64,000 nucleotides of DNA from Fimicolochytrium jonesii. Taxonomy: Eukaryota. Shown piece by piece: positions 1 through 64,000 of the stretch. Positions within the stretch are counted from its first letter, which is position 1. Each line of letters begins with the position of its first letter. Position numbers and translations under genes: made by a program. Under the pieces are notes generated by a model. The model worked only from the letters and a program-made list of their open reading frames with translations, made no database searches and was not told the origin of the DNA. Location: positions 1,798,001 to 1,862,000 of the forward strand of contig NW_026515668.1 in assembly GCF_025526975.1 (NCBI RefSeq), in the 5' to 3' direction.

Positions 1-2597
1 GCACGAGACGAACCCAGAGCTCGGAGGGCGTCGCTCCGGACAAGCCCGTGCTGGCCGAGCCATTTCTCGTCCTGAGCGACTTCGAGCAGGAATTTGACGT
101 CGTCGGGGTTGCGTTGGCGGGCTAGACTTTCCAGCGCTCTGCCGGTGGCACCGTACCCGCGTTCTGACATCGTTTTCTTGTTCAGGAATTCCAGCAACGC
201 TGACCGGATGCCTTCGTCCGCTTCTGTAAAGTTGGCAGCATCCCTCAGTGCGAATTGATGGGTCTCGGCTTTGAAGATTGCAACCTGCACATCGATGGCA
301 CGTTGGGTGTTGCACTTTCTCAAGGCTGCGGCGACGGTTGCTCGGACCCTGTAGAATTTCTCCTGCAGGATGTTCTCCTTCACCTGTCAATGGCGTGAGT
401 TACATGGTCTGCAAATCGCGTAAGTTCCTCTTTGCGGAAACGCGTCACCTTTTTCAGAGCACTTAGGGTGCCAATCTCGATTAATTGCTGATAAGCCCAA
501 ATTCGGCTGCGAACGTCCGAGACAGATTTGGCGGTCTCTGAAAGAACCTCTTCTCCGGGGTTCAAGTCCAAACTGAAGATGGTCCTGTAGTCGGGATCAA
601 CGGACAGCGACACGGGTTTGCCCGACACGGGAATGGCCACGATGGCCTTGGTGTTTTTGGTTCTGCTGTCAAAAACAACGTCTGCCGAGTGCGTCTTGCC
701 GTTGGCGTCAGTGACGGTAACCGGTATCACAATGTCGAAAAGCGGAATCTTTTTGGCCGCATCGACCTGTGTTTGCTCTAAGGTCAATACTACGAGGTTC
801 TTTTCCAACTCATAGGAGTAGGTACCCTTCAACTTCGGGTATCTATGGAGGCGTCAGGAGCTTGAACACCTACAAGCGCATGTAGGGGAGAGGGGTACTT
901 ACCCGGGACTGTACAACCAGTCGTCAAAGAACTTGACGAGTGCTACGCCAGAAGCCTTTTCGAGGCATTTACGGAAATCTGCATCTCCAAGGATTAGAAC
1001 GAGAGCGCTGGGAATGACGGGACGGGATACGCAAGCATTACCATCCGTTTCCACCACGCTTCTTTGATACGTCTTGATATAGTCTGGGATACTCGATGAG
1101 TCTTTGCCGCCAAGCCTGTACTCCGACCCATATCACGGATACATACCTTGAACACCAGCCCAGAAAGCCCCATCGCCGAGAAGCTTCCTCAGCATGTGAA
1201 GACGCCAAGCTCCTCCCGGGTACGTGTGCGAATCAAAGACGTGCCAGCTGGAGTCAAAGATTCGTGTGACGATAGGGCGCTGGTATTGTTTGCTTTCGGC
1301 AAAGTAGCGGTCTTGCATGACCACCATCGCAGCCTCAAACTCTTCCTTGCTCACTTTGTCCTCCAGCCACAAAGCCTCGGTGTATTTGGCCCAGCCCTCC
1401 TTCAACCAGACATGTTCGAAGTGGCGGATGACGAGGAGGTCTCCGAAGTATGAGTGGGCCATCTCGTGTACATCCACTCGCTGATAGTCCAGCAGGAGCT
1501 CCTTTGCCCTAATCTCGTCCATGAGGATGACAGCGTTCCAGCTGACAAGCGAGATGTTTTCCATGGCGCCGCCGATGGAGTAGGAGCATACTTGGTAGTA
1601 TTTCGGGAAGGGGAAGTCCTGTTCAATGGAATGGAAGTGCTCAGACAGTTTCTTTTGGTATTCCGTGACCGACGAGCCGGCTCTCCCTTACCACTCCGAA
1701 CTTCTGAGGCAGATAGGCCAACATGTTCTTCGTTTGGCCAAACAGTCGCTTCAAGTCTTCATGTGGAGTCCCTTTCGGGGCGAAGAACTTAACGGGAACG
1801 CCGTTCGGCGATTGACCGGCGTCAACGCTTTCCAAGAATCCCACGGCAAGACATATCAAGTACGACGGACAAGGGAGGTCCAGATGCCATTTCGAGGTAA
1901 TGCTTCCGTCATCATTCTTGGTTTCACCTTGCGAGACCCCGTTTGCGACTGCGGTCATGCCTTCCTCGTGGCGAAGTGCGAAAGATAACGTAGCTCTAAC
2001 GGCCGGGAAATCCACACACGCTAGCCAGTGCCGACAGCGTTCGGGCTCGTGGTCAGTGATGGCATGTAGAACCCGATTTGGGTATTCCTTTCTGGGAACC
2101 TCAAAGTACAGACCGCTGACCTGGTGGGCGCGAGTTAGCATGCGGAGGATGTACACCTTATCTCCGGACTTCTGTTGCTCAGAGCGGTCGGCACATACCG
2201 GATCGTCCACGGTGTACGTGAGCTGAACGTTCCTCTCCTCGTTGCCCGAGAAAGGTTTGTCCCACAACAAGGAGATCTCTCTACCGTCGTAGACCCATGT
2301 CGTAAGCCCTTCGCCTTTGACATCCAAATCAATGAAGCCCACTCCATTCAGCTTCACAAAGCTCAACGCTTTCGACTTGAGACTGTCGTTCTTCGCATGG
2401 TTGTTGACGAAGGTATGACTGATCGTTGCTTTGACTCGCTTGTTACGGATCTCTGCGAAGTCCAGACCGATATCAATGTGCTTCGACACAATGACGGTAT
2501 CGGGAGCATAGGAAGGCAGGACTCCAGGTTGGGCAAAGTCGCCGCCAGCGCCTCCGCGATGACCTTGGCAAGAATGCGCAATTTCGTCGTGCGGCAT
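1..2597 (-). CDS. M1-family zinc aminopeptidase (PepN-like), multi-exon, runs off the left edge of the window
   Basis: GGAMEN exopeptidase motif (~1560-1575), HEMAH-x18-E zinc motif (VHEMAHSYFGD...WLKEGWA) and the Tyr segment HTYPGGAWRLHMLR. ORFs 1641-2597, 1133-1564 and 380-832 are joined by short GT-AG introns. Confidence 0.93.
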
Positions 2598-4785
2598 CTT
2601 AGAACGATCAGCTGAGTATTGTGTTGAACCGCTGCAAAATGGTAACGGAAAGGGACAAGATGGGGCGGAAGTGGGCAGCAGCTTTTATGTGTTCTCCGAT
2701 GTCCAAAAGTCCATGACACACCACGCCCGTTATTATGTACTGTACTGTACATACTTAAGACTAGACTTCTAATAGGACTTCGTCTCACCTACGGGTTCCC
2801 GTTCGTCTCTAAGCTATCTCTGCCGACTACCGCTAACAGGTTATGAGCCCTGGCTTCGCCCACTATCCGCGTACGAATGTAGAATAGAGAAGTTTGGTTA
2901 TTATTCACCGGTTCCTTCGGAAAGCACAATGCCACCGAAAGTTCCAACCGTTCATACCCGAAAGGACCGCTCCGCTGCATTAGCAGCTGGCAAACCTTCC
3001 GCCCCGAACACGCGCTCCCGAGGAGGAGCACTCCTGGGAGAGCTACCGCCCGCTACCAGAGCAGGAAGAAAGTCTGGAGTTCAGAACGTTGTTAGGAAGT
3101 TCGAAAATCGATGAAAATATTTAGATGTAATGCGAACTTCGTTACGGCCTGTTAGGGTGAAGGTGAGATGCGGAGTAGCAAATGTGACATGGCTGTCATC
3201 GACGCGGAGCGCAAGGCAAACGAGTAGATCTTGAAGGTCTCTTGCAAATGGTAGCAAAGGCTAATGGGGCAAAGCGACGGATGGCGAGTGGAAGATGATA
3301 AGCGTACTGGGGACTGTGGTGGCGACGCTTGCCCTCATCTATGATAGTCATCTCGGTAGGCCGTTTAAGCTCCCGTTCAAGAACTCGAACAGGGGTCTCG
3401 AATTGACTGACCCCTCGGATATCATTCGCTATGGAGTACCTGTGACAAAAAGCTATGCCTTTTCCCTGGAGCTTCCTTGGCAGGTCTACGGGAGGGTGAT
3501 CGACGGCGTCCACCTCGACGCACGCTGATCAAAATCAGCATAAGGAAGAACAGATATGACGCTGGCGGGGACGCCGGCGGGGAGTGAGTGGTGTACGCTA
3601 AAGATCTCCTTAAGGAGCCGGGGAATCACCTCGCCGAGGCGCTTCTTGGGATCTACGAATGGACGTCTCGCGACGACGCCAAGCGCATTGAGCGTCACTT
3701 CTCGGACTTGACCTCCAAGGCCCTGCACTTGGACCAGATGCGGAGGTTGGAGCCGCGGGCTCATCGTACCTTTGTGCTCTCACTCCTTGAAGGTGTTACT
3801 GACTCGAAACGTAAGGCTCGACGACTGTTCCAAGCCTTCGAGAAGACGCAGGTCTTAGATCCCTATCTGATCAAGAACGATGCAGTGGTGAAGCGACGGC
3901 TGAGAACAGTTAAGAAGGGACAAGACGACAGGTTGATGGTCCTTGCTCGCATGCGTAATATTCTCCTTCACAACAAAAACCTGACGGGGAAACAGAAGGC
4001 GCGGATGATCCTCCATAACATTGAAGTTTTGTGCGCCTGAAAGACATCGACAAACTCGACGACGAGCTCCGCGTCCACGCCTTCGATCACCTGGACCCGC
4101 CGTTTGCTCAGTTGAAGGCGTGGAAGATGGTGTTGAGGAGCCTCATCTGCTCCTACGGGCGGTGCCCGGGGTCTGAGGGGCGGTCCAGGCCGCTGTGGAT
4201 AGACTTGTCGTGCGGCAGGACTTCTTTTTCCAAGTTGATGGAGTCCAGGATGCCAGTCTACCACTGCATATGGGTAGGTCACGTGACTTGAGAATTTATT
4301 TACTGGAGGCTCAGTAAACATCCAATAAAAATGTCGCGCTGGTGACCTGATGAACCCATCTCGGACGAGGTGATTGAAGGACCCGTCCACTGCGCCTCCT
4401 TCAATTGCACCGGTGCGCATAGGCCGAGTGCCGAACTCGGGAGGCCCCCGCTCTGCCAATGCGAGGCCATAGCGCAGAGGACCGACTGGTCGCCAAAGTC
4501 ATTGAACTGCACACGCGCACCAGTCTCACTACCGAGGTCGGTCTGGCTGCTCGGGCAGACGCGGACTCTTTGGAGGCGCACTACGTGGAGAGGGTGGCGC
4601 GGTTCAACGACGGTTTGAGGTTGTACACACCGAACCTGCACGTCGGCTACAGCGGGAGTATGCGATCGGAATGAACGACAAAAACGACAAAAAGGAGATG
4701 GTGATGGCGAACGACTTGGGGGAGGTGGAGCACGCGCCCGACTTCGTGGAGGACTTGGAGAATCACTTCACAATCGACACCTTGT

Positions 4786-4885
4786 CCGTGTGTAAGGGAA
4801 CCGACCCTCACGTCCCCAAATCTTAAAGGTGGTGGTGGTGGGGGTCAAGATTTGGGGACGTGAGGGTCGGTTCCCTTACACACGG
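4786..4885. repeat. Perfect 39-bp inverted repeat with 22-nt loop
   Basis: 4786-4824 CCGTGTGTAAGGGAACCGACCCTCACGTCCCCAAATCTT is the exact reverse complement of 4847-4885. The loop is AAAGGTGGTGGTGGTGGGGGTC. Confidence 0.97.
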
Positions 4886-4962
4886 TACGAGCTCCGCGTT
4901 CACGCATTAAACACACCGCATGTATTCTTATTTTCTCTCCCTGCATCACTATAGGCAACCGC

Positions 4963-7096
4963 ATGTCAGACAACGATCAAGATATCGACGGCTTGAGCGA
5001 AAAGTTTGCGTCCCTCAGAACCCAAGTTTTTCAATTGAAGGAATTACCTCAACTTCTGCAACATGAACCCACTATCCCCTCATTTTTGATACCCGAGGCT
5101 ATTGGGCAGTCTATGGAACTCAACGGCAGGAAGGATGCTTTACAATGCATAGTCGGAGGGTTCGCAGATCAGTACGCAGAAACAGCAATCCCACGGAACA
5201 GAGAGGGGCATCCGATCTACGTCGTCGCCAGCGCCCCCGGCATGGGAAAAACTCGCCTCCTCACTGAACTTCCTCGAGCGATCAATGACGGCTACTCGGA
5301 CGTACATCCCGCTGTGTACATCGTCTCTTACAACAATGGTCAAACACCGACAAAGTACGATGTTGAATTTCCAATCCCATGTCTGGTGCTGCGACTTCTC
5401 TATTTCAATTATCCCGATATCTATCGCAAGTTTGAGTCATTCTCCCATTTTGCGCAGTCAATATTCGACAATTGGGAGGAACAACGCATCCGAAAACTCG
5501 ACCTCGGTTTCTTCATCGTACGGCGGCCCGACCCGTTCTCATTGCCATAGATGAATTCAACTATCTCATCGAGCCGAACAGCACACAGAATCTACTCAGA
5601 CCGATTTTTTTGGCATTGAGCAGTGCATGCCTAGCGGCCCCCAAACACAAACCTTTCTTTGTTGTGTTCGCAGGCACAACACTACAACAGCTAAGTGGGC
5701 TGTTCCGACTTTCGTCTCATCCCCATAAAGTGGTCCCTTTGCCTTTGTTCACACACGCGCACATACACGCCATCGTCTCAAAGCAAACTTGGCTGCAGCG
5801 CTGGGAAACCAAGGCAGCGTTTTGTCGCTGCTTGCATGCTTTCGGACAGATACCGCGGCTCTTGGAAATATATTTGACATTGTGTCAGAAGAAACGTGGT
5901 CCCTCTGGGGATTTACCGATGAAGTCAATTGCATCCTCAATTCACGCCGAAGCAACACAGCGCTACGGATGCAGAAATCCGCACTTGAAAGCTAAGCTTA
6001 TCTGGGCTGATTTTCTGCGGCTGCTTGTGACACGTGATACGGAAGTGGTCCCAGGAACGACTTATGGCGACCTGGAAAATCGGGGCGAAGCAATCTTGGT
6101 TCAGTGTCCCGGTTTGGAAACGCAAGACTGCTGTGTGGAAATACCATACATCATTTTACGAACGTACCTCGATAACCCGGCACAACTAGCTCAACATGGC
6201 ATGCCCGAAAGTTTGCTGCAGATGTTACGCAAGATTTTCAATCTTGATGACAACGAGGATCTGTTGGAAAGCTTGTCGTTTAAAGACTTCGAGACGTTCA
6301 GTGCGTTATATGAGGCCTGCCGAAGTCACTTACTGTTCCTCCACCATACTCAGACATTGCTCCAAAAACCACCCCGAGTTTCGTTGGGCCAACTTCTCAA
6401 AGGGGGTGAATTTGCCGCAAACATTGATACTGAGGAGAGGGTTGTGCTGGCACCATTGACTGTGGTGCGCAGAAAGGAAAGGTTTTCTGGAGATGTTGCT
6501 GGTACGGTTGGCAATCATGTTGTACGGGGGATGGTAGCGTTGTGTACTCCTATTCTATCCGCCGCACGATGGACGAGGACGGTTTCGAGATGCACCATTT
6601 GATTTGCGCGGGCCAAATGAAAGCGTACCAATCGGAAGTTATTACAAAAGACTTAATAAAGGCCGAGGTTGAGAAGGTTGCTGAGGCGTTTGGCGACAAC
6701 CCTTACATATTATGTATCGTTTCGCCACGAGGATCGCCGTTCTCTTCTTCAGAAATACCCGAGAACTGCATCATGCTTTGCGGAGAAGCATTGATAGCCC
6801 ACTACCATGTCTTTGCTGATTACCTTCGACTGGCGATTGACGGCGCAAAAATCAACATCAACACCGCCGGGGAGGCTGACTTGCGAGTCTCATTATATCG
6901 CATTGGACAAAAACGATGCGAAGATATCCAAGCTGCAGTGCAGGTCAGACCGTTCACCGACTGGAAGGACCTTACTAGCAGGGTGAAGAACATACCAAAG
7001 ACGAATGAGTCTAGGATCATGTATAATCAATTTGTTGCTCGTTGGATACGCCACGACACGGCGGGCCGATACATTTTTCGTCTTGTATCTTTCTAA
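4963..7096 (+). pseudogene. Crinkler (CR)-type P-loop NTPase + restriction-endonuclease-like + helix-hairpin-helix protein, split over three frames
   Basis: Walker A SAPGMGKT, Walker B LIAIDE, QxK nuclease-like motif (ICAGQMKAY) and C-terminal ComEA/HhH-like KININTAGEADL...IGQKR...RPFTDWKDL. Frame changes near 5520 and 6540 (frameshifts or unresolved introns). Confidence 0.7.
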
Positions 7097-8095
7097 TATA
7101 CTTTGCTTGGGGATAATGTCGTCGGTCATTAAATATGGACATGATGGAAGGGCTGTGAAATCACCATCTCGCCAGAGAGATGCTCAAAAAAGCCGCCCTT
7201 CCTATCTCTCTGGACCAGGCTTCGCTTCTCCGGTACGACCATTGCATCTTCAAGGACTTGCAGGAGAAGTGTTCTGTCATCACGAAGCGGCGGCTCTTGA
7301 CATTAGAGAAAGCCCATGCAAAGTTGCAGCCGGTCACGAGAAGGCATTGGGGAAGGTTATGAAGATGGTCCGATTGAAAGATTGACGAAAGACGACGAAT
7401 TGTATTCCTCCGAAAAGTTCCCTGCAAAGCAGGGTGGTGTAAAACATTTCAAAATGCCAAAATGTAATCTCAGCAGCAGATCACATGATCCTTGCACTAG
7501 TGACGACGCGTCGTCGCGAGTTTGGAGTGTTTGGCTAGTTTCGCATACGATTTGGGTGTCCGAACTAGCTTAGGCTTCAACCTCCTACACACACATTGAT
7601 TCTCGTCACAGGCCCAATTCAATGAACCCCAAGTACTTCCGAACAGCAGGGGGTCTTGGGGCCCCTACAGTCTCCTTCCAAAGGGGTTGTTTTCATTCCT
7701 GAGATCAGGGCAGCCAGAGAGCACGATGAGGCTAGGTGCAGGTTAAATATACCGGAACCTCGTTCACTTTTCAAGTCATCCCATTTACATTCCCTGTTGC
7801 AGATTTTACAATCCAAGCAGTCTGTTAGAAGCTCTGGGAGTCCCAAAGCTTCAGTTCCGACCCAACCCGATGCGACCCACGATGTTCCTGAAAGCAATGT
7901 GCCCTGGGGAGACACAGAGCACATTGAAAACCTTATGTTCGGCCGATGGAATCAAGGAGGTCCTTATAATGCATGGGAAAGCTAGCGTTCGCTCCATTTT
8001 AGCTCAGGGTCGTGTCAGTACTGCACTTCTTTGCCTTCTGAGTTCAATCGGTGAATCAGCTGAAGGTAGAGAGGATGACCCACCCAATGACATGG

Positions 8096-8159
8096 AGAGT
8101 GGTTTGGACATCATCGGGAGTGGTTTGGAGAACACTGGGAGTGGTTCGGAGAACATTGG
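8096..8159 (+). repeat. 21-bp tandem repeat x3 (approx. GAGTGGTTTGGAGAACACTGG)
   Basis: Read directly. A second heptad-coding 21-bp repeat follows at ~8270-8345 (HTKLQSE/HTKLGKD/LSKLQTT/YTKLQVE). Confidence 0.75.
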
Positions 8160-8347
8160 GACAGCTGGACATGCTTCTGGAGGTATGCACTAGATCTCAA
8201 TGAGTCCAAGGACACCTGGAAACTGAATGGGATCTTCTTGCAGGCTTCCTTGCCCACCTCGTCACGAGGCACACCAAACTCCAATCTGAACATACCAAAC
8301 TTGGAAAGGATCTCAGCAAACTGCAAACAACTTACACCAAACTGCAG

Positions 8348-9220
8348 GTGGAATATTCGGAGGCAAAGCAGAGAGTTGAATGCCTGGTCGACGAGAACAG
8401 GGCCATGCAAGGAGATCTTCTGCACACTGGTCTCATGGGTTTCCGAGGTCGGAATGGGAATCTCACCCACGATCAGTTGCTGGCAAAAGTAGCACTGCTT
8501 GCCAGGCAAGTTGAGGCCAATGACAAGAAAGGTGCCTTCATCTTTGAAAACAAGCACAAACATGTGTATCGAGCAGCAAAGCTCTACACTGAGTACTACA
8601 AGCTCACCGAACTTGAGGATATGGAGGTGAGTGACATTGCTGTGATGGCAATGCGGGCTATAGTTTCAGGATGCCTGAGGCCCACTCACTGGCTCTGGGA
8701 ATTCATCGCGAGTCAGGTATGTGTGCGTCGTGCTCGCCCATTTGCCCCTTTTATTTTGCTTACCAATCTTGCCATTGTCACAATCGCCACCACCGACACC
8801 TACCACGCTATCCGAAACAGTTACAGTTCTTTACGGTCAAGGACTACCGTGGGCGGGGCTGCAGCATCTTCTCTTCTCGTGTTACTGAGTTCTGGTTTGA
8901 ATTTGAGACCCGCTTTGGGGGTCGGGCTTGCAAGTTTCTTGTCGGCAAAGGATGGGCAGGAGTTGGGCGCAGTGGGCCTCGGAAGCCATGCAAATGGGAT
9001 GATAACCTGGTTCTACCATCGCAGCGTGCTCAGCAGACGCTTCGAGCGGATGCGGGTGTGCAGCTCGTTGGATTGGATTCGAACCGCATACACGCGATTT
9101 GTGCACAACACGTTCGGCTGCAGGAAAGTCTCGGATTGCGCAACCTTGCTGGCGGCATTGGGTTTGATGAAACTGATTACGGAATCTCGACCGTTCAACG
9201 TGGAAGCAAAGGACAGCTGA
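8348..9220 (+). CDS. Hypothetical coiled-coil protein, probably a fragment of a degraded or spliced gene spanning ~7400-9695
   Basis: 290-aa ORF preceded by heptad repeats; no recognisable domain. Confidence 0.25.
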   Translation: MEYSEAKQRVECLVDENRAMQGDLLHTGLMGFRGRNGNLTHDQLLAKVALLARQVEANDKKGAFIFENKHKHVYRAAKLYTEYYKLTELEDMEVSDIAVMAMRAIVSGCLRPTHWLWEFIASQVCVRRARPFAPFILLTNLAIVTIATTDTYHAIRNSYSSLRSRTTVGGAAASSLLVLLSSGLNLRPALGVGLASFLSAKDGQELGAVGLGSHANGMITWFYHRSVLSRRFERMRVCSSLDWIRTAYTRFVHNTFGCRKVSDCATLLAALGLMKLITESRPFNVEAKDS

Positions 9221-9774
9221 CGGGGACTGTCGACCTTGGCCCTGGACTGACTGAGAGCATTCTGGGACTGTCGGATGTTTCAACGGTATTGTCTCTGTGC
9301 ACATTTCAACTCAAGTTGGCGCACCCTGATTTCTGTACCAACAGGTTGAACAAGCCCTCAACGCATTCGAGTTGAGCACACAGTTGTGCATGGCACAAAT
9401 GAACAACGCACGGAACTTTGAATACACATGGGGCGACCCACGTTTGACGGTTCAATTTACCCACTGGCTGGCGGAATGTGAAAGCAATCTCGTCGCCCTC
9501 CCAGCGCAGCTAACTGTGTATGCAGTCGGGGCGGAGAAACAAGTAACCACGAAACGGCGCGAGATCGAGACTTGTGCGATTGCTTTTAAAGCAGGGACAG
9601 TGCTCACTGCACCTTCCAGTCAGCGCCCGGCAGCTGTGTTAGCGGCGTACAAAAGTGATGCGGTGAAAACAAACAATCTTCGCATCGCCGTGTAAAAAAT
9701 TCTTACCGAATGCGCAAATTGGCAGTTGCAGCTGGCGCAACCCCCCGACCTTACCAACAACCCCCTCGACCTTC

Positions 9775-10304
9775 TGTTATGAATGGGCGGAGCCGATGGA
9801 AATAGAGGTGACTTGTGGTGCAGGTTGTTGACAGGTAATGGTATTCAGACCGAAACAAGAACTAGAACAAGACTAGGAAGAACTGGTGTTGATCTGCTGG
9901 GGGATCAGGAAGTGGGGAGCTCAGGGGAGGCGGCTATTTATGTTTTTCTGGGAAGGCTGGGGAAGCGTGGGGAAGCAGAAGGGTACGGAATGAGAGGGAA
10001 GCCAAGAGAAGCGCCAAGGGTGGGGAAGCATAGAAACAGAAGACTGGGGATGGGGTGGCTACGCTGAGGCTGTGGGCGGGTACGTGGGGAAGTATGGAGA
10101 AGGGTTTGTAAGCGCCGAGTGTTGGGAGGTGTGGCTACGTGCGGCTGCGTGGAGAAATGAAGGCAGTGGCAGGTGTGGGGTAGCGCGGCTGCGTGCGGCT
10201 GCGAGGTTTGGCAGATGTCAGGTTTTGACAGGGAATTGACATTGACTGACTGTTGGGATGCTGTCATGAGGTAAGCGCATGGTATGGACGCGTCGTCCAT
10301 AACA
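9775..10304 (-). repeat. 3' LTR of copy A
   Basis: TG...CA ends with 7-bp terminal inverted repeat; five copies of this LTR occur in the window. Confidence 0.97.
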
Positions 10305-10316
10305 TCACCCCCTCCT

Positions 10317-13300
10317 TTAGCCACGGCGTCCGGATGTTGTTTTGATGTTGGCAGGCTTTGATCGGGGTTTGTCGGGGTACTTTTGGTGGAACTGGGCAAC
10401 AAGCTCTTGACAGCGGGCAAGGTGTTCCACTGGCTCCCATGTGTTCTCCGAGCTTGGCCAACCCTGCCACTTGATGAGGTACTGAAGGTGCGTGCGTCGA
10501 ATACGGGAGTCAAGAATGTCTTCCACAATCCATTCCTCCTGTCCTTCGACTTCTTCTGGTGGGGTGGGTTCTGGCTCAGTTCGCTCCGGAATGGTGAAAC
10601 GTGGTTCAAGAAGGGAGACATGGAAGACGTTGTGAATTTTGTAGGATGGGGGAAGCTTGAGGCGATATGTGACCGAGTTGATCTTCTCCGTGATTGTGAA
10701 GGGGCCAATCTTACGGTGATCAAGTTTCTGGGAAGGTCGGAGAGTCTTGAGATTCCGCTGTAAGAGCCAGACACTGTCCCTGGGTTTCATGTCTGGGCCA
10801 GGTGCCCTCTTAGCATCGGCAAAGCGCTTCATGCGTCCTTGGGCCTCCTTGAGCTCAGTGGCAAGCTGTTCATGGATTTCCTTGAGATGGTTGGCACGAG
10901 CTTCGGCTGCAGGATTAAGGGATTCGGTTGTGGTGGCGGAAGCCAGACTGAATCGAGGATGGAACCCATAGTTGGCGTAGAAGGGGGTTGTCTGGGTGGC
11001 GGAGTGGATGGTGTTATTGTAAGAGAACTCAGCAGAAGACAAGAGTTCCTTCCAGTTATCTTGTTGATAGTTGCAAAAGCAGCGAAGGTATTGCTCAAGA
11101 ATCTGATTGGTCCGCTCGGTTTGTCCATCGCTCTGGGGATGGAACGCCGATGAGAGGTTGACCTTGGTTCCCAGGAGAGCGAAGAGACGTTTCCAGAAGT
11201 GGGAGTTGAACTGTGGGCCACGGTCAGATACAATATCGTCGGGGAGTCCATGGAGCCGGATGACATGGTGCCAGATCAGATCTGCAGTTGACTCAGCGGT
11301 GGCAGTTTTCCTGCACGGTACAAAGTGCGCCATCTTGGTGAACCGGCAGATGACAACGAGCACAGAATCAACCCCATCACTGGCGGGTAGATCCGTGATG
11401 AAGTCCATGGAAATTGACCCCCAGGGGCGGTCAGGGACCTGCAGGGGTTGGAGGAGACCGTAGGGCTTGTGTCTGCTGGTCTTGGCTTGAGCACATACGT
11501 CGCAGGACCTGATGTAGGACTTGACAAAACGCCACTGGCTAGGCCACCAGTAGTTGCGTGAGATGAGCTCCAGGGTCTTTGACATGCCGTAGTGTCCTGC
11601 CAAACGCGTGTCATGCATGTCCCGGCAGATCTCAGCACGGAGCTTGTTGGTGGGGACGTAGACAAGGTTGTCGTACAGCAGAACCCCATTTTCCTCGGAG
11701 AATCGCTTTATCCGTTCTTGGTCTTCTTGAGATTGCTGGGCAATGGGGGCCCTAAGCTGTCGCCGGATGGTTTGCGCAAACACATCGGATGCCAGGGCAG
11801 CTTTGATTTGGTCAAGGAGCGAGGAGTCCAGTGGGGTCAGATAAGTGGCGGCCAGGCGGAGGTGGTCAGGGGTGAGGATCGTGGTTTCCTGGGAGCGGAA
11901 TGCTTCTTCCCCCTCCCTTAGCTCGTATTCAGAGCGACGAGAGAGGGCGTCAGCTTGGTGTTGCTGGGTACCAGGGCGGTATGTGATGACAAAGTCGAAA
12001 TCAGCAAAGAAGATTGACCAGCGGGATTGGCGGCGGTTGAGGGTACGGGTAGTCATGAAGTACTGGAGGTTCTTGTGGTCACAGTAAACGATGACCTTGT
12101 GGCGGGCACCAATGAGGTGGTGTCGCCATTGAGCAAATGAGTCTTGGATAGCCAGGAGTTCCTTGTCGTAGATCTCATAGTTGATTTCCTCAGGAGTAAA
12201 TTTGCGGGAGTGAAAGGCCACGGGGTGGAGTTGATCTGTGTTGTCGGGTTGAAGGAGGACGGCGCCAAGGGCAAAGTCGGAGGCATCGGATTCGACAATG
12301 AAGGGCTTGTCAGGGTCGGGGTGAGTCAGGATAGGTGCGGAGGTGAAGGCTTTCTTGAGGGTTTCAAAAGCTAGGTGTGCAGCGTGGGTCCATTTGAATG
12401 GCAAGTCTTTGCGAGTGAGCGTGGTCAGGGGTGCAACAATCGCAGAGTACCCTTTGATGAATTGCCGGTAGAAGTTGGCAAAACCAAGGAAGCGCTGGAT
12501 GCCTTTGACATTCGTCGGGGATTCCCATTCGGTAATGGCAGCCGTCTTCTTTGGGTCCATGGAAATGCCTTGCTGGGAGATGATAAACCCCAGGAACTCA
12601 ACAGAGTCACGGTTGAATTCGCATTTTTCCGGTTTCGCATACAGCCCGTGCTGGCGGAGTCAGTGAGAGCACCTCTCGGACGTGGTTGGGGTGGTCTTCT
12701 GGGTTTTTTGAGAAGATCAGAATGTCGTCAAGGTAGACCACAACAAAAACGTCGAGAATGTCACGGAATATGTCGTTCATGAGGTGTTGGAATACTCCAG
12801 GGGCATTGGTGAGCCCAAACGGCATGACATTATACTCGAATAGGCCGTAGCGACATCGGAACGCTGTCTTCCATTCATCCCCTGGCCGGATCCGAAGAAG
12901 GTTGTAGGCTCCCCGGAGGTCAATCTTGGTGAGCCTGGCGTGCCCCTCGAAGACGATCCATGATGCTGTTAATCAAGGGCAAGGGATAGCGATTCTTGAT
13001 GGTGATATTGTTGAGTCCACGATAGTCGACGCACAGACGGAGGGAACCGTCCTTTTTCTTGACAAAGAGGGACTGGGGCACCGGCGGGAGACTTGGAGTG
13101 CTTGATGAACCCCTTAGCTAGGTTCTCTTCAAGGTAGTCACAGAGTGCCTGCATTTCAGGCTCGCTGAGACTATAGATCGGGCCGAACGGTGGCTGTTTG
13201 CCCTCTTCTAAGTCGATGGGACAGTCGTAGGGTCGGTGCTCTGGGAGGGTATCCGCGTTCTTCTTGGCGAAGACGTCCGCAAAATCTTGGTATTCTTCAG

Positions 13301-14174
13301 GAATGATGGCCTTCGGATCTTTTGGAGGAGTGGTCGCCAGGGCTTGGGAATCTGACTTGGTCGGATTGGCGTAGGCAATGAATGCCTGGTCATGCCTTGC
13401 CGCCACACGGAAAGCTGGGGCGCTGATAAACGATACGTGGATCGGTGTGGGTGCTGGGTCCAGTGTGTTGGGTGTCTGGGCTAGGGAGACTGAAATCTCG
13501 TCTTGATGGATACGGATCAGAGGTTCAGGGGTTCTTGAGGGCTTCGGGCTAGGTTCTGTTGGCAGGGCATCCCAGGAGGCGTATTGTCCAAAACCGCAAT
13601 GGCAGCGGACGCAAAGAGTGCGAGTCTTCCAATGTAGCTCCACATCATGGAGCTCAAACCAGGGAAGCCCCAGGATGATTGGCGCATGCGGGGAACATGT
13701 CACATGGAATACCACCTCCTCAAAATGGTCGTTGACCCACATGCCCAAAGGTTGGGTGTGATGGGTAATGGAGCCCGCATGGCTGGGACGTCCGTCAACC
13801 AGTTCAAGCGCAATGGGGTCCTCCTTCTTGACAAGTGGGATGCGGTGCTTGCGGGCATAACTTTCGTCGATGAAGCACGACATCGCACCGGTGTCGAGTA
13901 GTGCTGAAAGGCTGAACTGGAGCTCGCTGGGCCGATATCTGCAGGGTAACAGGGTACTCGAATGGTGAGGATGGGCCCAAAGTCCGCATGGGTGAGGGTA
14001 TCTCAGATAGGAGATTGACATTGTTGGTGGTCAGGAGAAGGGTGTTGCTGGAGATGCCAGGATCGGAGCAAGGTTTTGTGGCTTCTCCCTTGGCAGTACT
14101 TGCGTGGTGAGAAGGCCCAGGACAGGTGTTGCCCAGCTGCTCGGCCTTTACTGCAGCTGGACTTGGGCAAAATC
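10317..14174 (-). pseudogene. pol: pol of copy A (protease, RT, RNase H, integrase, chromodomain), frameshifted
   Basis: LLDTGA, YLDD, ESDASD, HHCC zinc finger, SDRGPQF...DGQTER and chromodomain EWIVEDILDSR...YLIKWQGW. Single-base insertions near 13910, 12936 and 12662 relative to copy B. Confidence 0.93.
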
Positions 14175-15075
14175 CTGGATGGGTGCAGGTTCCTTAACCG
14201 CGACATTCGCCGTGCGTATCTTGTTCGGGCAGAGTTTGGCTATGTGGCCGGGTTTACCACAGTAGAGACAAAGTTTGTTTGTGATGCGGTGTTGGCGCTC
14301 TAGCGGTGTGAGGGGTCCTTGCGGACGAGCAGCGTCAATGATCATAGGGTCGTCTGGGCGGTTGTCGGGGCTCATGAGGGTGGGGCTAGTGGTAACTGGC
14401 ACATATGGCTGTCGGTTCCTGCTTCGCTCTAGACGGCGCTCAAACAATCGGTTGTCACATTGGATGGCCTGTTCCATCACGGTGTCGATTGAGGCGGTAG
14501 GGGGCATCGTGAGCATTAAGTCCTTGACGTCTTCTTTGAGGCCGCGACGGAAGGTGGCAATCAATGCCTGGTCATTCCACGACACATCGCATTGCAGCTG
14601 TCGGAATTCAGCTACATACTCTGTTGCTGCACGGGTTTGTCGAAGGTTCTGGAGCTTGTTTTCGGACGTGCGGATCCTGTCGCTGTCTCCAAAGACTGCT
14701 TGCATTTGCTGGATGAAATCATCCAGGTTCGTAAGGGAATGATGGTCTTGTTCGACAAGGGGCGCCAGCCAGGCCTGGGCGGTGCCAGTGAGGTAGGTGC
14801 CAATAGTTCGTATCTTGGTCTGATCGTTGGGGTAGCGCCTGGGTTGGAGGGCGAACATGAGCCGGATCTGGTTGAGGAACCCACGGAACTTGCTTCGGGT
14901 GCCATCAAATTTGTCTGGGAGACTGATTTTGGGTTCGGGGCCGTGGGTGGCAGGGGCAGTGGTCTGGGTTTGCGCTAGTTCGGCTTGTAGGGCTGGTATT
15001 CTGTGCTCGAAGTTCGTCAATCGCATTGCACATGGCTTGCCAGGCTTCGGCCGTGAGGGGAAGGGCGTCGGACAT
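14148..15075 (-). pseudogene. gag: gag of copy A with CCHC knuckle; one +1 frameshift near 14993
   Basis: PDKFDG...FLNQ capsid-like N-terminus and CLYCGKPGHIAKLC. Matches the intact gag at 43567-44493. Confidence 0.92.
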
Positions 15076-15126
15076 GGTGATTTGGCGTGGAGGTACAGCG
15101 GCTGGGGGTTCTTGAGCAGATCAAAC

Positions 15127-15656
15127 TGTTATGAATGGGCGGAGCCGATGGAAATAGAGGCGACTTGTGGTGCAGGTTGTTGACAGGTAATGGTATTCAG
15201 ACCGAAACAAGAACTAGAACAAGACTAGGAAGAACTGGTGTTGATCTGCTGGGGGATCAGGAAGTGGGGAGCTCAGGGGAGGCGGCTATTTATGTTTTTC
15301 TGGGAAGGCTGGGGAAGCGTGGGGAAGCAGAAGGGTACGGAATGAGAGGGAAGCCAAGAGAAGCGCCAAGGGTGGGGAACCATAGAAACAGAAGACTGGG
15401 GATGGGGTGGCTACGCTGAGGCTGTGGGCGGGTACGTGGGGAAGTATGGAGAAGGGTTTGTGAGCGCCGAGTGTTGGGAGGTGTGGCTACGTGCGGCTGC
15501 GTGGAGAAATGAAGGCAGTGGCAGGTGTGGGGTAGCGCGGCTGCGTGCGGCTGCGAGGTTTGGCAGATGTCAGGTTTTGACAGGGAATTGACATTGACTG
15601 ACTGTTGGGATGCTGTCATGAGGTAAGCGCATGGTATGGACGCGTCGTCCATAACA
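15127..15656 (-). repeat. 5' LTR of copy A, shared as the 3' LTR of a tandem second copy
   Basis: Preceded by the PBS region and followed immediately by the PPT and chromodomain sequence of another copy. Confidence 0.95.
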
Positions 15657-16066
15657 TCACCCCCTCCTTTAGCCACGGCGTCCGGATGTTGTTTTGATGT
15701 TGGCAGGCTTTGGTCGGGGTTTGTCGGGGTACTTTTGGTGGAACTGGGCAACAAGCTCTTGACAGCGGGCAAGGTGTTCCACTGGCTCCCATGTGTTCTG
15801 CGAGCTTGGCCAACCCTGCCACTTGATGAGGTACTGAAGGTGCGTGCGTCGAATACGGGAGTCAAGAATGTCTTCCACAATCCATTCCTCCTGTCCTTCG
15901 ACTTCTTCTGGTGGGGTGGGTTCTGGCTCAGTTCGCTCCGGAATGGTGAAACGTGGTTCAAGAAGGGAGACATGGAAGACGTTGTGAATTTTGTAGGATG
16001 GGGGAAGCTTGAGGCGATATGTGACCGAGTTGATCTTCTCCGTGATTGTGAAGGGGCCAATCTTAC
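15657..16066 (-). mobile_element. 3' fragment (PPT + integrase C-terminus/chromodomain) of a tandem third copy
   Basis: Near-identical to 10305-10714; cut at 16066 by an inverted LTR. Confidence 0.93.
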
Positions 16067-16597
16067 TGTTATGGACGACGCGTCCATACCATGCGCTTAC
16101 CTCATGACAGCATCCCAACAGTCAGTCAATGTCAATTCCCTGTCAAAACCTGACATCTGCCAAACCTCGCAGCCGCACGCAGCCGCGCTACCCCACACCT
16201 GCCACTGCCTTCATTTCTCCACGCAGCCGCACGTAGCCACACCTCCCAACACTCGGCGCTTACAAACCCTTCTCCATACTTCCCCACGTACCCGCCCACA
16301 GCCTCAGCGTAGCCACCCCATCCCCAGTCTTCTGTTTCTATGCTTCCCCCACCCTTGGCGCTTCTCTTGGCTTCCCTCTCATTCCGTACCCTTCTGCTTC
16401 CCCACGCTTCCCCAGCCTTCCCAGAAAAGCATAAATAGCCGCCTCCCCTGAGCTCCCCACTTCCTGATCCCCCAGCAGATCAACACCAGTTCTTCCTAGT
16501 CTTGTTCTAGTTCTTGTTTCGGTCTGAATACCATTACCTGTCAACAACCTGCACCACAAGTCGCCTCTATTTCCATCGGCTCCGCCCATTCATAACA
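16067..16597 (+). repeat. Solo LTR of the same family in inverted orientation, flanks not duplicated
   Basis: TGTTATGGAC...TTCATAACA. Left flank CTTAC and right flank ATCAG do not form a TSD. It truncates the viral fibre gene. Confidence 0.95.
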
Positions 16598-19500
16598 ATC
16601 AGTGGTCCAAGTAGAACCAGGTATATTCGAAAACGTTGCAATGGTTACCATAGCGGACTCGGTAGTTCCGGCAATAACGGAGAACGTAGTAGGCATCGCC
16701 ACGGCGTCCATCAGGTAGGCGGTGAGTTTGATTGAACTCATAGCAATGGCCGACGGGAGTCTCAATAAAGAGTAATGAAGATTTTGCGTTGTTCCATCTA
16801 AACCTAAATTGGCTGTCGAAGTGCTTGCGGTTGCCCACCGCAGTCTGGAAGCGATGGAGGCGTTCATGTAAGCGTCGAATGGATGACCTGTATACGAATC
16901 GACTCCGTTCGAATTTGGGTATGTATACTCAGATGACGCGGTAACTGTATACCCGTTCCATGAAGAACCTGTTGCTGGCGTTGTGGGGTAAGGGAACAAA
17001 GTAGTTTTCGATGTTAAGGCAGGACTGTTCAAATCACTGGTCACATGGAGATTTGACCCAACATATAAAGATTTCGCTACAGATGCGCCTCCATTCACTT
17101 GAAGAGCGCCTGATGCGTTAGAAGTGGCATCAGTAGTGGTCAAGATCGATACAGTACCACTGTTGTTCAGATTTCCCCCAACATATAAAGATTTCGCTAC
17201 AGAAATCCCTCCAGAAACTTGGAAAGAACCGGTTCCTACTCCTGTAGAATCCGTTGTGGTAAAGACCGCGACGTTACCACTGCTGGTGGAGACTTTAGAC
17301 CAAGTGGTATTTTCGGCCGAATTCCACACGGAAAAATCTCCTACAGTTCTCAAGTCGTCCCATACTCTGATATAAGGATTGGAAGACTGATTTGGGTCTA
17401 TGGAGAGAGGACCTTGTGAACCTGTAGCAGAAATTGTTGCTAAACTCCCGGTGAAAGTCATGTTTCCTGTAACTGTCAAACTGCCGATAGAACCATTAGG
17501 AATAATAACCTTTCCCGTACCATCAATTGTAAGACCTTGTGGTGCATTCCATAATCCCAAACCCAACGTATTGGTTGCAAGACCCGCTCCAACATAGTTG
17601 AAATATACCCTGGCCATGTTATTTGTAGCCGCTCCTACTCCAATTTGAAGTGTTGAGAAACTCCCCGCTGCCAAGTTCGGTGTCCCAAGATGGCTGCTAA
17701 CAATAGGTCCGGTTGAGGCGATATTGGAGTATATGGTGCCGTTAACAGTCAAGTCTTTACCAAAATTGACATTCCCTGCAATACCCGCTCCACCTCTCAC
17801 CTGAAGGGAACCTGATGTTGTCGTAGTAGAATCTATAGTGGAAAGAATCTGTACAGATGGCAGATTAGAGTTGATTATGAAATTGGCATTCGAACCGGAA
17901 TAGAGAAAAAAGTTCCCAGCATTTGGAGCGGTCGTATTGACTCCTGCGTAACCAAAAGCCCCCACTACCGTTCCTGTGTTGTTAAGGAAACCGATAGTAG
18001 AAAACCCAGATGCCGAAAGACTCTGAAGTTTCAAAATATCAACAGAAGTTGAGTTTACTTGCAGTGTATGACTTCCCGTGGCGGCTGAACCAGCAAATAG
18101 AGATTTTCCCACACCTAGACCTCCAGCAACTGTTAGAGCGCCAGTTGTTGTAGAAGAGGAGTCCGTTGTTGTATTGATTAGAACATTTCCATTTGTCAAT
18201 ATATCAAGGTTTGATACGCCGGGTGAGATAGCGAATCGTAAGTTTGTCGGTGAATTATTGTACTGTGCCCGAATTACCATATCGCCAATAGCCGAATTTG
18301 AGGAAAAATACCCTGCTGCTGAAACGTTGCCCGTTATGCTGCTTCCAAATGTGGGTGTTGATACCGAACCGTTGTACCAGAAGATACTTTGATTTGACCC
18401 GACAAAACTCCCATCACTTCCTACCGTCAATTTCTTGGCGATACCAACACCTCCGGCGACCTGTAAAGCGCCAGCATTTGTAGCGTTGGAGTCGGATACC
18501 GAATTGATAGTTAGTGCATTCGTTGTCACATTCACCCATAACGCAAGATTTGCGGCAGTATTGTTGTATAAGCCGAAATTATTAGTTCCAAGGCCACTAA
18601 TTCGACCTATATGCCACAAAGTCCAACCTCCACCGTTTGAGTTTATAAGACCTACAGAAGGTCCATTTCCGGCTGTAGATTCTTTTATGATTCCATATCC
18701 ACCGACGTATAATGATTTAGCAACTCCAACGCCGCCTGCAACTTGGAGAGCACCAGCATTTATAACGTTGGAGTCAAGAGTAGAAGTAACTACAGTCGAT
18801 GCAGCGTTATTTATATTCAAAGTCTGTCCTGTTGTGGTATTCAGGTTCGCTGTTGTTCCTCCTAGGAATACGGTGCCGCCAACCACCACACTTTTCCCCA
18901 CACCAACTCCTCAAACAACTTGGAGCGCACCTGATGTGGTCGAGGTAGAATCAGTCGTTCCGGCAATTTGAACATTGGATAAGTTCGCATTTCCACCAAC
19001 ATTCAAAGATGATAGAGTTCCAACGCTTGTAATTTGAGGCTGAGCAGGATTTACGCTGAACGCATTTCCACTACGTGTCAATCCTGTTCCAGCACTAAGA
19101 AGCGTATCAACATATGTCTTGTTTGTAAGATGAGTTGCTAAGGTCGGTGCTGTTGAGACGACAGCGTTTCCTGACACCGTGACATCTCCAGCAAAGATCG
19201 CATTTCCATTAACGTTCAATGATGATAAAGTTCCAACCGATGTTATCTGAGGTTGAGCCACATTGACAGAGAAATTGTTTCCTGTACGTGTTAAACCGGT
19301 TCCTGCACTTAGAAGCGTATCAACATAAGTCTTATTTGTAAGATGTGTCCCCAATGTCGGGACAGTTGATACAACTACATTTCCTGACACCGTGACATCT
19401 CCAGCAAAGTTCGCATTTCCATTAACGCTCAATGATGATAGGGTCCCAAGAGATGTTATCTGAGGTTGAGCCACATTGACAGAGAAATTGTTTCCTGTTT

Positions 19501-22500
19501 TTGTCAATCCCGTTCCAGCAGTTGAGACTAAACCATCGACGTATGACTTTTGGGCAACCGTTTGATCAATATTACTATATGGAAGGACGCTGGTTCCCAC
19601 GTCGGTAGAGAGGTCTACTACACTTTTGACCGCTAATGACCCGAGCCCTAATGCTGTCCTAGATGCTGATGGAGTCGTTGAGACAAAATTACTTCCATCT
19701 CCTACAAGGAAATTGTTGAGAGTGGCGGTGCTCGAAGAAATAGCAGTCAATTTTCCATTTAGTGGTTGCGCTCCCGTTTGCATTGTAGAAATCAATCCAT
19801 CCACATATGATTTTGTTGCGGGATTTGCTGCAATTGTAGGTGTAGGAACAGTGACTGCACCTGTAAATGTGCTAGAACCAGAAACGGAAAGGCCCGTTAA
19901 AGTACCGATACTTGTAATTTGTGTTTGTACAGGATTGACACTTAAAGTCTGAGCAGTTTTAGTTAAACCCGTTCCTGCAATAACAATGTTAGGATCGATA
20001 CTGGCAACGGAAAGGACCCCACTCACATCTGAACTTGCAAGATTTATAACGGATTTAGCCGCCAAACTGCCAAGTGTAGGCTTGTTTGTAAGTAAAGCCG
20101 AAGCATAGTCAATGCTGTTGAGTGCTGCAAGTGAACCAAGCGTAGGTTTTCCTGTTATGTATGTACTTGTGTAATCAATGCTATTTAGCGCGGAGAGACT
20201 GCCCAAATTCGGTTTGTTCACCAACGCCGAACTAGTGTAGTCTAACGTATCGAGCAAACTCAGATTTTTTAATGAGAGATTCGCACGAACGTCTGCAGGA
20301 CTGTACTGAATGAAGTTCCCACCCGATGCGATGAGCATAAAAGTATTTGTCGGTGCAATGTTCCCAAAATTTGTAAGACGAGCATTAAGTGGTTGATACG
20401 TTGTGGCTGCATTTGCTGTTGTAAGATAATTTGTCAAGGTAGGACTGCTTATGGAGCCGGCGGTCAAAGCGCCTGTTACGTTAAGAGATGTGAGTGTTCC
20501 AAGAGTAGTGATATTTGAGGTATTGACGGAAACAGTGTTAGATGTATCTCTGGAAATAATAGGTCCAGCAAATGTTAATTTCTTCTCGTAGATGGTGAGA
20601 TCTGGAGCACCCGTTATTCTCGCATACGGAATGGTATCCGTTTTTGCAACTTTACCATCGATAGCAGTCTGAAGAAGATTTGTATTCTGACTGATCAAAT
20701 TTGAATACGTTGGCTGTATTATTGTAGAGTCGTATTGACGTAGCATATCCAAGTTGATTGCCTGCTGTGGTACCTCTCCTGCAATACCCAGATATGAACA
20801 TGGAGGTGGGGTGTCAAAAAGTAATCTCGTAACATCACAGGATGTATCATCCGTTTTTGGGAGAGTTGCAATGATAACTTGTGAACCGTTTGGATCTGGA
20901 ACGGGGTTTCCCTTTGAATCCACTACATTGTTGCCATTTGCGTCTTTCTGGTTCTTTCTTTCTCGACCACTCGCAGCGATGAAACCACCAAGGATTCCGG
21001 CTGCTGCAGCAGGTCCTCCGAGAAGTCCCCCAACGCTTCCGATAGCAGATGTGGCAAATGGAGTGCCAGCCGCAGGCCCAATGAGGCCAATTGCGCCTCC
21101 AAGGATGGTAGAAAGGGGACCAGTGACGGAGACTACGGGGTTTCCGGAAGCAGTTAAAGGATCAGATTCGCCACTGGGCACTGAGGTTTCGTCTTTCTCT
21201 TCCGGATCATCATCTTCTTTCCGGTTCTTGTAGGGCTGAATTTGATGAGATATTGAACCCGGTTTCCTCGGAGCCAACTACCAAAATGCCACTTCCGCCC
21301 GTTATGACTAAAGGCTGTTTTGCGATGTTATACTCCTTATCCGCTCCCGTGACGATGATAGGCAACGTTCCAGTTAGTACATTTGGCGTTTCTGGTTCTG
21401 GTTGGTATGTACATGATATTGTCGATCCACTTATACTGATATTGTTTCCAGCCGTATAGGCGCCGGAAATATTATTCCCTGTAACGGTCACCCCATTTGA
21501 TCCAGTATAGGCACCTCTTATTGAGTTGCCTGTCACCGTAACAGTCGAATCACCAGCCTGTAAATCCAACTGCAAATCATTTTCTATGCGTTTGACTCCA
21601 TTACTTGCTGTGAGTTTCTCACCGAACGTGTTGTTACCATCGAATGTGATTGCACCTGAGACAGATGGAGCGAGTTTCACTTGATTCGAATTCTCTAATT
21701 TCATTCCGCCATTTCCAGGTTGAAAAGTCAGTCCTATCGCAATCTTATCGTTTACAATGCGAACACCTTTATTGTCGACGATAGCCGACGGATTTACCAA
21801 AAGATTTTGTGAAGAGTCAATTGCTAAACTTGCATCTGTTCTAACATCGATAGTACGCCGTCCATTGGACACTCCGGATATGTCTATACCTGACCCTGCT
21901 TGATACAGTTGCTCCACGTATGCAGTACTTGGCACTTGATTATTGTCCGGATTGAAGTCGGTATTGACGTATATATGCGGAACATGTAATTCATTGAGTG
22001 TTTCATTATACGTAAAACCACTGTCTCCATTCAACCCCGATAATGCAGAATAGAATGGTACTTGCCTCATACCCTTCGAACGGATCGCTAGTTTTCCTCC
22101 TGTTTGCTGGAAATCATCAGTCGTCTTCAAACGCACAACAGTTGTATCAACATCCGTATCATCTCCTAGAAAATCCGCAAGGGAATCAAACCCTTCTTGT
22201 AGGACATCTTCGAGCAAGATACTGGAACCTTTATCATTCAAGATTGCCCCTCGTCCAACAATCACTGTATCAATATCCGTCTCCAGTTTCCCTTCATCGT
22301 TTACTTTCAACCCTTTCCCATAATTGAGGTGGATAACCTTGTCCTGATCTTTCGAGAGCGGTTCTGCTACCTCCAAAGATTGATCAACGATCGCCTGAAT
22401 GTTCTCTGGAACAACAGACAACTGACCGTTTTCAACTGTCAATGTGGAGTCAATATCCAAAGAGATTCCTTGTACGTTACGCGTCATCGGGGCTGTCAAA

Positions 22501-23012
22501 GGCTCTTTGACAACTTTCAATTTACCATTATTGACCTCTAATGAATCATCAAAATTCAATTTAAGTCCATCGTCTCTTGACAGGGGTTCTTGAAGATTTT
22601 CCAGTTCAGGCGGGGGAAAATTTACAGTCAAACCTTCATTGCTCATTGAAAGAGTCTGATCATGAAACAAAGTCAATCCGTCCTGACTTACTCCAAGAGG
22701 CAGGTTTGTCAAAAGGGAAACAGTTCGGCTTCCGTCATCCCTTTGGAGGGGAAATTCCATATTGTCATGGACTAATTCAATTGAAGCCACTCCTTCGGTT
22801 TTGTGAATAATCGCGTCTTTGCTATCGACAAGGTCGTTGATTTTTAATTCGCCGTTTTCATTAGATATCTTTTGAAAGCCTGGTGAATGAAAATTATCAA
22901 TTGATACGTTCTCTCCATTAGCACGAAGACTATTGGTCACTAAAGGAGAAACGAGATTTGTTCGTTCAAGCACTCTGATTCCGCTTGAGGTTCGGGAATT
23001 TAGACTGCTCAT
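16598..23012 (-). pseudogene. Giant virion fibre/spike protein (>2100 aa); +1 frameshift near 21220, TGA at 18911-18913, C-terminus truncated by the solo LTR
   Basis: Three ORFs (21210-23012, 18911-21277, 16541-18901) read as one protein. It has beta-spiral-like repeats (PLSRDDGLKLNFDDSLEVNNGKL), 60-aa AGTGLT..NFSVN repeats, TTDS..GALQVxGGVGxxKSLYVG repeats and a discoidin-like tip (YTVTASSEY...RWAT). The TGA replaces a GGA within the repeat consensus. Confidence 0.75.
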
Positions 23013-23032
23013 TTACTAATTGCTAAAGAAAA

Positions 23033-23329
23033 TTATCCGATTGGAGTTTGCTGTAAATGTTCTAAGAATTGATCACCGCCTTTATGGAAATCTTCAACCC
23101 TCTTTATTCCTAGATCTGCAAACTGTTGCCCTTTTCGCGCAGTTTCTTTGATTTTATCGTGGAAGACGTCATTCTGTTGAATCCCTTTGTTTACATGGCT
23201 TGCTATCGCATATCCCTTTCGACTAACGGAAACCGCTTTGTCTAGAAAATTCCTCGCCTTTCCGATATTTTGTGGCAGTTCGTTGAAAAATGTGCGCACT
23301 TTTCCTCTCGCTTTTTGAAAGAATCCCAT
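23033..23329 (-). CDS. Small basic amphipathic protein (98 aa), candidate myristoylated membrane-active virion protein
   Basis: N-terminus MGFFQKARGKVRTFF with helical amphipathic pattern; carries the shared upstream motif. Function is inferred. Confidence 0.6.
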   Translation of the reverse strand: MGFFQKARGKVRTFFNELPQNIGKARNFLDKAVSVSRKGYAIASHVNKGIQQNDVFHDKIKETARKGQQFADLGIKRVEDFHKGGDQFLEHLQQTPIG

Positions 23330-23377
23330 TGAATATTCTTTTTCTTAACATGTACTAAAGAATATATATTCCATTCT

Positions 23378-24874
23378 ATGTTGGTTCTTGACGACAAGTT
23401 TGCTCGATTGCCAAACAATACTTTTCCCTCCCCTCCAGTGTTGAATATCCATTCAAATCAGTTCGGTTACATACAGGGAAAGCCGGAAGAGACCTTTGAC
23501 CGTTTATTCAAAACTCCCTTCTTCGTTCCAGGCAAAGGGAAAATATCGGATGCATTCTCTATAAAAAAGACTGTAGATCAACCACTCAAACTCCGTGAAG
23601 GAGAGTACCAGTCTCAGATTGCAAAACAGGCTGTGGAAGCGCTCCATGCTATCGATAAGGAACGTGCAAGACAAGCATACTTTGATGAATTGGATAAAGA
23701 CAATCTTTTCCCTCGACAAGGTCGAACGGTTTCTTTGACGAAAACCACAGCGTCGAAAGGCAATACAATTTACCATCAGCCGAGTTACATTCGCGCTCAA
23801 CAGAATCAATTCATCGGAGATGCATCATCCAATGTGCAACGAACCGGTGATGATCACCTTCCGGAAAAAGCAAACATGAGTGAAGCAAATACGATACTTG
23901 GTAACAACAAGGTGGTAACAAAAATGAACGATCGTGAAACATTGACGGACGAAATTGGTAGAATCGGTTCTGCTGAAAAGATAAGCATGTCAAATAGCCG
24001 CACACAGACAGATATTCCTCTCCATCGGGTTCGAGATCTTAGAACAGTTGGAACGCAGAGTACAACACCGGATCTAGACAGCGATACGTTAGATCTTACA
24101 TTCTCGTCTGGAGGAAAATTTACACATTTTATGGATGGAGTAACTCACGCGAATCAAACCTTGCAAACACAACTCCGATCCCAAGAAGAGCAACTTGGAA
24201 GAATGACAACAGCCACAATGTCTACGTTCAAAAGAATGTTAGAATCGGTAGGTTTTAAAAATGTTCCTTCGACAATGACGCCGGACGAGATGGAACGACT
24301 TCTCAGCCAAGTGCAAAGCGTCACACCTATCGCATTAAGTGAAGTAGGAGCGATGCAAAGATTGATAGAAACTTTAAGAAAGGAAAAGATTACAGAAAGC
24401 AAAGATGTAGGGACACAATATTCTCTTGGAGATGTGCCGCGGGTTGCTAGACCACGCCCACCACCCATTATTACGAATTTCTCACCAACAATAAGTTATC
24501 CATCTGCCAGTTCAGCAGTCACTCAAAGCGACATTTTCCTGAATAGGAGTCCAAAATCTACCCTTTCAACTGGAACGGTAGGATCCCGTATGGATCTCTC
24601 CACACCAATTGAACAATTTGTTACCGCCGAACCGATTACTCAAGTTCTTTCCCCAAATGAGGATTCTGCAACACCAACACAGAGAGATATCTTCACCGAT
24701 TCCCCAGCAGTGAGGGCTTCAGAAAATACACCCATTGCGCCAATAAGGAAAAGAAAAGTACACGAGCAAGTTTACCTCCCGAGAGATTATCTTATGAACA
24801 CGGCTGGGAACAATCTTCAAAACGGGCACGAAAAGTATAAGATGAAAAGATCATCATTGTATAGAGGATTATAA
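23378..24874 (+). CDS. Viral hypothetical protein (498 aa), S/T/P-rich with basic C-terminus
   Basis: Long intact ORF inside the structural module. Confidence 0.75.
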   Translation: MLVLDDKFARLPNNTFPSPPVLNIHSNQFGYIQGKPEETFDRLFKTPFFVPGKGKISDAFSIKKTVDQPLKLREGEYQSQIAKQAVEALHAIDKERARQAYFDELDKDNLFPRQGRTVSLTKTTASKGNTIYHQPSYIRAQQNQFIGDASSNVQRTGDDHLPEKANMSEANTILGNNKVVTKMNDRETLTDEIGRIGSAEKISMSNSRTQTDIPLHRVRDLRTVGTQSTTPDLDSDTLDLTFSSGGKFTHFMDGVTHANQTLQTQLRSQEEQLGRMTTATMSTFKRMLESVGFKNVPSTMTPDEMERLLSQVQSVTPIALSEVGAMQRLIETLRKEKITESKDVGTQYSLGDVPRVARPRPPPIITNFSPTISYPSASSAVTQSDIFLNRSPKSTLSTGTVGSRMDLSTPIEQFVTAEPITQVLSPNEDSATPTQRDIFTDSPAVRASENTPIAPIRKRKVHEQVYLPRDYLMNTAGNNLQNGHEKYKMKRSSLYRGL

Positions 24875-24926
24875 TTGTAATATTTGAGAATCATAAAATT
24901 CTGAAATGTACAAAAGCGCATAAGTT

Positions 24927-25064
24927 TTAAACGATCGTCTTCCCGGCTCGTCGAGCAAGGATAAATGGAAGCAGTTGTGGAGGGATTACACCTTTTTTCG
25001 GTTTTCCCGATTTTGTTCTAGCAGGTATGCGAACTGGTTTCAAAACCTTTTGTTTTCTCGGCAT
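24927..25064 (-). CDS. 45-aa K/R/P-rich protein, candidate genome-condensing core protein (below the ORF-track cutoff)
   Basis: Hand translation MPRKQKVLKPVRIPARTKSGKPKKGVIPPQLLPFILARRAGKTIV*. It fills the gap directly downstream of the MCP gene. Confidence 0.55.
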   Translation of the reverse strand: MPRKQKVLKPVRIPARTKSGKPKKGVIPPQLLPFILARRAGKTIV

Positions 25065-25092
25065 TGGTTTCTACTATATGATTAGAAGATTT

Positions 25093-26319
25093 TTAACCTA
25101 TAATATCGACGGTTGCTCCAATCAAGATGGTGCGTTGTGAATAGACGGTTGTTTGCAATGCGACGGCGGTACTAGGGGCGGGTAAATTATGTGTCGTAAT
25201 TAGATGTACGTTTCCGGAGCCTCCAAGTAGGTTCAAAGCGCTACTGGAATCTTCATCTGCGCTTTGCCACGAATAACGCATTACGAACTGTTTGTTGTAA
25301 AAGTTATCGAGGTCCAGGTCTTCAGAGGCGTATGATGTATTGTCGTTCATGGAGAGGTTGCCTATCATAACCGTATCTTCTATTTGGAAATCTTCGGTCA
25401 AAGGTAATCTATATTGGCCTATCTGGTATCTCCATGACTTCAAGTTGGCTGTATCATAAATCAGAGATTTGTCCCCTGATGTAGTGGCGTATTTATTATC
25501 GTCTCTAAACCTATGTGTTAATCCGACGATCCGGCCGTTTGTGAGTGGGAGGATGAAATTGTTCTGTGACGCACCACTGCATACATTGGATAACTGCGAA
25601 ACTGAAACGACATCCATTTCCAGATATTTTCCTGATTTTATACCGGACCACAATGCGGACATATAAGTGGCACTCGGGGTCAAAAGTTGTGCTACATAAC
25701 GAAGATTTGAAACTTCAAAGTATACTCCAGAACCTATATTTGAAAAGGCACTCTGCGGGGTATTCAAAGTGAAAGTTAATTCCACTGATTGATTTGGTAA
25801 AATAGCTAGTGGAATCGGGTTTCCGTTCAACGGCCTCATGGACCCTGCCAACAAATGGTGTTTGAATGTGAAAGTTCCGTTCGGATTTTTGAAAGCATCC
25901 GGGTTACCTGCACCTTCGTTATATTTTAGGTATTTTCGTTTTTCTGCCTCCACAAACTGGAGAGTGTCCGCAACAAAACTTGGCATATCTTCAATTTCGT
26001 CAACAACTTTTCCGCCAAACTTTATGTTCATCGTTCGGAAGCAAGCCATCGCCCCGATTTGAGAAATCTGCGCATCCGTGACGGGGCTGCCATCCGCGTT
26101 TTTAACAGAAATTGTTCCCGATAGATACGAACGTTGAGGTCTCAAAAAGGAACTATTGGAATCAACTACGATCTTTATAGCATTTCCAGGTGATTTTGAA
26201 CTAAACGTCTCCTTGATTGGGCCATAAATCGCAATATTTTCGCTGAGAGCGTCTGAATGCATCGAAAATTGTCTGCTACTATAGATCCGGTTTGAAGGAA
26301 CAACGGGATTTGTTGACAT
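25093..26319 (-). CDS. Major capsid protein (double jelly-roll, PLV-type), intact, 408 aa
   Basis: N-terminal pattern SPGNAIKIVV...FLRPQRSYLSGTISV...FRTMNIKFGGKVVDEI resembles PLV/virophage MCPs. Beta-rich, appropriate size, adjacent to penton and ATPase. Confidence 0.82.
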   Translation of the reverse strand: MSTNPVVPSNRIYSSRQFSMHSDALSENIAIYGPIKETFSSKSPGNAIKIVVDSNSSFLRPQRSYLSGTISVKNADGSPVTDAQISQIGAMACFRTMNIKFGGKVVDEIEDMPSFVADTLQFVEAEKRKYLKYNEGAGNPDAFKNPNGTFTFKHHLLAGSMRPLNGNPIPLAILPNQSVELTFTLNTPQSAFSNIGSGVYFEVSNLRYVAQLLTPSATYMSALWSGIKSGKYLEMDVVSVSQLSNVCSGASQNNFILPLTNGRIVGLTHRFRDDNKYATTSGDKSLIYDTANLKSWRYQIGQYRLPLTEDFQIEDTVMIGNLSMNDNTSYASEDLDLDNFYNKQFVMRYSWQSADEDSSSALNLLGGSGNVHLITTHNLPAPSTAVALQTTVYSQRTILIGATVDIIG

Positions 26320-26374
26320 TATTTTAAGTTATAATGGTTTAACATATCTCTTAGAAAAAAATAATCGAGGTCCA

Positions 26375-26845
26375 TCAACGTCCACCGAAGATTCCCATAT
26401 ACGGGTCATCATCTGCTTCGGGAGGATCAAATTCTACAAACGTGTTTTCCTCCACAGAGTCGTCTTTGTACGCAGCAGGTTGAAGCGCTTTCGGCATTCG
26501 ATTGATTTTTGCTATACGCTCTTGTCGCTTTTGTTCAGCGATTTTCTTTTTTTCCGCTTCATATTTCTCAATTATCTTTCTTGCTTCGTCTTTTTTAGAT
26601 TCTTTTGCCCTTTTGTCTTGCTCCTTTTCCTGTTCTTTATCTGCTTTCTCTTTTAGTTCCTTCATCTTCTTCAAGTTCTCGGTACGTTTCTCTTGCGCTC
26701 GACGCATTGCTTCGATCTGCTTTTCAGATCGCGGCTTTTTGACCTTCACCTTTTCAATAACAGCCTCGGTGATCGGGTCGTCAACAATTGGTTTTTCTTC
26801 CTGTACAGGAGGGTTTTCAGTAGATGCGCTTTTGTTTTCTGACAT
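26375..26845 (-). CDS. Charged coiled-coil viral protein (KKPRSEKQIEAMRRAQEKR)
   Basis: Intact ORF between penton and MCP, carrying the shared upstream motif. Confidence 0.7.
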   Translation of the reverse strand: MSENKSASTENPPVQEEKPIVDDPITEAVIEKVKVKKPRSEKQIEAMRRAQEKRTENLKKMKELKEKADKEQEKEQDKRAKESKKDEARKIIEKYEAEKKKIAEQKRQERIAKINRMPKALQPAAYKDDSVEENTFVEFDPPEADDDPYMGIFGGR

Positions 26846-26886
26846 TTTGTTCAATGTTTTACTGTACAGAAGAGAAAAAAAATTCG

Positions 26887-27637
26887 TTATACAACGAGGT
26901 CACTAGGGTCGTCTAAAATTCCCAGATGAACTGTTATTGGAGCGGATGTTCTCACAACTTGCAACGATGCACTATCGACGATTTGGAAATCAATTTGATT
27001 GAGTGTAAGATCTTCGGCTCGATGAAAGTTGTCACTCGGGTTGACCCATGTCAAGATATCTCCATACGAATCAGGATTTAATCGCTGCTAAACAATTGAT
27101 GTCCGAGTCAATACCAGCCGGATAAAGAATCGCTCCATTTGTCTGTAGAGTCCTTGAAGTTATTAGAATTGGTTGTGATGCGGATAGATTGAGTGTGTTT
27201 GGAAATGTTATACTTGATCCATATCCGGTTTCATTCACTTTATCGATACCAAGTTGCAGAAAAGCGCTTGAACCACGGGATCCTCCGAGGATCTTGAACG
27301 TTTTACTTCCAGAGGTCGAAACAGTTAGTCTTCGAGTCACTCCATCGTAAGACACACTGTACGGTTGTGATCCCGCTGCAGTCATTGCGCTTCCAAGAGC
27401 ACTCAAAATGTTTGTTGAATCGTACGTCCCTTCGGGCAAAGTCGCTTTTCTTAAAGTCGTAGATCCCGACTCAGCAAAAACAACCGCGTTGTTAAAATCC
27501 GATGTCGCACTCCATGACTGCAGTAGAGATACCGAAATAAGTCTCCATGCATAGCACGGGACGGTATTTTGAAGACGAAATGTACAATTATTCATATCTG
27601 GTAACGTACCAGAATTGAGGATAATCTCTCGAAACAT
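26887..27637 (-). pseudogene. Minor capsid protein (penton, single jelly-roll) with a +1 frameshift near 27078
   Basis: Penton-like LPEGTYDSTNILSALGSAM...YSVSYDGVTRRLTV. Removing one A from ATTAAATCC extends the frame with NPDSYGDILTWVNP...LNQIDFQIVD...ITVHLGILDDPSDLVV* (about 249 aa). Confidence 0.78.
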
Positions 27638-27692
27638 CGATTTCTTATCTTTGGTATAATGTAAAGAGATTAATTTTACGAGTGCGCTAAAT

Positions 27693-28427
27693 ATGAGAAT
27701 TGCTAAACCGAAAATTCCTTCCGAATATCAGATACACATAAAGGACAAAACTCCGAGTGATTATCCAAAAAAGTTTTTCACATTAACGCTGGTGGGAAGC
27801 AGTAGGGCTGGAAAGACCACCTGTATTATCAATCTTATCCAGAATTGTGCAAAAGCGTATCAAACGGTGGTGGTTTTCTCTCCAAGTGCTGACTCACCGG
27901 AATGGACAAGTTTGAAGAAATGCGATAACGTTTACATGTCCAGCGTTGTATCAAATCATATTCTGAACAACCTTTTTGAGAAACAGAAACTACTTTATAA
28001 ACAAGATAAATCCAAAAATCATATGCTGTTAATTTTGGATGATTTTGGTATCCTCGCAAAAGAAAACGGCCCCGCAATTGGAAAGGAACCTAAAGAACCG
28101 GAACTGATATCGAGCGGGGTTAGGCAAATGCTGGATTTACTGTACTCCAGGGCGAGACATAATGGAATGTCGGTTCTCTGTTCTCTTCATGATACAAAAC
28201 AACTCACACCGTTACAAAGAGTCAACAGCACTCATTGGATATTGTACAGATTGAACCAAAAGCAATACGAAAAGATTGCGGGTGAGATTCGCTGTCATTT
28301 GTCCGAGTCGGAGTTTGTAGATTTAGCCGAGAGATATACTGTCAATCCTTACCATGCGCTCTACATAGATTTGAAAAGCCCGACAAACGAAGGAGTCTTT
28401 AAACAATTGCAACCAGAAACGCATTAA
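27693..28427 (+). CDS. A32-like (FtsK/HerA superfamily) DNA-packaging ATPase, intact
   Basis: Walker A GSSRAGKT, Walker B LLILDD, arginine-finger segment SRARHNGMS and downstream LTPLQRVNSTH. Confidence 0.92.
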   Translation: MRIAKPKIPSEYQIHIKDKTPSDYPKKFFTLTLVGSSRAGKTTCIINLIQNCAKAYQTVVVFSPSADSPEWTSLKKCDNVYMSSVVSNHILNNLFEKQKLLYKQDKSKNHMLLILDDFGILAKENGPAIGKEPKEPELISSGVRQMLDLLYSRARHNGMSVLCSLHDTKQLTPLQRVNSTHWILYRLNQKQYEKIAGEIRCHLSESEFVDLAERYTVNPYHALYIDLKSPTNEGVFKQLQPETH

Positions 28428-28943
28428 AGAAAAAATTGTGGACTTAAAGTATAAGATGTTTGATAACATTTTCTATTTGCCAAATTCGCTAACCAAAGAA
28501 TCTTTTGACAAACTTATCACAGGATAGGCTTTGGTTAGATATGCCGGAGGACGTAAGGACGAGAACTTTACAACAATGTAAGGAAGAAATAGTTGTGAAT
28601 ATCGTTCAGTCGCATTTGGACAAGCAGGTTCCAGTCAAAACTCCAAGAAGAACAAAGGCCGCTTGAAGATTTTTAAGATCTCCGTCCTAAATATGACGTA
28701 AAACTATTATCCTGCAAGTTGAGCAACAAAGACAACTTCCGCACGGCCAACTCCTGAACAAATAATGCCATTTACTATTTGGGTTGTGCTTTTCAGGCTT
28801 TTCGAATCTTGCCTATATAGTATGACCTCTTGACTGAGCGCTCATTGCCCGAGAAAAGGTTCAGGTATTTTTATCAATTTTTACCGAACAATGACAAAAA
28901 ATTGACCACAACATTAATTTGTGGTCAATTGATAAACAAACTA

Positions 28944-30257
28944 ATGGCTCCTCCTTTAACCGAAGAGCAATTGAGATTCATCAACGATCTTTACTACAAG
29001 AAACATAATATACAGGGTCGGGATAGACTGTTTTTTCTAACTCAAAAACTCGGGTCGGACATCTCCAGACGCCAAATAATGGATTACCTGGATAAGCAAG
29101 AAATCCATCAGAAATTCACTCGCCCGCTCTGATTTACTGGCGTCAGAGCGATTGTCTCCACCAAGCATGGATCATTCCAAGCGGATACTTTAGCAATGGA
29201 AAGTGAAAGTTATCGCGGTTTCACGGCAATCTTTTCAATGATAGATACTTTCAGTAGAAAGTTATACGCGAAGCCGATACGTACAAAATCCGCTGCCGAA
29301 TGTACCCGAGTCCTCCGAGAGATTCTCGCACAAAATCCTAATATTGTCTTTGATCGATTGCAAACCGATAACGGAACCGAGTTCCAAAATGTTTTTTCAG
29401 AACTTCTTCGGGAGCAAGGAGTGCGACATGATGTCCCTCGTCCGGGTCAACCGTTTTCTAACGGACTTATAGAAAGAAGCAATTTTGCGGTACGAAAAGC
29501 ATGCGTAACTTATATGGAAACGACGGGGAAAAGAGATTGGCCAGACATGCTAGACAAACTGGTCGATAATTTGAACAATACATTCAACAGTACAACAAGA
29601 AAAAGTCCAAACGAACTGGAGGAAACCGCTGCAGATTCGGAAATTCATAAACAGGCTGGGGAGAACATTATAAACAGAGCAAATAGATCAGTACAAACTC
29701 GTGGAGCGACCTTGCTCCATGAGGGCGACAAAGTTTGTAGAGTACTCCAATATTCTGGAAGCGGTATCAAGAAAGCGTCGCGGCTCGGATATTTCGACAT
29801 AAACAATTTGTATGAAGTGACATCCGTTGTTCAAAGTCCTTACCCGAACGCGTTACCGAGTTATAAACTCAAAGACGCAAACGGAACCATACTCAAAGGA
29901 TTGTGGTCGCGAGCGCAACTTCTCAAAGTTCCGTTCAGTGATCATCGTATCGATAGGAGACAAATTTTAGACGAAGACGACAACAGACAAGATGGTGGAG
30001 AAGATGCTCCGGCAAACATAGAAGAAGAGGACGAGGAAGAACATCCTTCCAGACGTTCGGGACGAATCAATAAAGACAGAGAATACGAAGTGGAGTACAT
30101 TATTGATAATAGAAGAGTCAAAGTGGGAAGACGAACATTCATTGAATATCTAGTAAAATACAAAGACTATCCTATCGAACAAAGTACTTGGGAACGTGTG
30201 AGCAACATAAATGCGCCAGATCTAATTCGAGAATTCGAGAATCGTAATAGGCGCTAG
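28944..30257 (+). pseudogene. Polinton-type RVE (DDE) integrase with C-terminal chromodomain; one in-frame TGA at 29130-29132
   Basis: ORFs 28830-29132 and 29196-30257 share a frame. DDE motifs FQADT, LQTDNGTEF, NGLIER; chromodomain EYEVEYIIDNR...EYLVKYKDYPIEQSTWE. Confidence 0.9.
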
Positions 30258-30263
30258 GTCAAA

Positions 30264-31256
30264 TCATTTCTTGTCAAAGATCAAAGACTTGTATCGATTA
30301 TAGTATTGTTGATGAACCGAGTAAGTATGATCGAGTCTTTTCTCAATTTTCCTTTGATATTCCAAGTCGCCATTGTCCTTCTCGCTCAGATAGATACCGA
30401 GACTTTGACGAAATCTCCAAACAGTCAAACGGCGCTTTTTGAACATTTTTTCCATAACATCCGCGAATCTATTCAGAAACCATTCATCTGTTGGATCGCC
30501 TCCGTTCTGTTTGCAGAAAAGGTAGTTCTGACCGGCCTTTTGTCGAGCCTCCATAAGCATTTTCGCATACTTTCTCCCGTTACCTTTCAGATTGATTTCG
30601 TGGGAACGACCTGTCTTGTTTGCATCTTTGACAACTATTTTAGAACAGTCACTCTCAATGTAAACATCCGCGTTTTGATCGAAACATGTGGTGGAGATAT
30701 CCCCTCTCAACATTTTATCGCTTGACCAAAATATGATCAGGGCAACAAGCATTTGATTCTTGATAATATTCTCACTTGTAAGCGTGGAAAGGACTTCTTT
30801 GATTTTGCCGACTATATCAAGAAACGGAACATAGTTTTCAAGATCCAGTTCGGTCATTTTTTGTTCATCGTTTCCCTTTTGGCGTTTCTCTTTTTCTTCA
30901 GGAGAAAGGGACATCTTGGTGAAGTGTTCGAGGATATCCTCATTGAATTGCTTATCGACCATCTCGTCGCTAAGATCTTTTTCATTATCAAAAAGAATCC
31001 GCTTTTCTTTAGCGCTCATATTTCTAAGGACTTTCGAGAGAAACTTCACTTTATTGGCGCGGGTATGCTTATTCGACCATTTTTTCTCGATTGACGAAAG
31101 TAGATCTTTAGGCTTTTTTACAAGATGAAGTTGATCGCTCAGTACGTTACAGGACGAAACCATGGATCTGTGATCCTTATTGCTGTCCTTAATGCGATTG
31201 AGCACACTTAGGCAGAATTTATGGTTGAAAGCGGGGTTTTGATTGTTGTCTGACAT
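30264..31256 (-). CDS. Tyrosine recombinase-like protein (PLV-type), intact, 330 aa
   Basis: Catalytic-type residues in order: LRGD (R), NKTG (K), WRFRQS (HxxR position, His absent), LDHT...QQYY (H, Y). Confidence 0.7.
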   Translation of the reverse strand: MSDNNQNPAFNHKFCLSVLNRIKDSNKDHRSMVSSCNVLSDQLHLVKKPKDLLSSIEKKWSNKHTRANKVKFLSKVLRNMSAKEKRILFDNEKDLSDEMVDKQFNEDILEHFTKMSLSPEEKEKRQKGNDEQKMTELDLENYVPFLDIVGKIKEVLSTLTSENIIKNQMLVALIIFWSSDKMLRGDISTTCFDQNADVYIESDCSKIVVKDANKTGRSHEINLKGNGRKYAKMLMEARQKAGQNYLFCKQNGGDPTDEWFLNRFADVMEKMFKKRRLTVWRFRQSLGIYLSEKDNGDLEYQRKIEKRLDHTYSVHQQYYNRYKSLIFDKK

Positions 31257-31412
31257 TATTCTCTATTATAAACGTGTATATGTTTATACCAGAAAATAGT
31301 TCTATGGCCGATATAAAAAATCGGCCTACTTATGCTTAATTGGATGTCATCGAGATTACGATCCTATTACAATTAAACTCGGTAAGTTGATATGATTTAA
31401 GTCATGATGATG

Positions 31413-33017
31413 TCATGACACATCGGAGTCACCTTTTCCGTTTTTGGACAAGTCCTTCATTTTCCTCCCAGATAGCAAATCTGTGCGGCCATTCAATTTT
31501 GCGATGTAAGTCAATTGCTTCTCGCCCTCTCCCTCGATAATGATCTTGACTATGTCGATCAAGAAGGAGATTCTCGAACGGGGCTTTGTGCAATAATGTG
31601 GATGCATTTGAGCCCATATTGGATGCGTTACATCTACCCAAGGGTGGAAATAATCGGCAAGATCCCGGATTTTAACTTGACCCGATTGAGATTCGGTTGT
31701 CACATTATCGAGGAACTCGAAAAACCAATCCGTGCGAAATCCGTCGATTTCGGAGGGAACTTTTTTGATATTGCTCTCGCCAGACATCTTGTCGTTCAAG
31801 ATGATGATGTTTTTGTTCATGTCGCCAATCGCATCCGTTATGCCATCGAATCCCTTTTTCAATTCTTGCAGAAGCATTTCGGTCATACTCTGATCCCCCA
31901 AAACACTGGAATTTCCACTGCTTTTAACCATCGCGCTGCTAGATGACTCTCCACGATCCACTGGTAACGAGAAGAAGAAAATAACATTCTTGTCAATACA
32001 ATTCGCGTGATGGAATAGATTGAGTAGGTACTACCTTTTGAACGCTTCACGGCAGGAGTGAATGTGTCAGGTTGTGCTGGTCGTTTACCCTCACGTCTAT
32101 CGGCTGCGGCCTTTCTTTTTTGCTCCATTCTTTCCTGTTTCATCCGTTTTGCAGCAGCGCGATCCTGAGCCAGCCTTTCCCTTTTCTCTTCTTTTTTCTT
32201 CTGCTTTTCATGAATTCTTCGCATTTGTTCCTCCAGTGACAATCCAGACCCATTCTCGTTGTCACTCAAATCTTCGTCGTCAATGTCATCTTTGCTATCA
32301 TCATCACCATCATCTTCGGAATCGGAATCGGTGGGTGATCCACGAGATTGCCGCGAGGGGTACTTATTATCGCCAGAAGGTTCAATAGACACTTGACGTG
32401 AATTCTTTTTCACTGTTTGCTGCTTGGGAGGTGATAAATGACGACTACTTTCTGGGTTTTCGTACTCCGGTCGGTTCATGCCAGTAGCATCGTTGTCCGA
32501 ATTATCATCCGAAGTGCTCACATACGGTTTGCTGAACACGGATTTGCTTCCACGACGTTTACGAGGAGTTGACTGACCACTCCGTTGTTCCCCTTCACTG
32601 TTCCTTCTGGAAGATATCTTCTCCTTTTCAACTTTGTTTTCCAACTCTTTCATCTTCTCCTTCGCTTTCTGAATCTTTTCGAATGCTTTCCGTTCCCTGG
32701 CTGCGATTTGTTCTTGCATTTTCTTTAGTTGTTCGTCCGCAGTGCGCCTTTTCCTTTTGGCTTTGCCGGATTGATGGTTTGTATCTTCTGTACTCGCAAT
32801 CTCAGCAGGTGCAGGTTCGGTTATTTTGACAGAATTGTTTGTCCCTGTGAAAAGGACATTTTGCTCGGTATCAGATTCCGTGGAAAGCAGTTCATTTTTG
32901 TCGATTCCAATTGCTACAAACCGCAACAAAAAATCGTGAGTATAGCCTGGGATCAAAGTATCTCGAAATTTGCGATTCTTACAATCTGTTTCGTCGTGTC
33001 CTTCTCTGAACGACATT
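31413..33017 (-). CDS. Two-exon viral protein: charged low-complexity region plus C-terminal D5-like winged helix; intron 31961-32034
   Basis: AAAAG|GTAGTA...ATTGAC...TTTTCTTCTTCTCGTTACCAG|TG joins ORF 31883-33154 in frame to ORF 31413-31961 (KRSK-V-DRGES). The start codon is uncertain. Confidence 0.65.
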
Positions 33018-33285
33018 GATAAAGTTACAGGTCTTATTGATGTTTGTGGAATGTCCAGTTCGGTGTTTATTCCAGTCTCGTTTCTCAAATCCACCCGGTG
33101 AATCTTCCAAGAAACTGAATGATTTCCGCAGCGACCTGGTATTACTTTAAACACGAAACGCGCTCTCTGTCCACATTACATTCGGACGGTGAATGCGAGC
33201 GACACTAAGACGTACGCTTTCCCTTTCTCGAATCCACTTTCAAAGTTGGATATTGCACTTTCCGATAAGCATTACTGCATTCAAA

Positions 33286-33510
33286 ATGGATAATATCCCT
33301 ACATACAGTCCCAGCGTAAAAGCGCTCACAAACGATACCGAATCGCTTGCAGCAAATATCGGCGAACTTCTGGAATCCGACAATTTAAGTGAAGATGTTC
33401 GCTTTCATTTGGAATCTTTTCGAGTTCACTTAACGGAACACCTTGCAAAGGCCCAAGCCTTGTCGGTTTCTTGGGACAAGATCTTGGAACTTGCGTCCAA
33501 AAAATGGTAA
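33286..33510 (+). CDS. Small helical viral hypothetical protein (74 aa from MDNIPT)
   Basis: ORF starting at CAAAATGG in the packed viral region. Confidence 0.5.
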   Translation: MDNIPTYSPSVKALTNDTESLAANIGELLESDNLSEDVRFHLESFRVHLTEHLAKAQALSVSWDKILELASKKW

Positions 33511-33569
33511 AATTGCGTTTGCTCATTATTTAAAGCAATCGACAGAGTAACTTATAACTTCTTTTTATT

Positions 33570-33773
33570 ATGCCCAGAGAAACGATCCGTGGACGGCCTA
33601 TGAAGCACCCGTCAAATGGAAGACCCCTCATTCCACCGAGAACACGAAAATGCAAGGAAGAAACTTGCAATGAAATTATTCCATTTCAACCCAGACGGAT
33701 GTACTGTTTAACCCATTTCATGAAAAAAATTGAACTCCCAGTTGGGTTTCAACTTGAACCGGATAGCGATTGA
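33570..33773 (+). CDS. Small putative zinc-finger protein with AT-hook-like RGRP
   Basis: C-x4-C-x12-C-x2-H (CKEETC...CLTH) and N-terminal RGRP. Confidence 0.55.
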   Translation: MPRETIRGRPMKHPSNGRPLIPPRTRKCKEETCNEIIPFQPRRMYCLTHFMKKIELPVGFQLEPDSD

Positions 33774-33778
33774 TGTTC

Positions 33779-34009
33779 TCACCCGTTGTCCACCTTTTTC
33801 ACCTTCCGAGTAATGGAGATGTTTCTTGCAGATCGGCATGTTGGTTTTCGAGCGATAATGTCCAGAACTGTACATTGGCACAGATTCAGTTTCTTTGCCA
33901 AGTCGCGAAGGCTCTTTCCATCGATTTGTTTAATTTCTCTGTCATAAAAGGATATGTCCGCTGTATATGTGAACGGACTAAGCATTTCCGATGTTGCTTT
34001 ATTAATCAA
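33779..34009 (-). CDS. Small helix-turn-helix protein
   Basis: KSLRDLAKKLNLCQCTVLDIIARK fits an HTH pattern; divergent from the replicase gene. Confidence 0.5.
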   Translation of the reverse strand: MINKATSEMLSPFTYTADISFYDREIKQIDGKSLRDLAKKLNLCQCTVLDIIARKPTCRSARNISITRKVKKVDNG

Positions 34010-34077
34010 TATAAATATTATGAAATCACCTGCGTTTAAATGCCATTTAAAGTATTGATTGTATTAAGAATAAAGCA

Positions 34078-36898
34078 ATGACTCAACACAAACAAGCTCT
34101 AACTGGGGAAAAACGCGCGGCAATGGACATCAGGTTTGTCAAGTCTTCTAAACGTTTGCGTGTAAACGACCGAGTCCGACGTGACCGTGCAATAAGCGCT
34201 GGGGATTATGATCTCGCAAGAAAGATCGAAGAAGAAGCAATTCCCTTTGCTGGGAGGGAATCGCATCTATCTATTGGAGAGAATGGAAGCGATATCATCA
34301 ATACTAGTATCGTATGTAGTGAAAGCAGTGAAGAGGCTCATTCTTCGGAAAGGGACATGGAAAGCACCCATTTACCGAACATTCCAGGTGTAACATACCG
34401 AGGTGAAGTTGATAATGACCAAGATGACCAAGATGACCACCTTTATCATGAAAAATTTGACCTTCCCCTCGTCAAGCACGAGTTCCAACATGACGGTCGA
34501 GTTCAGAACTTGATTACAAGCAAATACGTGGACGCAAAGACTAAAAACGGGCTTCGATATATGAAAAGATTCAAAGTTGCACCAAATACGTACAAAGTCG
34601 AATATAATCATGGAAAAGATGCTTTGGAAATTGCAAGTGGGCGACTTGTACCAAATCATTTCTCGTTGCAGCAAATGCCCGCACGCGAAACCCAGCATAG
34701 ACAGTATCTGTCTTGCGGGCAATATGACGACGTCGATTTTGTAAACTGTCAGCCGACTATTGCCAATCAGTTTCTCCTTCAACGCAATCTAATTGTTCCG
34801 CAAATGCAATACTATGTTGAAAATCGACAGGACTGTCTTAAAAAATGGAATATGGAGAAACATGATGTGGATTGCGGTACTCAACACCGTTAACGCGGTA
34901 AATTGTCACCCCGATCTCAAAGCCATTCACCGTGCCATTTATGAGAAACTCGTCCCCATCCTTGAGGAGGAAAACCCTGATATTTGGCAAAAAGTTTTGA
35001 AATCTCGAAAACCGAAAACAGTCAATAACCGCGAAGGATCATTTTTCTCGCAGGTGTGCCAAACGACCGAAAACACGATGCTGCTCCTTATGCACCACTA
35101 CTTTCTTAATGCAAAGTTTCGTCCCGATGTTCTCATTTCTGATGGTTGCCAGATTCGTAAAGATCCCGAAAATCCTCTTACCCCTGAACACTTGCGAGCA
35201 TGCGAGCAATACATCTTTGACAAAACTCAAATGCAGATGAGGATAGCCATTAAACCTATGGAAGTTCCCGCCTCCTACTATGAAAGATTTGGTTTAATTG
35301 CGGATAATGATCATCACCAATTATTTCCCATCGTGGATGAGAACACGGTATTTGCTGAATCAACCGAGGAGAAAGAGCCTTTATTTCTCGAACCTCTGTA
35401 CCCAGAAAATCCACGTCTTGACGAACTAGCAAAGAGCATGATCTGTGAAAAGTCTCACGCGGCATGTGCTCAATTCATCTCCGAATTATGGAGAAACGAT
35501 TTCTTCTATGGAGATAATAGTTGGTGGCACTTTGAAAATCATTACTGGAAAGATTCACCTTATTCTATGACGCATAAAATAATGTTCGAGTTATTCCCAA
35601 TCCTTGACGAATTGACAAGTTGGCGCGACACAGGTGGTGATCTAGATGGACATATCTCGAATCTCAAGCGGAGTTTATCGGATTTACCCACATCCAAGAA
35701 TATCGCATCCGCGTGTATTGGTCATTTTCAGAAACTAGACTATCACGCATTTAAATGTAGTTTGAGTCGAGACTTGGCGCTACTGTGCTTCAAAAATGGA
35801 GTCTACGATTTGAACGCCGGACATCTTAGGGATGGCAAACCCCAAGACCGCATCTCTATACAGATTAATTACGACTTTGTTGATTTTTCGCTCCCGGAAA
35901 ACGTGCATATTTTGAAGCGTCTTGGGACGATTCTCCAACAAATCCTTCCAGATCGTGACGAGCGGGAGTATGTTCTTGATATCCTGGCTTGTGCTCTTGG
36001 AGGAAAAAGGACCAATAAACTTGAAATCCTTCTCGGCGAGGGCGCAAATGGAAAATCGCTGCTGACTCAACTTATGGAGTTAGCATTAGGGCCATATGCA
36101 ACCTCTTGGAGCACCGCAATGCTGTGTACAGAATTCGACCCTACCGCACCAAACACCGAGTTGAACAGGGCCAGACACGTCCGATTCATCAATATCCAAG
36201 AAGGCAAAAAATCATCGCAGTTTAACATGGGAACATTTCGAAAGTACACGGGAGGAGATTCCTTCAATGGTATACGCGATCTCTTTGAGAAAGGAAGCGG
36301 GGTAAATTCATTCGTACTGCATGCTCAACTTTGGCTATCACTCAATACGCTTATGGCAATATCAGAGGCGAATCACGCAACTTGGAGACGGTTAGAGTTG
36401 CTTGAAATGCGGTCCAAATTTGTCGAGGCTGAGTCTGAGGTAGATGTGAAAAACAATCGGTATCTCGCGGATGAGTGTTTGAAGAAAGAACTAACCAGTC
36501 TTGCTCCGGCATTCATGTGGTTGTTAATTGAAAAACGCTACAGAAACATGCGAGACAAAAACGACTTTGTTTTATCTCCGCCCACCTCAGTTGTTGAAGC
36601 AACGGAGAGATATCGCAGTGAACAGAATGTTTATCAACTCTTCTTTGATGACATGTGTACCTTTGAATCTGAAGGCCGCATCTTCAATACGGAACTATTT
36701 GAGAAATGTCAGCAGTGGGCAAAAATCAACCTTAAAGCGGTTACAAAGGCCGATATGAAAAAGTGGCTGTTGAGCCAACCGGGCGTTCAATGGAAAGATT
36801 CGTTAAAGATCATGAAAAGCGTAGGCGACTTTGGTCAAAGAAGTGTAGACAAAGTGTCACGAGGATATCTAGGAATCAAATTGAACAAGTATGAGTAG
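34078..36898 (+). pseudogene. TV-Pol (family-A-related primase-polymerase) fused to D5-like SF3 helicase; +1 frameshift near 34870
   Basis: GRLV..FSLQQM, motif A DVDFVNCQP, YYVENR, QTTEN, motif C LISDG; D5_N LLCFKNGVYDL; Walker A GEGANGKS, IQE, RRLE; C-terminal winged helix. Confidence 0.85.
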
Positions 36899-36925
36899 GG
36901 AGGGGAAAAGTAGAAGCGGGGGTAG

Positions 36926-37340
36926 GTAGCCATTAAGAGCAATCCGTAGTCATTCAGGTAGCCATTTTTTCTGACTCGACAAAGAACTTTAGATCGAGTG
37001 AAAGGTTGAATTTGATAAGAAGAGTGAAGAGAATAATATGAAGAGAATAGAAAGTAGCCAAGTAGCCATTTATTTTGGAAAGGTGTTATAGTATAAATTT
37101 TGATCAACAAGGTGGTGGTGGTGGATATGACCACCACCTTGAGGAGCACATTTTAATATATACGGAGAGAATTCTGGCAGAAAATGGCTACTTGGCTACC
37201 ATTTGAAACGCTCGACGAAACGGCTCGATAAAAATCAGTGAAAGACGCGTGTTCACTCGATAAAGAGGGAAAGTATGGAGAGGAGGGAAATGGCTACGAA
37301 ACGGCCACGAAGTGGCTATGAAATGGCTAAAAATGGCTAC
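36926..37340. promoter_or_regulatory. Putative iteron-type replication origin or terminal repeat array of the virus
   Basis: GTAGCCA(TT) copies at 36926, 36946 (variant), 36958, 37054 and 37062 face inverted (AA)TGGCTAC copies at 37183, 37193 and 37289-37340. A 12-bp hairpin (37108-37119/37130-37141) and AT-rich tracts lie in the centre. Confidence 0.55.
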
Positions 37341-37484
37341 CACTCGATAACGTTGTTATTCGCGCAAAGTAACAGGACCAATCCGGAGACAACGGAGAGG
37401 GTTTCGTGTAGTCCTGGCAAGAATTGGCTCGAAGTCGTTTAATAAAAGAAGGCCCAGCGAGGTCACGTGACTGGAGTCGTGCCG

Positions 37485-37670
37485 ATAGGCTGCTGAGATC
37501 TGTAGGATAGGCTGACGAGATCTGTGGCCCATAGACTCATATGCTGAGAATAGGCTGTTGAGGACTATGGGCCATTGACCCGTAGGCTGTTGAGAAGTAT
37601 GACCTATAGACCCATAGGCTACTGTAATAGGCCACCCATAGGCTGTATAGCCCATGGGTGGCCTATGACA
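37485..37670. repeat. TAGGCT(G) repeat array ending in a 48-nt near-perfect palindrome (37623-37670)
   Basis: About seven TAGGC(T) motifs; TGTAATAGGCCACCCAT...ATGGGTGGCCTATGACA. Confidence 0.8.
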
Positions 37671-37806
37671 CGGGTGCTAATACCGCCGTCAGCTTTGCGA
37701 TAGTTAACGCTTAGAGCTTGACCCATTTGAACACCCGCATCAAAGGGCGCAACGGCTCGACGGCGACCAACGCCAAGGCAACGGCCCCGCAGAGCGTAAC
37801 CGCCCC

Positions 37807-39170
37807 TTGCACAGGCGCAGGGGGTCACCCCCGTGGTCGCCACCTGGAAGGAGGCACTCCCGCTCACGCTCACCTCGTCGACGTCGAAGCCCGGACCCCC
37901 GACGCCAAAATCGGACGCCAGAGCGATACAGGCGCGGACAACGAGGTCGCAGGAGCATCTCCCCACCTCGTCGAAGGAGCCGCTCAGCAAGCCGCTATCG
38001 CAGCCGCTCCCCGGCGAGGACCCGAAGCCGCTCCCCCATGCGGCGCAGGAGCCGTACCCCAGCCCAACAGGAGAACGGACAGGCAACAATCCTCCAAATC
38101 CCAGCCCAGCTGGCCAACACCAACGCCCAACTCCAGCAGCGATTCGAGGCGCCTGGAGAGGGACCGCCCAGATGACAGCCCCTTCGCTGGAGTACAAGTT
38201 AGCCGCGAGGACCATTTGGCGGCTAGCGAAGAGCGTAAGCGCAAGGCGGCAGCCGAGAAGGAGTTCCGAACCACCTTGGCTAAGATGCTGACCAAGTTCG
38301 ATGGTAAGGCTAACAGTAAAGACATGGTCGCCAAACTGGACGAGTTTGTCGACGCCCACCTACGCTATCTGGAAGCCACCAAATTCAGAACAGAGGACAG
38401 GGACGTGAAACACTTTGTAGCCCACTTGTTGGGAGACGCCGCTGAGTAGTGGAAGCTCGAGGCTCGCTCCGGAGAGCCTCCCGCCACCCGGGAACGGTTC
38501 CTGAAGGCACTCAGGCGCAGGTTCTACCTCGCCAACCTCCGTCATTCGGTCGAGGCAAAACTGGCCGCCCTGAAGTTCAAAGCCAGCATGTCAGACTGCG
38601 TTTCGGCCTTCAACGCACTGACCACACAGATCGCTATCCTCCCCGAAAAGGAACATCTCACGTTGCGACAGGAACGTGGGTACTTCCTGAACGGGCTGAC
38701 CTTCCACCAGGTCGGACGTCGCATCCGTGAGCAGTGTTACCAGTTCATCCTACAACAGGACGATGAGGACGAAGACATCCCCATCAAGACCCTTCAGGAA
38801 GCCGCCCAGAGGGCCTTCCGCATCAGGGGTTGCCGACGGGATCGCCCGCATTTCGGAAGACGGCAAAAAGATCCAACCCGCTACGGCCACTCCGGCCGAG
38901 GCTCGCGACAAGCGCGATACGCCCCGCACCTTCAACTCCATCCGAGTACCCCTTGGGAAGGAGAGGAAAACTCAGCGAGGCGAATGTCACACCTACGGCA
39001 GCAAGGACCACTACGCCCGACCGTGCCCTAAGAACCCGGACCGACTCAAGATCTCGGCGGCGCCCGCCGAGGCCTTCGATGATGACAACGAAGGGTTCCA
39101 TTCGGCCGCGGAGGAGCCCCCGAGCCCCGCATACTCCGTCAACAGTCAGGATTTTCTCCCCAGGGCCTGA
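37807..39170 (+). pseudogene. gag: gag of element C: RS-rich N-terminus, capsid-like core, degenerate zinc knuckle
   Basis: TKFDG...LLGDAAE*WK (stop in place of Trp), CHTYGSKDHYARPC and several frameshifts. Confidence 0.75.
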
Positions 39171-39197
39171 CCGCCTGCAGCGCCTCAGCGTCCAGAC

Positions 39198-39727
39198 TGT
39201 TATGAATGGGCGGAGCCGACGGAAATAGAGGCGACTTGTGGTGCAGGTTGTTGACAGGTAATGGTATTCAGACCGAAACAAGAACTAGAACAAGACTAGG
39301 AAGAACTGGTGTTGATCTGCTGGGGGATCAGGAAGTGGGGAGCTCAGGGGAGGCGGCTATTTATGCTTTTCTGGGAAGGCTGGGGAAGCGTGGGGAAGCA
39401 GAAGGGTACGGAATGAGAGGGAAGCCAAGAGAAGCGCCAAGGGTGGGGGAAGCATAGAAACAGAAGACTGGGGATGGGGTGGCTACGCTGAGGCTGTGGC
39501 GGGTACGTGGGGAAGTATGGAGAAGGGTTTGTAAGCGCCGAGTGTTGGGAGGTGTGGCTACGTGCGGCTGCGTGGAGAAATGAAGGCAGTGGCAGGTGTG
39601 GGGTAGCGCGGCTGCGTGCGGCTGCGAGGTTTGGCAGATGTCAGGTTTTGACAGGGAATTGACATTGACTGACTGTTGGGATGCTGTCATGAGGTAAGCG
39701 CATGGTATGGACGCGTCGTCCATAACA
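39198..39727 (-). repeat. 3' LTR of copy B
   Basis: 530 bp, TG...CA ends, adjacent PPT. Confidence 0.97.
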
Positions 39728-39739
39728 TCACCCCCTCCT

Positions 39740-42700
39740 TTAGCCACGGCGTCCGGATGTTGTTTTGATGTTGGCAGGCTTTGGTCGGGGTTTGTCGGGG
39801 TACTTTTGGTGGAACTGGGCAACAAGCTCTTGACAGCGGGCAAGGTGTTCCACTGGCTCCCATGTGTTCTGCGAGCTTGGCCAACCCTGCCACTTGATGA
39901 GGTACTGAAGGTGCGTGCGTCGAGTACGGGAGTCAAGAATGTCTTCCACAATCCATTCCTCCTGTCCTTCGACTTCTTCTGGTGGGGTGGGTTCTGGCTC
40001 AGTTTGCTCCGGAATGGTGAAACGTGGTTCAAGAAGGGAGACATGGAAGACGTTGTGAATTTTGTAGGATGGGGGAAGCTTGAGGCGATATGTGACCGAG
40101 TTGATCTTCTCCATGATTGTGAAGGGGCCAATCTTAGGGTGATCAAGTTTCTGGGAAGGTCGGAGAGTCTTGAGATTCCGCTGTAAGAGCCAGACACTGT
40201 CCCCGGGTTTCATGTCTGGGCCAGGTGCCCTCTTAGCATCGGCAAAGCGCTTCATGCGTCCTTGGGCCTCCTTGAGCTCAGTGGCAAGCTGTTCATGGAT
40301 TTCCTTGAGATGGTTGGCACGAGCTTCGGCTGCAGGATTAAGGGACTCGGTTGTGGTGGCGGAAGCCAGACTGAATCGAGGATGGAACCCATAGTTGGCG
40401 TAGAAGGGGGTTGTCTGGGTGGCGGAGTGGATGGTGTTATTGTAAGAGAACTCTGCAGAAGACAAGAGTTCCTTCCAGTTATCTTGTTGATAGTTGCAAA
40501 AGCAGCGAAGGTATTGCTCAAGAATCTGATTGGTCCGCTCGGTTTGTCCATCGCTCTGGGGATGGAACGCCGATGAGAGGTTGACCTTGGTTCCCAGGAG
40601 AGCGAAGAGACGTTTCCAGAAGTGGGAGTTGAACTGTGGGCCACGGTCAGATACAATATCGTCGGGGAGTCCATGGAGCCGGATGACATGGTGCCAGATC
40701 AGATCTGCAGTTGACTCAGCGGTGGCAGTTTTCCTGCACGGTACAAAGTGCGCCATCTTGGTGAACCGGCAGATGACAACGAGCACAGAATCAACCCCAT
40801 CACTGGCGGGTAGATCCGTGATGAAGTCCATAGAAATTGACCCCCAGGGGCGGTCAGGGACCTGCAGGGGTTGGAGGAGTCCGTAGGGCTTGTGTCTGCT
40901 GGTCTTGGCTTGAGCACATACGTTGCAGGACCTGATGTAGGACTTGACAAAACGCCACTGGCTAGGCCACCAGTAGTTGCGTGAGATGAGCTCCAGGGTC
41001 TTTGACATGCCGTAGTGTCCTGCCAAACGCGTGTCATGCATGTCCCGGCAGATCTCAGCACGGAGCTTGTTGGTGGGGACGAAGACAAGGTTGTCGTACA
41101 GCAGAACCCCATTTTCCTCGGAGAATCGCTTTATCCGTTCTTGGTCTTCTTGAGATTGCTGGGCAATGGGGGCCCCAAGCTGTCGCCGGATGGTTTGCGC
41201 AAACACATCGGATGCCAGGGCAGCTTTGATTTGGTCAAGGAGCGAGGAGTCCAGTGGGGTCAGATAAGTGGCGGCCAGGCGGAGATGGTCAGGGGTGAGG
41301 ATCGTGGTTTCCTGGGAGCGGAATGCTTCTTCCCCCTCCCTTAGCTCGTATTCAGAGCGACGAGAGAGGGCGTCAGCTTGGTGTTGCTGGGTACCAGGGC
41401 GGTATGTGATGACAAAGTCGAAATCAGCAAAGAAGATTGACCAGCGGGATTGGCGGCGGTTGAGGGTACGGGTAGTCATGAAGTACTGGAGGTTCTTGTG
41501 GTCACAGTAAACGATGACCTTGTGGCGGGCGCCAATGAGGTGGTGTGGCCATTGAGCAAATGAGTCTTGGATAGCCAGGAGTTCCTTGTCGTAGATCTCA
41601 TAGTTGATTTCCTCAGGAGTAAATTTGCGGGAGTGAGAGGCCACGGGGTGGAGTTGATCTGTGTCATCGGGTTGAAGGAGGACGGCGCCAAGGGCAAAGT
41701 CGGAGGCATCGGATTCGACAATGAAGGGTTTGTCAGGGTCGGGGTGAGTCAGGATAGGTGCGGAGGTGAAGGCTTTCTTGAGGGTTTCAAAAGCTAGGTG
41801 TGCAGCGTGGGTCCATTTGAATGGCAAGTCTTTGCGAGTGAGCGTGGTCAGGGGTGCAACGATCGCAGAGTACCCTTTGATGAATCGCCGGTAGAAGTTG
41901 GCAAAACCAAGGAAGCGCTGGATGCCTTTGACATTCGTCGGGGGTTCCCATTCAGTAATGGCAGCCGTCTTCTTTGGGTCCATGGAAATGCCTTGCTGGG
42001 AGATGATAAACCCCAGGAACTCAACAGAGTCACGGTTGAATTCGCATTTTTCCGGTTTCGCGTACAGCCCGTGCTGGCGGAGTCGTGAGAGCACCTCTCG
42101 GACGTGGTTGGGGTGGTCTTCTGGGTTTTTTGATAAGATCAGAATGTCGTCAAGGTAGACCACAACAAAAACGTCGAGGATGTCACGGAATATGTCGTTC
42201 ATGAGGTGTTGGAATACTCCAGGGGCATTGGTGAGCCCAAACGGCATGACATTATATTCGAATAGGCCGTAGCGACATCGGAACGCTGTCTTCCATTCAT
42301 CCCCTGGCCGGATCCGAAGAAGGTTGTAGGCTCCCCGGAGGTCAATCTTGGTGAGCCGGCGTGCCCCTCGAAGACGATCCATGATGCTGTTAATCAAGGG
42401 CAAGGGATAGCGATTCTTGATGGTGATATTATTGAGTCCACGATAGTCGACGCACAGACGGAGGGAACCGTCCTTTTTCTTGACAAAGAGGACTGGGGCA
42501 CCGGCGGGAGACTTGGAGTGCTTGATGAACCCCTTAGCTAGGTTCTCTTCAAGGTAGTCACAGAGTGCCTGCATTTCAGGCTCGCTGAGACTATAGATCG
42601 GGCCGAACGGTGGCTGTTTGCCCTCTTCTAAGTCGATGGGACAGTCGTAGAGTCGGTGCTCTGGGAGGGTATCCGCGTTCTTCTTGGCGAAGACGTCCGC

Positions 42701-43594
42701 AAAATCTTGGTATTCTTCAGGAATGATGGCCTTCGGATCTTTTGGAGGAGTGGTCGCCAGGGCTTGGGAATCTGACTTGGTCGGATTGGCGTAGGCAATG
42801 AATGCCTGGTCATGCCTTGCCGCCACACGGAAAGCTGGGGCGCTGATAAACGATACGTGGATCGGTGTGGGTGCTGGGTCCAGTGTGTTGGGTGTCTGGG
42901 CTAGGGAGACTGAAATCTCGTCTTGATGGATACGGATCAGAGGTTCAGGGGTTCTTGAGGGCTTCGGGCTAGGTTCTGTTGGCAGGGCATCCCAGGAGGC
43001 GTATTGTCCAAAACCGCAATGGCAGCGGACGCAAAGAGTGCGAGTCTTCCAGTGTAGCTCCACATCATGGAGCTCAAACCAGGGAAGCCCCAGGATGATT
43101 GGCGCATGCGGGGAACATGTCACATGGAATACCACCTCCTCGAAATGGTCGTTGACCCACATGCCCAAAGGTTGGGTGTGATGGGTAATGGAGCCCGCAT
43201 GGCTGGGACGTCCGTCAACCAGTTCAAGCGCAATGGGGTCCTCCTTCTTGACAAGTGGGATGCGGTGCTTGCGGGCATAACTTTCGTCGATGAAGCACGA
43301 CATCGCACCGGTGTCAAGTAGTGCTGAAAGCTGAACTGGAGCTCGCTGGGCCGATATCTGCAGGGTAACAGGGTACTCGAATGGTGAGGATGGGCCCAAA
43401 ATCCGCATGGGTGAGGGTATCTCAGATCGGAGATTGACATTGTTGGTGGTCAGGAGAAGGGTGTTGCTGGAGATGCCAGGATCGGAGCAAGGTTTTGTGG
43501 CTTCTCCCTTGGCAGTACTTGCGTGGTGAGAAGGCCCAGGACAGGTGTTGCCCAGCTGCTCAGCCTTTACTGCAGCTGGACTTGGGCAAAATCC
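39740..43594 (-). CDS. pol: Pol polyprotein of copy B (PR-RT-RH-IN-chromodomain), probably entered by -1 frameshift
   Basis: 1222-aa ORF from 43408; the frame stays open upstream to the GGATTTT heptamer at 43588-43594. Motifs [29 protein letters not shown] and chromodomain. Confidence 0.97.
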   Translation of the reverse strand, partial: GFCPSPAAVKAEQLGNTCPGPSHHASTAKGEATKPCSDPGISSNTLLLTTNNVNLRSEIPSPMRILGPSSPFEYPVTLQISAQRAPVQLSALLDTGAMSCFIDESYARKHRIPLVKKEDPIALELVDGRPSHAGSITHHTQPLGMWVNDHFEEVVFHVTCSPHAPIILGLPWFELHDVELHWKTRTLCVRCHCGFGQYASWDALPTEPSPKPSRTPEPLIRIHQDEISVSLAQTPNTLDPAPTPIHVSFISAPAFRVAARHDQAFIAYANPTKSDSQALATTPPKDPKAIIPEEYQDFADVFAKKNADTLPEHRLYDCPIDLEEGKQPPFGPIYSLSEPEMQALCDYLEENLAKGFIKHSKSPAGAPVLFVKKKDGSLRLCVDYRGLNNITIKNRYPLPLINSIMDRLRGARRLTKIDLRGAYNLLRIRPGDEWKTAFRCRYGLFEYNVMPFGLTNAPGVFQHLMNDIFRDILDVFVVVYLDDILILSKNPEDHPNHVREVLSRLRQHGLYAKPEKCEFNRDSVEFLGFIISQQGISMDPKKTAAITEWEPPTNVKGIQRFLGFANFYRRFIKGYSAIVAPLTTLTRKDLPFKWTHAAHLAFETLKKAFTSAPILTHPDPDKPFIVESDASDFALGAVLLQPDDTDQLHPVASHSRKFTPEEINYEIYDKELLAIQDSFAQWPHHLIGARHKVIVYCDHKNLQYFMTTRTLNRRQSRWSIFFADFDFVITYRPGTQQHQADALSRRSEYELREGEEAFRSQETTILTPDHLRLAATYLTPLDSSLLDQIKAALASDVFAQTIRRQLGAPIAQQSQEDQERIKRFSEENGVLLYDNLVFVPTNKLRAEICRDMHDTRLAGHYGMSKTLELISRNYWWPSQWRFVKSYIRSCNVCAQAKTSRHKPYGLLQPLQVPDRPWGSISMDFITDLPASDGVDSVLVVICRFTKMAHFVPCRKTATAESTADLIWHHVIRLHGLPDDIVSDRGPQFNSHFWKRLFALLGTKVNLSSAFHPQSDGQTERTNQILEQYLRCFCNYQQDNWKELLSSAEFSYNNTIHSATQTTPFYANYGFHPRFSLASATTTESLNPAAEARANHLKEIHEQLATELKEAQGRMKRFADAKRAPGPDMKPGDSVWLLQRNLKTLRPSQKLDHPKIGPFTIMEKINSVTYRLKLPPSYKIHNVFHVSLLEPRFTIPEQTEPEPTPPEEVEGQEEWIVEDILDSRTRRTHLQYLIKWQGWPSSQNTWEPVEHLARCQELVAQFHQKYPDKPRPKPANIKTTSGRRG

Positions 43595-44493
43595 TGGATG
43601 GGTGCAGGTTCCTTAACCGCGACATTCGCCGTGCGTATCTTGTTCGGGCAGAGTTTGGCTATGTGGCCGGGTTTACCACAGTAGAGGCAAAGTTTGTTTG
43701 TGATGCGGTGTTGGCGTTCTAGCGGTGTGAGGGGTCCTCGCGGACGAGCTGCGTCAATGACCATAGGGTCGTCTGGGCGGTTGTCGGGGCTCATGAGGGT
43801 GGGGCTAGTGGTAACTGGCACATATGGCTGTCGGTTCCTGCTTCGCTCTAGACGGCGCTCAAACAATCGGTTGTCACATTGGATGGCCTGTTCCATCACG
43901 GTGTCGATTGAGGCGGTAGGGGGCATCGTGAGCATTAAGTCCTTGACGTCTTCTTTGAGGCCGCGACGGAAGGTGGCAATCAATGCCTGGTCATTCCACG
44001 ACACATCGCATTGCAGCTGTCGGAATTCAGCTACATACTCTGTTGCTGCACGGGTTTGTCGAAGGTTCTGGAGCTTGTTTTCGGACGTGCGGATCCTGTC
44101 GCTGTCTCCAAAGACTGCTTGCATTTGCTGGATGAAATCATCCAGGTTCGTAAGGGAATGATGGTCTTGTTCGACAAGGGGCGCCAGCCAGGCCTGGGCG
44201 GTGCCAGTGAGGTAGGTGCCAATAGTTCGTATCTTGGTCTGATCGTTGGGGTAGCGCCTGGGTTGGAGGGCGAACATGAGCCGGATCTGGTTGAGGAACC
44301 CACGGAACTTGCTTCGGGTGCCATCAAATTTGTCTGGGAGACTGATTTTGGGTTCGGGGGCGTGAGTGGCAGGGGCAGTGGTCTGGGTTTGCGCTAGTTC
44401 GGCTTGTAGGGTGGTATTCTGCGCTCGAAGTTTGTCAATCGCATTGCACATGGCTTGCCAGGCTTCGGCCGTGAGGGGAAGGGCGTCGGACAT
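43567..44493 (-). CDS. gag: Gag of copy B (308 aa, CCHC knuckle)
   Basis: Intact ORF with CLYCGKPGHIAKLC. Confidence 0.96.
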   Translation of the reverse strand: MSDALPLTAEAWQAMCNAIDKLRAQNTTLQAELAQTQTTAPATHAPEPKISLPDKFDGTRSKFRGFLNQIRLMFALQPRRYPNDQTKIRTIGTYLTGTAQAWLAPLVEQDHHSLTNLDDFIQQMQAVFGDSDRIRTSENKLQNLRQTRAATEYVAEFRQLQCDVSWNDQALIATFRRGLKEDVKDLMLTMPPTASIDTVMEQAIQCDNRLFERRLERSRNRQPYVPVTTSPTLMSPDNRPDDPMVIDAARPRGPLTPLERQHRITNKLCLYCGKPGHIAKLCPNKIRTANVAVKEPAPIQDFAQVQLQ

Positions 44494-44544
44494 GGTGATT
44501 TGGCGTGGAGGTACAGCGGCTGGGGGTTGTTGAGCAGATCAAAC

Positions 44545-45074
44545 TGTTATGAATGGGCGGAGCCGATGGAAATAGAGGCGACTTGTGGTGCAGGTTGTTG
44601 ACAGGTAATGGTATTCAGACCGAAACAAGAACTAGAACAAGACTAGGAAGAACTGGTGTTGATCTGCTTGGGGATCAGGAAGTGGGGAGCTCAGGGGAGG
44701 CGGCTATTTATGTTTTTCTGGGAAGGCTGGGGAAGCGTGGGGAAGCAGAAGGGTACGGAATGAGAGGGAAGCCAAGAGAAGCGCCAAGGGTGGGGAAGCA
44801 TAGAAACAGAAGACTGGGGATGGGGTGGCTACGCTGAGGCTGTGGGCGGGTACGTGGGGAAGTATGGAGAAGGGTTTGTGAGCGCCGAGTGTTGGGAGGT
44901 GTGGCTACGTGCGGCTGCGTGGAGAAATGAAGGCAGTGGCAGGTGTGGGGTAGCGCGGCTGCGTGCGGCTGCGAGGTTTGGCAGATGTCAGGTTTTGACA
45001 GGGAATTGACATTGACTGACTGTTGGGATGCTGTCATGAGGTAAGCGCATGGTATGGACGCGTCGTCCATAACA
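44545..45074 (-). repeat. 5' LTR of copy B
   Basis: 530 bp; TATA-like ATAAATA at 44705-44711 on the minus strand; followed by a non-tRNA PBS. Confidence 0.97.
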
Positions 45075-45079
45075 CAGAC

Positions 45080-48000
45080 AACCCGAGGGACCTACCGGTC
45101 CCCGACTGCAGGACACCATTCCGGAATACCGCCCCGGGCCCGTCATCGACCAGCACACGTTCATGGTCCATGGACATGTCGGCGGCATCTTCTGCCGCAT
45201 CCTCATAGACACTGGTTGCAATACCATGCTCATCAGCAACTCATTCGCCCAACGCCATGATCTTAACACGTACGACTGTCCCACGCCCCTCGAGGTGCGC
45301 TGGGGTGACAAAGCCGGATCATACGGCGCCACGCGGATGATTTGTGCCGACCTCTCCGTCTTCACGGAGGAACGAATACCTCATAAGACCCCTCGGGTCC
45401 CGTTCGTCGTGGCCCCGATCCGCGCGGATGTTATCCTAGGGCTACCCTACATCCTGGACCTTGACCTCATACGCTTATGGCGCGACAATGGGTTCCCGGC
45501 GCTTCAATTCGAGGCTACCGCAACCGTACTAACTTTCCGCGCTAAACCTACCACCCATCGATGGCAACAACCCAGCGCTTGCGCGGCCCGGTTACTCGAA
45601 CCTCATACGGGCCCTCGCCCCCGCCGTTTCTACCCAAAGCGCGCGGCCTTAAATGAGGAGGGCTTCCTCACGGCCAAAACAATTCAAGCGAGCGATCAAG
45701 CGGGATAAGACCACCGAGGTCTATACCGCATGGGTCTCACGCACGGACACGGAGGTGGACCTGGCCACAGATGACGCCCTTGCGGACGTTGCCGAAGCCG
45801 AGGCTAACTTCGTTCGCACGGTCGAGGCGAAGAAACGTGCGATCCTGGCGGACCGAAAGGCAACGGCCACCCCTCCGGATACCACCCCAGAGGATCCACT
45901 CGCGTCGGTCGCCGCCGACCACCCTCTTCGCCCGACGTTGGAACAGTTTACAGATACCCTCTTCACCGAACAGACCGGCCTCCTGCCGGACCGCGGCGAC
46001 GACAACTTCAGCATCAATCTGAAGCCTGGCTCCAAGCCTGTCATGCTCCCACTCCGCCACTTGGCCCCCGATGAACTCGACGAGCTATGGCAGCAACTCG
46101 AGCGCCTATCATCCCGCGGGTGGATCTCCCACTCTAAGAGCCCCTGGGGGGCACCCGTGCTGTTTGCCCCAAGGAAGGACGGTGGCCTCCGCTGCTGCAT
46201 CGACTACCGGGCCCTCAACAAGATGACCCATAAGGACGCCACGCCCCTCCCGAACCTCAACGAGCTTTGGGACCGCCTTGTCGGCATGAAGTTCTTCACC
46301 GCTATCAACATCCGCGATGCCTACCACTGCATCCTCATTCGGGAGGAAGACCGTGAGAAGACTGCCTTCCGGACGCGCTTCGGCCACTTCCAGTACAACG
46401 TATTACCCTTCGGGCTGACGAACGCGCCCGCGACGTTCCAACGCCTCACGAACAAACTCCTGGGCGACAAGTACAATTCATACCTCATCTCTTACCTCGA
46501 TGACATCCTTATTTTCAGCCCCGACATGGATTCACACATCGGGCATGTCACCAAAGTGCTCAAGACCCTTTCGGCTCACCGCCTCCACGTGAAACCGTCC
46601 AAATGTCAGTGGGCAGTGGACCAGGTCGAGTTCTGCGGGCATATGGTCGGTAAGGATGGCCTTTCCATCGCCCCGTCCAAGGTCGAGGCTGTCCGCGCTC
46701 GACCCGAACCCACCAGCGCCCTCGAGCTCCTCTCCTTCATGGGGCTAGTCAACTATGTCAAGGAATACATTCCGCATTATGCTGACACAGCCCTCCCACT
46801 GACCAACCTTCAATCTGGCACCCGCCCGTGGCAGTGGGGCGCCGAGGAACAAGCAGCAATCGACACCATCAAGGCGCGCGTCGCCGACGCCCCTTGCCTG
46901 GCGTTCTTTGACCCCGATAAGTTCCCCTACGTCTTCTCTGACGCGTCGGGCTTCGCCGTAGGGGGCTGGATCGGTCAGGGCACAGATGGGGACTTTCCCA
47001 TGCCAAATCCACTGCCCACCACAAAAAAGGGCCTCAATAACCTTCCGCGCCTCCGCGTCATCTCATATTACTCACGCAAGATGGCTCCGGCCGAAACCCG
47101 ATACCCCGTGCACGAACAGGAGCTCCTCGCATTGGTCAAAGTGATCCGCGCTAACCGCCACTACCTCATCGGTCGCCAATTCCGTGCATTCATTGACCAC
47201 GAATCCCTCATATACCTCCAGAATCAGCCTCATCTCTCCCGGCGCCCGGCCGGATGGGTGGAGTTCCTTCAGGACTACGACTTCACTATCAAATACCTCC
47301 CCGGCGAGTTCAATCACATCGCCGACATACTCAGCTGCACCCCACTATACGCCCCAAAGTGCGCCAGGTGTCAGATGAAGGTCGAAGTGTTCTCCATTGT
47401 CACCGGGACACCTCTACCGGACATCACCGGCCGCCTCCCTACCGACGCCGAGTGGCTCACTGCGCTCGACGATGACAAGTTCTGCCAGGACACCCTCGCC
47501 CACCTGCAGACCACCGCAACGAACCCCGACGACCCCTCTACCCTCTCGGGTTTTGCCCGACGCCTCACGCGCGACGACCGCGGCTTCCTTTTGTACCATG
47601 GCCGCCGCTATGTCCCCGAGGGCCTTCGGGGCCCCCTCCTCAGGTTCTATCACGACTCCCTGGCCAACGGCGGCCACTCGGGTGTCCAGCGCACCGTCGC
47701 CAAACTCCTCGCGCTCTACTACTGGCCCCGCCTCGAGCGCGAGGTCCACCAGTACGTCCGGACTTGTCCCGACTGCCAACGCAACAAGCAGGCTTCCAAC
47801 TTCGGGCTCCTACGCAGCATTCCGGTCCCCGACAAGCGCTGGCGTCGCGTCAGCTTGGACATCTACTTCCCCACGACGAACTCTAAGGGGGGGGAAGCGG
47901 GAGACGAGTCCGTCATGGACAAGGGAGCCGTCCTCATCCTGGTGGACTACTTATCCAGCCGCGTAATCCTCCTTGAGACCCACGCCAAGGCGACGGCAAA

Positions 48001-48150
48001 GGAACTCGCCCAGCTGTTCTTCGACCAGGCCTTCCGCATCACGGGCATTCCCCACACGATCATCAGCGATCGGGACACCAAATGGACCGGCGCCTTTTGG
48101 AAGCACCTCCTGAAGTGCGCCGGCGTAGAGCAGGAACTCTCGTCACCTCT
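45080..48150 (+). pseudogene. pol: pol of element C (protease, RT, RNase H, partial integrase)
   Basis: ORFs 45163-45708 and 45653-48220, with a frameshift near 45680. The first RT aspartate appears mutated (TAINIRDAY). The integrase stops before its catalytic Glu. Confidence 0.92.
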
Positions 48151-48668
48151 CAAGAGCATCGCCAGTAGTAAAGCAGGATGGCTCCTAACGTATCGATGCT
48201 TCCGATTCCCAGCGCCCTAATAACTGTATCCGCTAAATGCTCGATATCCAACGCAGTATTGGTGAAGAAGAGAAGGAACGGTGTATGTACAGTATCTAAG
48301 TATGGGTTCGAGCGAGACGGGTCGCGACGACATTACAGCTAAGACACTCGAACGGTTTTTGTGTGAGCGCGCCAGCATTTGGTAATCTCCTTGGTGTTTC
48401 ATGACACGGCAAACTTGGCATTGGTCCTATCTCGTCGCTATATAGACGACATTGGAATTTGGGACACACCCGCAAGGAAAGGAAAAATCTCTCAAGATAG
48501 ATACATCAGGAATTAGTAGGCATGTTATATCATTGCCTGGAAAAGGAAAAGATGGATTCCCTGAAAAGATGGATTCTATAAATGAAGGTAATGCTTTGGA
48601 GCCGGACTTTGCTTCCACACAGATAGTGGACAAGCTCTCAGTACAAGAACATCTATCTTTTCAGCACC

Positions 48669-49619
48669 ATGACGAATTCGCCTACCATCCGGTCGAGCCT
48701 GGACATCACCGAGGCGTCTCCCGCATACGACACGAAGGTCCCAACATTGGAGATACGACAACCTTTTTACCACGAGTCCAGTATTGAACTTGTGGAAAGA
48801 GCCGCCGAAACTTTCCCTGCTCCCGCTGGCACCCGGACCGCAATATTCAGCATCGCCGATATCGCCGCGGGATTGAAAACCAAAATCCACGCAGCACTCC
48901 TAGCCAAACACATCATCCACCTCGTTCTGCGAGTGGAGAATGTGACATACGTTGTGATCCAGTACCAAGATCAGGCTCAGATAGCGGTCACTGCAGATTT
49001 GGTGCGGACCCTCGCCGGTTGCGGTCCTGACAAGTACCGGCTTTTCACCCCTGAAGAGAATGACAACCTCTTGGACGGCCGAACCCTGCCGAGGCGCCTC
49101 CCGTTCGCGTGCGCTGTAATCCCCACGGCCCCCCGTTCCCGCTCTCTCCGCACCGAAAGCAGTGGTGCATGCGATTTAGATCTTATAATACCAGAGGAGA
49201 TAGACCGTCACCTCAACCTGAATGTTCGCCGCCGCCAAGCCGGTACCATGGCCAGGACTGCCGGTAAAGCAATCGCACAAACATCGTCCATCGAAAAACT
49301 CCTGGAAGCCGGCCTGACGTTCGCCGGTTACCACCATCCGACAGCGGGGGCAGGTGCCGGCAAGATTGGCGCTGCGTTGGGAAACGCCGCTGATAAACTC
49401 CTCGCTGAAGTGCCTTCGTCGTCGCGGGCCGCTACCCCCACCATTGCGTCTACAAGCGCAGTGCCTCCCCCGGGTCTCACTGCGGACCAGTTTCTGAAAT
49501 GGCGAGAGGTGGAGGCGGGTATCGCGAAGGAAGTCACAAAGCAGATGGAGGAAGTCACAAAGCAGATGGAGGAAGTCACGAAGCAGTTGCAGCTGGCGAA
49601 AGGAATTGAGAAAGCTTGA
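48669..49619 (+). CDS. Intron-less hypothetical protein (316 aa) with C-terminal EVTKQME x3 repeat
   Basis: Intact ORF; 21-bp tandem repeat at 49529-49591; AT-rich 3' region after the stop. Confidence 0.55.
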   Translation: MTNSPTIRSSLDITEASPAYDTKVPTLEIRQPFYHESSIELVERAAETFPAPAGTRTAIFSIADIAAGLKTKIHAALLAKHIIHLVLRVENVTYVVIQYQDQAQIAVTADLVRTLAGCGPDKYRLFTPEENDNLLDGRTLPRRLPFACAVIPTAPRSRSLRTESSGACDLDLIIPEEIDRHLNLNVRRRQAGTMARTAGKAIAQTSSIEKLLEAGLTFAGYHHPTAGAGAGKIGAALGNAADKLLAEVPSSSRAATPTIASTSAVPPPGLTADQFLKWREVEAGIAKEVTKQMEEVTKQMEEVTKQLQLAKGIEKA

Positions 49620-50607
49620 TTATAAATATTACAGTTTAAATTCATAAATAACATTGTCGGGCAACAAACGGTCGTTCCATCCATGCGTTCGTAGTAACTT
49701 CGTACAGCTCTTCTCCGTCCTCGACCTCCTTTGGCGAACTAACCGGACCACCCAAACAACCGGCGCAGGCACTCCGATCTGGAACTCCTTTACAAGTAGC
49801 CACTTGCCTGTTGCACGAGGTGCAAGATCTTTGGATTCCGCGCGAACTCGTCGTTTGCCCGGAGGGAGACATCAGCGCACCTCGACAATGGGGCGCATGT
49901 CAAACGGTCTAACGGTGGACTGCCCTTTTCCGTTCACCGAGCTCAGGGAGGACTAAACCCGGTTACGTGGGCCTTCGATAAGTCATCACCGTCACATCCC
50001 GAAGCAATCCTTCCGGGCAAAACCCCCCATCCAAATGTTTGCGAGGTCAGTGTTCACTCTCGCCCAGCTTGCGTTTCCCTTCGGATTGCTCATCGTCGGG
50101 AAGCGAACAAAGCACAGCGGAGTCCTCTCGGGCAGGAGTCCGCACGGTGGGGATAGAGACTGGCACGTCAACATCGGCAGCAATGTGAGTTTGCGCAAAC
50201 CACCGATGATAGTTTTACTTTCTGCATGCTTATACCGTCTCTTCACAGATGCGGGCCCCCGCCGCCCACCCCCCGACGCGCTGGCGGTATCGGCAGAACC
50301 CGGGCAGACTGGATACTAGCAGCAGCAACCACCCACGTCCGCCAGCTTCACCCTCCGCCGAATATGGCGGTCGTCAAGAAGGCCGTTTGGAGGGCGAGAA
50401 AGGATCTGTACGTTGACCTCGTTAAGTGAGTGATCAGGGCCGCACATGTCTGAGTCCATCCCATCCCTTCTGTCTAACGAGCGGCATAACCCCTTCGATG
50501 GCGTAACCCAATCATCAAGACGGTCCTTATATTCCCCATCATGGTCATTGCTCAAGTATCCCTCCCGCCGCAACCGAAAGCAGAGTGGAACCTCCAGAAC
50601 CCTTTAA

Positions 50608-50655
50608 TGGACTGAATACAAGGAAAAAAATGAAAATTTTCTTGTATTCAGTCCA
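50608..50655. repeat. Perfect 15-bp inverted repeat with 18-nt AT-rich spacer
   Basis: TGGACTGAATACAAG (50608-50622) / CTTGTATTCAGTCCA (50641-50655). Confidence 0.9.
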
Positions 50656-51305
50656 GTAAGTGATGCAATTCATTCTCACCCGGGTACCTCGATTGCTCGA
50701 AATGGCTTTCTCGGAATGGCCCGATCGCTAATCGGATACGCGGTCTTCCTCTGAGCGCGCACCCGGATGATTGCTGTTATCATCGGAACGGGCAACAAAC
50801 TGGGGTATTTCCCCAGAGAGGTCATGAAAAACGCTGTGGCTTAAGGAAAGGGTGGGTTGGTTTTTGTCTTGATGATGGGATCATATGTCGTGATGGCAGG
50901 TCTCCGCTGCTGGGCCTTGTTCAACCCCAACCATGTCGAGTTTGGTGGGATTTTGAATTGGGGGCTGTTGAAAGGAATGAGGGCGATCATGCACTGAGTG
51001 CGCGTTTTATATGATCACGAGAAAAGTTGTGATTGGCGTCAAAACAGTGGCTAGATAACCCAACGATTTCGGGTCCAAACTTCGACACTAGGGTAGATTC
51101 AGGAAGGTACAGTCAAGGATGTACTTTGGCTGTGCGGATGCAGAAAGAGAGGGTGGCGGGGTAGCGTCAAGAGATGGGCATGTAAGGCTCATGACAAAAT
51201 CTTTCCATCGCTCAAAGCCTGGATCGGACGAGCTCTCCCTACAAAGTGTGTCAAAAAAAACATAGTCAGTGGTCCATTCCCAGAAAGATATACAAACACC
51301 ACCAC

Positions 51306-53918
51306 TCAGTCACATACCCTGTTATCAGTCTTATTATATTCCTCCCAATCATTCGCAATGGGCGCAAACACCATCCACGGTTTGACACCCAAGCCTTCGA
51401 CGATGTTCATCGCCTCGGGTGCGAGTTCCTTGACCCACTTGCGCTGCAGCTCCTGGAGATCGCGGGCGCCGGCGGGGGAGATCAGTTGCGCGGTGAGGAA
51501 GAAGGTGAGGTTGTCGGTGACGAGGGTTGTGGCAAAGAGTTTGGCGATTTGGCCGAGGATTTTCCTGTTGAAGGAAACGTTCGAAGAGGTCAGGCCACCA
51601 CAACTAAAGGACTGGTCAATCAATGTGCGGAAGGTGAGTTTGACTTACTTGACACCGGTGTCGGTCTCCTTATGAATGACAATCAAGAACTGCTCCAACG
51701 AGATCCTCTCTCCATACGCCCGTGCAAGATCCTGGATCAGATCGCTCTCCTCCTTCATCCACACATCGAAGATCTTTGCGCCATGGCCAAGCTTAGTCTT
51801 CATCGTCTTGCTGAGGTGGTCCAGGTTGATGATCTCGCGAAGCTGCACGAGTTTGGTCAACGTGTCAATGTGGGAGAGGTCCCAGTTGATGCTGCCGGTG
51901 CGGTCGATGGTGGGGTATTTGACTTGTCCGGCGTCGTAAGCGGCTAGGAGCTCTTTGGCGGTCTTTTGAGTGAGGACGGAGTTGTCGCCCTCGGCGGTCA
52001 TGGCGGCGTGGGAGAATCCTGAGAAATAAAACTTGCGTGAGATACTTGCGAGAGCTCCGTCGAAAGGATTCTCTGCTCCTTACCGAGATAGTCTCCGAAT
52101 TCATTGCAGGCGAGGTACCCTTGACCTCCGCAACGTTCTCGAGAAATCGTCGCAGCGCGTTCGAAGTTCCATGCGAGAAGAGGCTGGACGAAGTAAAAGA
52201 CTTCATCAGTATTGCGGAAGAGTGTAAGTGCCATTGTCCTCGTCACCAACCTTGATAACACAGCACAATCGAACAATCTCAGCATGCTCAGCATCCGAGT
52301 GGTTAGCCCACCGCTGCTTGATGTAGTTCAGCCCAAAGTTCAGACCGATGGTACGGGCGAGGAGCGGGATCAGAGCGTTTTGCTGCAGCTGGTAATCCAG
52401 GATCGGCGTGTCGGACTTGCCGGTTGGGCCGACGGTCAAGCGGGAGTGGGCGTACCGGAAGGCCACTGTGAGCACCTTCTTGGCACCACCGACAGACATG
52501 GACGCGATGCAGAGGCTATTTTGCGACAGAGTGTCTCAATGAGTATGCGTGGACTTGTCAACCATTCCAGCGCAGCATAATTTACCGTCCAGCAAGCAGT
52601 TGGTCGGCGACAACGAGGAAACGAGCACGACGTGCGCTGATGGAACACGTGTAATCGCCCGCGGGAGTTACATCAGCGTATCTAAGAAAAAGGTGCCGGA
52701 AAGTCAGGATCCACCGTCCGCTTCTCAGAATCTGGTGATACGCGCGAATCCAACGCCATACTTGTTCAAGATGTTCTCCGACGGAATCCGCACATTGTCG
52801 AACCACAGCTTCGCATTGTCAACACCATTGCATCCCATCTTGAACCCCATATCCTCAACACGGACTCCCGGGGCAACCGAGAGATCCTCGTTACGGATAC
52901 GGACGAGGAACACGTTGATGCCCTCGTGCTTTCCCTTGACGAATGTCTGAGCGAATACGACACACCATTTGGCGTGAACGGCACCGTTTGTGATCCAGTA
53001 CTTTTGAGCGAGCGTGCTGGGGGTGTTGATGATCCATTCCTTGGTGGCCGCGTCCTTCATGATTCAAAGACACGGTCTGAGCATATTGCACCATTGTTTT
53101 GCAAATGTTGACCAAGGCGAAGGGCAAAACTCACAAAGACAGCAGTGGTTTCCATCTCAACGGCATTGTTGCCGTACCCCAACTCCGTCAACCCAAAGCA
53201 TCCAACCGCATCCAACGAGTCAATTCCAGGAAGGTATTTGCGATGACGCTCGGTTCCAAGCTTGATGACCGTTCCGCCAAACAAGTTGAACTGCACAGTC
53301 ATCTTCGTAGTGAAACTGCCTTCGATCATTCCACTGATTTCGTGCGCCGCGAATACATTGAGAGGGTTCTATATTTAACAGAGAGAGGTTGTTGGTTGAT
53401 GGATGGTTGGCTGATGGTTGAACATAGAGCGGATGGCTGAACGATACCCCGCTCGCTCCGCTCGCTCCGAGAAGGTTGAGCTGGTGTGTGATCCGTGCCT
53501 CCGGCCCAGTAGGCTCAGCCTCGCTTCGCTCGGCCTCGCCGCCCATAAGCATCCCTGCGCCTCCGGCGCGTTTGCTCGCCTTCTCCTCGCTGCGCTCGGA
53601 ACCCTCAAGCATTCCTCGCTACGCTCCGTCCCTGTGCCTACGGCTCAGTTCGCAAGCCTTCTTGCGCCTCGCTGTCCCTCGCGTTCTCCTCGCTATAGCT
53701 CGGACGCATACCTTCTCAAAATCCAGCACAGAAATAAACCCGGCCTCCGTAACCTTCTTCAGCCTCTCCAGCGCAATCTCCCTCTGGTACCTCAACGACA
53801 CATCATATCGTGGAGTGAACGTCTGGAGGTTCTGACGGATATAGTCCTTGAACCGCGCGCGCTTTTCCTGGTTGTCTGCTTCGAGGACGTAGGTGAAGCG
53901 TTCGGTGTTGAACGGCAT
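51306..53918 (-). CDS. Acyl-CoA oxidase, multi-exon
   Basis: [65 protein letters not shown] introns. Confidence 0.93.
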
Positions 53919-54488
53919 GTTGGTGGAGGGGGTTGGTCGGGAGAAGAACGAAAGCCGTGGGAAAATGGTGATCTCCTGGTGGGTTTAAACTTTATAGGGA
54001 TGGTGCAGGGTGGTGGGTGAACAACTCAAATTCAATGCATTAAAAGACCGGCAAGAATCGGGGACTAAATACAGTAATTTGGGGACGCGTCTGTTTGGCA
54101 GTTTGCCCCAGAGGAGACTCCGAGGAGAGTCGCAGGAGGGATTTGGAGAGTCACTGTCAATGGAGACTGACTTTGTTGTCTGTCACATGGCGCGCGCGAT
54201 CAGACTGTGGGCCATCAATCACGCTCATTGGTCCACGCACTCACTTATTACGGTAGATGACCGCCGCGGTCTCCGTGCGCTTTTGCTTTCACATGTCACC
54301 CAGAAAATAGCGAGCGAGCCTCGGTTTCCTTTTCTGGTAGGAACAGTTAGCACCTGTTACACACGGCTTCGCATCAAAACATCCCAATACATTCCCCACG
54401 AAACAGCCAGATATAGGAGCACACAAGAGGGATTATCGCATCTTCCCTACAACACCGTATCTTTTCCCCCTCTTTCTCTCGCCCCATC

Positions 54489-57400
54489 TCATGAATCCTT
54501 GGAACCCCCGTCCCCTCCTCCCCCACCGCCTAGCCCCGCATACACCTCCTTCTCCCATTTCGCGAGGTCTTCTGGCGACATGACTTTTTGCAGATCTTCC
54601 GCTGTTACGGGCGGGTATGTCGGTGGTTGCGTTGATGCTGAGTGCGATGAGGGTTGTGGTGGTGGTGGTTGTGTGCCTGTTGGGACGGGTGTCGGTACGG
54701 GTGTCGGTGCCGCCCCGGCTGACACCAATGCCGTCCCAGGTGATACAGTCGCAGCATGCAGACTCGGTATCGTCACCGTAGCCAACAGCGCCTCAGGCTC
54801 CCCATCCGAAATATCCTCCATATCATCCTCCGGCGGCAAATCCGTCGCCGACGCCGCGTCATTACCACCCTCATTCCCATCATCAAGATCCATCCCCACC
54901 GCTCCATTGCCCAGTTCATTCTCAGTCCCCTCCTCATCTTCCACTTCATCATCCTCAAACACCCGTTCCTCATCCTCGCCATCATCCTCATCTTCATCCT
55001 GCAAATCTTCGCTGCCCTGCCTGCTATCCATCATCATCGCCGCCAACTCCGCGTTGGTTGGAGCGCTCGCGGGACGTTGCTTGACCGACGGGGGGGCAGT
55101 GCCCGGTTTCGAAGACGTGACGAGCGGCGCGAACCCGCCCATGATCAGTGAATGGCGGCGGAGAGGGGCCGATGACGGCGCGCTTTTGGAGTTCACAGGT
55201 GTCAGACCGAACGATAATGGCGCCGTGAATGTTTGTTGCAATGATCCGACTCCTGAGATGGGTGTCATGGTTTGCTTGTGCGGCGGCAAATCATCGATGT
55301 CCATCGCGTCCAGATCGTCTTCCTCCGCGTCGGGTTCCGCATCCGCCATGTTCGCGTCGTCGTCATCTCCTTCATCTGCAGCTTCCGGTGTGCCCACATC
55401 CAGATCATTCATGGCGCGGCGTAACGAAGGGTTAATGGACGAGCCGCCATCCAAGCCATCTTCTTTCGTCGGCACCCTGCGCGGCGGTCTCGACGACGGC
55501 TCACGAGGCGACAACCGCGTGTTTCCATCCTCCAGAGAAAGTTTCGACCTCCCGTTGCTGGGGCCACTGCCGTTGTTGAGATTGTTGGCTGCCTCGATGG
55601 CCTCGGCGCGTTTCGGGGCCAGATTTTCGCGGAGGGTGCGGCGGAGTAAAGGTGATGCGGTGGGTTGGACGCCGGGAGTTGCGGAGGCACTATCGCGCTC
55701 GCGGAGCTCTTTTGCGCGTGCGTTGTTGCGATAGGATTGTCGGTCGCGACGGCCGCCGGTTTCGTCCTCGGAATCTGATAGGGCGTTGTCTGGGACGCGG
55801 TACTTGTCTGACATGGATTCTGGAATAGTTGTTCGATCGTCAGCACTCTCATCGCCAAGCCCAACGTCATCGAGTATACATAAACTCACGTGTAATACGA
55901 TCGTCCTTGTTCTCCTGCTCGTCATCCGATGACCACTGATCATACGGAACATCTACGATACCCCACGGTGAGTATCCTATGCAACTATCCTTGACGTAGT
56001 CCCCACAACTTACTATGCATCTGGACACTCGGAGCATGGGCCACATGCCGCAAATTCTCAATAACAGCGATGCTACGAAGTTAGAAGCGTGGTCAGATTC
56101 TCAATCACCAACTCGATAGCGACCTCAATATGAAAAACAGGGCCATACTTGATCTTCTCCAAATACTCCCTCGTATTCAAATTCTCCATATTACTAGCGG
56201 GAATATCCAGCCGGTATTCTGGGGTGTAGTATTCATAATACTCGTGATATGGCAAATCTAATAAAAACCAGACAATGTCAATGTCACAATCTGGGAACCC
56301 CCGGTTGTGTCCGTGCGCAACATCCACCCATCGCATACCTTCCGAGACCTCAGTCCCAACCGCCAAACTAGTCTCATAACACCACGCCCTCGCAACGTTC
56401 CTGACAGTGTATCCACCACCACCGAGTAGTATCAGCGGGACGTTGAAGGTCTTCATGAATTCAACGGATTGTGCATGCCCTATGGGGAAGATCGCAAATG
56501 AGGTGGTGCGTCCAGCGTACAGTGTACAAGAGAGGCTTACCCTGCATGGATAAGTTGAAAGCCCCCAATCTGTCTCCGACGAGGGAATCGGCACCGAGCT
56601 GGAGTACGACCGCTCCTGGGCGGTACCATTGCATTACATGTGATATGACCTATCCAGACGGGGAGACTTTAGCGCCAGTTCGAGATTGCATTGCGGACGC
56701 GTATGAACTCTCATACCGAGCGGAAAAGTGTCTCATATGACTTGTCGTCAATTCCTGCGAGAACATGAGTATCCACAAGAGTCAAAGTGCCAGACTCAAC
56801 ACAGATGTGTCCTTACCATCATTCAACGGCACATTAATCGAATAATGCCTCCCCTTCCCAATCCCCACATCCTACCATCAAAACTCACAATCAAAAAAAA
56901 TCGCCCGTCTTAAATCGAATGATCAACAGGGCCTCCCTACATTCAGAGCCCCAGTCCCAGGAAAAAACTCTCCGAATTTGTGGAAGGAAACAGCCATGAC
57001 CCGATCGCTGGTATAGAACGCCTCTTCCACGCCGTCGCCGTGGTGGACGTCTGTATCTATGTAGAGTACCCGCTGATGATACCTGCGAGAAAGATTGACA
57101 TGACGGTGAGCTTCGATACACGCATGCTTCGGCCTTACTCGAAAAAGAGTCTTTACTTCAGAAGTTCCAAAATAGCCAAAACGATATCATTCACATAACA
57201 AAAACCCGACGCCTCCCCACGCTTAGCGTGATGAAGCCCGCCTCCCCAATTGATCCCAATGTCCGCGTGGCCCTGGTTGAGCTTCTTCGCCGCAGCTACA
57301 GCCGGCGCAATTCCGTCATAAGTTATCACATCACCATGTCATAATATCCTCACGAATACGAAAACGTACCTATCGACCCTCCAGCTGATATAGAGCAGAA

Positions 57401-58086
57401 ATCATACAGTCCCTCGAAGATGGGGCAATCTGGGCAGTATTCGCCGACGTTGAACCTCGCTTGCGATTTCTGGATCTCTTCGGCGTCTTCCGGGGTTACT
57501 GTGAGGTGTGGACGCTCAGTGGATCTTTCCCAAAGGGCCTCCCATTTGCTGAAGGGGGACCGGACGAACCTCGGCGCAGGAAATCCAGGTAGTCGTCAGA
57601 GTGAAACTTTGCCATCTCTTTGAAGGTTGCCTCGCTTGGCGTCTGGAATCAAAATATGCAGTTTGCATATCATGAACTCCGTGCTCTTCTCTCCTGGCTA
57701 ACTCGTCATTGACCAAACTCTCTCCATACCGAGACTTCCATCTTCTTCTGCAACCCATATCCCGTCACCAGACTATGCGCCATCTTCACGCGTGCGGGCT
57801 GTGATATCGTCGGGGAAAGTTTCGGTCAGGACTACATTTGAGTGTGGGTACAATAGTGCAATAGAAGTGAGAAGCCAAAGCATACCTTCATGTAATGCTT
57901 CTCCCCATAGTGGTAGTGACCGATATCCGCTGTAAACCGTCGTCAGGTCAGCGTTCGGAGGGAAACGTGAGACGGTCGACCACTTCGGCCCGACCGTAAT
58001 CCCCAACCCTTCGCCAACTTACGATGATACTGGTAAGTAACCTTGCTCTTCCGCTCAGCGGTCGGGCGCTTGTTTCCAAAGTCCAT
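54489..58086 (-). CDS. RPD3: Class I histone deacetylase (RPD3/HDAC1-like) with long acidic disordered tail, multi-exon
   Basis: [71 protein letters not shown] at 58086 (MDFGNKRP). Confidence 0.93.
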
Positions 58087-58528
58087 TGTTGCCGAAAAGG
58101 GGGTTGTTAAATGGTCGAGAGATCCAACCCCTCCGCTTCTCGGTTATAAACCGACCGAAGTCACTTAGGATCCAATCTATGAGAACAGTTGAACTTCCGC
58201 CTATGACCTGCTGATGGCGCTGGCGGGATGCTGGTGGATTTCCTAAGGACGATCTTTGCGGATGGCGGTTAGGAAAAGGGGGCGAAGGAGCCTGGGAGGT
58301 TCAACCGAGGAATGCTGTGAGGCAACCAGCACGTTTTAGGGCGATTTAATTTGCATGGCACGTGAAGCGCATATCACATCTATTCAGGTCCTTTTCCTAT
58401 GGTTCAATAATGAAAAAAACATTGTCGGAACACAACAACTATGCTATAAATCACACTCTATGATGATAGCTTCGAAAAGGGGACGACGTCTCGTCCCATC
58501 TCACCCACAGCCAGTGACGCCGCTGGGC

Positions 58529-60562
58529 TCACAACTCATACCCCACCGTCGGGAACCGTTTCGCAAACTCCACAACCTCCTTCTTCAACTGCTGCAGTTC
58601 CGGCACCTTCTCGCCCTCCCCAAGCTCTTTCTTAAAGTCCACCAGCTTCTTGCTGTTGACCGATTGCGCTACCTTCCGAGTGATTTCCACACCCCGGTGG
58701 ATGAACTGCGCGATGGCAGCAAAGTCTGGCTCGGTGAGGTTGCGGGAGGTCATGGCTGGTGAACCGATGCGGAGTCCGAAGGGGATGAGGGCGGATTTGT
58801 CGCCGGGGACGGTGTTCTTGTTGGAGGCGATGTTGGCGAGTTCCAAGACGCGTTCGACGCGGGCGCCGTCGATGTTCTGTGGTATACGTAGGTTTTAGTT
58901 CAGACGGCTGCCGCTGCGTTCTGCAGTAGGTCCTATCGCGGCACACGTACCTTGCTCCTCAAGTCCAACAATAACAAATGAGTATCCGTGCCTCCAGAGA
59001 CCATATCGTATCCCAATTCCCGGAAGCTGTTCTCAAACTGCTTCGCGTTCTTGAGCACCTGGTTTTGGTACTCCTTGAACTCCGGCTGTTGAGCATGTTT
59101 GAGGGCGACAGCAAGTCCCGTGATGGTGTGGTTGTGTGGCCCGCCTTGGTGTCCGGGGAAGACGGAGAAGTTGATGGGGCTTTCGAGATCGTACAGAATC
59201 TCTGAAGACACCGGATGTGTAAGATGAACCCTCATATTTGGAGGATCAACAGAGCAGCCAATTACCTGCACCCTTCTTGTTGACCTTCCGCACACCCTTG
59301 CGGTAAAAGATCATAGCTCCACGGGGTCCTCGTAGGGATTTGTGAGTGGTGGTCGTGACGATGTCCGAGTGCTCGAATGGTGATGGGAGGACGCCAGCGG
59401 CGACAAGACCCGACACGTGTGCCATATCCGCCAGCAGGTACGCATTGACACTGTCCGCAATCTGTAGATCCGGTACACTCAGCTTTCTGCTCCACTGCTT
59501 CCAAAATGCAAAACCTCGGTCGTACCTTGCGCATCCGCTCGTAGTCCCAGTTCCTGGCGTACGCACTGGCACCAGCCACCAGGATCTTCGGCCTGTACAG
59601 CGTTGCCGTCTTCTGCAGCATATCGTAATCGACCAGTCCCGTGTTCTCGTCAACACGGTACGGCATCGTCTCGAAATACGTCGAAACAGCGGAAATTTTC
59701 TTCGTGTCAGTTTGGTAACCATGCGACAAACTGAATATTGTGCAATCAGCGAGCTGTTCTCCAATCCGTGATCCCCCAATCATAGTCAACCTACTGTCCA
59801 CCGTGAGGTAGGTCCAACCCCATCAACCGTTCGTGAGGTTTCATCAACGCCGAGTAGACGTAAAGGTTGGCGGGTGCCCCAGACAACGCTTGCACATTGA
59901 CACCCCACTTTTCCGGGTCGAGGCCGAACACCTCGAGCGCTCGTTTTTGACAGAGCGTTTCGGCCATGTCAATGAACTCGTTGCCTCCGTAGTAGCGAGC
60001 CCCTGGGTATCCTTCTGAGTATTTGTTTTGCATCACGGAACCGACCGCCTGCATCACCGAGCGGGATGTGAAGTTCTGAGAGTGATGTTGAGCGAAAGTG
60101 AGTCGTAGCCCGGTTTCATATCCGATAGACCTTAAATCCGAGTCCCAACCTCCGATGGAATGAGCACGATACTCTCCGTCTGCCGTTTCATCTCCTTCTT
60201 CAGAATGCTAAAGACTTCAGGGTCTGTTTTCTCCAATGGCTCGTTAAGCACCTGCGGAAGCAGTCGATAAAGGTATAAGATCGTCTTCAACACCGCGTCT
60301 TTCAGAGAATAGGCCTGATCCATCGGCATACCGGCTGTGCTTTCGTTGCGCACGTCACAGTGAACTCGCGTCTTCCCACACTCCTCACCATGGGCGCCTG
60401 CTCAAGTGTCAAGGAAAAAGTCAGCTTTCTATATTGGCCGAGAGCTAACCACTTCGGCACACCTACCGTGGTCTGAACAACTGCTACCTTCGACTTTGCG
60501 AGCTGCAGCAGACACGCCGAAGCGTTCCGTACGCGCGCACGTTGGAATGATCTGGCGAGCAT
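58529..60562 (-). CDS. SHM1: Serine hydroxymethyltransferase, probably mitochondrial, multi-exon
   Basis: [25 protein letters not shown] motif [31 protein letters not shown]. Arg-rich presequence-like N-terminus [12 protein letters not shown]. Confidence 0.95.
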
Positions 60563-62825
60563 CTTTGGAGGACTATGAAGTTGCAACTTTTAGACACTTT
60601 GGTAGAACCAATTGCGAAGTAGCCCCACAGGGACTTTGACCATATAAGGCTCCGTATATCATCCGTATCACCAACCTGGACTCCTATCAAAGATCAAAAC
60701 AGTGCAAAGTTGAAAGCGGTTGAGTGTGGAAAAAGAGCAAACAAGCTTTGGGGAAGCCAAGCCGGGTGAGGTGAAGAGAGCGAACGCGCATATGAGCGAT
60801 CTCGTGAGGGTGACTCACACAACCATCACTGCGCACGGTTCGCGAATCGGGCGTGGAGCGCACGGGAATCCTCACTCATCACATTGCTCCTTCCGAATCT
60901 GTCTCTGCGACGCAAAAGCAGAACATGGCAAACCAAAGTGGCAGCCGTTTTCAGAACCACCACAGACGATACGTCAGTCATACCGGCAGTGACAGCAGCC
61001 AAAATATGTCGGGTAGTGATCTGTACGGACGTCATGGCGGCTTCATCCACATCACGCACAGCACGGCGGTCTTCACAAAGGCCACAGCTTGGGCGGTTAC
61101 GTGGAGACCGCAGAAGTCACCAAGACGATCCCTATGGAGGCGGAGACCACAGCGACCTTCAAGTCGGCTATCATAAAAAAGGCCCATGGCGCATCCCTTG
61201 CCCCTGCCAGACAACATTTCCAGATGTCCATTGCACCTGGCAAGCTCACTCTCGCCAGACCTGCCCAAGCTCCATCAGTAACGGCTTATCTCCAAAACCG
61301 GCAGACGCGGCCGCTGTCTACTCGCCATCGCTCGCCGAGTGATCGCGGTTCGCCATTGTGCGCATTTTGGGGGCGTACTTCATTATTTAGTCCTTATTGA
61401 TATCCTTCCTGGTCGGTGTGTTTCCTGTCGAGCTTGTGCAGCGCCTGGCTAGCAGTCCGAAGAAGTATAAATCAAAACGGAAGATTTCATTTCTTGACAA
61501 GCCGTTTCCCGTGAATTCTCGTCAACTGTCAATGATACCGTCAATCCTGATATGTACTCGGCTCAACTCATCAAATCCATAAATTACGCATTACGTAATT
61601 CGATGACGCATGCCTCCCGTGGGTGACACAGAGAACGAAAAGACTTAAATTTGAGGCATCCATACGACCAACCCTAACCGCTTGGTTGTTGCCCCAAAGC
61701 TGTTGAAATCAGCCGGTCTTTCAACAGGAACCCCATCTCGCCGGCTGATTCCGGCTGAAGACCCTCCCAGAGAGGCACAACTTGGGAACTCTGGACATCT
61801 TGGGAGAGAGGCTCGCATCGAAGGACCCAAGGACAACTTCCTTCGGAAAGCTCATCTTCGAAGTTCCGCGATCTTTCCCAGTTGTAGTTGTGGCCTCGAT
61901 TTGGCGAGAGCGGCATTGACCACCGCGGTGAGGCTCGTAAAGTATTTAGGCCGCAAATGTCACAAACTCTCAGCCTAGGAGGTCTCTCAACGTGCACCAG
62001 AGGCTAAGGGAGGGTCTTATGTCAACGGTGACATCACTATACCCTGGACCCATTCCAAGTCCGCACATCAAGTTTCTCGCCCTTGCACGACGCAACTGCT
62101 TGCACGAGTCCCAACGTCCCAACGTGGCACTGCTGCTATTTATTGAACCCTCAGCGACGATCAATCACACTGATGACCGCCATCTATGTATTCAGACTCC
62201 TCGGCCAAGCTCAAAGCCAAACTTGAAACCCGTCGTCCTCTCCGACTCCCGGGTCTCTCTTCATGGTAGCAAGTTGACACATGGATGGACACAGGCAAGG
62301 CATAATCGAAGCAGCCCGCCACCCGCCGGAGAGCGAAAAAATGATTTAGATAAGCCTGGCAAATTTACCCTCGTACGAGAACACGCTTGTGATTCCGAAA
62401 TTGGGGTGTGAGAGAAGTTGATGAAAACGGTGACAAGGGAAAGCGACGCGCACAGGTTGTGCCCATCGTGCGTCGTCGCCAGCCACAAGAATGAAAGCGT
62501 GCCTTGCCCGTGTGAACCCCTCTTCAAATGCAAATCGTCCAAGTGTGACATCTCCGAAATTGCGACCCGTTGAACCCGTCGGCTGGCCGTCGGGTTCTAA
62601 CGAGATGAGGGCGTTTCTGTATTAGGATCTTCCTCAAGTGATCGGAGAAGTCCTTTTGGGTTTGCCGTCATGTTGTGACCGACTGATGAATTTCCCACTC
62701 GGCGCATATAAAAGCGGAGGGGTGGAGGCAACCCGCCAAGTCCCGCCGTTTCCAGATCCAGTCCAGTCTTTTCCACCACTTTTCCCTCCACCTTTTTTTT
62801 TTTACATATCTCAACTCAAATCCCA

Positions 62826-63852
62826 ATGCATCTCAAAGCCAAGTTCATCGCCGTCGTCTCCGTCCTTGCCGCCTCTGGCGTGCTCGCGCAAGACCTGCCC
62901 ACCAACAACGTCCTCGAGAACGTGAAGGCATTCAACCAGGAGCAGGATGAAGGACACAACACCTACCACATTTCCACCGTCAACAAATACGTACAGTACA
63001 TCGAGAGCATCCTCGCGGGACCCGGCCCGATCACGTTCTTTGCGCCTTCCGACCACTCCTTCATTCGGTTGCAGCAGAGCAACCCGGATTACCTTAAGGA
63101 GTTTTTGGCGTCGCCCAACCTGATCAATGCCACCCTTCACTGTGAGTTTTGGGAATTCTTCTACGTCTGCCGGAATCGGTGTGGCTTTTCTGTTGACATC
63201 ATTACTGACTTGGCATGTTTATGGATTTTTCAGACCACATCACACACCAGATCTACGACATCGCCACCGCCGGTTTGGGACACACCACTATCCCCACCGA
63301 TCTTTACCCGGGCACCATTGACGCCAACATCATCCCCAACGACCCCGCCAAGAACCCCCCAGGATGGGTCCCTGCCATCTTGCAGGGCAGCGAGAACATC
63401 TCGGCCACCATTGTGCACACCATGAAGTCCTCCAACGGAATCCTTTACGTCATTGTAAGCATGGCGAAGCGTTTTGCTATTGATTGATTGCCGTTGTTTG
63501 CATCGAGCATCCGTCTGACCCTATTTTCTTCTCATTTCAGGACACAATGCTGCGACCGGCGCAGGCGCTGCTGGACAACCCCAGGCCGTTTCCCACTTCC
63601 GCCATCGTCACTTCCACTAGTACCAGAGCTGCTACCACTTCGCCCACCGTCGTATCAACCACCCGTACAGCCACAGTTAGTGGAACCGCAGCTTCCTCAA
63701 CCTCGAACAGCACCTCGGTAGACCCGGCAAAGCCCACTACCGCCACTGGTGCTAGCACCGGCGGCTCCAAGAACGGCGCGTCCTCTAGCACTCTTTCCGT
63801 GATTGCCGCCGCTGGTGCCATCCTTGCTGCGATCTCGGTCGTTGCTCTGTAG
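62826..63852 (+). CDS. Secreted fasciclin (FAS1) domain protein with S/T-rich stalk and likely GPI signal, three exons
   Basis: Signal peptide, H1 motif ITFFAPSDHSF, H2 motif SSNGILYVID and hydrophobic C-terminus. Introns at about 63142-63233 and 63455-63540. Confidence 0.85.
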
Positions 63853-64000
63853 ACGGCTTACATATACCCACGCTCCTCTCTCCATAGCCTAATGCGGTTT
63901 GCCTTCGTCGCTTAATCACCTTCATGGAATCTGGCATTTCATCCCCTCATTACATAACACTAGTAGATAGAGATATCACCTAACTACCTTGTGATCTAGT

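Follow-up and report, generated by a model that had tools for sequence, protein, structure and literature searches.

Promoter-like signals in the virion module

Each of the eight genes in the virion module of a Polinton-like virus (PLV) integrated in the genome of Fimicolochytrium jonesii is preceded by a copy of one signal, made up of an A/T tract, TCT, a spacer of 10-11 nt and TAAA (one mismatch allowed). The signal is very probably a real shared element and probably a promoter; that this promoter was read by a helper giant virus is our tentative proposal. Our results support the original view that the module's genes have a cis-element in common which is probably a promoter, the signal being non-random, nearly confined to the module and present between divergent starts. 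We infer the "late" class of the promoter from gene identity alone. The window is the whole stretch of DNA that was analysed (64,000 nt, positions 1,798,001 to 1,862,000 of contig NW_026515668.1), and all coordinates refer to it.

The element and its genes

The PLV is about 21 kb long and decayed, and has a GC content of about 42%, compared to 53% in the host. Its left end is cut by an LTR at 16598, and no inverted repeat pair spanning the element was found, the left end being lost to the LTR. It has the integrase, the SF3/D5 helicase and a length within the 15-25 kb of Polinton-like viruses; the double jelly-roll major capsid protein (MCP) and the A32-type packaging ATPase are likewise common to Polinton-like viruses and this element. 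The features are as follows.

16599..37700, no strand: endogenous Polinton-like virus (left end truncated, right end approximate)
16599..23012, minus: long fibre gene (Av_adeno_fibre, E 1.3e-12)
23033..23329, minus: 98-aa basic helical ORF (atlas leads only below 0.9)
23378..24874, plus: 498-aa ORF
24927..25064, minus: 45-aa very basic ORF
25093..26319, minus: MCP, 408 aa, double jelly-roll, intact ORF (Foldseek)
26375..26845, minus: 156-aa coiled-coil ORF
26887..27637, minus: putative penton-type minor capsid gene, frameshifted near 27075
27693..28427, plus: A32-type packaging ATPase, 244 aa (Pox_A32, E 1.7e-8)
28944..30257, plus: rve integrase with chromodomain, in-frame stop at 29130-29132, without late site
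30264..31256, minus: tyrosine-recombinase-like ORF (weak match, E 5e-4, below cut-off)
33779..33985, minus: 68-aa ORF (weak helix-turn-helix match, E 0.04, below cut-off)
34078..36898, plus: frameshifted replication gene with C-terminal D5/SF3 helicase, without late site

The fibre gene is split into ORFs of 600, 611 and 579 aa, its 3' end has been removed by the LTR, and no late site was found at its internal ORF starts. In the structure search (Foldseek), the MCP matched an iridovirus capsid (E 4e-14) as well as the PBCV-1, Sputnik and mavirus capsids. We take the gene at 26887..27637 to be a penton from its position and sequence pattern; it gave no family match, and as to the single jelly-roll of PLV pentons its single-sequence fold was uninformative (pLDDT 40). 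Because half of the module's eight genes lack an assigned function, the label "virion module" rests partly on position. The C-terminal part of the replication gene matches D5_N and primase_Cterm (E 3e-33), and its N-terminal part is presumably TV-Pol, judged from motifs. The 68-aa ORF is a candidate element-encoded regulator, and no RNA polymerase, TBP, TFIIB or VLTF family match was recognisable among the element ORFs scanned. No Rfam families were found in 16000-38500, and the 3' ends of the genes fold at -8 to -17 kcal/mol (values without shuffle control), with no strong hairpin rule.

Architecture of the sites

The eight sites are listed below, with distances of TCT from the ATG in brackets.

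23012..23038, minus: fibre site; A/T tract, TCT 23029-23027 (-17), 11 nt, TAAA
23344..23370, minus: 98-aa gene site; TCT 23361-23359 (-32), 11 nt, TAAG
23334..23359, plus: 498-aa gene site; TCT 23343-23345, 10 nt, TAAA 23356-23359
25070..25095, minus: weak 45-aa ORF site (ORF start 25064); TCT 25086-25084, 10 nt, TAGA
26338..26364, minus: MCP site; T tract, TCTA (TCT 26355-26353, -36), 11 nt after TCT, TAAA
26858..26884, minus: coiled-coil gene site; T tract, TCT 26875-26873 (-30), 11 nt, TAAA
27650..27676, minus: variant penton site; TCT 27667-27665, 11 nt, CAAA
27639..27665, plus: ATPase site; TCT 27648-27650 (-45), 11 nt, TAAA 27662-27665

The five TCT-N11-TAA sites originally noted, before the fibre, 98-aa, MCP, coiled-coil and ATPase genes, all lie exactly where they had been placed, and the near-variants noted before 23378, 25064 and the penton exist. 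Equally, the bare pattern is absent before the integrase and TV-Pol, as had been noted, and indeed before all of the other genes (0/8 non-virion genes). A second match to it, at 27643, lies upstream of the ATPase gene. All eight sites have at least 7 A/T among the 9 bases upstream of TCT, and the spacer is mostly A/T. The tetramer at TCT is TCTT at five sites, TCTA at two (MCP and 45-aa ORF) and TCTC at one, while TAAA is exact at 5/8 sites and carries one mismatch at the remaining three; these mismatches may have arisen after insertion, since the element is decayed.

The sites are packed into intergenic gaps of 20-55 nt, within which no TATA box at constant distance was found. In the fibre gene TAAA merges with the start codon (TAAATG), and the coiled-coil site begins directly past the true stop codon of the penton. 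The 98-aa site on the minus strand is interlocked with the 498-aa site on the plus strand, and the penton site (minus) with the ATPase site (plus), so that both divergent gene pairs hold two interlocked copies each, the four sites facing each other 13-14 nt apart. At 4/8 sites, representing 3 independent loci, the spacer contains an upstream ATG, whereas no ATG intervenes from TAAA to the true start at any site; this placement weakly fits initiation at TAAA.

Transcription of the module

The reading that we favour, if tentatively as a whole, is that the sites are a late core promoter common to the module, and that the machinery reading it most likely came from a helper and not from the element. 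The tract and TCT would form the core, lying about one helical turn upstream and bound by a TBP/TFIIB-like factor, and transcription would start in TAAA, giving monocistronic mRNAs with leaders of 0-30 nt; the late factors would be supplied by a nucleocytovirus of chytrids, and AAAATTGA before the integrase would mark an early class. Since the signal is spaced like a giant-virus-type promoter, it may be that the virus depended on a giant virus as helper. Such a helper is plausible since giant viruses have been reported in Chytridiomycota: VLTF3 belongs to the core set of those described there, and Gaertneriomyces semiglobifer, which also has relatives of this element, is reported to contain a giant-virus MCP. 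A point against the helper is that the main text of the Mycodnaviridae paper mentions RNA polymerase nowhere (0 mentions).

The putative early signal is a back-to-back pair.

28874..28905, no strand: AAAATTGA pair, 28881-28874 on minus and 28898-28905 on plus

The distance to the integrase start is 46 nt; on the other side, a decayed ORF on the minus strand has its ATG at 28845, 36 nt away. The element contains seven copies of AAAATTGA, and the exact motif precedes the integrase and the ORF divergent from it, and none of the eight virion genes; it is absent before TV-Pol, the recombinase-like ORF and most non-virion genes. As AAAATTGA is described as the mimivirus early motif, the two copies are candidate early promoters.

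A helper-free alternative, which we consider rather unlikely, is that the late promoter is real and was read by host nuclear RNA polymerase II via an element-encoded DNA-binding protein. The element does integrate (rve integrase, recombinase-like ORF), it has small orphan ORFs of which the 68-aa one gives the weak helix-turn-helix match, some PLVs are described as replicating without a helper, and two unrelated small-virus loci have private upstream words of their own. Against this stand the lack of any TBP, TFIIB or VLTF family match in the ORFs scanned, the 20-55-nt gaps without a TATA box at constant distance, and the core-spacer-TAAA geometry together with AAAATTGA, which are giant-virus-type features.

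Enrichment and the possibility of chance

All counts come from one element. The bare TCT-N11-TAA has nine matches in 16600-37700, six of them in virion-module upstream regions and three elsewhere (25391, 30116 and 33546). For this fixed pattern, none of 20000 dinucleotide shuffles attained 5/8 genes, and when the spacer was allowed to vary from 3 to 25, trinucleotide shuffles attained it in 2/3000 cases. Once the search was corrected for all 3-mer/gap/3-mer patterns, the bare pattern was equalled by 7.3% of 1000 shuffles (p about 0.07). The predicted enrichment over shuffled background is therefore borderline for the bare pattern; it is the tract-extended form that is non-random.

A de novo search for one site per gene returned a motif of G, A/T tract and TCT in all eight virion upstreams, attained at widths 17-21 by 0/243-255 shuffles and by 0/202 trinucleotide shuffles. 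Restricted to six independent loci, the motif was attained by 5/344 and 25/403 shuffles, the latter at width 26 and not significant. The eight non-virion upstreams, which are equally AT-rich, served as a control and did not beat their shuffles (18/191 and 72/227). TCT is present in 8/8 virion upstreams and in 4/8 of the others.

The longer signal was examined with a relaxed descriptor (at least 7/9 A/T upstream of TCT, 10-11 nt, TAAA with at most one mismatch). This is found before 8/8 virion-module genes and 1/8 other genes (Fisher p 0.0014, for a descriptor chosen post hoc), the one exception being the recombinase-like ORF (TCT, 10 nt, TATA). Spacer pairs other than 10/11 gave 3-5/8 genes, and the overlapping 11/12 pair gave 7. 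When the six intergenic loci were shuffled jointly, allowing any adjacent spacer pair from 3 to 22, 8/8 was never attained in 3000 dinucleotide or in 3000 trinucleotide shuffles, and none of these shuffles attained the 5 exact-TAAA sites. With the A/T tract required, a rule picked after the data were seen, and with correction for any 3-mer core, 4-mer and spacer, the signal was equalled by 0/949 and 1/1108 shuffles; the top patterns in this search all consisted of TCT and a TAAA-like A-rich word. TAAA is a common word in AT-rich DNA.

That the signal is due to chance, a flexible descriptor having been fitted afterwards to AT-rich spacers of 20-55 nt, is improbable. Apart from the p of about 0.07 for the bare pattern, it is favoured by the result without the A/T-tract rule, under which TCT-10/11-TAAA was equalled in 34/628 and 83/703 shuffles (0.05-0.12), and by the small number of independent loci. 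The relaxed form occurs at 25 sites in the element, mostly not before virion genes, and the exact form at eight, three of them away from virion promoters. In a leave-one-out test of the core model the 498-aa, 45-aa and penton sites were weak, with more than 100 positions scoring better. What argues against chance is the pattern-free de novo motif, the failure of the non-virion upstreams to beat their shuffles, the distribution of TCT, and the tract-required search.

RNA processing or initiation at TCT as improbable alternatives

We regard it as highly improbable that the stretch from the tract to TCT acts in RNA processing, either as a 3' splice acceptor in an adenovirus-like late transcript or as a signal for the 3' end of the gene upstream. 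One strand carries six of the eight genes, and in four tandem cases the tract starts directly past the upstream stop codon; four sites, however, lie between divergent starts, without a same-strand upstream gene, and therefore are not the 3' signal of a tandem upstream gene. For splicing, a YAG is present within 16 nt downstream at the fibre, 98-aa, 45-aa and coiled-coil sites, the 45-aa site has a branch-like CTAAT, and a Geranomyces gene model joins the penton to the coiled-coil gene by way of a predicted intron whose end lies directly ahead of the coiled-coil start. YAG is nevertheless absent at the MCP, penton, ATPase and 498-aa genes, a transcript spliced at the 98-aa site would still have an ATG in the wrong frame before the start, and the fixed distance to TAAA is left unexplained by either version. 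It is hardly credible that TAA is incidental and TCT itself the start site, as in the consensus of the host-type polypyrimidine (TCT/TOP-like) initiator: TCT does not vary among the sites and has pyrimidines beside it, and the coiled-coil site is a long pyrimidine run, but starting there would put an upstream ATG in 4/8 leaders, purines follow at the MCP and 45-aa sites, and we know of no such initiator in chytrids.

Relatives of the element

The nearest named relatives of the element are in Spizellomycetales chytrids. Gene models of this order contain an MCP lineage of about 410 aa, found in Geranomyces, Gaertneriomyces, Powellomyces, Phlyctochytrium arcticum and Thoreauomyces, and S. punctatus has MCP relatives in SPPG_02195/07203/08453. 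The MCP is 41-61% identical to named proteins of Geranomyces, Gaertneriomyces, Powellomyces and Phlyctochytrium, the ATPase 55-58% identical to those of Gaertneriomyces, and the fibre 39% identical to a Powellomyces model. The Geranomyces gene model P0004 has a segment resembling the coiled-coil ORF between penton and MCP (judged by eye); longer fused forms of the coiled-coil protein were searched for and none were found. Back-translation of the six-residue linker of P0004 hinted at a similar sequence before the coiled coil, and was unusable owing to codon ambiguity. A 2026 preprint describes chytrid PLV ATPases as falling in two distinct groups. The element may well lie outside the "S. punctatus group" of Bellas and Sommaruga 2021, because those MCPs of their supplement that have a match in S. 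punctatus match SPPG_00925 and not SPPG_02195/07203/08453, a comparison made via S. punctatus gene matches.

Protein-based scans of viral contigs gave no sister locus. Metagenome scans returned only two distant ATPase loci (23-27% identical) and no MCP of this family; the descriptor was found there in 2/13 and 2/9 upstream regions (one start of locus L002 misplaced). A match to a genome contig was a cyanobacterial false match, and the phage collection gave no ATPase match and only distant helicase matches. When viral contigs were scanned for the pattern with its spacer set to 8-14 nt, the counts were 15, 14, 21, 23, 11, 21 and 16 among the 120 stretches listed, within which 11 nt was not clearly preferred, and the scan is uninformative.

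Meaning of a shared late signal

These results bear on how most Polinton-like viruses transcribe their genes and on which of them depend on a giant virus as helper. The description of giant viruses from zoosporic fungi is recent, and the main text of the paper on them mentions no promoter. If sister elements share the signal and a chytrid giant virus has it before its late genes, a fungal PLV would be paired with its helper by sequence alone, and the TCT(A) core of the type seen in Cafeteria roenbergensis virus (CroV) and the poxviral core-spacer-TAAA would seem to be one architecture. If the motif is private and host-read, it would be one more case of a known pattern. Spizellomyces punctatus is described as transformable, and the promoter is therefore testable.

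Comparison with known viral promoters

With the T of TAAA set at -1, the 11-nt spacer extends from -12 to -2, TCT from -15 to -13 and the tract from about -26 to -16, a numbering that is assumed and not taken from mapped starts. In the G8R intermediate promoter of vaccinia, the core occupies -26 to -13 and TAAA occupies -1 to +3 (PMC12917281), and the vaccinia late promoter is described as a T-rich core, 5-7 bp and TAAAT, with TAAATG as the poxvirus late initiator (PMC5294985). Under the assumed numbering, the element thus resembles the intermediate promoter in having an A/T-rich upstream element of equal length at -26 to -13, and also in its spacer, which at 8/8 sites is 10 or 11 nt and so about one helical turn long; TAAATG at the fibre gene is a further poxvirus-like feature. 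The TAAA initiator, strictly conserved in promoters of the intermediate type, is exact in this element at 5/8 sites. In such promoters a viral multi-subunit polymerase starts within TAAA once DNA has been replicated. The vaccinia core, however, has no sequence consensus, whereas that of this element ends in the invariant TCT, and the element is not a poxvirus and has no recognisable polymerase.

The element is like mavirus in being a small integrating double-jelly-roll virus with an A/T-flanked TCT motif shortly upstream of its genes, and mavirus too has an rve integrase. The late promoter that mavirus and EMALE04 have in common with CroV is an A/T-flanked TCTA (PMC8547959, PMC10945749, PMC5294985), a motif also described in ChlorV (PMC13196603). 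A motif identical to that of the present element may occur in an EMALE or Halocafeteria element. In the original analogy with this promoter, the A/T flanks hold and the TCTA core does not, being present at only 2/8 sites; the core-spacer-TAAA geometry of poxviruses fits better. The CroV motif as described in the papers cited also has no TAAA at a fixed distance, and the element further differs from mavirus in its likely fungal host, in its PLV-lineage MCP, and in that a helper is known for mavirus only. It is doubtful, if conceivable, that the chytrid PLV lineage consists of virophages of fungal giant viruses, their virion genes using a hybrid promoter in which a CroV-like TCT core lies one helical turn ahead of a poxvirus-like TAAA and which is interlocked head-to-head in divergent pairs, and that the motif is the late-promoter fingerprint of a fungal nucleocytovirus.

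Promoter sharing of virophages or PLVs with giant viruses is documented: the PgVV/Gezel-14T PLV and Sputnik are described as carrying promoters of their helpers, either the AAAATTGA early type or the AT-rich late type (bioRxiv 10.1101/2022.07.28.501842; PMC11998528). With these the element has in common monocistronic genes, short AT-rich gaps and AAAATTGA before non-structural genes. In the published account of PgVV, Yrec and TVpol are preceded by the early motif and a late motif was not found, whereas in this element exact AAAATTGA is limited to the integrase pair and it is the virion genes that have a shared motif.

The element and its surroundings

A stretch of ~42% GC (about 16600-37700) lies inside DNA of ~53% GC with many Gypsy-type LTR elements. 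Its 408-aa protein has a predicted fold that matches double jelly-roll capsids. Other genes code for a long fibre, an integrase of the rve-chromo type, an A32 ATPase and a D5/SF3 helicase, and a further ORF has a weak tyrosine-recombinase match. The stretch is an endogenous Polinton-like virus (PLV). For both its MCP and its ATPase, every close homologue with a name comes from Spizellomycetales-type chytrids, so the host is probably one of these. Sister elements are present in public chytrid assemblies, and the element probably falls outside the published 'S. punctatus group' of PLVs. The copy in the window is decayed: a stop codon interrupts the integrase, the putative penton and the replication genes carry frameshifts, and the fibre gene is in pieces, with an LTR cutting it at 16598. 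That LTR is an inverted copy (16067-16600), 99-100% identical to those of two flanking Gypsy elements:

9774-15726: Gypsy element, near-identical to the next
39197-45144: Gypsy element on the other side of the PLV

This identity at the left end and in the flanks suggests recent retrotransposon activity. The right end (37050-37620) may be origin or terminal-repeat DNA. It has an inverted repeat of 33 nt, not perfectly matched, at 37087-37162, besides short tandem repeats (11, 22 and 32 nt). In the host flank, 4786-4885 holds an inverted repeat of 39 nt that is perfect and encloses a 22-nt loop.

A probable shared signal upstream of the virion-module genes

The original prediction placed TCT-N11-TAA before five virion-module genes and recorded none before the integrase and the putative TV-Pol. 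All five sites lie where it placed them, and the pattern is missing before those two genes and six further non-virion genes; six of its nine matches across the element fall upstream of virion-module genes. When the pattern is taken as fixed, none of 20000 shuffles reached five of the eight genes. Since it was originally chosen by eye, and 7.3% of 1000 shuffles score equally once all 3-mer/gap/3-mer patterns compete with it, the six-base pattern alone is borderline.

A de novo search for one site per gene, given no pattern, returned a G and, after it, an A/T tract that runs up to TCT or close to it in all eight virion upstream regions, equalled by 0 of 243-255 shuffles (widths 17-21) and by 0 of 202 when trinucleotides were preserved. 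As a control, on the upstream DNA of eight non-virion genes, similar in composition, the search gave no significant result (18/191 and 72/227 shuffles), and on six independent loci alone its result was weaker (5/344 at width 18, 25/403 at width 26). Aligned on TCT, the sites have TAAA, not TAA, as second word, exactly at five genes and with one mismatch at three.

Second words before the virion-module genes (coordinates are those of TCT-N11-TAA)
23013-23029, minus strand: fibre gene, TAAA
23345-23361, minus strand: 98-aa gene, TAAG
26339-26355, minus strand: MCP, TAAA
26859-26875, minus strand: 156-aa coiled-coil gene, TAAA
27648-27664, plus strand: ATPase, TAAA
498-aa gene: TAAA (10-nt spacer)
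45-aa gene: TAGA
Putative penton: CAAA

The descriptor (A/T tract with at least 7/9 A/T, TCT, 10-11 nt, TAAA), relaxed by one TAAA mismatch, finds eight of eight virion-module genes against one of eight others, and is unspecific element-wide (25 sites). The exact form has eight sites in the element, five of which stand at virion promoters; the more GC-rich host flanks (42.9 kb) have none. When the six intergenic loci were shuffled jointly, with any adjacent spacer pair allowed, 0/3000 reached 8/8 under either shuffle type. With both words and the spacer free and the A/T tract required, 0/949 and 1/1108 shuffles equalled the signal; without the tract rule, which is a post hoc choice, 34/628 and 83/703 search-corrected shuffles did. 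The observation is confirmed and widened from five genes to eight, and an upstream element common to the virion-module genes is, judged on one element copy, quite likely.

Inside the broken fibre gene, no site stands before the internal ORFs, which agrees with their being pieces of a single gene. An exact TCT-N11-TAAA (33526-33555, minus strand) is found 6 nt upstream of the start codon of a 66-aa ORF (33326-33526), which runs antisense to a 74-aa ORF (33286-33510); the site belongs to a ninth late gene or else is a chance match before a shadow ORF. Between the recombinase-like ORF and a 172-aa ORF (31257-31412) there are several short palindromes and back-to-back TCT sites at 31293 (minus) and 31301 (plus); the plus-strand site is exact and is followed by no gene.

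A second motif at the integrase

AAAATTGA is described in the literature as the mimivirid early motif. Two copies lie back-to-back, at 28881-28874 and 28898-28905, upstream of the integrase and of a decayed ORF on the minus strand. Exact copies precede none of the eight virion genes. Because the motif was not found before the putative TV-Pol and has seven copies in the whole element, a second promoter class is a lead only. The pair is followed, just upstream of the integrase start, by an inverted repeat with 11-bp arms, and 28874-28933 is a possible early promoter plus operator. The ATPase-integrase gap (28428-28850) is a heavily decayed stretch, once a gene, with ATGs at 28456 (plus) and 28845 (minus), each with an exact or one-mismatch copy upstream.

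Possible reading of the signal

If the T of TAAA is placed at -1, an assumed numbering, the spacer spans -12 to -2, TCT -15 to -13 and the tract about -26 to -16. In a cryo-EM study of the vaccinia intermediate promoter (PMC12917281), the core spans -26 to -13 and TAAA -1 to +3, a TBP/TFIIB-like clamp binding the core and the viral polymerase reading TAAA. Since the geometry matches, and RNA polymerase, TBP and late transcription factor families had no match among the element ORFs scanned, we favour a post-replicative promoter that would be read by nucleocytovirus machinery supplied by a helper; from 'promoter' onward, each step is one we infer. PMC13533422 reports giant viruses from 12 chytridiomycete genomes, Gaertneriomyces semiglobifer among them with a capsid gene; it lists VLTF3 in the Mycodnaviridae core set, and its main text does not mention RNA polymerase.

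Alternatively, the signal could be read by host polymerase II, switched on by an activator that the element encodes. This is a possible if rather doubtful arrangement, consistent with a 68-aa element ORF with a weak helix-turn-helix match and with the helper-independent PLVs described in the literature. In 33570-33985 the 68-aa ORF is convergent with a 67-aa one whose Cys/His are spaced, by eye, like a zinc finger; both are candidate regulators. That the pattern is due to chance, to which the borderline tests of the bare pattern and of the search without the tract rule point, is unlikely.

The divergent pairs are 98-aa/498-aa, with 48 nt between them, and penton/ATPase, with 55 nt. Each holds two copies pointing towards each other, their TCTs 13-14 nt apart, so that each TAAA abuts the opposite TCT. 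In the four tandem cases the A/T tract starts within a few bases of the preceding stop codon. A splice-acceptor or 3'-end signal, suggested by YAG near four sites, is improbable: it misfits at the MCP, penton, ATPase and 498-aa genes, and a site flanked by start codons on both sides is no 3'-end signal of a tandem upstream gene. At four sites, from three independent loci, the spacer contains an ATG, and no site has one after TAAA and before the true start; this is weak evidence for initiation at TAAA. A TCT-type initiator would create upstream ATGs and is very improbable.

Comparison with known promoters

The motif has a specific, testable architecture. Upstream motifs, shared or type-specific, are common in virophages and PLVs. 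Literature searches on PLV or chytrid promoters listed no promoter analysis of a fungal PLV, and in the chytrid-relevant papers that were searched for the word, 'promoter' is absent from the main text. Two unrelated small-virus loci show upstream motifs of their own. In one (L001), TAG(A) stands directly before 7 of 13 starts examined, as TAGATG or TAGAATG (counted by eye), and is a candidate private promoter or start signal; in the other (L002), a TTT-N1-2-AAAAG word recurs by eye a short way before several starts.

TAAATG closes the fibre site, as it does poxvirus late promoters (PMC5294985). That mavirus and CroV share a TCTA-cored late promoter, as the prediction stated, is correct (PMC8547959, PMC10945749). 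The prediction's interpretation is partly supported: a shared element before virion genes is borne out, whereas TCTA is missing at six of the eight sites, and identity with the CroV promoter was rejected on that basis. The element's motif may nonetheless work like the CroV promoter.

Follow-up and report, generated by a model that had tools for sequence, protein, structure and literature searches.

Integrated Polinton-like viruses (PLVs) as well as virophages are usually classed by a single type of integration enzyme, as the first-pass annotation of the locus described here had stated. Passages of two recent surveys agree with this rule: Bellas 2023 (PMC10120064) words it as 'either YR or rve', treating tyrosine recombinases (YR) and RVE integrases of the DDE type as alternatives, and Bulzu 2025 (PMC12220804) reports co-occurrence in 12 of 8300 elements, all of them stemming from nested retrotransposons. 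How integrated PLVs and virophages leave the chromosome again and how they resolve their replicating genomes is an open question, which elements carrying both enzymes would allow to be dissected. In a 64-kb stretch of Fimicolochytrium jonesii DNA (the window hereafter), an RVE-chromodomain integrase gene meets, tail to tail, an open frame that very likely encodes a YR. Does this locus hold two integration systems within one viral element and, if so, what would each of them have done?

Results and discussion

A Polinton-like element flanked by retrotransposons

Both genes are situated in a low-GC block of about 21 kb, which is probably a Polinton-like element of F. jonesii, the probable chytrid fungal host (Table 1). 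On its left side an inverted LTR (16067-16597) cuts into a fibre gene at 16597, on its right side the element meets a second retroelement, and self-comparison gave no TIR at the ends of the element. The A32 packaging ATPase, a PLV hallmark, was recognised by Pfam. The candidate for the minor capsid protein, a frameshifted gene, resembles the presumed minor capsids of three related viral loci (L003, L004 and L005) and had no match in the libraries, while the 408-aa capsid candidate had none in Pfam, PHROGs, NCBIfam, the PDB sequences or two small capsid profiles, and a scan for its close relatives came back empty. Among the 16 element proteins, Pfam matched neither a virophage major capsid protein (Sputnik_MCP) nor a maturation protease, whereas the virophage locus L001 scores E 7e-23; the missing left arm of the element could conceal a protease gene. 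No DNA_pol_B_2 match, and hence no pPolB, was found among the same 16 proteins, and the replicase is of the D5 type. The TV-Pol/D5 replicon proposed in the first-pass annotation holds for its D5 helicase part, which was scored, but TV-Pol was not confirmed by any library; the N-terminal part of the replicase may, by motif only, be TVpol/PolA-like. As a side observation, a 98-aa protein encoded at 23033-23329 starts with MGFF, and in L004 and L007 small proteins resembling it were seen by eye next to the capsid gene (not significant in phmmer).

Table 1 Features of the viral element in the window
Feature	Position	Strand	Basis or remark
Endogenous Polinton-like virus remnant (probable)	16598..37352		GC 0.43 vs 0.52-0.54 in flanks; both ends adjoin LTR-retrotransposon sequence
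Fibre-like repeat genes	16598..23012	-	Pfam Av_adeno_fibre E 1.3e-12
Presumed major capsid protein, 408-aa ORF	25093..26319	-	Size and position only
Likely minor capsid protein	26887..27637	-	phmmer E 5.6e-10 to L005:10714-11472, itself presumed minor capsid
A32-like packaging ATPase	27693..28427	+	Pfam Pox_A32 E 1.7e-8
Perfect palindrome, 12-bp arms and 7-bp spacer	28900..28930		13 bp upstream of RVE start; single copy
RVE (DDE) integrase, 437 aa, chromodomain at C-terminus	28944..30257	+	Pfam rve E 1e-12, Chromo E 1.7e-13
Gap between convergent stop codons	30258..30263		6 bp; no room for transposon end
Likely tyrosine recombinase, 330 aa, open frame	30264..31256	-	Pfam match below cut-off, aligned catalytic residues, Atlas matches
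Replicase: N-terminal part and D5 helicase	34078..36898	+	D5_N E 6.8e-10; PHROG primase-helicases to E 5e-41
Origin-like symmetric array	36925..37341		Directly 3' of D5 helicase; DNA folding z = -6.97

The RVE-chromodomain gene encodes a viral-type integrase

The convergent arrangement described earlier was confirmed, with the TAG stop of the RVE gene at 30255-30257 and the minus-strand stop of its neighbour at 30264-30266. The same is true of the single TGA in the RVE frame, which falls at codon 63 (29130-29132) and leaves the DDE triad intact: 17 of 17 aligned homologues share D81, D142 and E177 with it. The integrase stands alone, not fused to a reverse transcriptase (RT), and is of viral type. 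In a tree of 21 rows it groups with PLV and virophage integrases, split with support 90/95 from the two Gypsy integrases of the window; its nearest kin there is the protein P0004 (98/98), followed by a protein of Rhizophlyctis rosea on a long branch (87/92). Close relatives were found neither by single-protein search nor with a degenerate RVE pattern.

P0004 is an intact relative with 75% identity and permits a comparison of rates. We counted 28 substitutions derived in the window copy versus 32 derived in its sister, so no excess change, and the conserved columns were spared (15/113 differ vs 58/257, p 0.047), which together indicate that the RVE gene was under selection until recently.

The 330-aa frame very likely encodes a tyrosine recombinase

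The neighbouring frame is, as had been noted, open over its full 330 aa, and comparison of its sequence makes a tyrosine recombinase very likely. The catalytic residues of this superfamily occur in the order R-K-(H)-R-H/W-Y. The candidate residues R184, K214, R283, H310 and Y319 align with those of the YR of L003 and are kept, in order and spacing, in P0002, an intact relative with 72% identity that is colinear with the C-terminus of the window protein; conservation is highest over the last 76 residues (67 of 75 shared with P0002). The Pfam family Phage_integrase (PF00589) matches with E 5e-4 (20.3 bits) over the full length and E 1.4e-4 (22.2 bits) for the domain, both below the curated cut-off of 27.1 bits, and the relatives score similarly (P0002 E 3.1e-4; L003 domain E 5.3e-4). 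The ESM Atlas returned clusters of Preplasmiviricota at 0.98, in one of which 16% of the members carry PF00589, and at 0.95 a ResT/TelK cluster with only 137 shared features; these Atlas matches count as a single line of evidence. For a protelomerase (ResT/TelK/TelA) there was no Pfam match, nor does the element hold a spacer-less palindrome with arms of at least 9 bp. Searches with the 330-aa protein in PHROGs, NCBIfam and the PDB sequences gave nothing relevant, and no close relatives were found in viral contigs or metagenomes. A scan of phage records likewise yielded no close relatives.

Two AlphaFold models of the protein are of low confidence, with mean pLDDT 45.5 and 43.9. With the first, 10 of the 11 top Foldseek rows are XerH, XerD, XerA or TelA (E 0.14-0.96), and no match in Foldseek, BFVD included, has an E below 0.04. 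With the second, YRs are not ranked first: VIA places XerD (Z 4.7, rmsd 4.0, 110 aligned) at rank 37 of the 50 listed, where it is the longest alignment among the matches listed, in a list dominated by helical hairpins. The recombinase identity put forward in the first-pass annotation is carried by the aligned residues, the sub-threshold Pfam matches and the Atlas matches; both models are too poor to establish the fold, and no evidence against a YR fold came to light.

Over 69% of its length the YR shows 100% identity to an NCBI protein assigned to F. jonesii, which makes this chytrid the probable host. The NCBI model P0003 (239 aa) finishes in a different reading frame of this DNA, which by eye is consistent with a predicted GT-AG intron; the unspliced 330-aa frame assumed here is supported by P0002.

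The pairing in related loci

Our census covered 11 RVE loci of the PLV/virophage type from IMG/VR (L001-L009, L055 and L056). From the 54 loci numbered L001 to L054, 45 were left out (L010-L054, E 1e-8 or weaker), these being taken as bacterial IS or prophage from a weak match to the core only, with L010 and L011 alone inspected. A YR motif was present at 1 of the 11 loci, L003, a count to be read with the state of the records in mind, as L003, L004, L006, L007 and L008 were covered in part and several others are contig fragments. The Polinton-like L003 contig (IMG/VR) carries a DJR-like capsid and, like the element in the window, an A32 ATPase and a YR beside an RVE-chromodomain gene (L003:2-2268). 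It differs in that the YR ends 29 bp upstream of the integrase gene on the same strand, in tandem instead of convergent, in the YR being only about 20% identical to that of the window, and in having a weak match to a protease. The two pairings probably arose independently. The one complete record, with an RVE and a D5 helicase (G001), showed no YR, from which it follows that a D5 replicon does not need one. With co-occurrence at 1 of 11 related loci, many of them incomplete, the pairing recurs without being routine.

Pfam misses the YR of L003 at full length and finds it only when the protein is trimmed; since standard annotation misses such YRs, published counts according to which the two never occur together may be too low. 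The intact relatives of the two enzymes, P0002 and P0004, come from two separate Logan contigs, both short (2412 and 3352 bp), which do not show them linked. In the virophage contig L001, the RVE ORF (L001:6342-8018) shares its frame with roughly 200 residues upstream that belong to another protein.

Known elements with one or both enzymes

The pairing is not unprecedented, RVE and YR together being already known from virophages of protists. A close parallel, in Hackl 2021 (PMC8547959), is formed by the mid-GC EMALEs of types 5-7, endogenous mavirus-like virophages of Cafeteria burkhardae, which have an rve-INT with a chromodomain plus a YR, lack pPolB and carry this set together with a long primase-helicase replicase. 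These EMALEs have a virophage MCP and a protease and a protist host, whereas neither of these proteins was detected here and the host is probably fungal. As far as an extract of the respective preprint goes (10.64898/2026.07.28.741278), a subset of the endogenous Halocafeteria seosinensis virophages likewise carries RVE and Yrec, and palindromes go with the non-pPolB replicons; there, the PLVs of the authors do not carry both enzymes, and the palindromes lie in TIRs next to TSDs.

Three groups of PLVs share single traits with the element, again judged from parts of the sources. YR-encoding PLVs with OLV11-like recombinases (Yutin 2015, PMC4642659) have a divergent YR but no RVE, a likeness that does not imply kinship with OLV11. 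Entomopoxvirus-associated PLVs (Barth 2024, PMC11296320) have an end module of inverted repeat, primase-helicase and YR, comparable with the primase-helicase followed by an inverted-repeat region in the window, but no RVE. The PLVs of the Spizellomyces punctatus group (Bellas and Sommaruga 2021, PMC7805220) are also integrated in a chytrid genome, but pPolB occurs in 64% of them and a VLTF3-like gene in 96%, neither of which was seen in the window element. A further preprint (10.64898/2026.10.13.758929) associates YR with PolA/AEP replicases and DDE integrases with PolB. A literature search outside subscription journals and preprint supplements turned up no PLV and no fungal element described as having both enzymes in stand-alone form. 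Apparently new are the occurrence of both in a fungal element of PLV type and, beside this module, a single 12-7-12 palindrome of loxP/dif shape, along with an origin-like array of repeats. The pairing is thereby carried beyond the virophages of protists to an element of PLV type whose host is probably a fungus, and a candidate pair of enzyme and site becomes available.

A candidate core site and an origin-like array

Perfect palindromes with arms of at least 10 bp (spacer up to 12) occur only twice in the window, both times inside the element. The first, upstream of the RVE gene, has what we take to be the geometry of loxP/dif-type core sites, and its 12-7-12 structure was matched by 2 of 300 shuffles. 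It is a candidate for the core site of the YR or, alternatively, for an operator or terminator hairpin. The latter may apply because related loci often hold hairpins of comparable size between their genes: arms of at least 10 bp were present in 7 of 12 such loci, in hairpins that are mostly AT-rich and intergenic. Near the YR of L003 there is no comparable palindromic site.

The second palindrome forms the centre of the array behind the replicase gene. In this array a 10-bp repeat, with three copies on the minus strand and four on the plus strand, faces a central hairpin (37108-37141) from both sides. The array has the look of a replication origin, and because its two halves lie together it is not a split TIR.

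What would the two enzymes have done?

RVE integrases are not known to excise. The most likely reading, to which we assign a probability of about one half, is a division of labour between chromosome entry by the RVE and action of the YR on the viral replicon. Insertion of the virus into host chromosomes would fall to the RVE; the recombinase, if active, would act on the viral DNA, either circularising it or resolving multimers that arise from the primase-D5 helicase replicon. Its best candidate target would be the single 12-7-12 palindrome at 28900-28930, and in the ancestor of this copy both genes would have worked together. A bolder proposition is that dual-recombinase PLVs are a real, under-counted class, overlooked because their YRs stay below the Pfam cut-offs, and that the YR of the chytrid lineage is a Cre/Xer-like resolvase acting on its own loxP-shaped 12-7-12 site; this we consider doubtful. 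If true, a eukaryotic virus would make use of separate enzymes, the RVE for entry into the chromosome and the YR for circularisation, exit or multimer resolution, and a defined enzyme-site pair would be open to assay.

A related possibility, which deserves mention with the odds clearly against it, is that the enzymes had two targets, with the RVE directed at the fungal chromosome and the YR at the genome of a helper giant virus. Such a use has been proposed, in the passages concerned, for EMALEs (Hackl 2021, PMC8547959) and for the Halocafeteria virophages (10.64898/2026.07.28.741278). Moreover, giant viruses infect zoosporic fungi and a F. jonesii contig has a giant-virus MCP gene, as part of PMC13533422 states, and the placement of one core site next to the integrase agrees with an attP-like layout of the kind found in Yutin 2015 (PMC4642659). 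Neither a helper virus nor a giant-virus target site was seen in the window, however, and the two-target use overlaps with the division of labour described above in that the enzyme chemistry is identical and the site perhaps too.

It is unlikely that the locus captures a replacement of modules under way, in which the YR and the primase-helicase have displaced an older, now vestigial RVE. The model of end-module turnover, in the sections seen of Barth 2024 (PMC11296320), predicts loss of the RVE once these two have been gained, and a stop is indeed present in the RVE and absent from the YR. This contrast between a broken and an intact gene, correctly observed in the first-pass annotation, turned out to be uninformative, because lesions also affect the capsid, fibre and replicase genes and chance alone would lead one to expect an intact YR. 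The element has suffered several recent lesions: the replicase gene is frameshifted near 34860 and the minor capsid gene near 27075, and a fibre-like gene has an in-frame stop at 18911-18913. With 4 lesions over 15.8 kb of coding DNA, the probability that a gene of 993 bp such as that of the YR escapes damage is about 0.78. The RVE, moreover, shows no relaxed evolution against its intact sister, so that selective loss of this gene was rejected as well. Decay driven by CpG was also rejected, the CpG o/e of the element being 1.06. Some of the lesions may be assembly errors; this copy of the element is probably dead. Separately, a small ORF between the ATPase and RVE genes (28456-28665) also appears to be broken by stops.

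We regard it as very improbable that the 330-aa protein is a YR-fold protein with altered catalysis or an unrelated DNA-binding protein, for instance a regulator that binds the palindrome at 28900, which would leave the element with one integration system only. All YR matches do stay under the curated cut-offs, PHROGs and NCBIfam are silent on the window protein, its hhalign alignment to the YR of L003 has a probability of 1.8, and a non-canonical W280 (S in P0002) takes the position of the first His in the usual H-x-x-R motif. On the other hand, R, K, R, H and Y are found in the proper order and spacing and are kept in P0002, and Pfam, Atlas and Foldseek all point towards the YR superfamily.

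That the RVE-chromodomain gene is a nested fragment of a transposon or retrotransposon, as in the co-occurrences of Bulzu 2025 and as the richness of the window in Gypsy chromoviruses might suggest, is largely refuted and was rejected, given that there is no RT or gag, that the GC content is viral (0.43 vs 0.55) and CpG is not depleted, that the 6 bp between the stops leave no room for a transposon end and the C-terminus of the YR is colinear with P0002, and that the tree places the RVE with viral RVEs.

Neighbouring DNA

To the left of the element, after a Gypsy chromovirus copy, come a 410-bp repeat of the internal end of that copy and then an inverted LTR, without a matching TSD (9774-16597); a rearrangement at this place probably removed the left arm of the viral element. 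To its right, a second Gypsy copy (39197-45074, 99% identical) has a TSD of 5 bp and is nested in another retroelement (about 37353-48220). Host gene fragments at 4963-7096 resemble a secreted NTPase-type protein, to which the label Crinkler-like may apply. Close by in the host DNA lies a perfect 39-bp inverted repeat with a spacer of 22 bp (4786-4885), possibly a small MITE.
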